A DNA stretch of 64,000 bases, from the NCBI GenBank assembly GCA_034226945.1, contig CP120460.1, positions 372,001-436,000 of the forward strand. The letters are read 5' to 3'. Every line of letters starts with the position of its first letter. Position 1 is the first letter of the stretch. Shown in pieces: positions 1 to 64,000 of the stretch. The notes under the pieces are model-generated. The model was not told where the DNA came from. It saw only the letters and a list, made by a program, of their open reading frames with translations, and searched no databases. The DNA comes from Picochlorum sp. SENEW3 (taxonomy: Eukaryota). Position numbers and translations under genes: made by a program.

Positions 1-1295
1 CTCCAGGCTGCCGTCGCTACGCCAGCGAACAAGGTCGCCAGTGCGGTATGCCTTGCTGTAAGAGTCAGACAGAGAAGCATGGACTCGCCCCTCCACAAGC
101 CCCAGGCATGGGTTGTCCACGAACGACTTGGCGGTCAGGTCGGGTCGGCCACAATATTCAAGCGCCAACCGAGGGCCGCTCAACAGCAGCTCGCCAGGGA
201 CGCCAAGGGGTAAGGGGCGGAGGGACGAGTCAACCACGTACGCATGCATGTTTGGGTCAGGGCGACCGATCACCACCATGTCAAAGCCACGGGGGAAACG
301 GTGGTGGGTCCCAGCGACCGTCGCCTCGGTGGGACCGTACGCGTTGTGCGGGCCCTTCATGTTAGGAAACACCTCTTGCATCTCCCGCACAAGATGGGCG
401 GGCACCGACTCCCCTCCCAAGCCCCAAGACTGCATGGCACCATACGGAGCAAAACCCAGCCTCTTCATGGAACTGACGTACTCGAGGGCCAAAGTGGGCA
501 CTGTGACCAAAAACGTGGTCACCTGATGCTCCACAACCGTCTTAGCAATGTAGTCAGGATCCAAGTGACCCTGGGGGCTGGCGACGATCATGCACGCCCC
601 AGCGACGAGAGGCGGAAACAACTGGTACAACGAAGCATCGAAGCAGATGGTGTTGGACAGAATGGACACGCTGGTGGTTCCCAAGGCATACTCGTCGACG
701 ATAAAATGAGTAAAGTCCCGCAGGCCCCGGTGGGGCACCGTCACGCCTTTGGGTCGACCTGTGGACCCAGAGGTGAAGATGATGTAGGCGGGGTCCTCCG
801 GACCGGCAGCAACAGGCCTGTCGACCGACAGCGTCCCCGAGCCCCCATCGTCCACACTCGACAAAACCCGGTTGACATCCAAGATGATCACAGCCCTCCC
901 ACTCGCTGCAGCCATCGCCGTGGCGCGATCCAGATGGGCCGGCTCCGTCAGCAGGAGGGACGAACCAGCATCCTCCACATACACTGACAGGCGGTCGTCA
1001 GGATACGAGGGGTCGCAGGGCAGGTAGCAGCCCCCAGCGGTCAGGACTGCCAAGATGGTGACAACAAGCTCCAAAGAACGGTCCAGCATCACGCCCACTA
1101 CCACGCCAGGGCCCACGCCGTGGACGCTCACCAGCCCCGCTGCCATGGTGCAAACCCAATGGTACACCTCCCCATACGTCAGCCGTTGATCTTGGAACAA
1201 CAGGCACTCCAGGTCGGGGTGAGACACTGCTATCGCTGCAAACGCTTCGTACACCAAACCAGCATCGGCATACTCAGCACGCTGCTCGCCCATGC
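1..1295. repeat. Direct repeat copy A (NRPS A2 domain), partner 3289-4583, period 3288 bp
   Basis: Matches 3289-4583 with about six substitutions seen by eye (e.g. 183, 630, 825, 1157, 1177, 1250). Confidence 0.95.
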
Positions 1296-4200
1296 ACTTC
1301 TCAGCCAACTGTATGGATTGGTCAAGACTCAACAGATTTGTCGATCGCACCTTGGCGTGCATATTGTCCACCATGCATGTCAGAGCGGTCTCGAAGATGC
1401 TGTAAAGACTCTGGATCGTTTGAGAGTCGTATATTTCAGCCATATACTCCATTTGAAGCACAGAACCAACAAGCACTGCTGTTACATCTGCTTTGGCTGT
1501 TGCTTTGAGCTCAACGTGCTTGTGCTTTTTTCCTGTCATCTGACCAAGGACAAGTTCTCCAATAGCACCTGGATCGCGGGTGGGGTCCAGGTACTGGAAA
1601 AGGCACTGAAACAATGGATTGGCACCAGGGACACGCGCAGCTGGGCTGGAGGCAATAATTTCCTGAAGAGGAAGTATTGAATGAGACAGAGCAGCTATAG
1701 TTGACTCACTTGTAGCTCGAATCATATCCTCAAAGGTAGATGAGTCAGAAATAGAGCATCGCACGGGCACAGTGTTGATGAAATAGCCAATTAATCCATG
1801 AGTTTCAGGCTGATCACGACCTGCCGTCGGCACACCTACCACGACCTCATCATCCCCACTTTGCAACAGCAAGGCCAACTGGAAAGCAGAAAGAAGAACA
1901 GCCTGCATATTGACACGCAGTCTGCGTGCGAGTGCCTCGACTTGCTCCAATAAGCCATCAGGAAGATGCAACACCAGTTGACGACACTCGTATGTGGGAT
2001 TGGAGGGTCGAGGCCGATATAATGGAAGCTGAATCACTGCAGGAGCTCCAGAGAGTGCTTCTTTCCACCACGCTCGAGCCTCCACTCCACGTGAACTTGC
2101 TACTTGCTCACGTTGCCATGCTGCAAAATCTCCATACTGGATAGCGAGAGGCTCGAGATCGGGTTTGGTCAAGCCCTTTTTGGCACATTCGTAGCAAACG
2201 GAAAGTTCTGCACAGAGAACACCATATGACCACGCATCGCTCACAGCATGGTGCATGGTGATAACTAAAACGGCATTACCAGAAGCCCTCTCCAATAGAA
2301 GGCCACGTAAGAGACAATCTGTCTCCAAGTTGAACTGATAGGATGCCTCCATGCAGACTGCTGCGTCAACCCAATGCTCCCCCTCTAATGCCGAACGTTT
2401 GCCCGTGATCGGCTCCTTCAGGACCTTCCAAGGAACACGGAAAGATGATGGTGGCACAGCAAGTCCGTTTGGCTCCCCATTTGAGCTCTGTTGGAATTTG
2501 GTGCGAAGCACTTCATGGCGACGCACAATCATATTCAGAGAGGATTCAAGAAGATTGGGCTCTGGGCACGAGTCAAAGTCAAACGCCAGCATAGTGTTGT
2601 AGGCAGATATGTTACCTGATTTCGCTATGCTCCACATTTGCTCCTGATTACAAGATAGCACCCTTTCATCTCCATTCCAAGGGCGAGCTTGTACCGTACT
2701 TAACATTCCTAGAGACTTGTTATCTAGCATAAGCGACGCGATACCTCTTATTGTGCGTCCTTGATGTACAACTGTGACAGGCACCATGCCCAAATCTGTA
2801 GCCTTGCCCAAATCCTTCACAACATGAAACGCCTTCAACGAAGTCCCACCAAGCGCAAAAAAGTCATCGAGAACGCTTATTGTGTCGATATTAAGACCAA
2901 GAACATTGCTAAAAGTAGAACGTAGAGCCTCCTCGACCACATTAGCAGGAATAACAAACTCCACTTGCCCATCTCCAACCCATTCAGGCTGCGGCAGTGC
3001 CCTGACGTCCACCTTGCCATTGGGCTGCAACGGAAACGCATCCAGAGCAACAATTGTGCTGGGAACCATGGCAGCCATCAACAGCGACCGGCAGTGGCTC
3101 AAGACCAATTGCACATCCAAATCTGCAGGGCACACGTACCCAACCAAGCGCTTCTCTCCAGACGGATCTGCCATCGCACACGCCACGGCTTGCGCCACGC
3201 CTGCAAAGGACTCTAAAGCGGACTCCACCTCGCCAAGCTCGATGCGCACGCCCGTGATCTTCACCTGGCGATCGATGCGCCCAAGGAACTCCAGGCTGCC
3301 GTCGCTACGCCAGCGAACAAGGTCGCCAGTGCGGTATGCCTTGCTGTAAGAGTCAGACAGAGAAGCATGGACTCGCCCCTCCACAAGCCCCAGGCATGGG
3401 TTGTCCACGAACGACTTGGCGGTCAGGTCGGGTCGGCCACAATATTCAAGCGCCAACCGAGGGCCGCTCAGCAGCAGCTCGCCAGGGACGCCAAGGGGTA
3501 AGGGGCGGAGGGACGAGTCAACCACGTACGCATGCATGTTTGGGTCAGGGCGACCGATCACCACCATGTCAAAGCCACGGGGGAAACGGTGGTGGGTCCC
3601 AGCGACCGTCGCCTCGGTGGGACCGTACGCGTTGTGCGGGCCCTTCATGTTAGGAAACACCTCTTGCATCTCCCGCACAAGATGGGCGGGCACCGACTCC
3701 CCTCCCAAGCCCCAAGACTGCATGGCACCATACGGAGCAAAACCCAGCCTCTTCATGGAACTGACGTACTCGAGGGCCAAAGTGGGCACTGTGACCAAAA
3801 ACGTGGTCACCTGATGCTCCACAACCGTCTTAGCAATGTAGTCAGGATCCAAGTGACCCTGGGGGCTGGCGACGATCATGCACGCCCCAGCGACGAGAGG
3901 CGGAAACAACTGGTACACCGAAGCATCGAAGCAGATGGTGTTGGACAGAATGGACACGCTGGTGGTTCCCAAGGCATACTCGTCGACGATAAAATGAGTA
4001 AAGTCCCGCAGGCCCCGGTGGGGCACCGTCACGCCTTTGGGTCGACCTGTGGACCCAGAGGTGAAGATGATGTAGGCGGGGTCCTCCGGACCGGCAGCAA
4101 CAGGCCTGTCGAACGACAGCGTCCCCGAGCCCCCATCGTCCACACTCGACAAAACCCGGTTGACATCCAAGATGATCACAGCCCTCCCACTCGCTGCAGC

Positions 4201-6137
4201 CATCGCCGTGGCGCGATCCAGATGGGCCGGCTCCGTCAGCAGGAGGGACGAACCAGCATCCTCCACATACACTGACAGGCGGTCGTCAGGATACGAGGGG
4301 TCGCAGGGCAGGTAGCAGCCCCCAGCGGTCAGGACTGCCAAGATGGTGACAACAAGCTCCAAAGAACGGTCCAGCATCACGCCCACTACCACGCCAGGGC
4401 CCACGCCGTGGACGCTCACCAGCCCCGCTGCCATGGTGCAAACCCGATGGTACACCTCCCCATATGTCAGCCGTTGATCTTGGAACAACAGGCACTCCAG
4501 GTCGGGGTGAGACACTGCTATCGCTGCAAACGCTTCGTGCACCAAACCAGCATCGGCATACTCAGCACGCTGCTCGCCCATGCTTCGGCCCGCAATTATG
4601 GGTTTTTGATTGGGTGTGATGATTGCCTCAATAGGAGAGTTTGGGCTCTTGAGGCCTTGGTGTAGGATGGCCATCATACTGTTAATCATCTGCTCCCCAA
4701 ACTCTGTACTAAAGATTTCTTCATTTAAAATAAGTCTCAAATGAATCTCGGTACCAAAGTCTGCAATTTGAAGGAACAAGTCCTCATTTGCTCTTCCTGT
4801 CCAAGGCTTGAGCTGACACGTTTCTGCTTGCAAGTTTGGTAAGGAAGGAGAGCATGCCCAATCTGCACACAGTTGCAACAGCAGCGTCATATCAAAAGCC
4901 ACATGCCAAGGCACATATTGGTAATTGCAAATTTTGAGACTGAGATCCATGCAAAAAAAATCGTACCTTTTTCCCAGATGGTTATAGAAGCCTTCGCAAG
5001 CAAGGCATGCGATTGGGCACCACCCAGGCAAGCCATGATATCTCCAAACGTGATGTCACCATGTGCTACTGCTTCTTTAATTTCTGCACCAATGTATTTC
5101 ACTGTATCACGGAAAGACCTCTTGTCATCCATAGTAAGACGTAATGGCAGTGCATTGACAAAATGCCCGATCATGTTTGACATGTGTGGAGGCTTGATCA
5201 TTCTGGGAAAGAGTAGGACAAGGTCTTCATCTCCACTATACATGGACAACGTGTACGAGTAAGCAGCTGTCAGTACGCGTATCAATGACTGGCGCTCTCG
5301 TGACATAAAGTTGCGGATGTCATCGAGCATGCAAACGTCATTCACTACGCACACAACAGGTTTGCCTCTGCAAGAGCTCTGGCGTGGGCGGCTTCTTTCC
5401 AAAGGCATGTTCAATGCCTGGGGAGCACCCGCTAACTTCTTTTTCCAAAATTCAGTCTGTTTTCTCACCAAGCTATCGGTCCTTCTCTCTCGTAGCCATG
5501 CAGCATATTCCCCAGGCTGGGCTTCCATTTTAGGGAGGTCATGGCTTGATGCCCCACTGTACAAGGCTGCTAGTTCACGGAGCCACACCCCTTGACTGCC
5601 TCCATCCATCACGCAGTGGTTACGGCACAGCATTACTACATGTTTCTGATCGGCAACATGGGCCACCGCCACTCGGATGAGAGGAGGAGATTCCAACTGA
5701 AATCCTCTCTGAGCAATGGTCTCCAATCTCTGCAGCACTGCTTCATGGTCGATCCCATACTCGGTCAAATCCAACACCTCCAGCGACGCTTTCACACTTC
5801 CAACCGGGTGTAGTTTTGCAGAAATGAAATCACCATCTCCATCAGGTACTTGCGATGAGCTGGAATGCTCCGAGGAAGAAACCTCCAGGTGAAACGACGT
5901 ACGCAGGGCGTCGTAGCGGTCGACCAGCAACTGGAAAGCCCGCTGCAATGCCTCATCGTCCATGCACCCTTGATACTGAATTGCTAATACTTCTGTGATG
6001 ATATTTCCCAGTTGTAATGGATCTGAATAAAAAGATTCCGCGAGAGGAATAACCAAGGAGGGCACTGGTAGGTGTCTAGTAGGAAGGCTACCATTGCACA
6101 GAACCTCTCCCTCGTTTCCATTTGCTGGCGCGTTCAT
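1..6137 (-). CDS. Multimodular non-ribosomal peptide synthetase, C1-A1-PCP1-C2-A2 (3' truncated by window edge); exons 6137-4967 and 4862-<1
   Basis: GT..AG intron 4863-4966 joins the 416-aa ORF to a long frame with no stop seen in the stretches translated. Motifs: C1 RNHCVMDG; A core LTYGEV, GGCYLPCDPSYP, AYIIFTSGSTGRPKG, FDAS, NAYGPTE, PNGKVD; PCP DDFFALGGTSL (~2836-2868); C2 MHHAVSDAWS and IGYFINTVPVR; second A domain starts ~1295. Confidence 0.95.
3289..4583. repeat. Direct repeat copy B (NRPS A1 domain), partner 1-1295
   Basis: Near-identical to 1-1295; identity stops abruptly at the C/A boundary. Confidence 0.95.
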
Positions 6138-6655
6138 ACTACTATACGGTTACGATGGGTGAGTACCAGGTATAATTTTATTTTGCAGTCTTACATGCTC
6201 GGCGGTGATGTGTAGTGAGAAATTTCACATGTAATTGGGCAATCCTCAAATTCGGATTCAGGGGGACGCGCTTTCTTGATGAATCATTTCTTTTTGAGAT
6301 ATATTACGCAGGCGAAAATCATGATTCTTGCAAGAATCAATTGATCAAGATCAAAACGATATCGTCTACTCATCGATCGCACATTTAAATGTATTTATTG
6401 ACGGAATCTTCCTTGAATAGATATATTACGTACCGTCGAAATCGACGACACGGATCGTCTACGTTCCACACATTTGCACCGTGTTGTTTTCAAATTACCA
6501 TTTTCTCTGAATTTTTCTATTACAATCCTATATATCTGTACGTCTTTGGATGCATGGATCATCGGCATCGGTCTCCTTGGCATACTGATGGCGATATCCT
6601 CTTTGTGACGTGGGTTTTTGATATCGATTGATTGATCTCTCATATGTGCAGGCGA

Positions 6656-7198
6656 ATGATGATGCTGACGGTGAGCAAGACGACACCTGTGGCTGTGTGT
6701 GGATCGAAGAGGACCACAAGGGTGGTGCCTGTGTCTGGACAGAGGAGATCCATGGTTGCTCGCTGCGAGGCGTCAACGAATGATGCAGTCGTAGATCGCC
6801 GAGCTGCATTGATGATGGGTGGTTTGTCTCTGTGGGCTGTGGGAAGCCCGGCGCAGGCGTTCCTTGGAATTGGTGAGGATCGCAGTGCAGAGTACACAGA
6901 GGAAACACAGCAGGTGATTGATGGTATCAGATCTGCTTTGGAGAAGGAGCCAAATACTGACGAGCGTGAAAAGGCAATGGGTGATCTCAAAGGTATCAGT
7001 GTGAAATGGGTGAGCAAGTACAGACGCGATCCAAAGTTTGCTGGGCGTCCATCATATAGTCAAATGTATTCTGCTGTGAATGCTCTGGACGGTCAGTTGG
7101 TATCGTTCGGACTCAAAGCAAATTTCCCAAAGAAGAGACTGGATCGTATGATGAAGAGTGTGGATGATGCAGAGAGGCAGCTCAAGAGAGGAAGATGA
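6656..7198 (+). CDS. PSB27: Photosystem II assembly/repair protein Psb27 (thylakoid lumen)
   Basis: Transit peptide plus twin-arginine signal (DRRAAL...AQA); WVSKYRR...GRPSYSQMYSAVNALDG...PKKRLDR...LKRGR. Confidence 0.92.
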   Translation: MMMLTVSKTTPVAVCGSKRTTRVVPVSGQRRSMVARCEASTNDAVVDRRAALMMGGLSLWAVGSPAQAFLGIGEDRSAEYTEETQQVIDGIRSALEKEPNTDEREKAMGDLKGISVKWVSKYRRDPKFAGRPSYSQMYSAVNALDGQLVSFGLKANFPKKRLDRMMKSVDDAERQLKRGR

Positions 7199-7305
7199 TT
7201 ATATTTTGGTCAATGTTGATTGAAATTCTCAATCTTTATTATCACGAATTACATGAAACGCGTTTGGAAGAAACAACACCGAAAGAAAAAAAAATATCTG
7301 TATAA

Positions 7306-8436
7306 TCAATCATCATCCTCACCGTGGTCGTCATCATTGTCCAATGAACTCATGTCTATCCCAGGAATGATGGTCCCCTGGCTATCTGAGGATCCATCAC
7401 CTCCTTCCCCATCCTCCCAGTCACTGGGATACACATCTCTTCTCTCCACACAATACTTTTCTCGCAATTGTTTACACGGAATCATATTACCGTGCCCATC
7501 TGTTCCGAGGAACATGAGGTAGGAATATGGATGCTGGAACTGTGCATTCACCAAAGGCTCTTCAGAATCAAAATCTGCCAAGGCAACCGAATCTAACGCT
7601 TCCTCTGGAACATACGCAACAGGGGCAAGATCATCATCAATCGGCCAATCAGCAATGTTCACCAGCACGTGATAGAACACTTGGTCTGTTCCATGTTTCA
7701 ATGCACCAGCATTGTTCTGAATCTTCCATGCATCATCTTCACAGCATGCCAAATCCCAACCGCAAATAACCCCTCGATATCCTTTTGAATTATGTATTAT
7801 TACCTCTCCGAGAGAAAACTGTGGATCAACCACTGGGCACGGCATGTTGGCCTCTGCAGAATGTTCCTCAATCGCTGCCAGTTCATCCCTCAGCTGAGCA
7901 GCATAGGAGTAGTCTTCCTCCTCTATGGCTTTCGAGAGTTTCGCTCGAATAGATAATGCTTTAGGAGCAAGAGTTCCAAACTGACCAGACTGCCCAGACC
8001 GGCGGGAACCGCACCCATATCCTTTTGCCTTTTGCATCTCCCGCAGTGCTCCATCCACCTTGTTCCTCCGTTCCCTTACATCCTTGACCAAATCAAAGTC
8101 TTCGTACGTCAACGCGCGCTGTAACTGTGAATCCAGTTCCAACTGAAGTAGAAACAAGACGACTTCGCGGTTCACCATGCCAGATCGTTCGCTCGTGAGC
8201 ATCATGGCCGTGTGTTCTCTGTTGCTGCTCGCCGACCCCACGGCGACCAGCCGTTTTCGTGTCGCCTTGGGAGCGATCCATCCAAAACACCCATCATCGT
8301 TATATCCATTTGTTTTCATAGTATGCTGTATCGAGAGGCCCTTGGCACATCCGACATGTCGCCGCGCATGTCGGAGCAGGGTAGACGCCGCTCCCTGCCC
8401 AGCCCCACGCACAGACAGTGATTTCGAGAGTACCAT
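7306..8436 (-). CDS. CLPF: Chloroplast Clp protease adaptor ClpF-like (UVR + YccV domains)
   Basis: Transit peptide; UVR motifs (LQRALTYEDF, LSKAIEEEDYSYAAQLRDEL); YccV-like GYRGVICGWD...QVFYHVLV...AYVPEE. Confidence 0.82.
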   Translation of the reverse strand: MVLSKSLSVRGAGQGAASTLLRHARRHVGCAKGLSIQHTMKTNGYNDDGCFGWIAPKATRKRLVAVGSASSNREHTAMMLTSERSGMVNREVVLFLLQLELDSQLQRALTYEDFDLVKDVRERRNKVDGALREMQKAKGYGCGSRRSGQSGQFGTLAPKALSIRAKLSKAIEEEDYSYAAQLRDELAAIEEHSAEANMPCPVVDPQFSLGEVIIHNSKGYRGVICGWDLACCEDDAWKIQNNAGALKHGTDQVFYHVLVNIADWPIDDDLAPVAYVPEEALDSVALADFDSEEPLVNAQFQHPYSYLMFLGTDGHGNMIPCKQLREKYCVERRDVYPSDWEDGEGGDGSSDSQGTIIPGIDMSSLDNDDDHGEDDD

Positions 8437-9009
8437 GGTTACTTCCAAGGCCACAAATACCGTGGCCCGTATCACTTCAAAGACTGCACTGGCTCCTTCA
8501 GTAACGTTCTAGAATGCACCCGCAGACCCAGTACCTTGCTCACAATCGTCCACAATGTCCAAATTGGATGGCAATTATCTATATTGTGAAAGAACCTACT
8601 GTCGCCCTAGTGGTATAATCTCTTGTGCCTCGCCCTGATGGGCGAGGGTGTTTGGTTCCTTGGACAGCATGGGCGACAATCCCATCAATCAGCCTAGTTG
8701 ACAGGTGATGAAACCAATCTTCCCCAGGGTGGGATCTAGAGACGTCATTCCCCTGTCGCTCAGGTGCTTGGACCGGATGTTTGAATTTGTTGTCGAACCC
8801 CCCGTGTTATTCCAACACCATGAGCTGCATGAGCCTTTCATGACACTGAAATTCAATTTTCTTCACAGTCTACAGTTGTCGCTGTCGTGACAGATGGTGT
8901 GGCAACAAATAGCCATGGTCTCTTCAGGTGCCAAGGTGTGTTGACGACGACCTCATTTCAATCAAACAAACTCCTGGCAGAGCAAAAAAGGTTGTGAAAC
9001 AAAACACAC

Positions 9010-10155
9010 ATGGGCAGTACTAGAAACTATACGATATTATTTGGGATTTGTGGCGCTTTGAGTGTCCTGGCGGGGTATTTTACATGCATCAGCGGTGCTG
9101 GGTCCACAGGCTTTGACCAGCTGATCCGGTTCTCATTCCTTCCTCAAGGACAGTTGCAGAGCAGCACAGACGATGTTGTATCAACATCGTATTATTATGA
9201 TTCCAGTAGTGTTGATGCTGACACGTTGCGGATTCTAGAGGGCATCAATTCGCCACGCAACTCTCGAAAATTCATAGTCAGGTGCTGTAGAGGGTGGGGG
9301 CTCTGTGGGGGCTCTGGAGACAGGATACGAGGGTTGTCTTTCATCATATCTCTAGCGGATGAACTGCATGCGAATATTACGATTGATCCGTCCTATGCAT
9401 TCGGTCCTCCACAGACCTGTGGCGGCAATACACCATATATTTGGCTTGTTGATACAGCACGCCTTCCCGATTTGAATGCTGTATTTGCAGAGCGAAATGA
9501 GATTCATATTACAAGTAATTGGGAAGAACCAAAGAAAGGAACGCAATTTGATGGATGGTGCCATTCCTATCAGTGTGGGAATCTCATTCTTTCCTTCTTC
9601 TCAAGACCTTCAAAGCCATTGATCCAAGCATCGTCTTTTGTGGATGACTTTCTTGAACATTGGACGACTGGATCACATGTATCTCTCCATGTTCGAACAG
9701 GTGGATCAGAAATTCGGGTCGGCCGTGATGCTGTGGTCCCTGCTGTTCCTTGGTCAGACGGTTTTTCATCAGGCCTTCCAAATCGCATCCTTGATTGGGC
9801 TGGATCGCTCCCACGGGACCTCACATGCAAGTCATCATTAGTTCTTGCTAGTGACTCTGTTCGGTTTGCAACGGAACTATCCCTTAGGATGCCGCACGGC
9901 GTGAACATGCCACGGTGCTGTACAGTACCATCACATAGTGATAGATCATCAATCAATAGCGTTCAGGCTATACAGCAATACGTCGATCTCCTCCTTATGG
10001 CGAGATCAGAGCACATTTTCTCAACAATTGGCGGATTCTCGAAACTGGCATCCTCATTTGTGAGTTTCTCAGAGGTGAATGGGACCAAGTGTCAGGATGC
10101 AAGTTGTCTAGATTCTTTCTTGCATTCCCTCCAAGCCAAGCTAAGATGCTCGTGA
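9010..10155 (+). CDS. Type II membrane glycosyltransferase, fucosyltransferase-like (GT11/GT23-type motifs)
   Basis: N-terminal TM anchor; CGGSGDRIRG, LHVRTG, LASDS, DLLLMARSEH..GGFS resemble alpha-1,2/1,6-fucosyltransferase motifs. Confidence 0.65.
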   Translation: MGSTRNYTILFGICGALSVLAGYFTCISGAGSTGFDQLIRFSFLPQGQLQSSTDDVVSTSYYYDSSSVDADTLRILEGINSPRNSRKFIVRCCRGWGLCGGSGDRIRGLSFIISLADELHANITIDPSYAFGPPQTCGGNTPYIWLVDTARLPDLNAVFAERNEIHITSNWEEPKKGTQFDGWCHSYQCGNLILSFFSRPSKPLIQASSFVDDFLEHWTTGSHVSLHVRTGGSEIRVGRDAVVPAVPWSDGFSSGLPNRILDWAGSLPRDLTCKSSLVLASDSVRFATELSLRMPHGVNMPRCCTVPSHSDRSSINSVQAIQQYVDLLLMARSEHIFSTIGGFSKLASSFVSFSEVNGTKCQDASCLDSFLHSLQAKLRCS

Positions 10156-10214
10156 TGGAGCCATAGCAATTCATATTTTATTATTGAAACAATAGCATAG
10201 ATACAACAGGTCAA

Positions 10215-11240
10215 ATGGTTGGTTCTGTGGCATCTTCTCGTGTGTCCCATGTCTCACATGGATACCACACCTCCCGAGTTGGGACGTATTCTGGATTCAT
10301 TTCTCAGAGACGCTGCTTCAAACAATCAAAGAGAATGTTTGGAGTGAATTTAATGCATCAAATGAGCAGAGCTTCCTCTGAAGAGAACGAGACAAACAGT
10401 GTTCCTGCTGAGGATACGAATGAGAATCCTGCTACAATCCCTCGCGATGATGATGTCCTTCCAGACAGTTTGACAGATGCTATTAAAGAATCAGCTGCTG
10501 CAACGGTGGATGCCATGGGCTCTGGATTTTCAAAATGTGTCGTTGAGATTCTCTTGCCAGACTTTTGGGACCCAAACTCTGGTCCAGTCTACTCCGAGGA
10601 GGGTGATCAGCTTCGTTTTTGGAAGATGACAAAGCGATTCATTGATGATATTGTGGAGAGGAGTGGTGATGTGACCGTCAAGGCTATTTATCCGGATGCC
10701 GGAGTGGCTGCTATGCTTCGAAATCAGTGGGATGATGCTGCTTTTACAGTGTCCAGTCTCAATGATAGGACGCCTGTGGATCCAGAGGATGAGTTGATTG
10801 TCATGGCTGCACCCGATCCCCCTAGTTTGGATAAAATTGTTGCTATTAGTAATAGATTGGAGCCCTCCCAGACACTTGTCATGTTCAACCCGAGGTTGTC
10901 CAGTGGAGATGTTGGAGTAGGGCTTGCCATGAGACGACTGCGGGATAATTTCCTCGGTGATTTTATGACAACGTATTCGTTACGCCCGATTGGAGATATT
11001 GGGTCTGTATTCAAGAGGTTCCCAAGCGAATGGCAAGTGTTTATTGCAGACAATGATGTCCCAGGGAGATATGTGTTGGCAGCAGAGAGGCCTTCTCGGC
11101 CGGGAGGGGAGGAACTGGATCTCATCGTCATGAAGGCGTTGGGAGTCGAGGAGAATGAGAATGAGGAATTAGGTTTAGGAGATCAGATATCATTGTTGGC
11201 AAGGCAAATGCAACGCTTTATGAAGTCATTGTCAAATTAA
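10215..11240 (+). CDS. Plastid DUF1995 domain protein (LPA3-family-like)
   Basis: Transit peptide; CVVEIL, AIYPDAGVAAML, VMFNPRL, FMTTYSLRP, FKRFPSEWQVF. Confidence 0.75.
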   Translation: MVGSVASSRVSHVSHGYHTSRVGTYSGFISQRRCFKQSKRMFGVNLMHQMSRASSEENETNSVPAEDTNENPATIPRDDDVLPDSLTDAIKESAAATVDAMGSGFSKCVVEILLPDFWDPNSGPVYSEEGDQLRFWKMTKRFIDDIVERSGDVTVKAIYPDAGVAAMLRNQWDDAAFTVSSLNDRTPVDPEDELIVMAAPDPPSLDKIVAISNRLEPSQTLVMFNPRLSSGDVGVGLAMRRLRDNFLGDFMTTYSLRPIGDIGSVFKRFPSEWQVFIADNDVPGRYVLAAERPSRPGGEELDLIVMKALGVEENENEELGLGDQISLLARQMQRFMKSLSN

Positions 11241-11256
11241 AAAGAATTGTAAACAT

Positions 11257-11652
11257 TTATGATGTAGAAGAAATGACATGATCGTATCCTACGACTTGAT
11301 CCATTTCAATCATATCAATCAACCTCTTCAAATCTTTGGACCTGCATAAGAGTCGAATGATGCTCGAGTCAAAACGACCCGTCAAAATGCCCATGTTTCC
11401 AAACACATTGATGTCTGCTGAATCCCCCACGATTCTCAATAACGTGCGAGCCAACTCTCCACAGCTATCTCCTGTCATACATTTAACAATGTATGACCTC
11501 GGTTCATCTGGAATGTTCTGTCGAGCCTTCTCGTCCCCAAGGATCCATCCACAAACGTCTGGAGAAGTCTGAGCTCTAACCGTTGTCAGAAACACGGCTC
11601 CTAGGAGCACCAATAGTGCTAGTTTTGTAATACTAACATGTTTTAATATCAT
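11257..11652 (-). CDS. Small secreted protein, stand-alone peptidase inhibitor I9 (subtilisin propeptide)-like
   Basis: Signal peptide; SYIVK...GILTGRFD...IDMIEMDQVV matches the I9 pattern YIV...GF...YIExDxxV. Confidence 0.5.
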   Translation of the reverse strand: MILKHVSITKLALLVLLGAVFLTTVRAQTSPDVCGWILGDEKARQNIPDEPRSYIVKCMTGDSCGELARTLLRIVGDSADINVFGNMGILTGRFDSSIIRLLCRSKDLKRLIDMIEMDQVVGYDHVISSTS

Positions 11653-11912
11653 TCTAGTAATAGTTTTAGTTTTAGGCTAAAGGTGTCGTGTCAGAGGGAT
11701 CAAAATACGCCTCGTTTTGTGAATTCGCGACCAGCCCGAGGGGTCTTGTCAACCAAGGATTGACCGACGGAAAGGGGCCAAAAAATAAGATAGACTGGAT
11801 AAGTTACAAATGTCGAGGTATCTAATGGTACTTTTTGTGTATCTATGCCCATGTGGAAATGGATGCAGGCGCAGAGTGCCGTGTTTCTTGGAAGTACAAA
11901 CAGCCTTCAAGA

Positions 11913-14900
11913 TCAAGACAGCAGCAGTTTGGATCCAGATTCAATGTGAGCACGCAATTCGCTCAGATCTGCGTCACTCCAGAGATCTCTCCAACCTTGT
12001 TCTGCCTTCTTTAATATGATGTCGGCATTCTCCATGGAAGCTGTGGATCCCATGTAGGCAAGTGCCTCCCGGAGCACTGCCACTGGGAGGACAAGACGGG
12101 GCAGGCAACACCCTTGGCAAATGGCAGAGGATATGTCGTGTGTTGACGTGATACTGGAGGCCAGCACATCTATTGTATCTTCTCCAATCTTAATTCCGTT
12201 TTTCAGGATGGTTGAGAACACGCTAATGCACGTGTCTGCAAAAGGATCTGGCTTTGATTTGTCCATCCACAGTCTCAGGAGGACCTGGTGTGGCATCTCC
12301 CTGTTGTCAGTTGGGACTGCGTCGAAATATATTCCAGAGTCGCTATCTATAATGCCCATGCATATCTTGGCTATGAAAGTGCAAATTTGGTCAGTCTGAG
12401 AAGCATCTGAGAAGGCAGGGTAAACAGATAGGTCATTATAGTTGGTGTCTGCAGGCATGATGACAACCGAGCCTTCCAATTCCTTGGCGGTGGATACATC
12501 ATTGTATGTTGTCCTGGATATCCATTCCATTCCCTCCATCATGATGAATTCTGTTATTCCATTCAAAAGGCTGACAGTGTCGTGTTCAAGGTCAAGCAAT
12601 GCCTTTTGGCTCTCCTCCTTGTCAGCACTCTCCAACATATTCTGCACAGCAGCGCCATAAATTTCTTCCCATAAGAGGTATTCTCGGAGTATTTCGAAAT
12701 ATCTCTCCCAACAAATTAGTTCCACGACGTCTGGGAACTGTGAGAGCTCTTCCGGCCGGCTGCAGAGAGAGAGCAATCCATTTTCAGAACCAATGGCAGT
12801 TGGAATCACCTCCTTCAACAGATGAAGGGCAGCCAATGTACCCTGGATACCACTCAAAGAAAAGTCTCGACATAATACCACTGCCCTCCTTGTTGCTTCT
12901 TCTCTATATGAATCGTCAAAGAAAAACCAACACATCCGCTGAGCTCTGATGATTGGTCCTCCCAAGCTCGACTCTCTAGATTTGTCACAAAACTGCAGAA
13001 TAGAAAGATGTGATGATCAGTGTACAATACTACTGTATGCAAGATTATTTTACGTCAACATACCTGTCGAATGGATACGAGAGTCTCGTCATCTGCAAAG
13101 TCACCCTGGCCAGCATATGTTCCAAACCATTGCTGACAGAGCACAAGGATTTGCTGTGTAGATGTTATTGTTTCGTTGCATGTGGACTCCTCCAGTAACA
13201 GCTGCATTGTCGTTCTTCTCAAGCCCAACCTCAAATGAACCAGGTATGATGGAACAAGAGAATACGCGCTTGTATCTATCAAATGCACAGTGTAGATCCA
13301 TAGCAACTTTTGAAGGCCATCATTCAATTTTGTGTACAATGGCGTCCCCTCATCCTGTTCAGTCGTCACCAAATTCATCTTCCACAACATCAGAGCCAAG
13401 TGTGCTGAGAATCTCATCAATCCTGGGGGACACATTTCTTGCTGCTGAGTTTCCTCGCTTCCTGTCTCTGGAACAATCAAATGTATCAGCGTGTCCAAAA
13501 GCTCTTCCATCTTCCCCAGGGCAAGGTCCACTTGAATTTTCCTATACCTTTTTGTTCTATCAATTGACCCAACTTCTACTCCGCCGTAGCTCGCAGTTCC
13601 CATCGTAATTGCTTCTTCAAGATTGGGTGGCATATGCCGTGAGATATCCGTAATCGGCCACTCATGTGGCAACTCCAGATTGCCTGCATCTTCACTCATG
13701 TCAATGCCATCCAGGCAACTTGTCCCTCGCCCCGTCTGCTCCACAAGATACGAATCAACGTGATACTCTAGCCAACACCTTAAATGGACCCAAAGCACAT
13801 CTTCCCACGAGTCACAAGCTCGGACTGCCCTCTTGATATCTCCAGCCAGCAGAGCATACACAGCAGACTCATACACACCATATCCAGTAGCATCAGTAGA
13901 CTCGGATATCCTCTTGGATGCAGCATGGCATGCCCACCTCCATAACAATTTCGATCCCACACCATTCTCTATCTCTCCAGCTAACGTCTCACTCTGCCGC
14001 GCTCCAGTCTCCTCCTCATCCGCCTCCTCTGCCGAGGCCCCTAGAGGCAGAGGACCATGCATCCCATACCCAGTTAATGACACAGCCCTCCAAGGCTGTC
14101 CCACATATTGGCACACACGTGCAGCTTCAGACAATCTACCAGACTTGACAAATCTCCAGATAATCTTGGCCAGTCTCTCTTCATCTTTAGCATTATCAGC
14201 AGAAATTTTGGCCTGTTCCCTCACCATGGCATCTGGATCAATCCGTGACACATGCACACCACCCTTCTCTTCTCCAAATCGACCACCGCCATCAAGCATT
14301 GCTTTCGTCTCCATCCAAATCCCATCCTTCCGCCCAACGCCTTGTTCAGGCTCCGGATCTCTCTTTGCATGTTCCGCCTCCAACCAGGCCACAATCCGAG
14401 CTGCGCGATTCAACACACCATCCTGGAATACAACATCGGTAGCATGCTGTCGCACAGTCTTTACAAATCCTGCTCCAGATACAAAATTACCTCCCTTTCC
14501 AGCAGGAAACGACAAATCTTCAATGGCAAAAAGATACCATAGCAAACTCCACGTCCGCCCCTCTGCCTCCAACTCTGCTGCATCCCTCACGAGAGCATGA
14601 TACTGTGGCGTCTCTTCCACCAGTCCAGATGCTAAAGATCGCAAATCGTCTGCCCGATTGACACAAATCTCCCCAAACGTATGAATCCCATCCGCAACCA
14701 GCATTTCACCTGTCACAAGCCGTCTGAGCACTTGCTCAAACCGTTCCTCTTCCGGCCGATCACTTCCCAACGCCGCAGCAGCTATTTCTTTGCCATGTGT
14801 TGGGTCAGTATACTCGAACGCATCAGCCGATACAGGAACATCAGACCGACCCAGCGAGGACAACGGTGGCACCCCACCTTCCTGGTCCAACACGTCCTCT

Positions 14901-15040
14901 TCCTCTCTGAACACGGATTGAGGGACAGTACCCGAGTCTAATGTATCATATATCGGATTTAATCGACCGCCACCCTTTGCAGGGCTCGGGCTTGCGTCGT
15001 CCATCGATTGCGAAAACGCAGAATTTCTCGTCCAGTCCAT
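11913..15040 (-). CDS. NUP107: Nuclear pore complex protein Nup107; exons 15040-13064 and 12992-11913
   Basis: EGRTWSLL, IVAWLE, DPDA..RE, GQPWRAVSL, YESAVY, SWEDVLW, MRFSAHL; phase-0 GT-AG intron 12993-13063. Confidence 0.9.
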
Positions 15041-15406
15041 TCCTCCCAGGCTCTCTTCTGTTTCATTTGTAACCTAGAACAATATGCGTATTTAGTAGTA
15101 TAAAGTAACGCATGGAATTAGCCATGTATGGGTGTCCATGCAACTGTCTCAAAATGGAAATGGATACCAATGTCCGATCAAACAACTTGTATGACCGATC
15201 TATTTGACTATTCTCGGTAGCATTGTTGCATGGCGACGTCGATCGTCTCGCTGTTTGGCCATTGCGCACGCGATGTAGCAGTGATGGACATTTCTGATTG
15301 TAAAATATGCCATGGATATGAGTAAAAGGACCAGTACTGTCGTCAGTTGCAGAGACACGCCCTGTTGACCAATGGGGTATCGGATACGATGACGCATATT
15401 CTCAGT

Positions 15407-18119
15407 ATGCCGCGGATTATCACTCGAATATTTGTTATTGTTCTTCTTTTAGCTTTAGCTGTTGGAAAGGGGGTTGAGGTAAGCAACTTTAATTGCTGAT
15501 CTGGACACGTGTCTTTGCGCAAAGTGCCATTTTTTTAGGTTTTGGCACAGCCAAGGCATGATTATGTTCTAGAATGGTTAATATATTGGATCTTTTGAGG
15601 CAATTGAGCGAATGTGTCCTGTGTAGACCAGGGGAACGGACAAGGTTGGGTCAGAGGCAGAGGTGAGGAGGAAGGTGGATGATGCTGCCATCGACGCCGC
15701 TATTCTTGGGGTGGAAAAGGGATTGAAAAAGCAAAGCGCACAGGAAGAAAAGCCGCAGCAGAAGGAGACGTCGGTAGGGGAGGAGGAGAAGACAGAAGAG
15801 GAGAGCACGGTAGCCGACGTTAAGAAGACTAGTAAGAAGAAGCATGTTGATGACGGTGCTATCGAGTCTGCCATATTGGATAGGAAGGATGGAAGCCAGG
15901 TTGCTGGGAAGAAAAATGATGTTGTGGGAAAAGATGGCAAAGAAGATGAGGAAGATGTTTTAGAGCAAAATGAGGTAGAACAAATTGACAACGAGGAACA
16001 AGCAGAAGAAGAAGAAGAAGAAGGAGAAGAAGAGCAAGGTGGAGTGGATGAGGATGAGGAAGAAGAAGAAGATGATGATGATGATGGCCATGTAGTATTG
16101 GAGGACGAAGACGAGGATATTGAAGATGATGAATTTCAGGGGAGCGAGGAGGATTATCAGGCGGAGAAATCTGTAGAGAAGATAGAAACGTCTGATGTGT
16201 TCTCTCAACGGATGAAGAAGAAGCTCGATGCAGTAAAGCAAAAGAATGGCAGAAAGACGTCAGAAACACGGCAACCTGTGCATATAAAGGTAGATACAAA
16301 TGCAAAATATTTGAAGCATACCAATACAGGGGCAACGCAGAAGAATCTGAGCAGCACGAGCATGGATGGTGCTGATACACAAGATGCCAAGCACCACGCT
16401 GCAAATTTACTCCAAGTAACAGTTTTAACTGTAGGGATGGCGTTGTCGGCAGGGATAGGTGCCATTCCTTTCTTTATCGTCAAGTCACTCTCACCGAGCA
16501 TGAATGGTCTTGCAACGGCAATTGCAAGTGGTGTCATGTTTGCTGCCAGTTTTGACCTTGTGCATGAAGGTCAGCCATACGGCGCCTTTATGGTTCTTGT
16601 TGGTATTCTTGCCGGTACAGTATTCATCCAAGTAGTTAAAAATGCGTTGGATGGGATGGAGGATGTTCATTTTGGGCACTTGCATGGAAAACGGGCAAAG
16701 CGTTTGATACTCATTGTTGGAATTATGGCTGCCCATGCAATCGGTGAAGGATGCGGCGTCGGCGTGAGTTTCTGTGGGGAGAAAGGATTATCACAAGGAA
16801 TTCTTACAACGTTAGCTATTGGAGTGCATAACATCCCAGAAGGTATGGCCAAAGCTGCAGTCCTTGTATCCCAAGGGGCATCTGCACCTGAGGCTCTTCT
16901 CTGGAGCATTCTGACATGCCTGCCCCAACCCCTCATGGCAGTCCCCTCATACATTTTTGTGAATATGTTTGAGTCGCTTTTGCCCATAGCGTTGGGATTC
17001 GCTGCTGGGTGCATGATTTGGATGGTCTTTGCAGAATTATTGCCTGATGCATTGAAGAATTGCAATGCATCACATGTTGCAAGCGCTGCAACATTGTCTG
17101 CGGCCGCATTGGAAGGGTTTCGAATGTTGTTTGAGTACCTCGAAAATTCCAGCAACGTTTCGGGGATAATGGATGGGTCGACAGCATCTGGATCATCATG
17201 GAAGGGTGCAATGCCGCTGAAGATTGGACAATGGCCTTCTCTATGCCTGCTCACTGCCACCCTTGTATCGAGCTGGTTGGTCAATGCTATTGCAACTCCT
17301 GTTCCTGTTGTCTTGGGATTCGTTTCGATTGCCATGGCGGCTATTGGAATTCTACCAATATCCAGTGAATTGATATTTTCAGACACCATTCCACGGCTCC
17401 ACACAATCAGTGCAGCAATTGTTGGCGCCATGTGCATTCTCATCATCAGAAATTATCTGCTGGAATCATCCTGGATACTTCCAAGAGCATCGCATGCAGG
17501 AAAACTCAAAGAAGATGATGGTTCTCTGCCAGCATACAGCAGCAGAAATGGCAGGCCGAGGCCCCTGCTCACAACAAGCAATAAGCCTCTCAAAACCTAC
17601 GCACCCCTACGAACGCTGGCCATGCTTATTCTGACGACATCATGCTGTCACGCTGTCACATCTGGGGCGCTATTGGCACGACAGGTCCAAGGGACAGAGC
17701 AGGCTCCTTCGAGCCTTTTAACAGGACTCTTTGGGTGCCTTTTTGGAGTTCTCATCGGATGCTTTTTCAGACTATGGTCAGTGCGAAGCGCGGGAGTACT
17801 TTCTCAAGCTTTTGTCGGGGTACTCATCACCGGTGCTTTCATATTCTCGGTCCACGCAGGCATGTACGACCCAACGTCAGTTCAACCATACCCAACAGGG
17901 ATACTAGACTCTCTCTCCCTTCTGACCCATGGCGCCCTTGCAATGTCGGCTTTTTTCACTCTAGCTGTCGGCATGAGTATGAATCCAAGGTACTGCAGAT
18001 TCGGGATACTGATCACCATAACATGCCTTGTTCTCGTATTCCTGACCCTGTTTGTCGGTTGCCGAGGGCTTGGCATATCTAGCATGTGTTCCATAGATGA
18101 CGTGATTCTCTTCCTATGA
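15407..18119 (+). CDS. ZIP-family metal transporter with signal peptide and long acidic N-terminus; exons 15407-15478 and 15627-18119
   Basis: Signal peptide MPRIITRIFVIVLLLALAV; in-frame GT-AG intron; AHAIGEG..VGV, IGVHNIPEG, FAAGCMIWMVFAELLPDA; second degenerate hydrophobic half. Confidence 0.88.
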
Positions 18120-18333
18120 TCGTTTATACAATGACTGTCTGAGTTTACAATATTTAATCTTCATACATATATATCTGAATAGAACCCGAAAGGACAATTT
18201 CCTCAACGGTCCACGCAGGTCTCTGCCTCCATTGCAAAGGCAGTTGTTCCGAATTGCAGGTGTACAGCCATTTAGCATTTAAAGGCTTACTTCTACCACC
18301 ATATAATTTTTCTTATCATTAAAAGAGTTCTTA

Positions 18334-21152
18334 ATGGCATCAGTGATCGAGTCATCGCCGGTTTGTAACCAACCGCAAGATAACCGTTACGCTGATGACG
18401 TTCTGAGCACAGAAGCGTTGGCGGTTGTTCAAGAGTCATCCCCCATCAGCGATAGTGTTGAATATGTGTCATCATTGGGTATAGAGGATGCGGAGATTGA
18501 CTCTGAGCCCGCTGTGTTGCCCGTATGGGCTTGCTCATACTGTGGGCTTTACAACCCAAAGAGTGTGATGCAATGTGCCTCGACTGGCAAATGGTTTTGC
18601 AACGGAAGGATGCTTGGGAAAATATCTTGCATTGTCCATCACGCTCTCAGATCTGGGTGTAGAGAGTTTCGCATGCACGAGTCTGTGGCTTTGGAGTCTC
18701 TTGTGGCAGGGGGGGACTTGTGTTGCTGTGCAACTGGGACCAAAGATATACTATCCCTCGGCTATGTGTCCACCGGAAACAAAATGACAATCTTGTCAAA
18801 GGATGTGTTCGATGATCATGAGACCACATTCGCAAAGAGTGTGAGGTATGCAGAATCTGATTGGGCTCCATTGATCCAGGACAAGATGGTTGTTGATTGG
18901 CTTGTGTCATGCCCAAGTCAGGGTGATATGTGCTCTCGTCGAAACGTGAGCGTCAGAGAAGTAAATAAACTGGAGGATATGTGGAAACGTGGGAAAGTGT
19001 CGGCGGTAATTGGTGATGTGCAAGGCGTGGAGGCACCAAGGGAGCAAGAGGAGATTTTGCCAGTGGCACTGGCATACTCTGATGCCCCACTATACAAGTC
19101 AGTTTTCAGTAGTCTGATCGACCTTGAGGCACGAACGAGCAGATATGTGAAGCAACAGCTAACGCAGGTCAATGTTGATATCTTTTGGAGCACTTTAAGA
19201 GACAAAACATGTGCTCAGTTTCAAACACCACAGAGGCTTGCAGCACAGGCAGTTCAACTGGGTGATAGAATACTGATTAGTCATCCTTCTTATACATGGA
19301 AATGTGAATGTATCATTTCAGAGTATAACCAGAGTTCGAAGCAGATCACAGCTCTCGTGCCCAAGGGCCAGGATGAGAAGAAATCTGCAGAACAACCACC
19401 CAGGTCAACAGGATATCGGGTCGACTTTGTATGGAAAGGTGCCCAGTATGACCGGATGCATGAAGCATTTAACCGTATTGTCAATGATAATGACTGTTTA
19501 TCATCATATTTGCGGCATAAGCTTCTCGGCCAAGAATGCAATGAGATCTGTCATAAGTTTTGCATGGAGTTCAAAATTCCAGATGATTTGTCAGTCCCTG
19601 GTATAGCACGGATCAATCCATCCCAAGAAAGAGCTATCAAATCCGCATTAACTTCCCCTTTATCCTTAATCCAGGGCCCCCCGGGTACAGGTATGCATTT
19701 TTGAATGATGTATCAAATCCATGAGGACTGTAGTTTTTTGACTGCACCACTCCTGCAGGTAAAACCACGACTGCTGCTGCAATCATCTACCATCTGACGC
19801 ACATGAAAAATGGTACAATACTGGTTGCAACTCCATCAAATACAGCAGCAGATAATATTGCAGAAAGAGTCGAGAGGACGGGTGTTCGTGTCACACGAAT
19901 TTTGTCAAAGACTCGAGAAGCCATTGGCAGCTCTGTGAATCATTTGACCCTTGCATCACAGATTAAAAGCTTGCCAGATCCCATAGTCAAGAGATATTTA
20001 GCATTATTGGACAGGGTACAATCTGGAAGGCGTCTGAGAAAAGGAGCTGCCGCAGAATTCCGAGATATCAAGTCACTTCTGGAACAGCGTGTGCTACAAT
20101 CAGCAGATGTCATCTGCGTTACCTGTGTGTGTGCTGGAGATAAAAGATTGTCCCATATGAAATTCCAAACAGTTCTGATTGATGAGTGTACACAGTCGAT
20201 CGAAGCAGAAACGTTGATTCCGATTGCAAAGGGGTGTGAACATCTCATACTGATTGGGGATCAGTGTCAGTTGGGTCCCGTGGTTATTAATCGCCGAGCC
20301 AAAAGGTTTGGCCTTGGGCAGAGTCTATTTGAACGAATCATGCACAATCATATGGATCCTATTCGATTGAATGTACAGTACAGGATGCATCCAGCACTTT
20401 CTTTGTTTCCATCCAAGACATTTTATGAAGGCACATTAGAAGATGGGCTGGGTGCAGTGGATCGGCCAAACACCATCAATTTCCCATGGCCATCAAAGGA
20501 CGCCCCCATGATGTTCTGGTCACAGCGTGGAATCGAGGAAATGTCCACTTCAGGAGTTTCGTACCTCAACAGAGCAGAGTCCATTGCAATATCCAGTATT
20601 GTTACTCGATTACTGGAGTCGGGCACTCAGCCATCCAGTATTGGTGTTATTACTCCATACGATGGACAAAGGGAGCAAATTACATCTAAACTTATTCAAG
20701 GAGGCATGGTTCGAGGCATGTCCATGGCTGATGTCGAAGTGTCGAGCGTAGATGCATTCCAGGGACGAGAGAAGGACTTTATCATCTTTTCATGCGTGCG
20801 ATCAAATGTATTCCAGGGTGTTGGCTTCCTATCAGACCCCAGAAGACTCAACGTCTCCATCACACGCGCTCGATATGGTTTAATCATGCTAGGAAATCCG
20901 GATACATTGGTCAAGAATCCACTCTGGGAGAGACTACTATGCCATTTCAGTGACAGTGGGGCACTGGTCGAGGGACCTGCATTGGATTCTCTAAAGCCCT
21001 GTCCACTGCCTGCCTCGACAATGGCATCGAGTCCTGCAGTACCCACTCAAATATCCATGAGTGACTTCCATCCCGTTGAGAAGGGTGGAGATCACTTTGA
21101 CTCGTCACCAAGGCCAACTGCAAGTGACAGGCATTCAGCTCTGGAATTCTGA
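18334..21152 (+). CDS. UPF1-like SF1 RNA helicase with N-terminal CH zinc domain (divergent); exons 18334-19690 and 19759-21152
   Basis: CSYCG...KWFCNG; splicing restores QGPPGTGKT; LIDECTQ, GDQCQLGP, QYRMHP, DAFQGREKD, RLNVSITRAR. Confidence 0.88.
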
Positions 21153-21315
21153 GAATGCTGCAACATGTCCTGCTGCTCATTACAGGCAGGTACTTTTTTT
21201 CACTGCTAAATTACAGTAATAAAATTTTCTTGCATAATATCATTCGCACAACCAGTTGTAAAACAGAGTTCCACGTGTTGTAGTAAAAGCGTCTGCTTCA
21301 AAACCGAACAAGACA

Positions 21316-21732
21316 ATGGTGCGTTATAGAACAACACTGCCTTATTATTGGATTTACATGTATTTTTATTAACAATGTTTCCTTCTTCGTGTGTATATTG
21401 CAGTCGTTTTTCCAGCGCGTGGCAAATTACCTGGTCCAAGAGGTGCGTTCGCAATCTGCCCAGTACACTGGTCCTCCATTTGCAAAGCAAGCAAAGTAGT
21501 TTGATACAATAACTATCTGATACGCGCAATGCAGGTATTGGTGGATACTCTAGCGAATAGCAAGGTGTTTCAGAGGTTTGCTGTCAGGTCCAATGCATTC
21601 TTTACAGATGTCTCGAAAAAGGGCTTGGAGCATAAAGAAGGTTTTACTGAGAAGTCATCAGATTTCTTTACAGTGTTCAAGGAAGAGCTGACCAAGGGGA
21701 TGCGGAATGATGTGTTCAAGCAAGGCAAATAA
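21316..21732 (+). CDS. Small conserved uncharacterised protein (81 aa); exons 21316-21318, 21404-21442, 21535-21732
   Basis: Two phase-0 GT-AG introns give MSFFQRVANYLVQEVLVDTLANSKVFQRFAVRS...; TGTAA signals downstream. Confidence 0.7.
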
Positions 21733-21835
21733 ATAGTGATTGTAGTAACTTTTGGTTTTTGTTTGGTTTTTTCTCCTCTTCTTCCTTTTCCTCCATGCAC
21801 TGGAAACCAAGGCATACGAATATTCTTCTTGCATA

Positions 21836-21845
21836 TGTAATGTAA
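21836..21845 (+). promoter_or_regulatory. Chlorophyte TGTAA polyadenylation signals (example; also ~11248, 25659, 49557, 50719, 57164, 58528)
   Basis: TGTAA recurs shortly downstream of stop codons on the coding strand. Confidence 0.65.
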
Positions 21846-21905
21846 CAGTACATACATGTATATTGATGCTGTGAAACGTATGAAGTTATGAAAGAAAGCG
21901 AGTCA

Positions 21906-23195
21906 TCATGCCATCATCATGTACTCTTTCCAAGCATCCAAATAGTCCGAAAATACATCATGTCGGATCGCATCCCGCACGTGTCTGAGAAATTCTTGTA
22001 TATACAAGGTGTTATGGTGCTCGAGGAGCACCTGACCCGTCATCTCATGGGTGACAAACAAGTGATGAAGATATGATCTTGTATGCCGTTGGCATGTATC
22101 ACATGGGCAATGCTCCACGAGCGGGGATGCATCTCGTTTCAACTCTGGAGACCATATATTCAATTTGGTTTTATCATCGCGACGCTGCTGCTCAGCATTC
22201 TTCTGAATCAAGTCGTGCAGAGAGAGAGGAAAATGCAATGCATATCCAGCCCGTGTCACCATGTGGACATAGGACGTGTCAAACATATCCACGCCACAGG
22301 CGATCGCCTGAAGCATATCCCCTGGATATGAGATTCCTGATGCTATTCGAATCTTTTCTGCCGGCACAGCATCAATAATTGAACGAAGAATATCCTGGCG
22401 CTCATGAAATGACTCTCCAGTCCCCAAACCAGATATATATACACCATCAGAGGCAGCAATGCACGGCCGTATGTGCTCCAACGCATCTCTTCTACTCTTC
22501 ACATCACGTCCACCTACTATTGGGCACACCAAAAGGGGTCTTTTCTTCAACGTCTCGTCTCCCTGCACCCGCCTGTGCTGCAGTATTCGGTCCATCCATG
22601 CAACAGTCCTCTTTGAGGACGTCACCACACGAGACATTTTCGAGTCCGACACAACCTCATCTCCTAAACCAACTATAATATCCGCCTCAACATACCCAGC
22701 CAACGTCATGTATTCTTCAGGGCGCAGCATTGTTGCACCACCCATGGTCACAATCGATGCCCCATCATCAGTTGAATTCCTCACAGCACCAATGTATTCA
22801 TACACACACGGATCTCTCGGCGTAGCTACAAGAATCGCATCCTCTGGATACCCCATAAAGGAGCGACCCCGTCTCCCCTCTTGTATATACAGTCTTAACA
22901 CCTCTGCCTGCTGCGCATCAGACATATGCAACACATCAGCCTGCACCGCCCACGCCTGCCCTCCACACGCATGTTTCACTCTCTCCAGAGAGTCCCATGT
23001 CATATGAGGAGAGCAACCACGCGTCGTATGCACCATCACACAGGGAGTCTCGAGTCGCTGCTCCCGTCCAGCATGTTCCATCTGGCTACGTACCACCTGG
23101 CCCAAACGACCAGCAAGATTCTTCTTCAAACCATCCGCGGTATTAGTATTCGCACCATCATGCTTTGATGCATGTATAATATGGAATTCCATCAA
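21906..23195 (-). CDS. QTRT2: Queuine tRNA-ribosyltransferase accessory subunit
   Basis: ETP..MVHTTRG, GVDMFD, CPCDTC..HTRSYLHHL..HEM..LLEHHN zinc site; lacks the DSGG motif of the catalytic subunit. Confidence 0.88.
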   Translation of the reverse strand: MMEFHIIHASKHDGANTNTADGLKKNLAGRLGQVVRSQMEHAGREQRLETPCVMVHTTRGCSPHMTWDSLERVKHACGGQAWAVQADVLHMSDAQQAEVLRLYIQEGRRGRSFMGYPEDAILVATPRDPCVYEYIGAVRNSTDDGASIVTMGGATMLRPEEYMTLAGYVEADIIVGLGDEVVSDSKMSRVVTSSKRTVAWMDRILQHRRVQGDETLKKRPLLVCPIVGGRDVKSRRDALEHIRPCIAASDGVYISGLGTGESFHERQDILRSIIDAVPAEKIRIASGISYPGDMLQAIACGVDMFDTSYVHMVTRAGYALHFPLSLHDLIQKNAEQQRRDDKTKLNIWSPELKRDASPLVEHCPCDTCQRHTRSYLHHLFVTHEMTGQVLLEHHNTLYIQEFLRHVRDAIRHDVFSDYLDAWKEYMMMA

Positions 23196-23741
23196 TCAAT
23201 CAGCTCCAAGTGATTGATAATCATGCCAACAACAACAAAGCAATTGGCATGGCTCACATGTGCATGCGATCAACTCTTCTTGCGCTTGACACTGCTATGA
23301 ACCCAGTTTTACAATACAAATACATGAATTGCATCAAAAAAGCTTTTTAAAAAGTAGTATCCATGTGATATGGCATTGTCTGGATCACTGACATGGCGCA
23401 ATGCATTCCTTTTAACTCCAAGCAGCGGGCCATGTTCTTCTTCTTCTGTTGCCACGTCTTATTTAAAAAATAATGCTCTCTCGACACGCCTGATGCTGAT
23501 CGATCAAAATCACACTGATCCATTCAGAGAAGCAGAAAAAGAGACGCAAGCTGCTCAGTCAGTAGGTTGGTTGGTTCTTTTCACCCATCATCATGGCTAG
23601 ATTCTTGCTCTTGCAAGAAGCTGAGTGTCGCCAGCTGGCCTGGGTCACGTGACTCTTCTTCTCGTCGTACACCAAAAAAATCAAAAGAAAATATTATAAA
23701 ATCACATTACAGGGTTTTAATACTGCTATTTCATATACAAT

Positions 23742-25643
23742 ATGGATGGAGAGACGGAAAAGAAGCGGAGATTGGCAGTTCTCGCGAGTCATCTGACGCG
23801 GAACAATGTCCTTGCCAGTGGACATGTCGCAACGCAACCCCATGGGCAGGGAATGGTTGCTTATGATTCACTGAATCAATGGTTGGTGAGGGATAACCGA
23901 GAGTTACGAGAGGCTATTTTCGACTTTTTGAACGATCCCTTGTACATGCCAAATTATCAGCAGAGTTTGGAAGGGTTTCGGGAGCTGACGATGCAGCGTG
24001 TGGTCAAATTTGTTCGACAAGGTTTTTTTTCAGTTACGGATTATGCCAAAGACCCGTTAAAGTTTCAGGCGGCGTTGGAGTCGCTGTCGTTCTGTGACTA
24101 TTCCATGGCGATTAAGAGTGGGGTTCATTTCACATTGTGTGGAGGGACGATTGTGAAACTGGGAACAGAGAAGCATCATAAAGAGTTTCTGCCAAAGATG
24201 GATACATTGGAGTTGCCTGGGTGTTTTGGAATGACGGAGCTTGGGCATGGAAGTAATGTGATGGGTATTGAAACCACGGCCGAATATGACAGAGCGAGTG
24301 GAATGTTTGTGATTCATACGCCTCATAATGAAGCTTCCAAGTTTTGGATTGGAGGTGCTGGGTCGACGGCAAAGATTTGTGCCGTGTTTGCTCAATTGAC
24401 AATTGACAAGACATGGCAGGGGCCTCATGTGTTTATTGTTCGGTTGAGGGATGACCAGGGTACTATTGTCCCTGGAGTGAGGATAAAAGATAATGGAGCG
24501 AAACAGGGATTGAATGGGGTGGATAATGGGCAAATATGGTTTGATCATGTGCGGGTGCCGAGGGATGCGCTGCTGGATAGGTATGCATCTGTTGATGCCC
24601 AGGGTAGGTATTCGTCTCCTATATCAGATCCGAACCAACGGTTTGGGACAATGGTGTCGGGGCTTACGACTGGGAGAATGTTGATTGCTCAGGCTGCGGT
24701 GGATGCGTGCAAGAGTGGTGTGACAATTGCATTGAGATATTCGTGTGCACGTCCTCAGTTTGCAAATACCCCAATTATACAATATGTGACGCAGCAGCGA
24801 CGGTTGATTCCAGCATTAGCAACGACGTATGCTATGCATCTTTCTCTGTTGAAATGCAAGTATATTGGCCTGTCTGGGGATTCGGCAAAGAATGCCAAGG
24901 TGGTGCATGTGTTGTCCTCTGGGTTGAAAGCAGCTGCGACATGGCATCGTGTGCAGATTCTCCAAGAATGCAGAGAATGCTGCGGAGGCATGGGATTTCT
25001 TGCTGCAAACAAGATTGGTCCAATGTTGAATGATATGAATGTTGATGTGACGTTTGAGGGAGATAATACAGTCATGATGCAACAGGTGGCAAAGTCACTG
25101 ATTGATGTAGGAATGAAAAAGAAGGCAGAGCCTCCTGTTCTTCCATCATCTGTTCGGCATGAAAATTTAGGACTGGAGTGTCTTAAAGCATTGCTTTCCT
25201 GGAGGTGCGATATGCTCACACATGGTCTTGTTCACGAGTTGGCATCATCAATGAGGAATGGATATGAATGCAATTTGGATAGGGTGGTTGCTCTGGGTTG
25301 GGCGTCGGTCGACTCGTCAACATATACCATGTTTATGGAAGAGTTGAATTCAGTGCCTGTGGCGTGGAAGGATGCATTGACCAAATTATGCATACTATAT
25401 GGACTGAGCCGTGTTGAAGCTGGTCTGACAACCTATTTGGAACATGGAGTACTCCCAGGAAGGTCTGTCGCTGCCATCAGGAATCAAATTAATGATTTAT
25501 GTCTGTATTTTGCATCAACATCAACGTCATCGTCTTCGAATGGGCCTCTTGCTCTGGATCTCTGTGATGCTTTTGGCATTCCAGATCATTTATTGCAGGC
25601 TCCAATTGCGGTAGACAGTTGGCACAGAATCGGTGCTACATAA
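23742..25643 (+). CDS. ACX: Peroxisomal acyl-CoA oxidase
   Basis: PTS2 RLAVLASHL; GCFGMTELGHGSNV, KFWIGG, GLNGVDNG, CRECCGGMG, TFEGDNTV. Confidence 0.95.
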   Translation: MDGETEKKRRLAVLASHLTRNNVLASGHVATQPHGQGMVAYDSLNQWLVRDNRELREAIFDFLNDPLYMPNYQQSLEGFRELTMQRVVKFVRQGFFSVTDYAKDPLKFQAALESLSFCDYSMAIKSGVHFTLCGGTIVKLGTEKHHKEFLPKMDTLELPGCFGMTELGHGSNVMGIETTAEYDRASGMFVIHTPHNEASKFWIGGAGSTAKICAVFAQLTIDKTWQGPHVFIVRLRDDQGTIVPGVRIKDNGAKQGLNGVDNGQIWFDHVRVPRDALLDRYASVDAQGRYSSPISDPNQRFGTMVSGLTTGRMLIAQAAVDACKSGVTIALRYSCARPQFANTPIIQYVTQQRRLIPALATTYAMHLSLLKCKYIGLSGDSAKNAKVVHVLSSGLKAAATWHRVQILQECRECCGGMGFLAANKIGPMLNDMNVDVTFEGDNTVMMQQVAKSLIDVGMKKKAEPPVLPSSVRHENLGLECLKALLSWRCDMLTHGLVHELASSMRNGYECNLDRVVALGWASVDSSTYTMFMEELNSVPVAWKDALTKLCILYGLSRVEAGLTTYLEHGVLPGRSVAAIRNQINDLCLYFASTSTSSSSNGPLALDLCDAFGIPDHLLQAPIAVDSWHRIGAT

Positions 25644-25910
25644 TCTTGTAGATCTATCTGTAATTCATTAAAAGCGTCTATTTGTGGTGATGGCATACAA
25701 GTAGTATACTTTTTTGGGGGGGTACCTACTAGGTATGCTGCATGCATGAAGCTGGTATTATTCATGCATGGAATGGCATTCATCATCATCTCATACTATA
25801 TCCATCCATGTAGCATGCAAAAGTCTGTCCTCACATGTTGTATAAACACATAATAATAAAGTAAATAAATAAATAAATAAAACAATTTGTTGAAAAGAAT
25901 AGTACATAGG

Positions 25911-26744
25911 ATGGACTGTGTTCCAAATCCAAAGAGACGAAGGATTGATACAGAAGGCCACCATGGGTGGATGCCCATTCACTATGCTTGCCATCGTGGA
26001 GATGTTACGCTTCTCCGCCATATTCTTCTCAGCAGCGATCAAAAGAATGGAACATTATTCTCTATAACAACGAGGTCACAGTCAACTCCGTTGCATATCG
26101 CAGCCATATCTGGGCATGTGGAATGCGTGGATGTGATCCTTGCCTTTCTGGCAGAGCACATTCCCGATGCGGTGGCCCGACGGCGAGTTCTGACACAGCA
26201 TAGCTCACCAATATCCTCTCATATGCAGTGGACTGTACCTAAAGAAGAGGATTTCATTGAGTCGTTCGGCCCGAATGACATGCTCATGTCGTCAAAAAGG
26301 ACGGGGTTCCAGCCTCTAGACTTTGCTGTCTTGTCCAATGCTCCAGAGATTGTCTCCAGACTGCTTACTGCCATCCACGAGACATGTCCACCTCAGGAAA
26401 AGCACTCTCCTCATGCGATCAAAGGAATGATTTCGAGCGACCTATTACCGGCAGCCATTGTGAGAGGGAATGCCACGATTCTCGAGGCTTTGATAGACCA
26501 TGGGGCCTCCATCGAAGCTGTGTGCGTGGAAGAAGAAGACGCGGGGATGAGACCGATTCATTGGGCTGTGGCCTGTGGGGATGCTATTATCCTGTCTCTC
26601 CTCCTCCAAAGAGGTGCTGATCCATCGGCAAAGACCCAGCATACCAACGAATCCATCCAGGATGTCGCAGAGCGATGCTGTTGCCATGCTACCGAGGATC
26701 TCGTCAGGCTCGTGCTTGAGACGCAGCACGCCCCAGAACTCTGA
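25911..26744 (+). CDS. Ankyrin-repeat protein
   Basis: Repeats GWMPIHYAC, TPLHIAA, QPLDFAV, GMRPIHWAV...GADPSAK. Confidence 0.85.
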   Translation: MDCVPNPKRRRIDTEGHHGWMPIHYACHRGDVTLLRHILLSSDQKNGTLFSITTRSQSTPLHIAAISGHVECVDVILAFLAEHIPDAVARRRVLTQHSSPISSHMQWTVPKEEDFIESFGPNDMLMSSKRTGFQPLDFAVLSNAPEIVSRLLTAIHETCPPQEKHSPHAIKGMISSDLLPAAIVRGNATILEALIDHGASIEAVCVEEEDAGMRPIHWAVACGDAIILSLLLQRGADPSAKTQHTNESIQDVAERCCCHATEDLVRLVLETQHAPEL

Positions 26745-26836
26745 TAATTCAATTCCTATTACTATTATTAGTACTGTAATACTACTACTGCAGTAATTAT
26801 ATTATCTAATAGAATATATGTATAATATGTATCGAC

Positions 26837-27412
26837 ATGGATGGGTATGATAATCCGTCGGTAGCTCGAGAGCAGGAGGCAAAAGTTGGCGTGGGAGTCT
26901 TGGTCTGCAAAACACTTGATTCAGAGGCCATCCACGTCCTTGTAAGCAAAAGGTCCGAGTGATGCATCCCATGTTATTGTATAGTACTCGTAAGAAACCA
27001 TTCCAATCCAAGAACATACACACACACATGCTTTGCTGGAACATGCAGAAAGGGAAAGGTGGGCAGGAATGCGTGGGCCCTGCCTGGAGGCAAGCTAGAA
27101 TTTGGTGAATCCTTTGAGCGCACTGCTGCCAGAGAGCTTGAGGAGGAAACTGGCATCACCGTCCCTGAATCAGACTTTAGATTCGAATACGCAGTCAACA
27201 CCGTCTTTGATGCGTCCACCCACTATGTCACAGTGTTCATGTCCTGCACTGTTTGTCCAGAGACAAGGGCAGAGACTCGAGAACCAGACAAGCATTCTGA
27301 TTGGGAGTTTGTGGATTGGAATATGCTTCGACAGCAGACCAATGAGTCCTATCTACCGCTCTTTGAACCCCTGAAAACGCTCTGTGACAATCAATCCTTC
27401 ACACTTGAATAG
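26837..27412 (+). CDS. Nudix hydrolase, NUDT15/NUDX1-like; exons 26837-26952 and 27049-27412
   Basis: KVGVGVLV; Nudix box GGKLEFGESFERTAARELEEETG; HYVTVFM; EPDK. Confidence 0.88.
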
Positions 27413-27679
27413 AACGGATGAGTGTAGTAATCGCAGACGCATCATCACTGATGATTCATCAGACATTAGAGCATGCTCTTTGCGCAAAGGCGGTTGGTTG
27501 GATTTCAAATTTTCACATCCACGGATAGGGTCTTGCATGACTGATGCGTACTTCCAATGTATTAAATATTCAAATTATATGTATTTAATAGAGTAGAGTA
27601 GCACTATAGGCGCATAGAGTCTCTCTCTGGTTGGGAATTGTCAGGGATTGTCAGAATCCGATTTGTTCAGAGACGAGCC

Positions 27680-29908
27680 ATGTCAATCTCCAAAGTATGG
27701 CTGCAAAAACAGTTTCAGTCAAGTGGTATTCAGACCGAATCCGCTGCTCTAAAGCTGTTGGCTGAAAGGATGCAGGAAATGCCCAGCGAGTCGGAAGATT
27801 TGCTTGGGTCGTTGTTGGACGATATTGAGACTCGTGCGTTGGTGAATCGCTTGGATTGCCTGTAACTCAAATATATAGAACCTAATAATCATGATACTGA
27901 TGGGATACTATGTAGGGACTGATGATCGCAAGTTGACGCTGAGTTTTTTGAAAGAGTTTTTGGACAAGTCTCGTGGGACATCGTCTGGAAGCGTCGAACT
28001 TATCGACGCATTTCACATTCCATTGGTTCAGTATGACCCGATTAGGCACATGTTCCATCTCAATACCAAGGGTAGGCGGATTGTGGGGGATATCAAGGTA
28101 TGTATATGTGGGGGGGTGCTTGTCCAGGAGATGGATTATTGCAAGTCTGTAATGCTGATGATGGATGTTATTCTTACCATGCAGAATAAATTTCAATTGT
28201 ATGAGGATCGGTTTCTCATGATTCAGCAACGGTTGAAGCGAAATGCCATGTTTAGGCCGACCAAATGGGGTCGGTTGAGCAAGCAAGGGGATGTTGCAGC
28301 GCTGACAGAGCTCAAGTCTCTGCTTGGTCACGAACGAGAGCGTAAATTTGTCGTTGGATTCTTGACGAAACATGATGAAGGGCAGTATTATATTGAGGAT
28401 TTGTCAGCGCGGTTGCCGATAGATTTGACTGTCTGCGATACAGCAGATGGGCTGTTTACAGAGAATTGTGTTGTTGTTGCAGAGGGTGAACTCATGCCTG
28501 GAGGAGACTTTCGAGCAATTGCGCTTGGATTGCCTCCAGCAGAATCTAGAGAAGAGAGTATAGAAGCACTGCAGGGACATGATCTCTTTGGCGCGACCCG
28601 TCCAGGGTCGCACGAACCAGAGAAGAAGAGTGAAGAGGAAGATGATGGCGATCGCATTGTGTTCTTGTCCGATGTGCACCTCGATGATCCCAAGGTATTG
28701 GAGAATCTCGATACAATATTCGAAGGGTATTCACTTCCAGAGGCGACGATGCCAACGGCGTTTGTCCTCATGGGTAATTTTCAAAAGACAAATGCCAATG
28801 GCCCTCGATCGACACTCTCCAAGATTAAAGACAATTTTACAATGCTCGGGCGATTGATAGCGAAGCATCCAGCTATACTGTCAAATTCTGATATTATTCT
28901 CGTCCCAGGACCGCAGGATATTGGTATTGGGAATATGCTGCCCCAACGAGGCATTCCCACGTCAGTCGCACAAGGTTTGTTGCAGCATGTCCCCAAAGCC
29001 ACGCTTGCAAGCAACCCATTACGGATGCGATACAGGGGATCCGATCTCATATTCTTCAGATCAAACTTGCAGCAATTGTTACGAGGGCTTTCTATTTTAC
29101 CGCCACCGATGCCATCGTTCAGCGAGGATGGAGAGGACTATATGAGGCATGCTGCCTTCTTCTTTGATCAAACATGCAGTACTGTGATACAAGAGTCTCA
29201 TCTCTGCCCTGTACCCTTAGACTATCAGCCTATCATATGGGAATGGGATCATTCCTTGTACATTTATCCAAACCCTCACGGATTGATTTTAGCAGACTCG
29301 GAGCCAGCAGCTGAATGCGTGTTTGACACATGCCATTGTTTGAATCCGGTACGATGCGTTTGATTTGTTACATGCAATCACGACTCGACTATAGTATTAT
29401 GCATATGTTTACGGTATTATAGGGCCCATTAGCAAGTGGTAGTTTCGGTGCATGGAACCCATCAGAGGGAGTGATGGAACTCTGCCATGTGAATGAACCA
29501 GAGGAAGACGATGAGGAGGATGAAGAAGCTGTACTGGAAGACACAATCCCTGAGGCGAAGGATACTCGTCCTGTTAAAAAACATGCTCACATAGATGGGT
29601 ATTTTAAAGCGCAAGAAAATTCAGATGTGAATGAAAATGTCAACGAGTCACAAGGTACTTCTGACATGGAGGAAGATTTCGTGGTGCGAGAAGATTCCCA
29701 CCACAAAGATGATATGATGGCTGCCAAAGGAAATACTGCGAGTCATCAGACAGACGAGATTGATGTTGACACGAGTCAAGTAGAAAATGACAACCCCATC
29801 TTGCATGACATGGGCGAAAGGCCACCCGTCAAGACAAATGAATCTGGAGTCCCACCAGATTCAGACGGCACTCACCAGGCTGCTGATGACGTGATGGATG
29901 AAATGTAA
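27680..29908 (+). CDS. POLE2: DNA polymerase epsilon subunit B, multi-exon (introns ~27834-27915, 28098-28184, 29350-29422), acidic C-terminal tail
   Basis: GLFTENCVVVAEG, LSDVHLD, VLMGNF, VPGPQD, ASNP.R, QESHLCP, W.WDHSL..YPNP, NPG across the last intron. Confidence 0.92.
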
Positions 29909-30234
29909 GACAATAGAACGATGTTGGTGTATTCAAACATTCAAAGCCGCCATGACCATGGCATTAGACCACATGTTGGCATGGTAGCATGCTGATGGAT
30001 GCGCCATCATGAGGGCGTGGAAAAATTCAAATTTCCGAAATCTGTCATGTTGACGCATATGACCGCGCGGGCGCCTTAATATACATTAAAATTAATTAAA
30101 TATCACATCAGTGGCTATCTAAAGCTAGTAAAGTGATTGTCCGCATCCTCCCGCCAAGAGGATTGCCAACTCGGCGGTTTTGGACAGTAGCAACGAGTAG
30201 CCACATCCTTTCAATTTCTCAATTCCATAGAAAA

Positions 30235-31149
30235 ATGAAAAAAGATGGAGAGCGTTCCAAGCCAATTAGACAGAAGAAAGCGGTGCCTCCTGGGTATTTA
30301 CATGATCTGCTCCATTCGCGCCATCTCATGAGGACGGTGGGTCTGCGTGGATCACAAACCTCGGGGTTCCATACAATGCCCAAAGGCAATGGTGTTCATA
30401 AGAAAATGATGGAAATTAGGAAGCGAGGGCATGCGTTGTTGAATAAGCCGTCCTTGCTGGGAACGCCCACGTTGCCAGAACTGTTCCAGCAGAGAGAAAT
30501 GTTTCTGCAGAAGAAGAAGCGGGATGAGGACGTTGAAACCCCGTATAGATGTCGTCCAAATGATCCAACTGGGTTGTTGTCGCTTCCAGAGGACGTTTTG
30601 GTATGTGTTGTCTCTCTGTGTTCTCTCTCAAGGGCACTTGCCAACATTTTATGCTTTTATTATTGCAGTTGAAAGTTGTATGTCATCTGAACCACGAAGA
30701 GATCAAGCCATTGTTTCGAGTGTGTAAAGATTTGCGAAATACGGTACGTGATTCGTAAATACATCACACGTGTGTGTGGTGTAGAGTGTTGCCAGATGCG
30801 AATCTGAAAATCTAAAAAAGAGAGAGAAAACCCCTCTATTACTACTATGAATACTAATCCTCACATTATTATGCAGTTGCGAGAAGCTGTAAAGTTTCAC
30901 TTCAATTATGCGACACCAACAGTGGCTGCGGCTGAAGACTGTCTGCCTGAAGCTAAAAAGCCAAAGAGGCGAAAGGCAGTCACGGCATATGCTGGTGTCA
31001 TGGCTCATCTCAAGAGAGGCCAGAGAAATGTCATAGAGAGAGATGCGCCGAATTCAGCGAATAGCACGGGACCTCGTGCACTGAGTTTTACTCCACAGAC
31101 CACCCCAGTATCTCGGAATCCCACGGCAGAATTGAAGTTTAAAGACTGA
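30235..31149 (+). CDS. F-box protein, SKIP27-like; exons 30235-30600, 30669-30742, 30878-31149
   Basis: Spliced LLSLPEDVL/LKVVCHLNHEEIKPLFRVCKDLRNT/LREAVKFHFNYATP. Confidence 0.75.
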
Positions 31150-31327
31150 TGCACTCGTACAAAACATTGATATCCTTTTTCTTTTGTTCTTGCTTTGTTT
31201 TCAAGTTACACGATTGAATGATTAATTGATTGTATTGATGATACACTGTATCAACTATGACTACTACAGATACCATGTAGTGTAAAATATAGATATATAT
31301 ATACAATGGCAGTGCCTCGAAGCGACT

Positions 31328-32498
31328 CTACTGGAATAGCCAGTCTGGGAGAGTCTCTGGTGCTCGAAGCAAACTAACCGATCCATACTTTGATGATGCA
31401 TACTTCTCTCGTGATGCTGGTAAAGCAGACGTCTTTGCGCTCACAAACAAATTGTGGATCATTTGAACGCACTGCTTCAACTCTTTTGGCATGTATGATG
31501 TATAATGGGACAAGGTGCCTGACCAACGTGGCTTTCCAAGTAAAAATAGTCCCAGCAAAATGCACGATGCTGCTATGTGCGACGGCAAAAACTTTAACAA
31601 ATTGTAATCCATCAAACTCAGCTCTGCCAAGTACGAGACCAGAAATTCAAACACAACGTCGAGAGAAATCTCTGCACTCGCTGCTTTGATGTATCGTCTC
31701 AAAAATGTCTTGGTTGTTGGCTGAGTCAAATCAAACTCCAACAATTTCAGCAATTCCTTCTCCATCGAAAGAACTTCATCTCTCGTATAGGTACTATCTG
31801 TGATAAAGCAAAATTCATCCACTTGAGGCGCATAAATCTCCTCGTATTTGGATGAAACCAACATGGCGGTGATCCCCACCAGTTGCAACCTGTTGCGCCT
31901 GATATCGCTGAGAGACAAGAAGCGATCTATCAAGGCCACTGACATGAACAATGTATCAGATGAAAGCCTATATTCCAAACCCACTTCCACCAACCAATCA
32001 ACCAGGATGGAACGCATGGCAGGATTTATATCAGTCTGTACCGACTCCATGTACGTTGTCCCTGGTCGCCTCCGACGCTCGCTCAACCTCAGATTCTCAT
32101 AAATTTCCTCAGCATATTCAGCACAGCACCCCAAGTCATTCAAATCACAATCTATATTGACCCATGGGTGCTGATTTCCTGCCCCAGGACCAGGACGACG
32201 TGGCCCCCGATGGCGAGGGGCGAGATCTGTTTTTGAAACCCGAGTATCAACGCCCTTGCCAGTTCCTTTAGACTCTGGAGGATTTGCCAAGACAATCTGC
32301 AATCAAACAGATGGGTCAGATCCTTGCGAGAATAGAGAAATGCGTCTTCCCGCTCACAGTGTCAGCAGGCGCGACAACAATTCAAAATCGAGCCGACAAT
32401 AGAAACACTAGACGATTATAGGTATCACGTACGTTTTTTATGGTTGTGTTATCCAACCTTTGGTTTGTAATATCGTCAAAAGCCGCTCGCTTGCTCAT
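31328..32498 (-). CDS. CYCA: A-type cyclin; exons 32498-32433 and 32296-31328
   Basis: D-box RAAFDDITN in exon 1; MRSILVDWLVEV, KYEEIYAP, FCFITD. Confidence 0.93.
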
Positions 32499-32858
32499 CT
32501 TGATGTTCAGTCCTGGTTGACAATCGACTCTCTCGCTCTCAAACGCAAATAGGCACGAACTCGTTACAACTATATATCAATTACAGTGGTACAATCATGC
32601 TATGACGAAGATTGACCGGCGAATCCCAAATATTCAATGGAATATGCACGCGGCGATGCGTTCCGTGGAATTTGATCAGGCATGACGAGGACTTTTTTTT
32701 TTAAATGGACACCTCTAGTGACGATTCAAGCCCTTGTGTGCCATCAGGATATATTTTTTTGTATAGAGTAGCAACATGATGGATTCCTAGTCTATCTGCG
32801 TAGAGAATGTTGCTTACATTGGTCAATCATGGAACAAAAAACATGGACTGTTGTTGTC

Positions 32859-35565
32859 CTACTCTGTGGAATAGTTGGGGTTGAGAGCAAGTAGACGCTC
32901 AAGCTGTGATCTTTTGGCAAAGTCTGCGGGCTCCTCTCCTTCTCTTCTTTCTGGAGAGTCTACGACGAGCAATACTTGTTCGCGCTTGATGAGATGTGCG
33001 ACAATTTTCTCGGCGAGGACAATCTCCTTGACACCGTCTTCTCGTGTGGTGATGGCGCCCTGCGTCACGAGGTAGTCAAAGTACCATTTCAGCAAGTCGC
33101 GTTGGCTCATACATACCAACTCTCCATCCGGTCCGACTTGGACTGTTTGGATATCTCGTCCTGCAGAGGCGGAGTTTTCGAGCTCTTTGAATCGCACAAC
33201 AATCAGGTTCTTCACATTGTTCAATTTTGCCTGGGAGACTTTTGTGACGGTTGGCCCTTGCTTGGGAGGCGCTTCGGGTTGCTCTCCTTCAGGTTCTTCA
33301 ACGTCTTGTTGCTGCTCTTGTGGGGCTGGTACACTCGTCAATGGAGGCAAATCGCTCTCCATGACAATGTCATCAGCACCATCCAGTTCATCAAAGAGGT
33401 CAGCATCCTCAAGTTCAGCGTCTGGAGACTCTACTTGGACGATGGAATTCTTCAGTAATCTATATGCTTCTTTGACATCTGAGCGGGACACCTCATCTCG
33501 CAAGTGCAGACGAGCTAGTGCTTCTGACAATCGAACCAATGCTTCCAGTTGTCTGACTGTGATTCTGTATGCTGATGAGGAGCCTGGGGCAGCATCATCA
33601 CACCTCAGTTTTTTATAACATGTCACCAAATTTCTATGAGCAGCTGGAGATATCCTTGGTTTGATAGAGCGAGCAAGCTTGAGATAACATTGCATCCTCT
33701 CGGTTGAATACGGAGCAGACATGGCTGCACCTGTTCCGAGGTGGACTGACAAAATGTGGTTGGCAATCTGTGCATCGATGATGGGATCTGGCTCATCAAT
33801 CATCACATGAAGCAAATCAAAACGAGATAAAATGGCTGGAGGAAGTGCCACATTATACTTCAAAGGTTTTGATTTGTCGTACCGACCAGATGCTGGGTTT
33901 GCAGCAGCAAGAATGGATGTTCGTGCATTCAAAGTAGCCTGGATGCCAGCCTTGGCAATAGAGATGGTTTGCTGCTCCATCGCTTCGTGAATAGCAACCT
34001 GATCCTTGACATCCATCTTGTCGAATTCATCAATGCAGCACACGCCATTATCAGCAAGCATCAAAGCTCCAGCTTCAATACAGTATTCTCCAGAGTCGGC
34101 ATCACTCACAACACTTGCTGTCAAACCAGCAGCAGATGATGATTTGCCAGATGTGTATATTGCTCGAGGCATGAAGCCAGCCACATACTTTAAAATCTGA
34201 GACTTGGCGCAGGATGGATCGCCGACAATTGCCACATTAATATCTCCTCTGAGCTTGATGCCTTCCTTTGTTTGCTTTTGTACACCACCCAAAAGCATCA
34301 GGAGCACAGCACGCTTCACGTCATTGTGACCAAAGACATTTGGAGCAAGGGAGGCCGCAAGACGATCATATAATGCTCTGTCTCTTCTCATTTCTTCCAG
34401 CTCTTCCCTCTGTTCTGCTGTAAATTGTGCCAAGACATCCTCTGGAGTCTGATCATCCTCTGTGCGAATGTTGATCATGCCATCCTGGGTGTCAAGGCTC
34501 TGTGTCCCACACGAAACGAATGCCAGCTTGTATGTCAATTCTCTCACACCAGTTCGAGCTGGACCATTGACAAGACCAGTAACACCCTCACCTCCAGACC
34601 CACGATCTACAGACAACTTGGTCTGGAGCCTCTCTCCTGGTGCTGTCAAGGCTGCTACATCTGGTACCACAACAAGAGATCCGGAAAAGACGGCCTTGTC
34701 ACCTGGACGGACACTTTCGACTTGAGAATTCCTCAAAATAACGTCGATCGTTCTTGGAAGACTTCCAGCAGGCACCTCATCTGGGTTTTCTTGCACCTTG
34801 ACCTTTTGCCAATCAACAAATGTAGACTCCTCAACAACCGGAGTCCATTTGTTTGTATTTCCACACTGCTCATTAGGACATATCGTTGGTGTCGTATGCT
34901 TGAATTGCTGCTGAACACCACGAACAACATGCATGCATTCAATACACCTGAATGCACCAATAAACAACTCTGGACGAACCTCTGTTGTCCTTGTCACAGT
35001 CCCCACAAACTGAGACAAGCTACCAATTTTATCAGACCTCAGTGACCTCAATTTCTCATTATGCCCCAAGTTGTAGAATGAAATCCAAAACTCCTTCTCC
35101 GACCCATCCTCTTTGTCCGCAAACCCTCCCAAATGCTCCCTCACAAATTCCTTGACTGCGGATCTCAGGTATGGCTCCATTCTGTAATACGCATCAGAAA
35201 TATCTGCCGCTAAATTCTACACATGATGAAGAAAAGATATACATAAGAAACAGACACATCGAGATCCACGTAAGAATATCACATACCGCGTTGAATTCAA
35301 CCAGATGCCCATAGTTCACATACAGGGTCTCAATCTCCCTCTCCTTCATCGTCGTCAACTGATCCACATATATCAGACCACCAATCTGAGACCCAGCCGG
35401 TGTTCCACTCGCCTGACTACTCACTGGATCAGCATTCTCCACCTGACCCTGAAATTCGTTCAAAAACCTGAGAAACAGCGCCTGGCGCTGCTCGCACGCT
35501 TCAGGCGTTGCACTGATATTGCTAAACGCAGCATCATGCTGCGCAGCCTGACTTCCAAATTCCAT
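32859..35565 (-). CDS. MCM6: DNA replication licensing factor MCM6; exons 35565-35287 and 35216-32859
   Basis: GTVTRTTEVRPEL, GDPSCAKSQ, IDEFDKM, SRFD, YRITVRQLE. Confidence 0.96.
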
Positions 35566-35966
35566 TTTGATAAATGGATATCTGACGCAACAAGTGGTGT
35601 CAAAAACCTAGTGCGTATCCGTGAACAAGGAAAAAAGTTCAAATTTTCAATCGACTTCTTCTTCGTGTTCTTTCTCTTCTTTACTAGCAAGAGACTGCGT
35701 GCGCACTCTCTTCCAATAACTGTAAAATTCTATTGAATTGAAGTCTTTGAGGGAAGACGGCGCGGACAAAATAGGATCATGCCCGATGGCGAAGTCACAA
35801 ATTCAAATGTAGATGTCGCGCCTTTTTTAATGATTTATATACAGAACTTTTTGACTCTCAAGGCTGGAACCAACCAAGCAATACAGGGGTTCTCAATTGC
35901 ATTGCTGTATCATTTCTTTCATAAATTACATTTAATGGAATACTATTGAGTGTCTAGAAGGGAGAG

Positions 35967-38506
35967 ATGGATATGGACGACGAAGACTTTGAAGATTTTG
36001 ACGAGGAATTCTTTTCTACCATTGACAAGGTTGTTGAACAATACAAGGCGAGAAAGGATGCGGTACGGCAGGATGTGTGTGTTTTATGCTTCTATATACT
36101 CTTCATAGGCCTTACATTGCGCCAAACTGTGAATCACAGAGTCAGCACCAAGGTACCTTGTCTCCCTCTCAGGGGAGCCCACGGCATACGACGGTAGAGA
36201 ATGCTGGCCATGGTGTACCTCAGACTGGCGTGGAAAAGACGGAGGCTTTGAGGGTTCAGATGGAGCAGCCTGGGGGCTCTCAGGGTGGGCTGCAGTGGAA
36301 TGCTGTGAGCAAGTTTTCCAGGATTGCAGCACAGAGAAAGACTGGTGTTGGCAGCTTGGATACAGGGAGCGTTCAAGGGAGGCGGATGGATGGTACCACA
36401 AATGCAGCAGTAGTCGCAAAAACGACAGGGAATGGAATACAGCACCATCAGACTGTGAATGCTCCCGTTTTGGAAAGTGGACATGCTGAGCAGAGGGATG
36501 TCATCATGATGCCACAGCAAGCTCAGTTGTCTGAATTGCAGCGTCAGGTGAATAATTACAGACGTCAGCTGATGTTCAAGCAACAAGAGGTATGCTTTTT
36601 GGATATTGTCGTGGGTTCTTTTCCTTTTGTTTTTGGTCTTGTTTGCCTGAATCGATTTTCTTTCTCGGTACAGATTGATGAGCTGCGGCGGCAGTCTAGC
36701 AAAGCAACAAATATGCAAGTAGATGATCGTGGGGTGAGTAGGATGCACATCGATCCTTCAAAGACTGCTGCAGGAGTACCAGATGTGGAGGGGAATGCAC
36801 TGCAGGCGAGAGGTGTTGCTAGAAAAGTGGTGAATTCTCCATCAAGTGGTGTCAGGGATAATTCCCCATTGGTACTCGAGCAGCCTACGACGCCCACATT
36901 TGAGAAGAGTAATTCAGTGGAGGATGCTAGTATACCGTGCATTGTACCTGTCATGATGGCACCGCACACAGGGTCTCAACTTTCATTGACGGAAAGGCTT
37001 GCTGGGCATGGAAAAGATGTAGACTGCATCAGGGAGTACAAGTTGGTCAGGGAACGATTTGGCATGCAGCTTGATGATGTACAAATAACTGTATTGGGTA
37101 ATGTAGAACGAGAGCTAGGAAATAATAGACCAAACTTGAATGATGTGTCTATATTATTGCTATCAACAATGGTGCATGTGGTGCACACAGATGCCAAGAG
37201 TGTTGTGGGAAACTACATTACTCGTGAGGAAGATATTGAGAATTTCCTCAAGTTTGTAGATGCGTTATTTTCGATATTGAACGAATTTGTTGTGGATGGG
37301 GGCATTAGAGACAAACTGGAGGAATTTGCCCAAGAGTCTGGGGATCCGAATGAGATGATTCAATCGACGAAGAAAAGCATAACAACCGCCATTGTACATT
37401 TGCTGAAGATTTTGTTCCCGATGAATACTACGTTGGCCTACCACGCTCTGGAAAAGATTATTCAGTTCCTGTTGCTCAACACCTCGATGCATTCGGACAT
37501 GTTGACATCCATGTTTGTCCCAGTTCTTCAGTCAAAATCGTTTCAGATGATTCTGATGAAGTTTCCTGCGCTCAGGAATAAGCTTATTCAGATAATTCTA
37601 AACATGGTGGAGAGCAAAGATGTGCTTTCAAACATGGAATGCAGTGCCTCTTTAGAATTGAACGTGTCTCCTTCAAAGCAGCTTGCAAACAACCAATACA
37701 GGACGCCTTCCAGGCTCCGGCCGCGAGCGCATCGCCGGCACAGCATCGTACAGAAAAAGTTGGAGAATGCCGATATCGAGTTTCGCGAGAGCGCGTGGTC
37801 ACACAGACTGGTTCAAAGTGTGTGCCTCTGTTTGGCTGATGAATCCCAACATTGCTGGGACACAATCCGTCTGTGTCTGTCCTTCTTCGCCAGCCTTCTC
37901 CAGCGACATGCAGACGCGATTCTACGAAGTGTCATAGAAGAGTCACATTTCCATAATCTAGATGTGACAGACCTTGTGGGAGAGGAGCATGCATCTACCA
38001 TTGTTGCCAAATCATTACCTCTGCAGCTCATAGATGCTGCAAATAGGGCATCAGGGTCTCTCGGCACAGAACCGGGAATGCACATGATGCTTATTGAACC
38101 TGCATTACCAGATGGTTTTGACTATGCTGAGCAAAAATCCCATCTAAAACGGCTACGGGTTGTTCAGGAATGCCTCACCTTGCTGAGAGGATTCATGACC
38201 CATCCTATATTTGAAGGGCTGACCACAGAATCACTCTTATCAGACACCCATACAGTTCTATGTACACTAGAGAAGATGGCAAGGTACCAAAATATTTCGA
38301 GAACAGCGCAGAAGCAATTATTTGTGGGATATCCTCTATCTCCCTGGGTGCAAAGCATTGGCTCAAGCAGTGTGAAATCAAGTTTCTGCCCATCAGACGT
38401 TGTGACAAGGCGAGGAGGATTTGATAGCTATCCCAGCGTCGATGACGTCATTTATATAAGTCGAGGATTAAAATCTAGACTATTGACGAAATTAGCGGAT
38501 GGATAA
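35967..38506 (+). CDS. Uncharacterised protein, possibly ATRIP/SUV2-like; introns 36063-36139 and 36590-36673
   Basis: Acidic N-terminal DFDEEFFSTID, short coiled coil (LSELQRQ...IDELRRQ), helical C-terminal region; head-to-head with MCM6. CDS is solid, identity tentative. Confidence 0.55.
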
Positions 38507-38548
38507 TTGCTCGATAGCGAATTTCCTGCATTAATTTGAGACAAACTC

Positions 38549-39714
38549 ATGACTGTTCTCAGATTTCAAAGCATTGCCGATGTCGTTGCACAACGCCACA
38601 ATTTGAGTTGCGATTTTCGGAAATTGTTCTCTATAGCAGAGCATTACGCCTCGTGCAGGGGAACACCGGAGTTGCTGTCAAAATATGGTACGACCCCTTG
38701 TACAGCTGGTGTGGCTGGCTGCAGGTCTTGACCTATCTCTGATACATATATTCAGGTTCTCCAATCGACAATCGACAGCATTTGATATCCATTAAGAATC
38801 AAATCACATCTGATGTGGCTTGGTTTAATAAAGAACGAGTGAAGAAGCCACAGCAGTTTGTTCAGACAAGCAACCAGGTGTCAGACACGGGTGTTTCAAA
38901 AAATTCATGTGATTTTTGTTCTTGGGAGGTCTTGACAGCAGAGGATGATTTTGGACGTATCGAAGGAGAGTTTTGTGTTACTGCATCCAATCTATTCAAG
39001 TACGTAGCACCGTATCAAGCGGTTTGTATCTTCAAACACCATGATCCACTATGTTTCTCCCTGGAAATGCTGTCGGATATGTTTAGCGTGTCCAACGCAT
39101 GGTTTGATAAATGCTACTTAGATTACCAGAATAGAAACGGAGAAGGAGCGAAAGGTCGTCTGTACCCGTTAATGGTTTGGAATTGTGGTGGAAGGAGTGG
39201 CGCTAGCCAAGTTCATGGTCATTCTCAGCTACTGGCAAGTGATCGGCAGTTCCCTCTTCAAGAGGTGTTACAGCGACACGTTTTCAACGAGTATGATGGA
39301 AATTATTACCATGATGTTTTCCAAGCACACACAGAGGTTGGTCTGTCACGTGGCGATGCTGGGCGTGCTGGCATGTTTGCCTCTTTGTGTCCTCTGAAAG
39401 ACAGAGAGGTCTACAGTTTCGGAAACGATTTGACGGACGCTGAATTTGTCAAAACTGTTCATTGCAGTCTCAGAGCAATGATTGATATACTAGATACGTC
39501 TAGCTTCAATGTTGGGGTATATCCGCGTTACGAAGGGGGCCGAATGGACCAAGGCGTTGTATGTAGAATTGTGTCGAGGGGAAAGCAGAGCAGCAAATCC
39601 CTAGCTTCCGACTACGGAGGAATGGAAGTATTTACAGGTGCATCAATTGTTCATACGGATCCATATGATTACATGAAAGCATACGATATTCAATATCAGT
39701 CATATGCTGGATGA
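38549..39714 (+). CDS. GalT/HIT-superfamily nucleotidyltransferase-like protein; intron 38688-38755
   Basis: CDFC zinc motif, SNLFKY, GASQVHGHSQ (HxHxQ of the GalT branch). Confidence 0.72.
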
Positions 39715-39726
39715 TTTGGTTTTGGA

Positions 39727-42700
39727 TTACATCTGTGGTCTTGTTTGTACAACTGTAATAACATTGTCTGGATCAATAACGCCTTCCACATCCTGTGGAC
39801 TCTTGAGTGATTTTTCAATTGCTGCTCCCGTCTTGCAAACCCTTGACATGATGTCCTTGGCAAACTCTGGGTCGGTTAGAATTTGATCGGATGAATAATC
39901 TACAAGTTCTTGTGTCATGACAGCTGTCGTGACTGAGTCATACAGGCCTGCACCAGCATAGCCCTCGAGATCTTCTCCATTAGAATCTGAGCGGAAGATA
40001 AGGCTCTCTTCCCTGACAAACATACCCTGAGATTTCGATGGGTACAGTACAATTTTGGGATTTTCGAGGTCATTCTTTTTTGCTGTAAAGGCAAGTGCCG
40101 AGCCTGGTACAGTTCCAGAGACAATAGATTCGCCCATGCCCTTGACCAGTTCACAATAGATTTCGTCCTCGTCTCCCGTCATTGGATTTGTGGTATGAAT
40201 GACGAAAGCATATTTTGCCTGAACAACTTTTTGGACTAGTACAGCCATGGTGACATCATCAAAATCAAGGCCTACACGCTTGGTTGAAGTAAATGCCCTT
40301 TCATTATATTTTGATGCCCAGACTGCTTTCAGGGCTCTAAAGGCTTGGTACCACGCATCACTATCTTTTGGAGCAGAGATTCCATTTGATTTCATCGTTT
40401 GTGCAAGGTCTTTCTGGACTTCTTCAGGAATCTCCATGCCCATGATGAGCTCTCGACAGGTACTTAATGCTTTTGTGTCTCCATTTCTTGCATCCTTTAC
40501 AGACTTCTCCAATTGGGAAGCTATATCCGCGTTGATTGGAGATGACATTGCTGCTTCGAAACTTCCAAACGGTAACGCAATGGAAGAGGGAAGGGAAATC
40601 CATTCAGGTAATTTTCCTCGGAGGCTTGCCAAGTTTTTGGACTTTGCACCGACAACCCCATTCTCAAAACTGTCAATACCGATGGACCACTCCTTGCACC
40701 ACGTTGGCTTCGCTACTGAAAGCTTTTTCTTTGTTTTAGCATCATTAGAAGCAGATTCGGAGGAAGCAACGGCAGAGGAATCCACTTCTTCCCAAGAGAC
40801 AGCTCCAGCAGCATTTGTGGTAATGGTGATATACTTCTCATTCAGTTCCTCAAGGGTTTCCAATGGTTCTGCTTCGTGGCAAGCACCAAACAAAGCCTTC
40901 ATATTCCTGCATCGTACTGACAAGTGTGACAGCACATCAGGGGCATCGCCGGACAGGATACCAACGACACCAAGAGGAACCTCTTCTTCCCCAGTCACTC
41001 TTGATGCTAATAATATTGTAGGCTTTTTGTAGACTTCGTCCGCTACAACGTGCAAATCAGGGACCATGAGAAGCTTTCCAGTTGTTTTCTCAACTGGACT
41101 GATGACCTGCCAGGCCCCCATTTCAGCAGCAGATCTCAAATTTTGCTCTATAGAACTGAGAACAAGACTTACTGCAAACGCTGGCCCACCCCTGACAACC
41201 TCCTCGGCAAACAATTGCACAGACCATTCTTCGCATCCAAATGCATTTCCTAAAAGCGAGCTGATATCTTGCAGCGTATTTACCATGGTGTCTGATGCAT
41301 CAGCAAGCGCTCTACGTATCCGCTCAATCACTGCCATCCCTCGCAATGCCTGGTCTTTTGAGGGATATCCCCCATGCTTAACTTCATCATCTAGATCCTG
41401 CCAGGCTTTCAAACAATAGCATATTTCCTCATTGTTCTCAAGCGACAAGGCAAGATTCTGTAGTAGTGGAGTCATCAGGGACGCAGCACTGGAGCCTGCA
41501 GCTCCAGCACCCCTCTCTGCTGCTGCTCTGACAATGTTCTCTAATGCCAAATCCAAATACATAATCTCCCTGTGGTCTCCCAGCATGCCATTGATTTCTG
41601 CTCGGCACTCAACCGCCGCTTCCATCAATGATAACACATTGCTCGAGTTTTGTTGGCCCAGAACAAATCCCAAGTATGACTTTGCGGATGCAGGGACAAA
41701 GTCAGATGCGGCAGAGGCAGAAGCTTGGAGATCAGCCCCTGAATGGGTCGCCTTCAAAATACCCAAATAATTCTCAAAGTCCCGAATCAGGTTTTCCTTT
41801 TTGTCTCCCATAAACTCTGGCAACGTTACAATAGGACGATCAAAGGACTCGAGGCGCTCCCGGGTAATTCCGTGGTCAGACAGGGTGCCCCAGTATGCTC
41901 CGATATCCCCATCAGTCTTGAGAAAGGCAATGTATGCTTCACAGATACCAACATCATCAGGAGTTGTATTATTATGAAGTTTCTGATGAAACTCTTCCAT
42001 CCAAGTTCCCTTGACCTCCTTAACCTTGTTGCGGTGCATAATGTTCAAAATCTCATCTCTCACAGCTTGAGCATTGCCTCCCCGACCAACGGTCGTTAGG
42101 CACAACCGAGCAAATTCTTTCGCTTGTCCTTGTAAAGAAGAATATACATCGCTGATCTTATGAGTCAGCCTTTCCTGTGCTGCTCCCAAAATCCTTGGCT
42201 GGGTATTGTAGTTTCTTTGCCAGGTCAACTGCCTGATGGCACTGTACCTGAGCCAAACAAATATGGTCGCCATGGCCTTCTCCGCTGGCTCAAATCTACC
42301 TTGAACGATATCTTCCAGTAAATCTGAAGCTTTATTGAAGCGATGCATGAGGGTCCACGCACCCGACTTGACCTCACAGTCAATTATCGTCTGACTCAAC
42401 TCATCCACCTCTCCCACCTCATCAACAGACTTGGAAGCGTCTTTCGCAAGCAATGGGGCCAAGAAATCAGATCCACCGTCTTTCCACCATCTTGATCCGT
42501 CATCACTACGGAGGACAAATGAAATTGCAGACACTTTGGCATTACCTGGCACACTCAGCTCCACGCGCTGCAGAGGAACTATACTTCCACCAATCTCAAT
42601 ATGGCATTCTTCATCAGAGCAACTCTTGAACGGCGTCTCAGCAGCAATACCATCAGGTACCAAGTCGCTATCTCCTGACAGTAAAGCCACATCCGGCTTC

Positions 42701-44302
42701 TTCCAAGATCTTCCACCTTTCCTCACTCCCCAATGCATGACAAGTTCTGAAGGGTTGTCAGTCGTCAAAACCAACTTGTAAGGATGTTCATCTCCTTCCT
42801 TCCAGACAGACACCAACATCTCCGACTTGGACCCTAACGAGTATACACGATGCCAGATACAATCTTCGTCTTCTCGTGCCATTTTCCATAAAGGCTGTAA
42901 TGGCTTTGGTGTCTTTTTATGAACCTCAGAGAGCCTTGGAGCACCAGACCTATGAATAAGATCCAAGGGATTTCGATATCTGATTCCAATACCTTCTCCA
43001 ACAGTATACTGTACTTCATCAACTTGCTTCTCTTTCGGTGTCTCCACCACGTCATCACGCTGCGCCTCTTCACGCACGTGCTGCGTCTCTTCTGCCCCAG
43101 CCATGTTCATATCATGCCTAATATCCTCCATTGTCTTTCCTTCCCCAAGCAACTGGACAATCTCGGCTCGAGCAGCCTGTCCAAAATCAGCACCATCAGG
43201 CTTCCCAGCCTGTTCCCACATCAAGTAGGCCCTGAAATTCACGACATCCTGATCAACATCCACATCTCCACCATCCTGTGGTTCTGCTGCTGGCATGGGC
43301 CGTTGCGTCCACATCATCTCTTGCTCCCTCGCAAACGCCTTATACCTCTCCACGCCATCTTCAGCAACCTTTTGCAAATCATTCAAACTACACCCTTGCC
43401 TCAAAAACATGGCAATCTCCCTGATTGCATTCTGGTATTCTCGGTCAGCCTCCTCTTGACTCCTATTAGGACACCCAGATGCCTCCCATTTCATGTACGA
43501 CCACACACCAGACAGATCTTGAGGAATAGAGGGGATCTCCTCCTCCCTCAACAACACCTTTTTCTGATTCTGCTGCACCATCTCGTCCGCACTGCCACTC
43601 CCCACTGACACCTTGCTCTCATCTACAAGGCTTATGGGAACATGGAAATTGCTCCCATTGATATCATACCACTCCCCAGACGCCGTATCCTTGACAACAA
43701 AATTCAAATACCTGGCAGGATCATCGTTACGAAGCCGTATCTCGACACCCCCATCCCCAAACCGAGTCTGCAACGCCCTCCTTTTATACTCCACTGTACC
43801 CTCTGGCCACACCTCCTTCCCAGGCAGCCTCCAACCTTCCCCTTCGTTACCTTCCAGCCCCCAATGCAACAACAATTTACCAGGAATATCACTCTCAATT
43901 CGAACAATCCTATCCCCATCATCGCTGACGATTGTCTCAGCAGTCACTCGCTTCCCCTTGCCTGCGTCATAGTCCCTCCGATACGCAACACTTGCATCCG
44001 TCGCTGCGTTTATATGCTTTATAGATGAATAATTTTTACGTGTACGATTGGCAGTACCCAGGAAGACAGACGCTCTCTGTCGATCCCAACAGCGACGCTG
44101 ACTGCTGCCGGATCGTCGGAATCCGTCCCTGCACAAACCCGAACAATCACAGTCATAATTATATTCATAATTGTCTTTGTGATAATACTAGAACATTGAC
44201 GCACCGTGAGTAGCTATGATTACCCTTGTCGAGAGGGTGTTTGAACACAAGCCCTCTCGTACCCTCAAAGACCTTTGATTGCAAGGGAGATGAATAGGTC
44301 AT
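39727..44302 (-). CDS. GWD1: Alpha-glucan water dikinase (R1); exons 44302-44205 and 44128-39727
   Basis: Two CBM45 (LHWG, MHWG), LMHRFN, HQKLHNNTTPDD, phospho-His PDVLSHLSVR, GAKS, RSDSNGEDLEGYAGAGLYDS, VQTRPQM. Confidence 0.96.
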
Positions 44303-44480
44303 GATATAAATACACTTTTTTTATATGTGGTTATCTAATATTCGATATTCATGTGCGTTTGTGTGCATGAGCACATGCATGATTTTTTCGTATCCAATTA
44401 CGGATCCTTGCCAATCATTGGCCATTATAATGCATTAGGCTTGTATTGAAAAAGTGAAAACCTACCAGTATAAAAAGAAT

Positions 44481-45227
44481 ATGTATGCGAATACATTGAT
44501 GCAGTCGGCTGCTATTGGCTCTTGTGGCCGTCGACAAATGACGAAACCAGGAAACTTTCTAGAATGTGGTGGCGTGCGTCGAGTAGGACGATCAACGCGG
44601 CGTATGGAGTCATTAATATGTCATTCTGTGAGGGCGAGATGGTGTTTTGATTGCAAATATGGAACGAAGAACCTTGGAGCAGAGTTGTTGGTGGAATGGG
44701 TGGAACGAATTGGAACAATGGCTGAGCCTGGTTTAACGTCTGAGAATGCGCGTATTAGTAGTGGAAGTGTTGGTAGTCCTGAGAGTCGATTAGAGCTGGA
44801 AGTGGAGTTTGAGTCGTTAGAGGCACTGGAGAGGTTTTGGTCGAGCATCCCAGTGGAAGAGCACAAGGGTTGGAGTGCCAAGATTGGAGAGGTGATGATT
44901 GATGGATCGCCGACCTGGGAGATTTATAGATCAATTGATGTTTTTGCTCGTGGTGGAGGCAGTGAGATGTTGGAGATTGCGACGGACGAGGATATTAAGC
45001 AGTATGCAAGTGGGGGGGAGAGCAGTGGCAGTCGTCGCACTACAGGTGTAATTGGTCGGCAGAGGGTTCGGCATGAAACGCAGAGTGACGATACGGTACG
45101 CATATCAAAAAGTAGCAGCGATGAAGAGGATAATGGCGAAGAGGGTGGAGGCAAGATAGTATTGGATTGGAAAGGGGATCCAATGACGATACGGCCAGGA
45201 GACAAGCTGCCTTTTCGATTTGAATAA
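44481..45227 (+). CDS. Uncharacterised, probably organelle-targeted protein with a small alpha/beta domain
   Basis: Open frame with transit-like N-terminus; core SGSVGSPESRLELEVEFESLEALERFW...HKGWS...DGSPTWEIYR. Confidence 0.7.
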   Translation: MYANTLMQSAAIGSCGRRQMTKPGNFLECGGVRRVGRSTRRMESLICHSVRARWCFDCKYGTKNLGAELLVEWVERIGTMAEPGLTSENARISSGSVGSPESRLELEVEFESLEALERFWSSIPVEEHKGWSAKIGEVMIDGSPTWEIYRSIDVFARGGGSEMLEIATDEDIKQYASGGESSGSRRTTGVIGRQRVRHETQSDDTVRISKSSSDEEDNGEEGGGKIVLDWKGDPMTIRPGDKLPFRFE

Positions 45228-45269
45228 TACTCTACTGGACACCATGCCAGTCTATTCTATTACTATGCA

Positions 45270-46157
45270 TTACACAGTAAACTCTCTGAATTTTAAATAT
45301 GATCCGCACGAAGGGACTGCTGCTTCTGGGCTACTTCCACCATAAAATGTTTGTATGGACACACCTCCAATCTGGAGGTGTGGTTGGCTTCTCCATGTCA
45401 GGCCAGAGCAGGATACACTCCTGTCGTTTACTGTGAGCTGTACAGATCCATCATGTGATCCGATGTGGTTCAGAGTAAGGGATATGGATACATCGTTCCA
45501 AGCCCCTTTGGTGAATGTGAGAGGTCCTGTATGCCACAGGTGACAGCCCTTCTTTGTCATATGGCAGCAATCTCGAAATTCCACAGATTGGGCTTGCAAA
45601 GCTCCTTCTTTCGTCCCTGAAGTAGATACTTGCAATGGTATATAGACGTACAGGCAGGCAATACCTTTCCTTTGCCATACTACTCTGACAGACCCAGCAT
45701 TTGCCTCCCAGTTTCCTCCAGAAGCACCAGGCGATCCAATGAATAAACCCGGAAGTTTCCCGCCTCGAACCCAGTCAAAGTCATTGCCAATATATACTTT
45801 ATACGAAAATGTAGCAGAGATGGATGGGAATGCATGCTGAGGAGCTGCAAAGAGGCCAAATCCAGAACAACTGCCCACCTTGCCAGGAGCATAGTCTATT
45901 CGAAGGGATGGCTGGCTCGATGTTCGAGTACTATCACCTTCCGCAGAGATCCGTGCAATTACCTTCTTTCGTGACCGTATAACGTTCCATGGTGGTTGGT
46001 TCTTCTCTGGAATTGGCAGTAGAAAAGGCAGGAGTAACCTATGGTTCCCTGGTATGAATGACGATGCTACTGGCTTCTGCTCACGGCGATCATTCTTGTC
46101 TATCTCGTCAATGACATATTTTTTAATTACTTTCTTCGTGTAACTCCAAAAGCTCAT
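45270..46157 (-). CDS. Polysaccharide lyase family 14 (chlorovirus vAL-1-like)
   Basis: LRIDYAPG, FSYKVY...FDWVRGGKLPGL, SVRVVW, HDGSVQLTVN, QTFYGGS. Confidence 0.85.
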   Translation of the reverse strand: MSFWSYTKKVIKKYVIDEIDKNDRREQKPVASSFIPGNHRLLLPFLLPIPEKNQPPWNVIRSRKKVIARISAEGDSTRTSSQPSLRIDYAPGKVGSCSGFGLFAAPQHAFPSISATFSYKVYIGNDFDWVRGGKLPGLFIGSPGASGGNWEANAGSVRVVWQRKGIACLYVYIPLQVSTSGTKEGALQAQSVEFRDCCHMTKKGCHLWHTGPLTFTKGAWNDVSISLTLNHIGSHDGSVQLTVNDRSVSCSGLTWRSQPHLQIGGVSIQTFYGGSSPEAAVPSCGSYLKFREFTV

Positions 46158-46667
46158 CTCTGTCCGCAAGAAAGATTGCCTTGGAGAAGGTCCCGCAGAG
46201 AAGGACAAGACAGCTGCTCGACGACTCTTGCAAGACCAATACGCAGTTTTGATGGTTTTCAAGACAAGATTCTATCTTTCTGAGTAGCCAAGTACCAATG
46301 GAGCCCTCAATACATGAATCATCGAACCAACGACTTTGGCGCAATTGTCGGTACCGAAATGGACACGTGCCACGCGTGGCCGTACGGTGGACAGTGATGA
46401 TGAGAACCCATCTGGAAGTTGTACAAACATGAAACGTTTTCATGTTTTGGGAAACTTATTTTCAAAATATTCAGATAAATTGTGACAGATTCAATGTTGA
46501 GATTTGGAGGCCTTTTCTTTGTTGTACGAATAGCTTGCAAGACGGTGTGCCACCGACGGAAACCGTTGCACCGAAGCGGTCTTAGAACACGGGAGCCTGG
46601 CCCTCAGGCGCAGCGCCTTACTTTCATTCATTAATTTGCACTCCTCTGGGTTACATCAAGAGCCAAC

Positions 46668-49550
46668 ATGAGTATCGTCGTACTCTATTTTGCGTTCCTG
46701 GTGTCTGTTTACCTTCCTCTTGGCAGAGTAGCTGGTCAAGAAGTTACCTCCCAGACACCTTCATCGATGGGTCTTGGTTTTGGCCTGGTGCATCCTGATA
46801 ATAATATATTCACATGGCTGGACTATCTCGGCCCAAATTTTGTTCGGGCGTTCTTCCACCCGTTTGTATATTCGAGTGAGCCAGAGTACAATACACAAGA
46901 TTGGCGACAATTTGTAAGTAACAGCTGGAGGAATGGAGAGTATGGGAATCAGTTTGGGGTCTCTTTCGCTGGAGGAGATGTGATCAATCCCGATTCATTT
47001 AGAAATGCAGTCAATGACTTTCGTTTTAGGGTACAGAATGGGCCTGTGGGGATGGGGATTGCAGAGTTTTTGGAAAAGAATCACAAAGAAGTGAATTGGA
47101 ATGAATTGTTGCGCCGGATGACAGAATCTGCAGATGGTATTACGCTCATGCAACAGGGTATTCCTGAGGATTATGTGAAAAAATTACAGGATAGAGATGT
47201 AGGAATAATGGCTGTGTGGGATTGGGACTGCACTGAGTTAGAATTTCTCAGTATTGATCCAGCTGATCCAGACTACTATAGGGAGAGGTTTGAAGACTAT
47301 CGAGTCATGTATATTGGAGGTGCTTGGTTGGCAGAGCATGGTATCACAGATATTGAGTTGTACAATGAACCTGACAAAGATTCGTGCATAGATCGGACGC
47401 GCTGGAATAGCTCTTACAAGATTAAATCTCAAGCACTCCAGGATGCTTTTGCAGACTATTCCATAAAGTCTGGTGTGGGAATCAAGCCATATATAATAGC
47501 ACCAGCAACTGCAGCGTCTTTTCCTACAAACTTTGCTGGAGATATTATCAAAGATATTAATATAACATTTTTAGCAGATGAACCTGATGAGAACTGGAGA
47601 GTGCTTGATGCCTATTCATTCCATGCATATGGATCATTGCCAAGCGGATGTACAACTATTTCGCCAACCTGCTCACCGAGCAATGGGCATAAATTACGAA
47701 CAAAGTTTGATAATGCAAGAGATAACTTGGACATTAGGGGGTACCAGGATATGGATATACACATTTCAGAGTTCAATTGCTACACCTTTAGAACAGCAGA
47801 GCAACTGGCAGGTATGCATGTGATGGATGAACCGTCCACGAGTGCGTGTGTAGCTGCACAGATAGGATCTTTATATGTGAGAAGAAAGATAACTAAATCA
47901 ATAAGTTTGCATAAAATAGCTCAGAATAGGGTTACTAGTGTGCCCAGCAAAGTTGGGAAGAATGGTGTCTTGTATGGCGACACTATCAACCCGCCATTTT
48001 ATGCTTCAGGTTCTTCAAAATCCGCAGAGGTCTATCGAATGATTCTCGATAGATCTCTCACCGGATCAGGATCAAATAAGAGAGGAGAAAAAGATGTTTT
48101 CAAAGTGTATTCGAGGACGCATTCATTCACCTCTGTCAATGACATTGTCCTTGCATGGGCTTTGAAGAATGACAGATCAGTGTCAATCTTTTTAGTGAAT
48201 CAGGGCTGGTTCAATGAAGAGGTGGAAGTTGATATTTCGCAGTATGGAACAATGCCAAATTCCATGATTGTCGTATCATCCGTAGGGAATAATGAGAAGA
48301 TGACCTCAACTTTGCACGGGGAGGTGTCTGGAACCATCCCTGTGGGCACAAATGCATTGATAACATTCAATGTACCTCCAAATACAGTGCAAGAGGCTCA
48401 AATTCCAACTGTCCCCAGTGAAGTAGAGACAATTCAAGCCGAAGCAGCGGTTGTATTGAGCCCATCTTCAACAGCTACCCAAGGACAAGGGTTTCAAATT
48501 ACCTCTGACAACAGTGACGAGCCTTCAGTCCTGGTGATCAAAGTAGATGACTATCCTCAGCAGAGCGATGTTATATACACAATCTTACAGCTCCACGTGA
48601 CAAAAGAAAGTACCAATACTGAGCCAGAGATTGTCACAGTATTTGGGTACAAGAATTCTGATTGGAATGAGAATGAACTTTCCTGGTCCAACTTTGGCAT
48701 GTTGAGGACATATACCACCCCACTGAACGCTGCCAAGGACAATGTCATCAACTGGAATGATGACAAGCTGGTTATCGTGGGTCATGTGACTATACCTCCA
48801 TCTTCCTTCATCAAACAAGAAGGCATATTTGTTCGTGTGGATATAACTTCGTTTGTACAGTCTGGAATCAGAACATTTGCCATGGTCAGGATGGTTCGAT
48901 ATGATCAGACCGGTAGCGGAGACTCGACATTGCCTCAGGATAAACCTCAGGGCATCTACTACATATCATCATTGAAAGATTCGAATGAATCTTTCAGGCC
49001 ACTCGTGATGAGAAGCATAGAGGCCAAGGATGCGCCAAGTCCACCATTTGATCCAATACCACCACTGGAAAGTCCCAATCCTCCTCCTCCCCCTCCACCA
49101 CCTCCACCAGTATGTTCATATCAAGGAAAATATATGATACAAGCACTCACATGCGATAGAAGATACATTGCACACTCGCTGTCATCAAGCAATAGGAAAG
49201 TTTCGCTAAAATCCTGGAGACAAGCCAAAAATCCACGAAGAACCTGGAAGATCAAGTCTGAGACGAAGCAGGGGGATCCAACCACGCTGTTTGCAAGTGG
49301 TAGAAGAACAAAGTACTCGTACTTGGCAGGCACAAGAACACCCAGCCTACAACAGAAGGATGAACTTGTCAGGTTCTACCCAGTACTGTCAGATGACTGC
49401 TCCATTGTGCAGCTGGTGTCTCACAACAGGGCTGTCAAAGGCAGAAAGGCATTCCTGGGCACCAAATCCGATTGCTCAGGACTACGATGGTCCTACAGTA
49501 GAGTGGCAAATGGAAATAAGAGATATCAATTCCGTCTTAAACCAATATGA
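46668..49550 (+). CDS. Secreted multidomain glycoside hydrolase (clan GH-A, GH39/GH5-like) with accessory domains and polyproline linker
   Basis: Signal peptide; ELYNEPD (acid/base), YSFHAYG, IHISEFN (nucleophile); WNENELSWSN; PPPPPPPP; basic Cys-containing C-terminal domain. Confidence 0.75.
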   Translation: MSIVVLYFAFLVSVYLPLGRVAGQEVTSQTPSSMGLGFGLVHPDNNIFTWLDYLGPNFVRAFFHPFVYSSEPEYNTQDWRQFVSNSWRNGEYGNQFGVSFAGGDVINPDSFRNAVNDFRFRVQNGPVGMGIAEFLEKNHKEVNWNELLRRMTESADGITLMQQGIPEDYVKKLQDRDVGIMAVWDWDCTELEFLSIDPADPDYYRERFEDYRVMYIGGAWLAEHGITDIELYNEPDKDSCIDRTRWNSSYKIKSQALQDAFADYSIKSGVGIKPYIIAPATAASFPTNFAGDIIKDINITFLADEPDENWRVLDAYSFHAYGSLPSGCTTISPTCSPSNGHKLRTKFDNARDNLDIRGYQDMDIHISEFNCYTFRTAEQLAGMHVMDEPSTSACVAAQIGSLYVRRKITKSISLHKIAQNRVTSVPSKVGKNGVLYGDTINPPFYASGSSKSAEVYRMILDRSLTGSGSNKRGEKDVFKVYSRTHSFTSVNDIVLAWALKNDRSVSIFLVNQGWFNEEVEVDISQYGTMPNSMIVVSSVGNNEKMTSTLHGEVSGTIPVGTNALITFNVPPNTVQEAQIPTVPSEVETIQAEAAVVLSPSSTATQGQGFQITSDNSDEPSVLVIKVDDYPQQSDVIYTILQLHVTKESTNTEPEIVTVFGYKNSDWNENELSWSNFGMLRTYTTPLNAAKDNVINWNDDKLVIVGHVTIPPSSFIKQEGIFVRVDITSFVQSGIRTFAMVRMVRYDQTGSGDSTLPQDKPQGIYYISSLKDSNESFRPLVMRSIEAKDAPSPPFDPIPPLESPNPPPPPPPPPPVCSYQGKYMIQALTCDRRYIAHSLSSSNRKVSLKSWRQAKNPRRTWKIKSETKQGDPTTLFASGRRTKYSYLAGTRTPSLQQKDELVRFYPVLSDDCSIVQLVSHNRAVKGRKAFLGTKSDCSGLRWSYSRVANGNKRYQFRLKPI

Positions 49551-49775
49551 GAGAAATGTAAATTCTTTTGTTCTTGAAGCCAAAACAGATTGTATACTCC
49601 TGTCAAAGACACTCATCGACCGTTCAGCCGGCAGCCTATCAGGGACAGCTCAAGCCGGTGCCGAATTATTCCGTCTCAGCCCTCCGCAGCCATCGAACAA
49701 GCATGGTGTGACGATACTCGTCTTAGGTTGGCGCAGCGCAAATAACCAGACAACCAATATAGGAATTTAGATATA

Positions 49776-50654
49776 ATGGTGAGCCTTAAATTGCAGAAGA
49801 GATTGGCAGCCTCAGAGCTGAGCTGCGGCCAGCGTAAAGTCTGGCTCGATCCTAATGAGGTCACCGACATTTCCATGGCCAACTCAAGTACGTATATGAA
49901 TCATCTAGTATTATTCTATAGGCTATTTCATGAATTATGGGACCAGTGGCAGGAGCAGAGTGCACGCTGCGTCGCATGAACCGACTGACCCACTGGGGAA
50001 CGGCGGCCTGTGCCAGTGACACTCGCATGCCGTCGATATAAGCCCTTCATGGTTCTTACTGTGCAATTTATAAAATTAAATGGCTAATTATTGGCATCTG
50101 TTTGACAGAGCAGTCCATTGAGGGCTGGCCGCCTTTTGAGTTCTCTTCCGAGTCTTACCTCTTTGTCATGATTCTGTGCAGGACAAAGTGTCAGAAAGTT
50201 GATCAAGGATGGATTTATTATTCGTAAACCAACCAACATGCACTCCAGATCTCGTGCCCGTGCCTCTGCTGAGGCCAAGTCCAAGGGACGTCACTGCGGA
50301 TATGGTAAGCGTCGTGGTACACGCGAGGCTCGTCTCCCAACAAAGGTTCTTTGGATGCGCCGTCTTCGTGTGTTGCGCCGTCTGTTGAAGAAGTACAGAG
50401 ATAGCAAGAAGATCGATCTCCATCTTTACCGCGAATTGTATCTTAGGGTGAAGGGTAACGTATACAAGAACAAGCGTGTGTTGATTGAGGCCATTCACTA
50501 CGAGAAGGGTGAGAAACTCCGTGCCAAGACTATCGCCGACCAACTTGAGGCTCGTCGTGCTAAGAATAAGGCTAGTCGCGAGCGCAAGCTTGCCCGTAGA
50601 GAGGAGCGATTTGCTCAGGGTATTATTGGAACCACTGATGCAAAGAAGAACTAA
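49776..50654 (+). CDS. RPL19: 60S ribosomal protein eL19; exons 49776-49887 and 50182-50654
   Basis: [12 protein letters not shown]...KVWLDPNE...MANSRQ..RKLIKDG...[12 protein letters not shown]. Confidence 0.98.
49943..50133 (+). ncRNA. Candidate structured intronic RNA element in the RPL19 intron
   Basis: Stems ccagtgg/ccactgg, cggcggc/gccgtcg and agcccttcatgg/ccattgagggct; H-box-like ATATAA at 50036-50041. Confidence 0.4.
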
Positions 50655-50848
50655 AGCTCTGGTAGCAGTACAGGGTTTTGGTGGCATTAGTGGATTCAGA
50701 TTGTTATAATTATTGTAGTGTAATACATACAAATGGTTGCGAGTGATTTTATCGAAAGAATTGGCAGTTGACTGTCTTTCAGAAATATAAAATAAAAAAT
50801 TGACCCACATCTCCCTCCCCAATAGGATCTGATCCGTAGGCCATGCAC

Positions 50849-52702
50849 TCAATATGAATGGAAATCTTCAGCATGAAATGCAAAGTGTTTTCCACTAATT
50901 GCCGGGAATGTGTTGCAAGCATGGCGTAGACTTGCAACCATAGAGGTTGGTCCGCAACAAAAGACACCCACAGGACTCTCGGCAACAGATGCACCTGGAT
51001 CGTAATCTCTAAGAATCTGACCAAAATCTGGTCGTCCAAAATGTGACATAGTATTTGAGCTCTTTAGCCTGATTCCAGAGAGTATATCTAGTCCACAGAC
51101 ATCAGCATGAACAGACCCAACTCTTTTTGCAAGCTTTACAAGCTCAGGCTTTATACCAGTGAGCCATATGTTAACTCGAATGCTGCAATTCTCGGAGGAT
51201 TGTCTCAGATCTTCCATAGATTCGAAAAGGGTCTTGAACCAGGTCCTGGCTGCTTCAATGTCTCTCACCACCCAATGGAGAGTCAATGACCTACATTGAT
51301 GACTATGCTCCATCATCTCTGCAATGACCGACACAAATGGTGTCACCCCTATTCCACCAGCCACCATAAGAATATGGCTGTAGTTTTGGTATTCACATGT
51401 GCTTGTCATATACGGGCCATCCACGTAACATTTTGTCGAAACAAGATGGCCTTGGCAGGCCTGATGACGTAACTCCTTTGTCCAGTCTCCAACTGCCTTG
51501 ATATACAAGGTCAAATAATTTTTGGCAAAGGAAGTAATCGAGAAAGGATGCCATTGGAATTTTGAAATTGATGGTACTAATACATGAGCATACGTTCCTG
51601 GCTGCCAACTTCTTTTTCCAGGTGCCTGGACCGTCAGGGAAAGGGCATCATTTGGCAAAGTTTGACACAGAATGATGCTGCTAACACTTTTGCTTCTCCG
51701 ATACCATCTAATCCCAACAGATAATAGAAGTAGTAAAATTGGAATACTGATGAAAATCCAAGTTATTGAGCCAAAACCCTGAGTGGCGTCCCATGACGGC
51801 AGAGTTGGTAGAGGGTGAAAAAACAGAAGTCCAGAAAATGTCGCAGCCATGAACCAATGGCTCAACTTGAAAGCCTCAAACGACCTGAAATACTTTGCTA
51901 TCCGTGTTTCGTTTTTAATGAGTCTTTTATGCAACCCTGAAGCGATGAAGGATCCCAGCAATAGTATGCCAAGCATGGCATATCCAGTAATTGACACATA
52001 TGATGTACAAAGACCCTTCATACTTCTCGACCTTCCTCCTAGGTTACCAATGTACCTGTACTTTGAATCTCCATTTACCCATCCTTCAGAACTTGAAATA
52101 CTCCAATACAGTGGAAACCATGCTATGGAATGAACTATTGAACCTAGCAGAACAATGATCCCAAACACACGATGAAGAGTTGACATTGTTACTGGAAGGT
52201 GGACATGATGAGATAACTTCTTATAGAAGAGATATCTCAATAATCCATTTGCTGAGAGTAAACAGAACACAAGCGATGCTACAGCTAATGACGCCCCTGC
52301 AACAGCAACTGAAAGAAGGGCAAGTCGTCCCTTTTCCTTCCACACTCCTATCTGGGATCTTGGAAAACTTAAAACGAAGGCTGCAGCGACAGCAATACAG
52401 AACAAGGCGCAGAGCATGAACACAATTAAGCTATTTCTGATTATGTATAGCTTCATTCGTTTCGAAATTGATGCGCCATCAATGGATTTCTGCCTGGACT
52501 GATTTTCTATTTGCAAATCTGCCTCCATGTCAAGTGTGCTCCATATCAAGTCTGAGTCAGCGACCTGGGAAGCATTCGGCGTCTTCAAATTATCAAGATC
52601 ATAAAGAATCTTCTGTTTGATACCTTCCCTAACAACATTATTGAACACGCAGCATGCATCTAGCACTTCCTCAATGGATTTTTCAAGGTAATCGTCTTCC
52701 AT
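50849..52702 (-). CDS. Ferric reductase / NADPH oxidase superfamily flavocytochrome without EF-hands
   Basis: Four haem His (HRVFG...IVH, SHWF...FFH), QWHPFSITS, YVDGPY, VAGGIGVTPF, HFGRPDF, VFCCGP, HAEDF. Confidence 0.92.
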   Translation of the reverse strand: MEDDYLEKSIEEVLDACCVFNNVVREGIKQKILYDLDNLKTPNASQVADSDLIWSTLDMEADLQIENQSRQKSIDGASISKRMKLYIIRNSLIVFMLCALFCIAVAAAFVLSFPRSQIGVWKEKGRLALLSVAVAGASLAVASLVFCLLSANGLLRYLFYKKLSHHVHLPVTMSTLHRVFGIIVLLGSIVHSIAWFPLYWSISSSEGWVNGDSKYRYIGNLGGRSRSMKGLCTSYVSITGYAMLGILLLGSFIASGLHKRLIKNETRIAKYFRSFEAFKLSHWFMAATFSGLLFFHPLPTLPSWDATQGFGSITWIFISIPILLLLLSVGIRWYRRSKSVSSIILCQTLPNDALSLTVQAPGKRSWQPGTYAHVLVPSISKFQWHPFSITSFAKNYLTLYIKAVGDWTKELRHQACQGHLVSTKCYVDGPYMTSTCEYQNYSHILMVAGGIGVTPFVSVIAEMMEHSHQCRSLTLHWVVRDIEAARTWFKTLFESMEDLRQSSENCSIRVNIWLTGIKPELVKLAKRVGSVHADVCGLDILSGIRLKSSNTMSHFGRPDFGQILRDYDPGASVAESPVGVFCCGPTSMVASLRHACNTFPAISGKHFAFHAEDFHSY

Positions 52703-53090
52703 GAGTAATCGGGAATGGTACTTTCTACGCCGTCCAACTTGACAATTAAATAATGGTTAGAATTTTATTGAGCTGTTCAATGGATCATTTGAAAATTTGA
52801 TAATTTGATAATAATATCGTATCTGTTTTGCTTGCAAATACTTAATACGTGGATCGCCTCGACGCCATCCCCATGAGGCGCACGCCGAGCGTGTGTCGCA
52901 AGTCTTTTTTGAGGACGTCGCTCTCGTTACCAGAGGCTAAAAAGATGGAACAAATAATTTTGATTAAAAATGGTACTGTCAAGGGACGTACCAGGATCGT
53001 GTTTTTGAACTAGTTACATTGAAAATATAGATTGGCAAATGCATGTTGCTGCATGAAGACCCCATACGATTCATATCTACTTGTTGCCAT

Positions 53091-55213
53091 CTAAATAAAG
53101 ACAGCTCCCACTACCGTGGCTAAAATAGTAAGCGAAAGATTCACCAAAAAGCCTCTGGAGGAGGAGGTTTCATCCTCTTGATAAATTCCTCCTGCTTCAC
53201 CAGCCTCACCGGCTTCTCCTGCTTCTGACTCTCCTTCATATTTACTCAGATCAAGCTTGGTAGTCCTCTCTGGATAATTGATGAACTTGAGTTCATAAAA
53301 GTCAGAGCAATCGTCAAACACATTGAGAGCATTCCCCATAGACACTACAGCATCTCTGACTGCATACCCTTTGTCAATGATACATTTCCTTGTGTCCATG
53401 GTGGCATTTGCATAGGATTTGTAGTCAGCGTTCAATAAGTTTGAAATACTTTCTTCGGTGACATTTGCAGCAGAGACTGCCGTAATATCATCATTGGTAT
53501 TAATACCAAGGCAGTCTCTAGCATCCTGTATTGCCTGTGCAACCTCCTCACATTCTTTTGGTGCATCGTCGCAAAATGGATAAATTTGGCTCCATATTCC
53601 TTTCCAATTATTATAAAAGATCAAAAGGGACAAGTCGGAGAATGTCTCCTCCTCACTTGAAATCTTCTTCGATGGCACCTCAGATGCAAGACCTGCTATT
53701 CCGTCCCATGCATTGGCAGAATTAAAATCTTCGGAGGGGTTCTCTAGGCGACCCTGGAGGTCCTTCAAGTTATCAATAATATCCTCGGCAAGAGATATAG
53801 TGTCATTCGAAATCATATTCTCTCCGAAAAGCAGCCTCTCTACCCTATGGAAACCCCTAAAGGAATCATCCAATTCTCCTCTGAAGTATATATACTCGCG
53901 GGCGTCCAAAGCCTCATCAATATCGATGAAGCTCGGAGCTAGCACTTCAACCTGTTCATAAATTGGTCTGGTGGACAAATAGGCAGATTTCGCCGCATCA
54001 ACGTCTCCACTCTTGAGAACCTCCACAAAGTTTTCTGACTCCTGAACAGCGTATGGCATCAAGGCACTGAAGTATGCAAGGCCATTTTGAATCTGAGGAC
54101 TCTCGTTTGAGAATGAAGCCGTTTCTACGTATGGAGTGCATTCGTCGGAGCTCTCTGCCTCGCCTTCCCCAGCCTCTCCAGCCTCTGAAGGATCTACCAA
54201 TTCAATACCCAAAGAATCTGCAGCATCCTCAACAGCAAGGCCCACATCATAGAATGACTTTTGAATATTTCTTCTTGTTGTGACATTGACCGCAGAATAT
54301 GGCTCATATCCAACCACATTTCCGTCGCCATCCCTTAGGACATATGGTGCAAGGGTCGCATTGGCTGCGTCAATGGATGTGATCAAGCCCTGAGCACTAT
54401 CAGGATTTGATTCCTGGAGAGCCTCAATCCATGGCTCCATGATGTTCTTTATACCTGCCAAATTGTGGTAAAAGATGAGAATCGATAAATCTGAATACGT
54501 CTCCTCTTCACTGGAGAGTTTCTTCTTGGAGACCTCGTAGGCAAGCTCTGCCACACCATGCATAATGGCCTCTGGAGTATAGTCGGATGGATCATCCAAT
54601 TTTTCAATCAGTATCTCATAGTCTTTGATCAATTGTTCAGTCCATGAAACAGCTCCCGGTAAATCGTCCTCTCTGAACAACATAAGCTCGATCTTGTGAG
54701 AGCCTTTGAAGACGGCTCCTGGGATCTCAGTAAGCTGGGCACTAAAAGCTTCTCCATACGGGTAGGCATATGGTCGGGCGTCGATATCAGAATCGGTATC
54801 GCCAAAAACCTCATATAAATGTTCAATCTCTTCATAGTTGGGACGAAGTGCGGTATATGCCGCGATAGAAGCATTCTTGTCTCCAGATTCAAGGGCTTTG
54901 ACGAGATCCTGAGCAAGAGATATCGACTCCACGGCATTGCTCCTAGCGAAGGACACCACCGACATGACCTCAGGAGAGGCAGCTACATTAAAACGATAAT
55001 GATATTAGTGCATGATTGACTTGATTGGAGCATCTTGGTCTCGGTAAGGAAATGTGGGCAGAAATGTGATCAAGCACATTTCCAAAACTGGATGTTCCGG
55101 CAGTTGGTTAAGAAACCCATCCAGATGGATGAGGCCATCACATACAAGAACCTACCGATACTGCTTTGAATTACACATGCTAAAGCGAAGAAAACTACCG
55201 CAGAGCGCATCAT
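53091..55213 (-). CDS. Secreted, probably GPI-anchored protein with two EfeO/imelysin (M75) domains; exons 55213-55156 and 54982-53091
   Basis: Signal peptide MMRSAVVFFALACVIQSSIA; each domain has RPxYExxE, D..IDAR/LDAR, GxHxxE (HKIE, HRVE), KKxSSEEETxSDLS; hydrophobic C-terminus after SSS. Confidence 0.88.
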
Positions 55214-56302
55214 ATTGACTCTACACCTGGGCAACAATCCTGATCGTGGATATTGGCACTTGTGCACAACAGATGGCAGATGATCCACCAACGTGTAAAT
55301 GATCTTTCGTGATGACAATCTTTGTGGTAATATTCGCCACAAATATTATTGAAAGTGGAGCAGACAATGTCTAGCCGCCATTATATCTCATCTCGATCGC
55401 GAGAGAACATGCCAAGCGTGCGCCACATGGATGTCGTACACGGGTATTGAAAGAAACGACTAGCGCACGCTGGCGTGTGGCTGTGCCTTCATATGATTCA
55501 GTCGAGAGACGCGTGTGCACCACGTTGCAGATGCCGTATTGATGTATGTGCCGTGCGAAAATGCATTGGGCATGGAAACTCTTTATTTAGAAACATGAAC
55601 AAGGTGTATTATTACTGGAAGCATCACCATACACATTCAAACCTAGCAGGATGGCCGGGCAAATGCTCTACAAATTACTATCTCAACAGATGGAAACATC
55701 TGTACATATTCATGGTGGAGTATCGGGATGTAATTATTTCAATACCAATGTGCGCGATAAATAAATTCCTGTAGATCTAAGAATACAATCTTTAGTAGAG
55801 AAGATCTTCTCGATTCCACAGGAGACTCGTCTGCCTCAGACAAGTCTGGCTGCTCTTCTTCCACCCAACAAAGTTGAGAGTGGGTCATCGTTGTGCAGCA
55901 GATATCAAAAAGAAGTTGACTGACTCCTCGAATGTTTGATGTACAATGTTTCTTGCCTGCCACCATCACGTCAGATTGTGCTGAAGATGATTGCAATACT
56001 CCATGCCATGTGGATGCACGGGGTCTGAGAATTCTCAGTCACCTTTCGTTGGAAACTGGAAAACTGTACCCATGCAGCGGTGTATCCATTTGAAGTTCCC
56101 ACGTGGATCGCATAACGATGCATCGCCACTGCTGGAAGCTGCCATCCACGTGGATGTGCATGCACATCTCCTTTGATTCGGGCGCGGATCTGGCCTTGCC
56201 GTCCTCCAAGTACCTGTACAGACAATTGTATCAGCGATCTGATTTCGTAAACGTAAGAATATCTCTTTTACAATAGATCTATTTGCTCATAGAAGAAAAG
56301 CG

Positions 56303-56988
56303 ATGAAGCATCTCCTCCGACAGGGCGCCTTGCTTTTGGTCTTCTTCCTACGCATTGGCGTGCTGGCCAGCAACACCTGCGTGAACCAACTCACAAAGTT
56401 TGTTCCGATTGGAGAACTCGAATACAATCTTGGAAGCGACAAATATTTGCCATTATCGGTGCGATCGTTTTGGGTTTGATTGATCCCGTGTCACGTGGCC
56501 TTCAAGACTCTCAGAAACAAAAATGACTGCTGATGCTCACGTTGGTTGCTTCTACCCTGCAGGTGGACAAGAAAAAGTACTTTTGCTATTCCTTCACGGA
56601 AAAAGATGCTAGTTATGGCTCGAGAGGGTATGAGGTGGCAAAGATCATTGCAACTGTCATGTCGAAATCATACTTGCCTGCTCTGAACAGCGGTCCCCTG
56701 GATGATGACTCGGATGACTTTGCATCCTGCTTCAAAAATGGTAGAAACTACTGTTGCGGCGAAGGAGTGAACTACTATATAATCCCCAAAATGAAGTTGT
56801 GCGAGAAAATGGTCGGCAGATATGATGAGGAAGTGGGCACCTGGATTGCAAACTCTGAAGACCTTTCTGACACTTCCTATATCAAAGTTGCTGCGATTGT
56901 TGATTACGGATGCAACCAACAGGCAAGAGGTAGGCAAGTGTCTCTTCGATTCAATGGAAATATGACAGAGCGTTGCAAAGAATACTGA
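56303..56988 (+). CDS. Small secreted cysteine-rich hypothetical protein; exons 56303-56458 and 56563-56988
   Basis: Signal-like MKHLLRQGALLLVFFLRIGVLA; phase-0 GT-AG intron; eight Cys; TGTAA downstream. Confidence 0.65.
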
Positions 56989-57275
56989 TGACTGCTGTTG
57001 CATTGTGGCATATTCTCATCACTCAAACGCATGCATGCCATGCGTCGAACGCGCGTTCGACCGACGTGATCGTGATCAGGTTTGATATCGTGACTCGAAG
57101 GACACTCGAAGAACACTCGTCTCACTATAATGAAATGTTATATTCACTTTAGACTCTCGTATATGTAAATATATGTGAGTCTGCTGTTCTTTCGACATCA
57201 ACTATACGAGATTGCAAAAGATTCGCCCCTATTCTTGGTCATCCACTGGGATAATTGGCTCAACCCTTGAACGCA

Positions 57276-58445
57276 ATGCGGATGCCCTTGTGTTGCACCA
57301 GAGCAACACATGTCACCTGTACTGGTACAAACATGCTGCCTATCAGTCGTAGTAGTATTCAGTCTGTTGTATTCAGAAGGGCATTCGCTGGTTCTCGAGG
57401 GATCAGCAGCACGTGCCGTGCTGCTTCAGGACTGAATCAGGATGAAATTTTCGTATTAGAAAATGGTGTTGTTGATTATTACGCTGTACTAGGAGTGGAT
57501 GATGATGCTACAGAAGTAGAGATCAAGTCTGCGTATAGGACAATTGCAAAAGTCTGTCATCCTGATATTAGTGGGGATGAAGAGGGCCATAATATGTGTA
57601 TCTTGTTGAATGAGGCCTATACAGTGCTTTCGGACCCAGAACAGCGAAGTGAATACAACAGAGTGTTGGATGAGGCTCTGGGAGATGAAACTGATGGGTA
57701 CACAGGGCAGACACTGTCTAAATGGATGGCGAATACTCGGATGGGGAAGAATGAAGATCCAAATGAGAGTCGAGGTGTGTTTGTGGATGAGTGTACATGT
57801 ATTGGGTGCAAACAGTGCGTGTGGTGTGCCCCAGCTACATTTCGGATGGAGGATGACTATGGACGGTCACGGGTGTTTGGGCAATGGTTGGATACGGAGG
57901 ATGATATCCAAGCTGCTATGGATGCGTGCCCAGTGAGCTGTATTCATTGGGTGGAAAAGGAAGACTTGCCTGCGTTGGAGTATGTCACTCAGAATGTTGT
58001 GGAACGGGTTGATGTTGGTGTGATGATGGCCGGACAGGGTGGGGGCGCGAAGGATGTTTGGGCGGCCACGGCAAAATTTTTAAAGGATAGAGAGGAGAAG
58101 CGTAAAGCCAAGGAGCGTGCTGCTCGGTACAGTAGAGCACAGGCTGCTGCCAGAGCTGCTGCTGCTGAAGCATTGGCACAAAAGCAGTATGGATGGTTCG
58201 ATGACTTGGCAAAGAAATTTGGCATTGAGGATGCGGCAACTCGCCTCAAGCAATCGATGGAGTCGAGTGTGATGGGATCGATGAGTGATGAGGAGTATGA
58301 CAGCTACAGAAGGGTGGGGAAGAGGAAAAGGACTAGGAGACGTGATGGTGACATGTATGGATCTCGAGGCGACAATGGAGGTCGTGTTCCGTCAGATAGG
58401 GCCATTGTTCCAGCTGCCGTTGGAAAGAGAGTGTGGGAAAGATGA
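57276..58445 (+). CDS. Chloroplast DnaJ protein with ferredoxin Fe-S domain (CDJ3-5 / DJC76-like)
   Basis: DYYAVLGV...HPD J domain; VFVDECTCIGCKQC...CPVSCIHWV. Confidence 0.92.
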   Translation: MRMPLCCTRATHVTCTGTNMLPISRSSIQSVVFRRAFAGSRGISSTCRAASGLNQDEIFVLENGVVDYYAVLGVDDDATEVEIKSAYRTIAKVCHPDISGDEEGHNMCILLNEAYTVLSDPEQRSEYNRVLDEALGDETDGYTGQTLSKWMANTRMGKNEDPNESRGVFVDECTCIGCKQCVWCAPATFRMEDDYGRSRVFGQWLDTEDDIQAAMDACPVSCIHWVEKEDLPALEYVTQNVVERVDVGVMMAGQGGGAKDVWAATAKFLKDREEKRKAKERAARYSRAQAAARAAAAEALAQKQYGWFDDLAKKFGIEDAATRLKQSMESSVMGSMSDEEYDSYRRVGKRKRTRRRDGDMYGSRGDNGGRVPSDRAIVPAAVGKRVWER

Positions 58446-58609
58446 ATGAATGTGTTTTAAATTGCCACTCATGACGAGTGGGATAATGTACCATGAAGAG
58501 ATTTTCGTTTGATACGTGTGTCTCGTGTGTAATGCGCAATTGTATTTTTCTTCTTTTCCTTCTTCAGTATTTGTATTTATCTTTTCTAGTAGTTTGATAG
58601 CCCGCTGCC

Positions 58610-59507
58610 ATGCCGACATTCTCGACAGATGACAGACTATCCATCGGGACAGATGGACAACACCTGTCGCTTTTTTCTTCCATTAATTTCCGCAGTGTCG
58701 GATGGTGCCATATTGGCATGAATTTATTATCTAAATCGAATCATGCAGATTCGATAAAGGAGCCTCGGAGTGGCTTTGTGTTCCCAGGAGAACTGTGCTT
58801 GCGTCCACAGGACCGTCGTTGCCCAAGGATTACAGGCGTTGGGTACGTTGTGTGATGGGTATTGACGGAGCGATCTTGGCCCCTGATGATTGATGACAAT
58901 ATGCAGGACTCGACAGAAGAGACTGGCAGGGATAAAGAGCCTGGATATCTATGCTGTGGCCTTGTATGTTGATGAGTCTGGAGTCACCTCTTTGCTTGGA
59001 GACAGGGCTCTAAAGAGTGCTGACGAAGATTCGTTTGCACACGACGACGCCATGTTTGCAGGTGTGTTTGGATACTACTATATATGTATGTATGTTTGAT
59101 GAAGGCGAGTATGAATATTCTGTGCAGATTTGATGAAGCATTCATCCCTTGAAAAGGCGCTTCGTGTGGTGATTACATCTGCGCTTGTGAAGCGCAAAGC
59201 ATTCGTCAGTGCACTCGATGAGCAGTTAAAGCCTCCTTTGAGCGGTACGGCATCTGAAGAGACACTGGCCAATTTCGGGAGCATGTTTGACTCAGTATCG
59301 TTCCGAAAGGGGATGGATATTTCCTTCTTCTTTGAACGGGATGCTATGATTACCAAGGTGGATGGGCAAGAAATAGGGCGTTTGCGTGATGATAGGTTCT
59401 CAAAAGCCTTTTTAAATCTATATTTGGGGAGCTCTCCTGTCTCAGTGAAGGCGAAGGAAGATTTTGGGCGTGGTATATATTCCATGGTTACACAGAAGCA
59501 TCGCTAA
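58610..59507 (+). CDS. Chalcone-isomerase-fold fatty-acid-binding protein (FAP-like), multi-exon; 5' end uncertain
   Basis: KEPRSGFVFP, ITGVG/RQKRLAGIKSLDIYAVALYV, AFLNLYLGSSPVS. Confidence 0.8.
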
Positions 59508-60834
59508 TATTCTGAGAATTTATCATGGCCAGTAGCTTGGGCATGTTGAACTGCTTCTTTTTCTCCAACGAGGCCGAGCTGACACACGTTGCAGCGAAGT
59601 GTAAATCTTGATGTATCTGTAAACTGTCTCATATCATGATATCTGGATACGAGTGATGAGGCTCCGCCCATGAATTCTTCCAAGAGCGAACCTTTCACAG
59701 GAAACATGGTGATATCCTGTGCCTCTGGAGCCCCTTCGAATGCAGCGAGTGCCAGGGCATCATAGTGCAAGCCTGCATGTGATATTAGCATACGATATAT
59801 ATGGTACTGATTATTTTCTACATAAAATAGCATACGCACCGTCATATACAACACAAATACGCTTGGAGTACCCAAAATCTTCACCATACGTGTCAACTCG
59901 TTGTGTCTGAACATCAAATGCGGAAATCTCGACCGCCAATTGTTGTGAAAGTATTGTCAACTCTATAGATCCACCCCATTTGGAAGTATCTAATATCCAT
60001 GCCGCATATTCGGATGGATCAGACCCTAGAATGGCCTTGTTCCATTGTATAGGATCTGCAACAACTGCCTGGGCAACCAGTGACCTCATCTCACTGGCAC
60101 CCATCCTTCCTCTACCAACGCAATACGCAATAGCACTAAATAAACAACTATTATCATCTGGAACTATTCTCCTTACAACTGCTTTCTCTGAACCAGAGAG
60201 GAGTTCGAATGCAGGCTTTCCTTTTTCTATGAGCCCAGGAATGCTTGGCTGGCCTTGTTGTCCTGGCACCTCTTCTCCTAATGAAGCAGCAATCGCCCTC
60301 GCCAACATCTCGTCCTCATTCTGCATCAGAAAAAAGGAATCATAGTAGGTGAAGTAGAATTCTTGAATATCCATCATAGTGCCAGGAGGAGCATACCATG
60401 GTTGTGTCGACATGGCCAGCAGTTGGAGACTGGGTCTTGTCTTCAGAGACTGCAGGTGCTGCACTATCGGCCGCGGGCGTCGCCTGCACTATCAGAACAT
60501 CATTTGGAGTAATTCCTAAGCCATCTGTCGCCGGCATAGACCCGTCGTCGGGGATGTCAATACGCTTCACTGGGTATCCACCTCGCAGTTCCAGACAGTT
60601 GACTGGAACTGTGGTCGCTTCTGCAATCATATTCAATAAATCTGCCGTTGAGATATCCTCTGATATATCTGCACACAAAATGACCCCATTAGTTCAAAAA
60701 TATCCCTTGAATCTCATCATATTCATGAGAGAGAGAGAGTCTTCGTCAGGAATGTCACAGTTACAAATCAACCCTTATAAGACACTACCTGGCAATGTTG
60801 ACTGGCCATTAGGGCCCCGGATTCTCAGTTTCAT
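59504..60834 (-). CDS. OTU1: OTU1/YOD1-type deubiquitinase (UBL-UIM-OTU-C2H2); introns 60669-60788, 60321-60396, 59773-59839
   Basis: MKLRIRGP, GYP, UIM EDEMLARAIAASL, PDDNSCLF, WGGSIEL, YDGLHYDAL, LRCNVC...HAQATGH. Confidence 0.9.
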
Positions 60835-61046
60835 TGTTATTGTGATTTTATTTTCAGGCGAAGGGTTCGTATTCCTCACCAACTGTCGAATTCAGATGTG
60901 CACTGTGTTTTCCTTTTTACGAAACTTGAGCCACGGCGTGGCTCATGCACGAGATATCTACATCGCCAGAATGGTTTCTCCACGGATGCAATTAGTTAGT
61001 AGAAGATGTTATTTTGTGTTTCCCGGTGGATATGTACGTGTGAAAG

Positions 61047-62342
61047 TTGACTGGGTTGGCAAAATTTGGGGGTGGTATTCCCCTGTATTCAGTTCTGCTG
61101 ATAGCAGTCCTGGCCCCATGGCTTTTCATGTACGCCTTCTGGGACTGCAAACGATACGAATTTGAGATTGAAAAGAGCGAGATACGAACGCCCAATACAT
61201 CTGTTCCCGTGGACCATGGTAAGACTGCTGCTGCCTTTGGTGGGCGAGGCCACGTGTGCCATGATTTCCCGACAGAGTGGAAGCGAGACGCAGAGAGGAC
61301 CTTCCGGTATCTGAAAGAGCATCACACGCCATCAAAAGAGGCGCTGGAGGAGGCCATTGAGTCCCTGGATTTCGGTTATCACCTTCGAAAAGAGGGGTCA
61401 AAGCTCTACAAGAAGATACATTCTCTGCGTGATGGTGAAGATTTCAACAGAGTCCTGTGCCAGTTTGTGTACTTGATGTGTAGCGACTCGATAGAGGGAG
61501 ACATGGATTGGATATTCAACTTTGGCGATGGACCAGTATCAAAAGATTTCCCAAGTTTCTCATGGACAAAGAGTATTACAGACTTGGACATCTTGGTTCC
61601 ATATCACCATTCCTTCCGCAGCATGGACAGAGCAGGGTGCGACAGACCCTTGCCTGATTTTGAGACTTGGAAGCGTGAGAAGAAGAAAATCGCATTCTGG
61701 AGAGGAAGCACGACAGGCAGTGGATGGACAACATCCACTTGGGAGGAGTACCCAAGACCCAAGCTTGTCCTCTACTGCAAGGAGCACGAGGACATTTGCG
61801 ATGCTAAATTCGTTTCATATATCCAGGGAGCAGAAAATATCCCCGAGATGAGAGAACGACTAGGGATGGAGGCTGCCAGGGTGTCACAAGCTGATGTTGA
61901 AGAGCACAAGTTTGTGATTGTTGTGGATGGCAATGGCCCGCCAAGCACCCGAATTTTATCTCAGCTTCAAGGACACAGTCTTGTTCTGAAACAAGAGAGC
62001 CCGTTCTATGAATTCTTCTATCCGTCGCTGCAGCCATATGTGCATTATCTGCCCGTCCACGTGACAGATGTGGCTGCTGCCGTGAAGTGGGCCAGGAAGC
62101 ATCCAAAACAATCCTATCAAATGATTGTTGCTGCGAGAGAGTTTGTATGTAACACTGTGACGAGGGAATCGGTGAATGCGTACATGAAATATGTGTTTGA
62201 GGAGTATAGTTCAATGTATAACGACATTCATGCGTCGGTTGAGACTGCGGATATGGAGCGTGTGCTGTTTCCAGGTGGTATATGGCAAACTTGTCCCGAG
62301 GTGCCCTTTGAATGCCCAGGCTTTGACAATGAGCAAGATTGA
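61047..62342 (+). CDS. Glycosyltransferase family 90 (CAP10/POGLUT-like), copy 1; start codon uncertain
   Basis: N-terminal TM; FNFGD, AFWRGSTTG, HKFVIVVDG, SLVLKQES..YEFFY..LQPYVHYLPV. Confidence 0.85.
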   Translation: MTGLAKFGGGIPLYSVLLIAVLAPWLFMYAFWDCKRYEFEIEKSEIRTPNTSVPVDHGKTAAAFGGRGHVCHDFPTEWKRDAERTFRYLKEHHTPSKEALEEAIESLDFGYHLRKEGSKLYKKIHSLRDGEDFNRVLCQFVYLMCSDSIEGDMDWIFNFGDGPVSKDFPSFSWTKSITDLDILVPYHHSFRSMDRAGCDRPLPDFETWKREKKKIAFWRGSTTGSGWTTSTWEEYPRPKLVLYCKEHEDICDAKFVSYIQGAENIPEMRERLGMEAARVSQADVEEHKFVIVVDGNGPPSTRILSQLQGHSLVLKQESPFYEFFYPSLQPYVHYLPVHVTDVAAAVKWARKHPKQSYQMIVAAREFVCNTVTRESVNAYMKYVFEEYSSMYNDIHASVETADMERVLFPGGIWQTCPEVPFECPGFDNEQD

Positions 62343-62807
62343 TAGTGTTAGGTACAAGAAAATCATGTGGTGACTCCGCCAATCAAAGCAAGAAAAGTAG
62401 AAATCTCCCTCACTGTGTGGAGCAACGCAAGGGCATGTCATCATATATTACAAGTAAAAACATCAGTCGTGTGTGTTTGTACTGGTCAATGCTTTAAATC
62501 GATTTCTGCATGAACAAGCGCTGATATTTAATTGCTCTTTGCAATATCAAGGCATGCGTTCTCTTCTTGAAAGTTGATGGCATTTCCAAGCCCCCTTCAT
62601 CTTTCAAACCTCATGCACATGCATGCATCTGAGTTTACCCCGTTCAAAGGTGTGATCCATCCAACGGTGGTCTGCCGCCTACGGGATGCGATGGAAAAAA
62701 ATACTTTCTTACTACCTGCGCTACGACGCTGGAACTATGTAATTGACAGTAGAATACATCTATAGGTAAATATATGTAAATATGTCACTGAATAGTCAAT
62801 TTGATTC

Positions 62808-64000
62808 ATGAGGTGGGCAAAATTTGGGGGTGGTATTCCCCTGTATTCAGTTCTGCTGATAGCAGTCCTGGCCCCATGGCTTTTCATGTACGCCTTCTGG
62901 GACTGCAAACGATACGAATTTGAGATTGAAAAGAGCGAGATACGAACGCCCAATGCATCTGTTCCCGTGGACCATGGTAAGACTGCTGCTGCCTTTGGTG
63001 GGCGAGGCCACGTGTGCCATGATTTCCCGACAGAGTGGAAGCGAGACGCAGAGAGGACCTTCCGGTATCTGAAAGAGCATCACACGCCATCAAAAGAGGC
63101 GCTGGAGGAGGCCATTGAGTCCCTACGCTTTGGCTATCACCTCAGAAAAGAAGGTACAAAGCTCTACAAGACAAGACATTCTTTGCGGAGTGGGAACGAT
63201 ATGAACAATGCCTTGTGCCAATTTGTGTACGCAATGTGCAAGGAATCCATACAAGGAGATATGGATTGGGTGTACACCACTGGCGACAAATCGCTATCAA
63301 AAGATTTCCCAAGTTTCTCATGGACAAAGAGTGTTACAGACTTTGACATTTTGGTTCCATATCAGCACTCCTTCCGCAGCTTGGACAGAGCAGGGTGCGA
63401 CAGACCCTTGCCTGATTTTGAGACTTGGAAGCGTGAGAAGAAGAACATTGCGTTCTGGAGAGGAAGCACAACAGGCATCGGCAAATGGACAACATCCACT
63501 TGGGAGGAGTATCCAAGACCCAAGCTTGTTCTCTACTGCAAGGAGCACGAGGACATTTGCGATGCTAAATTCGTTTCATATATCCAGGGAGCAGAGAATA
63601 TCCCCGAGATGAGAGAACGACTAGGGATGGAGGCTGCCAGGGTGTCACAAGCTGATGTTGAAGAGCACAAGTTTGTGATTGTTGTGGATGGCAATGGCCC
63701 GCCAAGCTCCAGGATATTGTCTCAGCTTCAAGGACACAGTCTTGTTCTGAAACAAGAGAGCCCGTTCTATGAATTCTTCTACCCATCACTACAGCCATAT
63801 GTGCATTATCTGCCCGTCCATGTGACAGATGTGGCTGCCGCCGTGGAATGGGCCAGGAAACATCCAAAACAATCCTATCAAATGATTGTTGCTGCGAGAG
63901 AGTTTGTATGTAACACTGTGACGAGGGAATCGGTGAATGCGTACATGAAATATGTGTTTGAGGAGTATAGTTCAATGTATAACGGCATTCATGCGTCGGT
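62808..64000 (+). CDS. Glycosyltransferase family 90, tandem copy 2 (3' truncated by window edge)
   Basis: ATG AGG TGG GCA AAA; collinear with copy 1 at offset 1758, then 1761 after a 3-nt insertion, so the frame is kept. Confidence 0.85.
   Translation, partial: MRWAKFGGGIPLYSVLLIAVLAPWLFMYAFWDCKRYEFEIEKSEIRTPNASVPVDHGKTAAAFGGRGHVCHDFPTEWKRDAERTFRYLKEHHTPSKEALEEAIESLRFGYHLRKEGTKLYKTRHSLRSGNDMNNALCQFVYAMCKESIQGDMDWVYTTGDKSLSKDFPSFSWTKSVTDFDILVPYQHSFRSLDRAGCDRPLPDFETWKREKKNIAFWRGSTTGIGKWTTSTWEEYPRPKLVLYCKEHEDICDAKFVSYIQGAENIPEMRERLGMEAARVSQADVEEHKFVIVVDGNGPPSSRILSQLQGHSLVLKQESPFYEFFYPSLQPYVHYLPVHVTDVAAAVEWARKHPKQSYQMIVAAREFVCNTVTRESVNAYMKYVFEEYSSMYNGIHAS

What the first reader, a model, noticed from the sequence alone, without database searches (positions are those of the whole stretch)
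1..6137. Multimodular NRPS in a minimal green-algal nuclear genome
Seen: an intron-containing gene encoding C-A-PCP-C-A that continues past the window edge, next to the native nuclear gene PSB27. The A-domain cores and the phosphopantetheine Ser (GGTSL) are intact. Known: multimodular NRPSs are mainly bacterial and fungal, and green-algal products are largely uncharacterised. Inference: the alga makes an unknown non-ribosomal peptide. The spliceosomal intron argues against contamination.
Basis: partly seen in the sequence, partly recalled or inferred. Interest (0 to 1): 0.85.

Follow-up and report, generated by a model that had tools for sequence, protein, structure and literature searches.

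The report
Picochlorum two-module peptide synthetase gene
A small green alga (Picochlorum) carries a real, apparently intact nuclear gene for a two-module non-ribosomal peptide synthetase; such genes are already listed in algal genome-mining surveys, but its two amino-acid-selecting domains are kept almost identical to each other.

Summary
The minus strand of 1-6137 encodes C-A-T-C-A and runs off the left edge. A 104-nt GT..AG intron (4863-4966) joins two open frames into 2011 codons without a stop. PSB27 lies 494 bp upstream on the other strand.

The host is a Picochlorum (Trebouxiophyceae), judged from names in 90%-identity protein clusters. The surrounding genes are ordinary nuclear genes. 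Independent public assemblies cover the gene through to PSB27. The A domain groups with green-algal A domains, not with the 68 other rows, which were not checked one by one but include named bacterial NRPSs. Contamination is therefore very unlikely.

The headline is not new. A 2024 antiSMASH survey (PMC10794256, Table S3) lists A-T-C-A-T NRPSs of 7.7-7.9 kb in many Picochlorum strains. A 2025 Trebouxiophyceae survey also implies NRPS in Picochlorum.

Three points go beyond those tables:
- An N-terminal C domain sits on a separate exon.
- The two A domains are 99.5% identical in DNA, and a close relative shows the same pattern. That points to concerted evolution.
- GC3 is 0.72 inside the repeat and 0.47 elsewhere in the gene.

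Splicing and expression were not shown. The release domain, substrate and product remain unknown.

The parts
1..6137 (-). NRPS gene, 5' part: ATG at 6137, C-A-T-C-A, continues past the left edge of the window
   Evidence: ORFs; Pfam; 2011 spliced codons without a stop
4967..6137 (-). Exon 1: about 30 N-terminal residues plus most of condensation domain C1. The active-site motif reads NHCVMDG at 5601-5621.
   Evidence: Pfam Condensation E 3.8e-45, residues 51-375 = 5013-5987; motif position
4863..4966 (-). Predicted spliceosomal intron, 104 nt, GTACGA...TGCAG, phase 1
   Evidence: Sequence; frame restored; best of 62 GT..AG candidates by C-domain HMM. No RNA evidence.
1..4862 (-). Exon 2: end of C1, then A1, T1, C2 and most of A2
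2979..4583 (-). A-domain repeat, copy 1 (the whole of A1; Pfam AMP-binding plus AMP-binding_C = 3013-4518). GC3 is 0.716.
   Evidence: 3289-4583 matches 1-1295 with 6 mismatches. A contig of run X2 covers 2979-4583 and then diverges. GC3 figures.
2734..2931 (-). T1 (PCP) domain; GGTSL with the phosphopantetheine-attachment Ser at 2836-2850
   Evidence: Pfam PP-binding 30.5 bits, cutoff 20.8; motif position
1315..2664 (-). C2 condensation domain; motif MHHAVSDAW at 2230-2256
   Evidence: Pfam E 2.7e-72, profile 5-452 of 456; motif; best solved relatives are the Txo2/Txo1 C domains
1..1295 (-). A-domain repeat, copy 2 (A2, cut by the window edge), 99.5% identical in DNA to 3289-4583
6138..6631 (.). 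494-bp AT-rich spacer between the divergently oriented NRPS and PSB27 genes (presumed shared promoter region)
   Evidence: Sequence. Contigs of runs X9 and X2 run from NRPS exon 1 into this spacer, and further contigs overlap on into PSB27.
6632..7198 (+). PSB27 (context gene)
   Evidence: Pfam PSII_Pbs27 E 4.1e-22

Best explanation
This is a native nuclear gene of a Picochlorum green alga for a modular NRPS. In the window it reads C1-A1-T1-C2-A2, and it continues beyond the edge. The published Picochlorum architectures (A-T-C-A-T, about 7.7 kb) suggest a second T domain follows and no recognised release domain.

Inferred mechanism: both A domains keep Asp235 and Lys517 by recalled landmarks, so each should adenylate an alpha-amino acid. 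Because the two domains are nearly identical, it should be the same amino acid. Each loads it on its own carrier domain, and C2 joins the two residues. The N-terminal C1 resembles ordinary elongation C domains more than a lipo-initiation starter C. It would therefore add a donor delivered in trans, or act again on the enzyme's own intermediates.

Shown: the whole 1605-nt A-domain block is homogenised between the two modules. This is most likely repeated gene conversion (concerted evolution). The sharp GC3 island is read as a footprint of GC-biased conversion; that step is inferred.
For: Gene and domains. TIGR01733 (amino acid adenylation domain) scores 644 bits against a cutoff of 317.

Algal nuclear context:
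- Neighbours are PSB27, YccV-like, DUF1995, Nup107, UPF1, TGT, ACOX, MCM6, cyclin and glucan-water dikinase.
- Two window proteins fall in 90% clusters with named Picochlorum proteins.
- GC3 of C1, T1 and C2 (0.41-0.50) lies within the range of the 24 neighbouring ORFs (0.39-0.53).

Independent assemblies: contigs of run X2 cover 1266-3008, 2979-4583 and 4554-6438. Contigs of X9 cover 5801-6454, 6425-6751 and 6724-7092.

Phylogeny (85 A domains, quick IQ-TREE). Support values are SH-aLRT.
- Window A pairs with P0003 (99).
- Both sit in a 13-row clade with the two Chlamydomonas sp. UWO 241 A domains and P0123/P0418 (100).
- Ostreobium joins next (95).
- This group is separate from the 68 rows on the other side of the tree. 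I did not check those rows one by one; they come from hit lists that hold many named bacterial NRPSs.

Concerted evolution:
- Window 1-1295 matches 3289-4583 with 6 mismatches in 1295 nt.
- The copy-2 contig diverges exactly at 2979, and its depth is 42 against 18 and 31 for the flanks, so about two copies.
- In a relative, A1 and A2 are identical at 204 of 204 residues. Window against relative is 171-174 of 204.
- That divergence equals the one for C2, 370 of 434.

GC3 is 0.72 (695 of 967 codons) in the repeat and 0.47 (491 of 1044) in the rest of the gene, Fisher p 6e-30. The boundaries coincide with the repeat.

A and C2 share the same nearest relative, P0003 (60% and 44% identity). The A domain is therefore not a foreign graft.

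Constraint: of 28 strain differences listed inside the CDS, 16 are at third codon positions and 15 are synonymous (40 of 67 differences were shown).

C1 type: its best solved relatives are the Txo2, bacitracin and TycC C domains (E 5e-30 to 2e-25). The surfactin synthetase entries score only E 1e-9; that these are the SrfA-A starter C is recalled, since the table names them only 'Surfactin synthetase'.
Against: - No spliced read or contig was seen. All four runs laid are held as contigs. The one RNA library (X17) gave only six short contigs at 95-99% identity, and it may contain DNA.
- The window's own NRPS protein was not found in the protein collection at 30-5000 aa, although another protein of the window is there. 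The gene model in public annotation is therefore unknown.
- In the relatives at 80-86% identity, the ORFs break after DEYDLG in both A copies. This is either an intron or a frameshift.
- In C2, 5 of the 6 listed strain differences change the residue.
- C1 has N instead of the first His of HHxxxDG, and C2 has A instead of the final G.
- No T2, release domain or PPTase could be examined.
- The specificity code (DAYTGGAVAK) was read from recalled landmarks only and matches no code I can name.
Confidence: 0.75

Rival explanations
1. Bacterial contamination or a chimeric assembly: the NRPS belongs to an associated bacterium and was joined to the algal contig by error.
For: NRPSs are commonest in bacteria. 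Most database hits are bacterial, at 31-37% identity. The region has higher GC than the rest of the window.
Against: - Contigs from independent runs tile the gene from 1266 through to PSB27; the ends of the A repeat are joined by overlaps of about 30 nt only, and 1-1265 has no X2 cover.
- C1, T1 and C2 have host-like GC3.
- A GT..AG intron is needed to keep the frame.
- The A domain sits in a green-algal clade.
- The same architecture is reported in many Picochlorum genomes.
Confidence: 0.02
2. The gene is a decaying or silent relic that makes no product.
For: - No expression or splicing evidence.
- Relatives show broken ORFs inside both A domains.
- Both C-domain active-site motifs deviate from the consensus.
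- 5 of 6 listed differences in C2 are nonsynonymous.
- No release domain appears in the published Picochlorum architectures.
Against: - 2011 codons without a stop.
- All A and T core motifs are intact.
- Strain differences in the A domain are mostly synonymous third-position changes.
- The architecture is conserved across at least eight named Picochlorum strains in the rows I saw.
- Six contigs in a metatranscriptome match the gene.
Confidence: 0.15
3. The GC-rich, duplicated A domain is a recent import: an A-domain swap from a GC-richer donor or from the second Picochlorum NRPS locus, copied into both modules. It would not be the product of long-running GC-biased gene conversion.
For: The composition jump is sharp and coincides with the domain boundaries. 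A-domain swapping is a known route of NRPS evolution (established knowledge; the papers were seen as a listing only).
Against: - A and C2 share the same nearest relative, P0003, and the same algal clade.
- Window-to-relative divergence of A (84-85%) equals that of C2 (85%).
- The relative also has identical A1 and A2, which differ from the window's. That fits continuing homogenisation in each lineage.
Confidence: 0.15
4. The NRPS entered Picochlorum, or a recent ancestor, by horizontal transfer from bacteria.
For: The gene family is mainly bacterial. Outside a handful of algal and environmental sequences, the best hits are Longimicrobiaceae, Myxococcota and Acidobacteriota at 33-37% identity.
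Against: - The nearest sequences at 39-60% identity include the two named green algae. None of the sampled bacterial A domains falls inside that clade.
- Composition outside the A repeat is host-like, and the gene holds an intron.
- An ancient transfer into green algae cannot be excluded. The tree is unrooted and was sampled by similarity to the query.
Confidence: 0.08

Closest known systems
Dimodular Picochlorum NRPS entries in the antiSMASH survey of 212 algal genomes (PMC10794256, Table S3)
   Same: Same genus and the same internal domain order, A-T(PCP)-C(LCL)-A. The listed length of 7.7-7.9 kb fits 6.1 kb in the window plus about 1.5 kb beyond the edge. Entries exist for P. costavermella, P. 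oculata, P. oklahomensis, NBRC102739, SENEW3, BH2019, celeri and soloecismus (I saw the first 30 of 134 places).
   Different: The published strings start with the A domain. The window has an extra N-terminal C domain on a separate exon. I cannot show which listed entry, if any, is this locus. The paper does not discuss these entries individually in the passages I read.
P0003, an unnamed environmental protein (JGI/IMG and NCBI, 21-kb contig)
   Same: Colinear over A(part)-T-C-A, 51% identity over 1270 residues. It is the nearest neighbour of both A (60%) and C2 (44%).
   Different: Its two A domains have diverged from each other (by eye, from the alignment). It continues into a second T domain, a membrane region with hexapeptide repeats, and a thioester reductase. 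The membrane region matches the Pls/PosA terminal domain TIGR02353 at 268 bits, below the cutoff of 423. No such tail is listed for Picochlorum.
Bacterial C-A-T-C-A-T synthetases such as DhbF (bacillibactin)
   Same: Two elongation-type modules that begin with a C domain, which in DhbF takes its donor from a separate carrier protein (recalled knowledge). One JGI homologue carries the name 'nonribosomal peptide synthetase DhbF'.
   Different: Identity to bacterial NRPSs is only 30-37%. No TE domain is known here, and no equivalog model of NCBIfam reaches its cutoff. No aryl- or acyl-carrier partner was identified.
Concerted evolution (gene conversion) of domains in bacterial assembly-line synthases
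   Same: Paralogous domains within one synthase are more alike than orthologues between species, with sharp tract boundaries at domain edges. The phenomenon is described for bacterial PKS and NRPS clusters; PMC4256081, PMC9205934 and PMC8256042 were seen as search listing and abstract starts only.
   Different: Here it occurs in a eukaryotic nuclear gene and comes with a GC3 island (0.72 against 0.47). That pattern is expected from GC-biased conversion in eukaryotes.

Membership tests
Modular (type I) non-ribosomal peptide synthetase | Adenylation domain with core motifs A3, A5, A7, A8 and A10 | tested here: met
   Pfam AMP-binding E 2e-151 plus AMP-binding_C. TIGR01733 scores 644 bits against a cutoff of 317. 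Motifs were located in both copies where present in the window. Motif names are recalled.
Modular (type I) non-ribosomal peptide synthetase | Carrier (T/PCP) domain with the GGxS phosphopantetheine-attachment serine | tested here: met
   Pfam PP-binding 30.5 bits, cutoff 20.8. GGTSL at 2836-2850. T2 lies outside the window.
Modular (type I) non-ribosomal peptide synthetase | Condensation domain with the catalytic His of HHxxxDG | tested here: met
   C2 reads HHAVSDA and C1 reads NHCVMDG. The second His is present in both; each has one consensus position changed. Pfam E 2.7e-72 and 3.8e-45. Activity was not tested.
Modular (type I) non-ribosomal peptide synthetase | Colinear C-A-T module order on one polypeptide | tested here: met
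   Order C-A-T-C-A on one spliced frame
Modular (type I) non-ribosomal peptide synthetase | Chain-release function (TE, R or terminal C) | not testable with these tools
   The 3' end lies outside the window and no genome is held. Three scans for related loci found nothing. Published Picochlorum strings end in PCP, with no TE or R in the A-T-C-A-T entries.
Modular (type I) non-ribosomal peptide synthetase | Activation by a 4'-phosphopantetheinyl transferase, and a detectable product | not testable with these tools
   No genome to search. None of the 33 window translations scanned (ORFs of 150 aa or more) matches a PPTase family.
Native eukaryotic nuclear gene (not a contaminant) | Physical linkage to host genes in independent data | tested here: met
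   Contigs of runs X2 and X9 tile from the NRPS into the spacer and PSB27
Native eukaryotic nuclear gene (not a contaminant) | Spliceosomal intron removed in mRNA | tested here: inconclusive
   GT..AG, 104 nt, best of 62 candidates. No joint was seen in the four runs laid, and none gave RNA cover over the site.
Concerted evolution by gene conversion | Paralogues within a genome more alike than orthologues between species, with flanking domains diverging normally | tested here: met
   Window A1 against A2: 201 of 204 residues. Relative A1 against A2: 204 of 204. Between species: 171-174 of 204. C2 between species: 370 of 434. Protein level only for the relative; one relative had both copies and a second had A1 only.
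Concerted evolution by gene conversion | GC enrichment confined to the converted tract | tested here: met
   GC3 0.72 against 0.47, p 6e-30, with boundaries at 4583 and about 2979. Whether conversion is the cause is inferred.

The most novel reading that the evidence does not exclude
The two A domains have been kept identical by gene conversion in more than one Picochlorum lineage. The N-terminal C domain is of the elongation type, and no release domain is listed for the genus. Together these do not exclude an enzyme that works iteratively: C1 would take the T2-bound intermediate back onto a freshly loaded T1, building a homo-oligomer or a cyclic dipeptide of one bulky amino acid. That would be a product class not known from green algae. 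On this reading, selection for identical specificity in both modules is what maintains the conversion tract.
Probability: 0.12. Interest if true: 0.7.

Novelty: already known. Interest (0 to 1): 0.3.

Why it matters
No non-ribosomal peptide has been tied to a gene in a green alga in anything I read. Picochlorum is fast-growing, has a small genome and is used as a biotechnology strain (the last points are recalled). It is therefore a practical organism in which to link an algal NRPS to its product by knockout and LC-MS.

The corrected gene model, with its extra N-terminal C domain, changes the predicted chemistry: a third building block or iterative use. The identical A domains with a GC3 island give a clean eukaryotic example of domain-level concerted evolution in an assembly-line enzyme.

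None of this is a surprise at the level of what kind of thing this is. It is a standard NRPS that has already been counted in surveys.

Tried and rejected
- **Whole genome.** None is held for this window, so there was no leftward extension, no PPTase search and no look for the second NRPS locus.
- **Full-length protein.** Three word-index searches covered lengths 922-2935, 2936-5000 and 30-921. One exhaustive search of representatives was also run. None returned the window's own protein. The best hits were 85-86% fragments (P0422, P0448) and the 51% P0003. The top 150 were all giant synthetases at 29-37% identity, because multi-module proteins sum their scores.
- **Related loci.** Scans of genome contigs with P0003 and of metagenome contigs with P0001 and then P0003 found nothing.
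- **Earlier findings of this scan.** Nothing by place, sequence or words.
- **RNA evidence.** No joint at 4863-4966 in runs X9, X16, X17 and X2. X9 and X16 are probably DNA. A 231-nt contig of X9 covers 4827-5057 unspliced, as DNA would. Parts without cover in X17 say nothing.
- **C1 against C2.** The blastp alignment stops at residue 369, before the junction, so it did not test the intron.
- **First intron ranking.** Mean blastp score of the first 540 residues was confounded: longer introns pull more A domain into the query. It was replaced by the HMM test with a fixed end anchor.
- **Substrate prediction.** I could not obtain an alignment to GrsA-PheA (1amu ranked 19th, and only the best alignments are printed). 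The code DAYTGGAVAK rests on recalled landmarks and matched no code I can name.
- **Break in the relatives after DEYDLG.** Translating the window in the other two frames gave only a vague likeness, which does not decide between frameshift and intron.
- **Alternative flank left of 6387.** The 30-nt sequence seen in runs X9 and X2 does not occur in the window.
Full report
**What is in the sequence**

The minus strand of 1-6137 holds two long open frames. One is 4887-6137 (416 aa, starting at an ATG). The other is 1-5031 (1677 aa) and runs off the left edge of the window.

Pfam finds a Condensation domain in the first frame (E 3.8e-45). In the second it finds, in order, AMP-binding plus AMP-binding_C, PP-binding, Condensation (E 2.7e-72) and a second AMP-binding stretch.

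GGTSL lies at 2836-2850. FTSGSTGRPKG, NAYGPTE and YRTGD occur in both A domains. GRIDRQVKITGVRIELGEVE and PNGKVD occur in A1; A2 is cut by the window edge before them. The C-domain active sites read NHCVMDG (C1) and HHAVSDA (C2). Each keeps the second, catalytic His and has one consensus position changed.

**The intron**

On the minus strand, 4966 begins GTACGA and 4863 ends TGCAG. Removing these 104 nt joins the two frames in phase 1 and gives 2011 codons without a stop.

I enumerated all 62 GT..AG pairs in the neighbourhood that keep the frame open. I scored each resulting C1 against an HMM built from 120 homologous C domains. In blastp, 185 of 240 homologues give an alignment that runs across the junction.

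This is good in-silico support but not proof. An earlier ranking by blastp score was confounded and I discarded it.

**Whose gene it is**

The rest of the window is dense with ordinary eukaryotic nuclear genes, several of them photosynthetic. They include PSB27 (6632-7198, + strand), a YccV-like protein, DUF1995, Nup107 in two exons, UPF1 in two exons, TGT, acyl-CoA oxidase, MCM6, a cyclin and glucan-water dikinase.

Of ten window ORFs looked up by exact sequence, two are in the protein collection. Their 90% clusters carry names from Picochlorum sp. BPE23, Picochlorum sp. SENEW3 and Picochlorum renovo. The host is therefore a Picochlorum (Trebouxiophyceae).

**Contamination can be set aside**

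- GC3 of C1, T1 and C2 (0.41-0.50) lies within the range of 24 neighbouring ORFs (0.39-0.53).
- Contigs of an independent metagenome run (X2) cover 1266-3008, 2979-4583 and 4554-6438.
- Contigs of another run (X9) cover 5801-6454, 6425-6751 and 6724-7092.
- Together these tile from the NRPS across the 494-bp spacer into PSB27.

**Relatives and origin**

No protein above 86% identity was found in any length class from 30 to 5000 aa. The window's own product is therefore not in that collection.

The nearest sequences are:
- fragments at 80-86% identity from one 10.3-kb ENA contig and from Logan assemblies (P0422, P0448, P0494, P0447, P0481);
- P0003, an unnamed 2762-aa protein that is colinear over A-T-C-A at 51% identity;
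- P0123/P0418 at 41%;
- Chlamydomonas sp. UWO 241 at 39%;
- Ostreobium quekettii at 34%.

Named bacterial NRPSs lie at 31-37%.

I built a tree of 85 A domains: the window's A1, every A domain of the five special proteins, one A domain from each of up to about 70 other hits, and one further Ostreobium copy. It was a quick IQ-TREE search with SH-aLRT support and midpoint rooting for drawing only. The window pairs with P0003 (99). Both sit in a 13-row clade that holds both Chlamydomonas A domains and P0123/P0418 (100), and Ostreobium joins next (95). The 68 remaining rows lie on the other side; I did not check them one by one, but they come from hit lists that hold many named bacterial NRPSs.

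The sample was chosen by similarity to the query and the tree is unrooted. It argues against a recent bacterial transfer into Picochlorum. It does not argue against an ancient one into green algae.

**The two A domains**

Window 1-1295 equals 3289-4583 with 6 mismatches in 1295 nt, which is 99.5%. Identity then drops to background.

In run X2, one contig covers 2979-4583 and then continues into sequence unlike the window. Another contig runs straight through 2979. The repeat is therefore 1605 nt: the whole A domain from the C-A linker to just past the A10 motif. The depth of the repeat contig (42) against its flanks (18 and 31) suggests about two copies.

The 30 loose letters after copy 2 translate to LTVPVPGEE. 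The same peptide follows A2 in the relative's protein P0448. This ties the relative's fragments to the same gene structure.

In that relative, the first 204 residues of A1 (P0494) and A2 (P0422) are identical at 204 of 204. In the window they match at 201 of 204. Between the two organisms they match at only 171-174 of 204. That is the same divergence as C2 (370 of 434) and the C1 tail (76 of 94).

Paralogues that are identical within each lineage but 15% diverged between lineages are the signature of concerted evolution by gene conversion. Caveats: the comparison is at the protein level only, it rests on one relative with both copies, and I assume the fragments lie on one contig because they share a contig length.

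**The GC3 island**

GC3 is 0.72 in the repeat (695 of 967 codons) and 0.47 in the rest of the gene (491 of 1044). Fisher p is 6e-30. In a sliding window, the rise and fall coincide with 4583 and about 2979, and again from about 1295 to the edge.

A and C2 have the same nearest relative and the same between-species divergence. I therefore read the island as a footprint of GC-biased gene conversion rather than a foreign A domain. This step is inference. The DNA of the relatives, which I could not fetch, would test it.

**Signs of constraint**

One search lists 40 of 67 base differences between the window and the laid contigs. Of these, 28 fall in the coding sequence. Sixteen are at third codon positions and 15 are synonymous. 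In C2 alone, however, 5 of 6 change the residue.

**How it probably works**

By recalled landmarks of the GrsA numbering, both A domains keep Asp235 and Lys517, so the substrate should be an alpha-amino acid. The ten-residue code reads DAYTGGAVAK. The small residues lining the pocket suggest a bulky side chain. I could not check this against a reference alignment, and the code matches none I can name.

With near-identical A domains, both modules should load the same residue, and C2 should join them.

C1's best solved relatives are elongation-type C domains: Txo2, bacitracin synthase 3 and TycC, at E 5e-30 to 2e-25. The surfactin synthetase entries, which I recall to be the SrfA-A starter C, reach only 1e-9. 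C1 therefore more likely accepts a carrier-bound donor than an acyl-CoA. Where that donor comes from is open: a second protein or the enzyme's own T2.

**What is already in print**

Searches for Picochlorum with NRPS, non-ribosomal peptide, peptide synthetase and antiSMASH found 9 to 13 papers each.

- **PMC12366059** (passages read). This ran antiSMASH on 31 Trebouxiophyceae. [quoted passage not shown] That implies its presence in Picochlorum.
- **PMC10794256** (passages, and the first 30 of 134 'Picochlorum' places in supplementary file 4).
  - It lists NRPS clusters with the string AMP-binding, PCP or PP-binding, Cond LCL, AMP-binding, PCP.
  - The strains in the rows I saw are P. costavermella, P. 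oculata, P. oklahomensis, NBRC102739, SENEW3 (two entries, 7922 and 7692 bp), BH2019, celeri and soloecismus.
  - None of these strings starts with a C domain.
- **PMC7826186** (passages). It mentions Picochlorum only as one of nine genomes, and a peptide synthetase only in cyanobacteria.

I found no paper that discusses the Picochlorum gene itself, its N-terminal C domain, or homogenised A domains in an alga. A search for adenylation domain, gene conversion, concerted evolution and NRPS (listing only) shows that concerted evolution is described for bacterial assembly lines.

**Verdict**

The modest additions are a corrected 5' gene model with an N-terminal C domain, and domain-level concerted evolution with a GC3 island.

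Still open: expression, splicing, the tail of the gene, the substrate and the product.

Noticed in passing
window 6387 (spacer between the NRPS and PSB27): In runs X9 and X2, a second contig matches the window to the right of 6387 but carries an unrelated, GC-rich flank of 198-231 nt to the left. Other contigs of the same runs run straight through. The flank is not in the window. It could be a second haplotype, strain or locus with a different neighbour upstream of PSB27, possibly one without the NRPS.
   Followed up: partly
window 6428-6683: Run X2 shows paired alternative contigs (111-112 nt, 0 against 3 differences) over 6428-6538 and 6572-6683. This looks like two alleles or strains in the PSB27 promoter and 5' region.
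   Followed up: no
proteins P0422, P0494 and P0481 (relatives; no locus held): In relatives at 80-86% identity, the called ORFs end shortly after DEYDLG in both A-domain copies. The window reads straight on at that point. The cause is either an intron that the window lacks or a frameshift. Translating the window in the other frames did not decide it.
   Followed up: partly
protein P0003 (residues about 1499-2729): After A2-T2, the closest homologue carries a membrane-spanning region with hexapeptide repeats, followed by a thioester reductase. The membrane region matches the Pls/PosA-type NRPS terminal domain (TIGR02353) at 268 bits, below its cutoff of 423. This is an unusual tail for a C-A-T-type NRPS.
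   Followed up: partly
proteins P0031 (Ostreobium) and P0418: Other members of the green-algal A-domain clade also hold near-identical A-domain pairs inside one protein, with very short tree branches. Homogenised A domains may be common in algal NRPSs.
   Followed up: no
window 23742-29363: The DNA polymerase epsilon subunit B ORF (27891-29363) shares a 90% cluster with a 1607-aa public protein named acyl-CoA oxidase 3. The public gene model probably fuses ACOX (23742-25643), an ankyrin protein (25887-26744) and this gene.
   Followed up: no
window 50849-54965: A ferric-reductase-type gene (50849-52702, - strand) sits next to an imelysin-like (Peptidase_M75) gene (53091-54965, - strand). This is a likely iron-uptake pair, about 45 kb from the NRPS.
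   Followed up: no
window 61047-63998: Two glycosyltransferase family 90 genes lie in tandem; the second runs off the right edge.
   Followed up: no

Follow-up and report, generated by a model that had tools for sequence, protein, structure and literature searches.

What is a domain of bacterial type, in duplicate, doing in a protein that an alga appears to export? This question is raised by a gene on the minus strand at positions 53091-55213 of the window, that is, of the whole 64,000-nucleotide stretch of the Picochlorum sp. SENEW3 genome that was analysed. Its setting is a general one: iron limits algal growth over much of the sea, and, to our knowledge, iron-capturing surface proteins of algae have been recognized in few lineages, namely as phytotransferrin in diatoms and as FEA proteins in Chlamydomonas. 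A search of the open-access literature, from which subscription journals were excluded, found neither a paper describing eukaryotic M75/EfeO proteins nor, within that same literature, an experiment on any eukaryotic member. A paper on algal gene neighbourhoods (PMC7826186) contains nothing on iron uptake or M75, and passages of the founding description of the superfamily call imelysins bacterial (PMC3143127).

The answer proposed here is that the gene encodes a secreted, probably lipid-anchored, two-lobed EfeM-like protein that captures iron at the algal cell surface, a reading that we hold to be probable, short of secure, and whose metal specificity, GPI attachment and partnership with a reductase or permease we infer. 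Beneath this reading lies a firmer one: judged by its sequences, the protein represents a conserved, expressed, extracellular two-lobed algal family, each molecule of which has two intact predicted metal-binding clefts.

The gene, as read from the sequence, is protein-coding and consists of two exons and one intron, its start ATG lying at 55213-55211. Exon 1 (55156..55213, minus strand; 58 nt) encodes the signal peptide MMRSAVVFFALACVIQSSI and the first base of a split Ala codon; inspection of this peptide shows the n-region MMR, followed by a hydrophobic core and by the small residues S-I-A as cleavage motif, and hydrophobic, signal-like N-terminal segments occur as well in those homologues that have full N-termini. 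The intron (54983..55155, minus strand; 173 nt, phase 1) begins with GT at 55155-55154 and ends with AG at 54984-54983. Exon 2 (53091..54982, minus strand), defined by its open frame and translation, specifies the mature protein of 630 aa (P0002); its coding part runs from 54982 to 53094 and is closed by the stop codon TAG at 53093-53091, giving a precursor of 649 aa. The separate signal-peptide exon and phase-1 intron of the preliminary description thus lie exactly where it had placed them, and the spliced joint between 54982 and 55156 is matched, at a depth of 107, by a 267-nt contig of the public run X3 (an RNA run by presumption only), in which precisely 173 nt are skipped and the skipped segment ends in CT..AC on the plus strand. 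Pieces of exon 2, at identities of at least 99%, are found also in the oligo-dT RNA-seq run X7. This is a genuine spliced eukaryotic gene.

Two copies of one domain make up most of its product. The Pfam family PF09375 (Peptidase_M75) is matched over two stretches (E 4.5e-34; 118.8 bits versus a cut-off of 23.5), and the two lobes share 33% identity in an alignment of 269 columns (E 1e-37)--so that a bacterial-type M75/EfeO-family domain, present as a duplicated homologous pair, is what the locus does encode, as had been proposed. The N-lobe (54198..54982, minus strand; mature residues 1-262) is a complete imelysin/M75 domain, matching the profile with 196 bits over positions 47-287 of 288; the C-lobe (53274..54140, minus strand; residues 282-570) is likewise complete and scores 214 bits. 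Each lobe contains the GxHxxE motif, which is given as a feature of the imelysin superfamily in passages of Xu et al. (2011, PMC3143127): it takes the form G94-S-H96-K-I-E99 in the N-lobe and G377-F-H379-R-V-E382 in the C-lobe, and none of its G, H and E positions varies among all 34 two-lobed homologues.

A GEAGE-type linker follows each domain, in keeping with the preliminary description. The first, an acidic inter-lobe linker of sequence PSEAGEAGEGEAESSDE (54141..54197, minus strand; residues 263-281, delimited by sequence and repeat analysis), includes a 9-nt tandem repeat encoding (GEA)n at 54169-54186, and its residues 274-279 have a pLDDT below 50 in the AlphaFold2 model. The second is an acidic stalk (53166..53273, minus strand; residues 571-606) that is disordered in that model and that carries its own (GEA)n repeat at 53189-53226; the length of this 9-nt repeat differs between strains, the related strains X1 and X3 having 15-nt insertions at 53224 and 53229. 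The several Cys that had been noticed in the second half of the protein number six (mature residues 282, 471, 478, 491, 534 and 559), all of them within the C-lobe, where they likely form disulfides.

Structural comparison places both lobes within the same family. AlphaFold2 modelled the whole protein with a pLDDT of 87.9 and a pTM of 0.86, and the C-lobe alone with values of 90.1 and 0.89; the models of both lobes have the all-helical fold, with two four-helix bundles, by which imelysins are recognized. Aligned with Algp7 (5y4c), the N-lobe model (residues 1-260) yields a Z of 30.9 (rmsd 1.7 Å over 245 residues) and the C-lobe model a Z of 28.9 (rmsd 2.5 Å over 244 residues); the corresponding Z values are 30.0 (N-lobe residues 1-261) and 28.4 with EfeO (7wgu), and 28.3 and 27.4 with EfeM (7q1g). 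The same three proteins--EfeO (E 4.1e-29), EfeM and Algp7--are the matches in a sequence search of the PDB, and the sole match in the ESM Atlas is a weak bacterial EfeM/EfeO cluster (0.76). All Foldseek matches at E<=0.001 (n=7) and all VIA-align matches with a Z of at least 8 are imelysin-family structures; no transferrin-type structure occurs among those 7 Foldseek matches or the VIA-align matches listed. Because the protein scores below the cut-off of the NCBIfam EfeO equivalog NF041757 (212.8 bits versus 270) and because the cupredoxin family is absent among its Pfam matches, it is to be classified, by these sequence measures, as EfeM-like (M75-only) and not as an EfeO orthologue.

The two-lobed design is by no means peculiar to Picochlorum. 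Within the homologue set, two strong lobes are found in 34 of the 40 proteins of at least 440 aa, with members in Chlorella, Coccomyxa and Bryopsis, in the red algae Rhodosorus and Bangiopsis, and on many further contigs, abundant marine picoeukaryote-like ones included; on two trebouxiophyte-like contigs (L156 and L158) the gene occurs as several separate segments, a pattern that introns would produce. Cluster look-ups returned Bangiopsis and generic 'EfeO' labels. Because so many algae have the same two-lobed design, the family is, as far as these sequences indicate, an old algal one and not a recent import from bacteria. The earlier scenario of a local acquisition followed by internal duplication is therefore given up, the two-lobed form being common to green and red algae, and its horizontal component finds no echo in a published screen of Picochlorum for genes acquired horizontally, passages of which give 26 candidates, none of them M75/EfeO (PMC6141220). 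Broad vertical spread across eukaryotes, which had been named as evidence against such a scenario, is seen in part: the distribution is broad among algae, and among named matches with a eukaryotic assignment there are algae only.

Per-lobe phylogeny, which had been suggested as a check, places the eukaryotic lobes outside every sampled bacterial phylum. Among bacteria, the closest relatives are lipoproteins with one lobe, from cyanobacteria and planctomycetes, and because these form a clade of their own, the trees settle neither the donor nor the direction of transfer. A tree in which all eukaryotic lobes group together is 5.2 log-likelihood units better than the free tree (p-AU 0.58). Two specific origins were set aside along the way: transfer from eukaryotes to bacteria, at which the free tree hints by making the bacteria sister to group B, is outdone by those same 5.2 units; and a cyanobacterial (plastid-derived) origin, raised by a match to a Gloeomargaritaceae protein, is favoured by nothing, although a clade of eukaryotes and cyanobacteria is not rejected (p-AU 0.50). 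A tree with only one duplication, common to groups A and B, is worse by 37 log-likelihood units and is not rejected (p-AU 0.12).

How the protein is held at the cell surface turns on its C-terminus. A GPI signal consists of small residues at and after the omega site, where the anchor is attached, then of a brief spacer and finally of a hydrophobic run that closes the chain. Judged by eye, this is the layout of the GPI-signal-like C-terminus of the Picochlorum protein (53094..53165, minus strand), which, in combination with the signal peptide, offers S607-S-S, the spacer RGFLVN and 15 hydrophobic residues (LSLTILATVVGAVFI) at the very end; the sequence runs ...ETSSSRGFLVN-LSLTILATVVGAVFI, and its last 15 residues have a mean Kyte-Doolittle hydropathy of 2.45. 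The SSS and hydrophobic C-terminus that had been pointed out are thus present, and from this arrangement the protein is probably lipid-anchored at the cell surface, with GPI as the putative anchor and SSS as the candidate attachment site. As a statement about the family, the description 'GPI-tailed' extends to a Chlorellales-type subset: tails of this kind are found in P0003 and its cluster, in P0004 (Chlorella vulgaris), in P0007 and in P0031--that is, in Picochlorum, Chlorella vulgaris and two other relatives--and the other members end without one. A Pseudococcomyxa homologue is labelled 'putative extracellular protein' by its source. A lesser possibility, still one to be reckoned with, is that the function is the same and the anchor another, the protein being held by a single transmembrane helix (type I, with no cytosolic tail) or released to the wall. 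It would fit the tail of the congener cluster, which includes a Lys and has a lower mean hydropathy (1.45-1.47), the lack of a tail in many family members and the Hint module that takes its place in one relative; yet no charged stop-transfer residues follow the tail, at which the protein simply ends, and three small residues with a 6-residue spacer ahead of it make up the canonical layout of a GPI signal.

That the GPI-anchored protein envisaged here would bind metal is suggested by its clefts. Passages of the EfeM study (PMC9174327) assign Y82, H126, E129, E189 and D190 to site III and E90, E93, E97, D103 and D107 to site IV, and name E179 in addition. When these residues are located by eye--from motifs in a gapless stretch of the 7q1g alignment and from the lobe-to-lobe alignment, with no metal-bound structure as a guide--equivalents of site III are found at 5/5 positions in both lobes, those of site IV at 5/5 in lobe 1 and 4/5 in lobe 2 (P350 standing in place of the E97 equivalent), and that of E179 in both. 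Among the 34 two-lobed homologues, site III of lobe 2 is invariant (34/34); in lobe 1 its His and three Glu are likewise found in 34/34 and its Tyr in 31/34, the other 3 being gapped at that position. In both lobes, 30-34 of these 34 proteins retain four site IV residues and the E179 equivalent; the fifth site IV residue, equivalent to E97, is variable. Because both lobes retain metal-site residues, the earlier notion of a bilobed surface metal receptor analogous to transferrin is fair as a functional analogy; the fold itself, judged by the structural matches listed, differs from that of transferrin.

Which metal these clefts would hold is a separate matter. According to passages of the EfeM study (PMC9174327), about 1.5 Fe or Cu ions were kept per protein, and Cu2+ and Zn2+ were retained in vitro besides iron, so that the choice of metal is not settled by membership in the M75 family. 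The Algp7 structure 5y4c likewise contains a metal ion, in a complex that the same passages describe as Cu2+-bound. In combination with the long acidic (GEA)n linkers of the two-lobed protein and with a ZIP-family gene elsewhere in the window, these observations could be accommodated by a general extracellular buffer or store of divalent metals (Cu, Zn), or a wall-associated binder of cations, operating outside iron uptake. We consider this unlikely: where bacterial gene context is informative, it leads to ferric-iron import systems, and the gene's neighbour belongs to the ferric-reductase/NOX family. In 4 of 14 bacterial loci the single-lobe gene lies directly upstream of an SBP_bac_6, permease and ABC/TOBE_2 importer, which may be read as FutABC/Fbp-like; TonB/ExbB/ExbD genes are adjacent in 1 locus, and 1 further locus has an SBP_bac_6 gene in the vicinity. 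The iron reading draws on these bacterial loci, on the site residues that are invariant in both lobes and on the NOX/FRE neighbour.

If iron is the metal, then each lobe would bind it in a conserved cleft, where site III (Tyr/His/Glu) adjoins site IV (Glu/Asp), and the protein would keep it at the membrane for a transporter. The FTR1-type permease reported elsewhere in the Picochlorum genome, in passages of PMC11092101, could receive it. The window itself has no six-frame match to the FTR1 motif RE[GAT][LIVM]E (0 found), and neither an FTR1/EfeU permease nor a DyP peroxidase has a Pfam match among the 31 window ORFs scanned. Nor is there an FTR1 Pfam match among 65 neighbouring ORFs in the 14 loci of the nearest bacterial relatives; hence an EfeU-type partner is not implied by ancestry.

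A possible source of Fe(II), supplied directly or via superoxide, is the adjoining NOX/ferric-reductase homologue. The gene, for a flavocytochrome of 617 aa when counted from the first Met, follows at a distance of 389 bp downstream (50849..52702, likewise minus strand), and its product matches PF08022 (1.4e-17) and PF08030 (1.5e-23). One database record, of 362 aa and with 100% identity across 35% of the query, bears the name 'Respiratory burst oxidase-like protein B [Picochlorum sp. SENEW3]'; apart from it, plant RBOH proteins (24-27%) lead the named matches, and the protein is nearer to superoxide-forming NOX/RBOH enzymes (26%, E 8e-33) than to plant FRO reductases (E 2e-18). These affinities, among them the RBOH-like name that one source gives to the Picochlorum copy, would suit a protein that is no receptor and that instead partners a superoxide-forming NADPH oxidase, binding or oxidizing Fe(II) at the surface and thereby limiting Fenton chemistry or coupling extracellular superoxide to the redox cycling of iron; so would the proposal, in passages of the EfeM study, that site III couples Fe(II) capture with oxidation (PMC9174327). 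Such a role seems distinctly improbable, inasmuch as the adjacency of M75 and reductase genes is seen in this window only and the literature consulted reports no ferroxidase activity of M75-only proteins. A conserved linkage was looked for and discarded: no ORF with an FRE/NOX domain was found among the 36 scanned on 8 related eukaryote-like metagenome contigs. Two hints of linkage may be recorded beside this, namely that a congener reductase (P0214) and a congener M75 protein (P0187) are each listed with a contig of 16,170 nt, and that a 4,308-nt X3 contig reaches 2.4 kb past the gene towards the reductase.

The weakest reading, a binder of acidic (alginate- or uronate-type) wall polysaccharides working like Algp7 and linked to the PL14 lyase gene at 45273-46271, a link at which the preliminary description had hinted, draws on the rank of Algp7 among the best structural matches of both lobes and is very improbable indeed: the PL14 gene lies at a distance of 6.8 kb, beyond two unrelated genes; the 36 ORFs scanned on the 8 related eukaryote-like contigs include no PL14 Pfam match; conservation common to both lobes falls on the metal-site residues; and the title of the later Algp7 entry, 5y4c, describes an EfeO-like protein with metal bound.

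The reading that we favour, capture of iron at the cell surface, would have consequences beyond this gene. The gene shows a bacterial-type periplasmic domain remade for a eukaryotic surface, with a signal-peptide exon, introns, tandem duplication, added Cys and a putative lipid-anchor signal, and, if iron is bound there, the protein would be a new candidate receptor that is testable in tractable algae and that can serve as a metatranscriptome marker. More speculatively, two-lobed EfeM-like proteins might constitute a widespread, unrecognised class of algal iron receptors, handing iron on to an FTR1-type permease, or to some other transporter, with no multicopper ferroxidase involved, and thus forming a copper-independent high-affinity pathway; in that event the A and B lineages would have arisen by separate duplications, and members would differ in their tethers, some having a GPI-like tail, some an autoprocessing Hint module and some none. 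We regard this wider proposal, taken as a whole, as doubtful.

Among known systems, transferrin, the diatom phytotransferrin ISIP2a and Chlamydomonas FEA1 are extracellular, membrane-proximal iron binders, some of them built by internal duplication; to these the two-lobed protein is related by analogy only, the fold, by the structural matches listed, being a different one. Escherichia coli EfeO (7WGU) has a homologous M75 domain and, N-terminal to it, a cupredoxin, for which the algal protein has no Pfam match. Sphingomonas sp. A1 Algp7 (3AT7, 5Y4C), the best structural match for both lobes, has a single domain. Pseudomonas syringae EfeM (7Q1G) shares the fold, the HxxE motif and, apart from the E97 equivalent, sites III and IV; it is a one-domain periplasmic protein of an EfeUOB/M system, to which an FTR1-type permease and a DyP peroxidase also belong; neither of these accompanies the algal gene within the window. 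In sequence, the closest proteins are the cyanobacterial and planctomycete EfeM/EfeO lipoproteins, such as P0042 from a Gloeomargaritaceae MAG (locus L001), with 36-38% identity to the C-lobe across 86-94% of its length. These differ from the algal protein in having a single lobe of ~290 aa (1 domain in each of 80 loci, 2 of which are split by a frame break), in lacking its Cys set and acidic linkers, and in their context of TonB genes or of ABC importers that may be read as FutABC-like; at the same time, they share with the algal lobes the subfamily motifs RPxYExIE and KK[IV]SSEEE and form with them one clade, apart from classical EfeO, with an SH-aLRT support of 100.

The gene at 53091..55213 on the reverse strand is real, expressed and well conserved. 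As read from the sequence, its start codon (55213-55211) opens a first exon (55213-55156) that encodes MMRSAVVFFALACVIQSSI and one further base; after a 173-nt intron with GT...AG ends (55155-54983), the open frame of exon 2 runs from 54982 to its last codon at 53094 and terminates at TAG (53093-53091). The precursor has 649 residues, 630 of which derive from exon 2 (P0002, the mature protein), and the first alanine codon of these reads identically across the splice site. The intron is independently confirmed by a 267-nt contig (depth 107) of public sequencing run X3, from a strain about 97% identical, in which 54982 is joined directly to 55156, the 173 skipped nucleotides having CT..AC ends on the forward strand. 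X3 is only presumed to be RNA; in X7, a true oligo-dT RNA-seq run, the gene is represented by three pieces, of which two have no less than 99% identity.

Pfam matches Peptidase_M75 (imelysin) twice (E 4.5e-34; 118.8 bits versus a cut-off of 23.5). Because the NCBIfam EfeO equivalog score (212.8) is under its cut-off of 270, and because a cupredoxin family is absent from the Pfam hits, the protein is classed as M75-only and EfeM-like rather than as an EfeO orthologue. The lobes, at mature residues 1-262 and 282-570, share 33% identity in an alignment of 269 columns (E 1e-37). AlphaFold2, given an alignment of 34 sequences, yields a model with mean pLDDT 87.9 and pTM 0.86, in which pLDDT is below 50 only within linker 274-279 and the last 49 residues. 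The N-lobe model matches Algp7 (5y4c; Z 30.9, rmsd 1.7 Å over 245 residues), E. coli EfeO (7wgu; Z 30.0) and EfeM (7q1g; Z 28.3); the C-lobe, modelled alone (pLDDT 90.1), matches the same structures with Z 28.9, 28.4 and 27.4, respectively. As modelled, both lobes are complete imelysin folds.

In the EfeM report (PMC9174327), metal site III consists of Y82, H126, E129, E189 and D190, and the acidic site IV of E90, E93, E97, D103 and D107, plus E179. These residues were transferred by eye, using motifs in the gapless 7q1g alignment together with the lobe-to-lobe alignment. So mapped, site III corresponds to Y43, H96, E99, E160 and E161 in lobe 1 and to Y335, H379, E382, E445 and E446 in lobe 2; site IV, with the E179 equivalent last, corresponds to E51, E54, E58, D64, D68 and E150 in lobe 1 and to E343, E346, P350, D356, D360 and E435 in lobe 2. 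Across 34 two-lobed proteins the site III equivalents are invariant, gaps aside; of the site IV residues, all but the E97 equivalent, which varies in both lobes, are conserved in 30-34, as is the E179 equivalent. Given this conservation, both lobes look functional.

An acidic (GEA)n stretch follows each lobe, with 9-nt tandem repeats at 54169-54186 and 53189-53226; the second (the stalk, 53189-53229) varies in length among strains through 15-nt insertions, at 53229 in run X1 and at 53224 in X3. All six cysteines lie in the C-lobe. Among the 34 aligned proteins, cysteines 282, 491, 534 and 559 occur in all 15 of group A (the green-algal type) and in none of the 19 of group B (the other two-lobed type), and C471 and C478 are confined to three Chlorellales-type sequences. 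The C-terminus reads SSS, RGFLVN and then LSLTILATVVGAVFI, a hydrophobic stretch (hydropathy averaging 2.45 over 15 residues) that ends the protein. Judged by eye, the arrangement is that of a GPI-attachment signal; the tail may instead be retained as a membrane helix, an alternative separate from those concerning function. Similar tails occur in P0003 and the rest of a congener cluster, in P0004 of Chlorella vulgaris and in two other homologues (P0007, P0031); other family members end tail-less (e.g., ...YRHxx). A metagenome contig of 71% G+C (L089:1067-3796, forward strand) encodes a group B protein that ends in a Hint module of Hedgehog/intein type (PF01079, E 2e-19), which could be an alternative, autoprocessing tether for the same ectodomain in place of the GPI-like tail.

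What the preliminary description had observed is confirmed throughout: the signal-peptide exon and its intron (the X3 contig joins the exons exactly), the duplicated domain, the repeat linker behind each copy, the cysteines of the second half, and the serine triplet with its hydrophobic end; the M75 match, on whose presence its reading depended, is strong. Its interpretation is partly supported.

A word-indexed search brought up 27 relatives comparable in length. The named ones are from Chlorella vulgaris (48% identity), Bryopsis, two species of Coccomyxa, Pseudococcomyxa (annotated 'putative extracellular protein CSOL_045') and Rhodosorus, a red alga; Bangiopsis, also a red alga, came from a cluster look-up. 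Some members are automatically labelled 'Imelysin-like domain-containing protein' or 'probable iron uptake system component EfeO'. An exhaustive search of 1.84 billion representatives returned 621 proteins at E ≤0.001, 188 at 1e-10 and 30 at 1e-30. By a profile made with nine bacterial proteins of the single-lobe kind, two strong lobes (>100 bits each) are present in 34 of the 40 set members that have at least 440 residues. The 80 bacterial loci, in contrast, have one domain apiece, which in two of them is split by a frame break; within this sampling the tandem form is eukaryotic. Genes of both types also occur on eukaryote-like metagenome contigs of high G+C (65-74%), L081-L085 resembling homologue P0020, and L089, L095 and L096 resembling P0050 and P0053; on a Chlorella-like (L156) and a Coccomyxa-like (L158) contig the gene lies in several separate pieces, as if interrupted by introns. 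M75/EfeO is not among the 26 candidates of a published screen of Picochlorum for bacterial transfers (PMC6141220), which is consistent with a gene common to other algae.

Searching with the C-lobe yields proteins of about 290 residues at 36-38% identity, one of which, from a Gloeomargaritaceae cyanobacterium, is named an EfeM/EfeO family lipoprotein. Prokaryotic genomes, scanned at one per species, contained 94 relatives; the best 80 comprise 41 Cyanobacteriota, 28 Planctomycetota, 5 Pseudomonadota, 2 Actinomycetota, single members of Verrucomicrobiota, Thermomicrobiota and Chloroflexota, and one unplaced, a ranking biased towards cyanobacteria because the first query was cyanobacterial. A per-lobe tree (86 rows selected out of 224; IQ-TREE quick search, LG+G4, SH-aLRT; rooted on ten classical EfeO domains), with which FastTree on all 224 agrees in outline, recovers as single clades the entire subfamily (support 100), the bacterial proteins (95) and the group A C-lobes (95); the group A N-lobes are basal and without resolution, and both group B lobes form one clade (99) sister to the bacteria (95). 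The algal lobes are nested in no sampled bacterial phylum. In AU tests, placing all eukaryotic lobes together gave a log-likelihood 5.2 units above the free tree (p-AU 0.58), joining eukaryotes with cyanobacteria was 0.97 units worse (p-AU 0.50), and joining all C-lobes of both groups, that is, one shared duplication, was 37 units worse (p-AU 0.12); neither these tests nor the tree decide on the donor, the direction of transfer, or one versus two duplications. Of the proposed horizontal acquisition and subsequent duplication, it can be said that the domain type is overwhelmingly bacterial and the gene tandem, but also that the algal family is old and its duplication far older than Picochlorum; recent domestication in this genome is not supported and is not the main point.

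At four of 14 bacterial loci (L028, L035, L036, L045) the gene is immediately followed by those for an SBP_bac_6 binding protein, a fused permease and an ABC/TOBE_2 ATPase, an importer read as FutABC/Fbp-like. (In these loci, from Phycisphaerae and Rubrobacter, the importer genes lie just 3' of the match at about 5001-5900.) In the Gloeomargaritaceae MAG (L001:2852-4939) the gene is preceded by TonB, ExbB and ExbD; an OprB porin adjoins it at two of the 14 loci, and an SBP_bac_6 gene is nearby in L020. FTR1 had no Pfam hit among 65 neighbouring ORFs at the 14 loci. Such neighbours speak for iron, though not for EfeU, and the importer and TonB genes, without adjacent EfeU/FTR1, suggest that the single-lobe bacterial subfamily has an undescribed accessory role in ferric-iron import.

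The algal protein is probably best explained as a secreted, likely lipid-anchored protein whose two clefts would bind iron and keep it at the cell surface for uptake, the adjacent reductase possibly supplying it. A general binder of copper, zinc or other cations is an improbable alternative. EfeM is reported to retain Fe or Cu at about 1.5 ions per molecule (PMC9174327); the bacterial context, as read here, points to iron. The window is eukaryotic (46.8% G+C, with long open frames) and also encodes MCM6, a cyclin, a Nup84/107-family nucleoporin, UPF1 and glucan-water dikinase, and, among metal-related genes, a long ZIP-family transporter (15627-18116, forward; 36.4 bits, just over cut-off) and a DnaJ protein with a 4Fe-4S ferredoxin domain (57255-58442, forward). 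A large non-ribosomal peptide synthetase that extends past the window start (1-6149, reverse; two AMP-binding stretches, PP-binding, two condensation domains) is unusual for a green alga, may be the phosphopantetheine-binding transfer candidate listed in PMC6141220, and might yield a siderophore-like compound; it is some 47 kb distant from the M75 gene. Neither an FTR1-type permease gene in the window nor an EfeU or EfeB neighbour was found.

The next gene downstream, 389 bp away (50849-52702, reverse), encodes a 617-residue flavocytochrome of the NOX/ferric-reductase family (PF08022, PF08030), for which Pfam reports no PF01794 transmembrane-domain hit and which lacks EF-hands. Its best named relatives are plant RBOH proteins (24-27% identity, best E 8e-33) and FRO8 (E 2e-18); over the 35% of its length that the record covers, it is 100% identical to 'Respiratory burst oxidase-like protein B [Picochlorum sp. 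SENEW3]', which assigns the window to that alga or a nearly identical strain (Trebouxiophyceae). With only 362 residues, the record may rest on a truncated gene model. The flavocytochrome might act on ferric chelates as a direct reductase or produce superoxide, and extracellular superoxide can reduce Fe(III) in phytoplankton. That the M75 protein is instead a redox partner of a superoxide-forming oxidase appears unlikely. The RBOH resemblance would accommodate it. No M75-reductase linkage was seen on eight related eukaryote-like contigs (36 ORFs scanned), so that the adjacency is a local hint, not a conserved rule. A 4,308-nt X3 contig from a related strain (record 9) spans 52900-54803, the 3' two-thirds of the M75 gene, and extends 2.4 kb further towards the reductase gene; it may represent conserved adjacency or DNA in that run. 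Very unlikely is an Algp7-like polysaccharide binder linked, as previously hinted for alginate, to the polysaccharide lyase family 14 gene (45273-46271, reverse; PF21294, E 3e-36). That gene is near (6.8 kb), but no link to it was found, and two genes intervene: the reductase and a 971-residue frame (46635-49547, forward; signal-peptide-like start, ten-proline run, no Pfam match) that may encode a cell-wall glycoprotein.

The protein is of interest as a member of what seems to be a hitherto undescribed family of algal metal binders, two-lobed and at the surface, directly testable as an iron-uptake component. The abstract of the superfamily's founding description terms it bacterial (PMC3143127), and 'eukaryot' has 0 occurrences in that paper; literature searches outside subscription journals, some with poorly designed queries, found nothing on eukaryotic members. 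The profile, GxHxxE motif, fold and site residues place the protein in the EfeO/EfeM M75 family and, judging from sequence and models, it would work likewise. It differs from EfeO proper in scoring under the equivalog cut-off and in having neither a cupredoxin domain nor an EfeU/EfeB neighbour. The transferrin analogy drawn earlier holds for architecture and nothing beyond it. Among known systems, the protein is thus rated as a form of EfeM that is eukaryotic, duplicated in tandem, equipped with cysteines and tethered in various ways.
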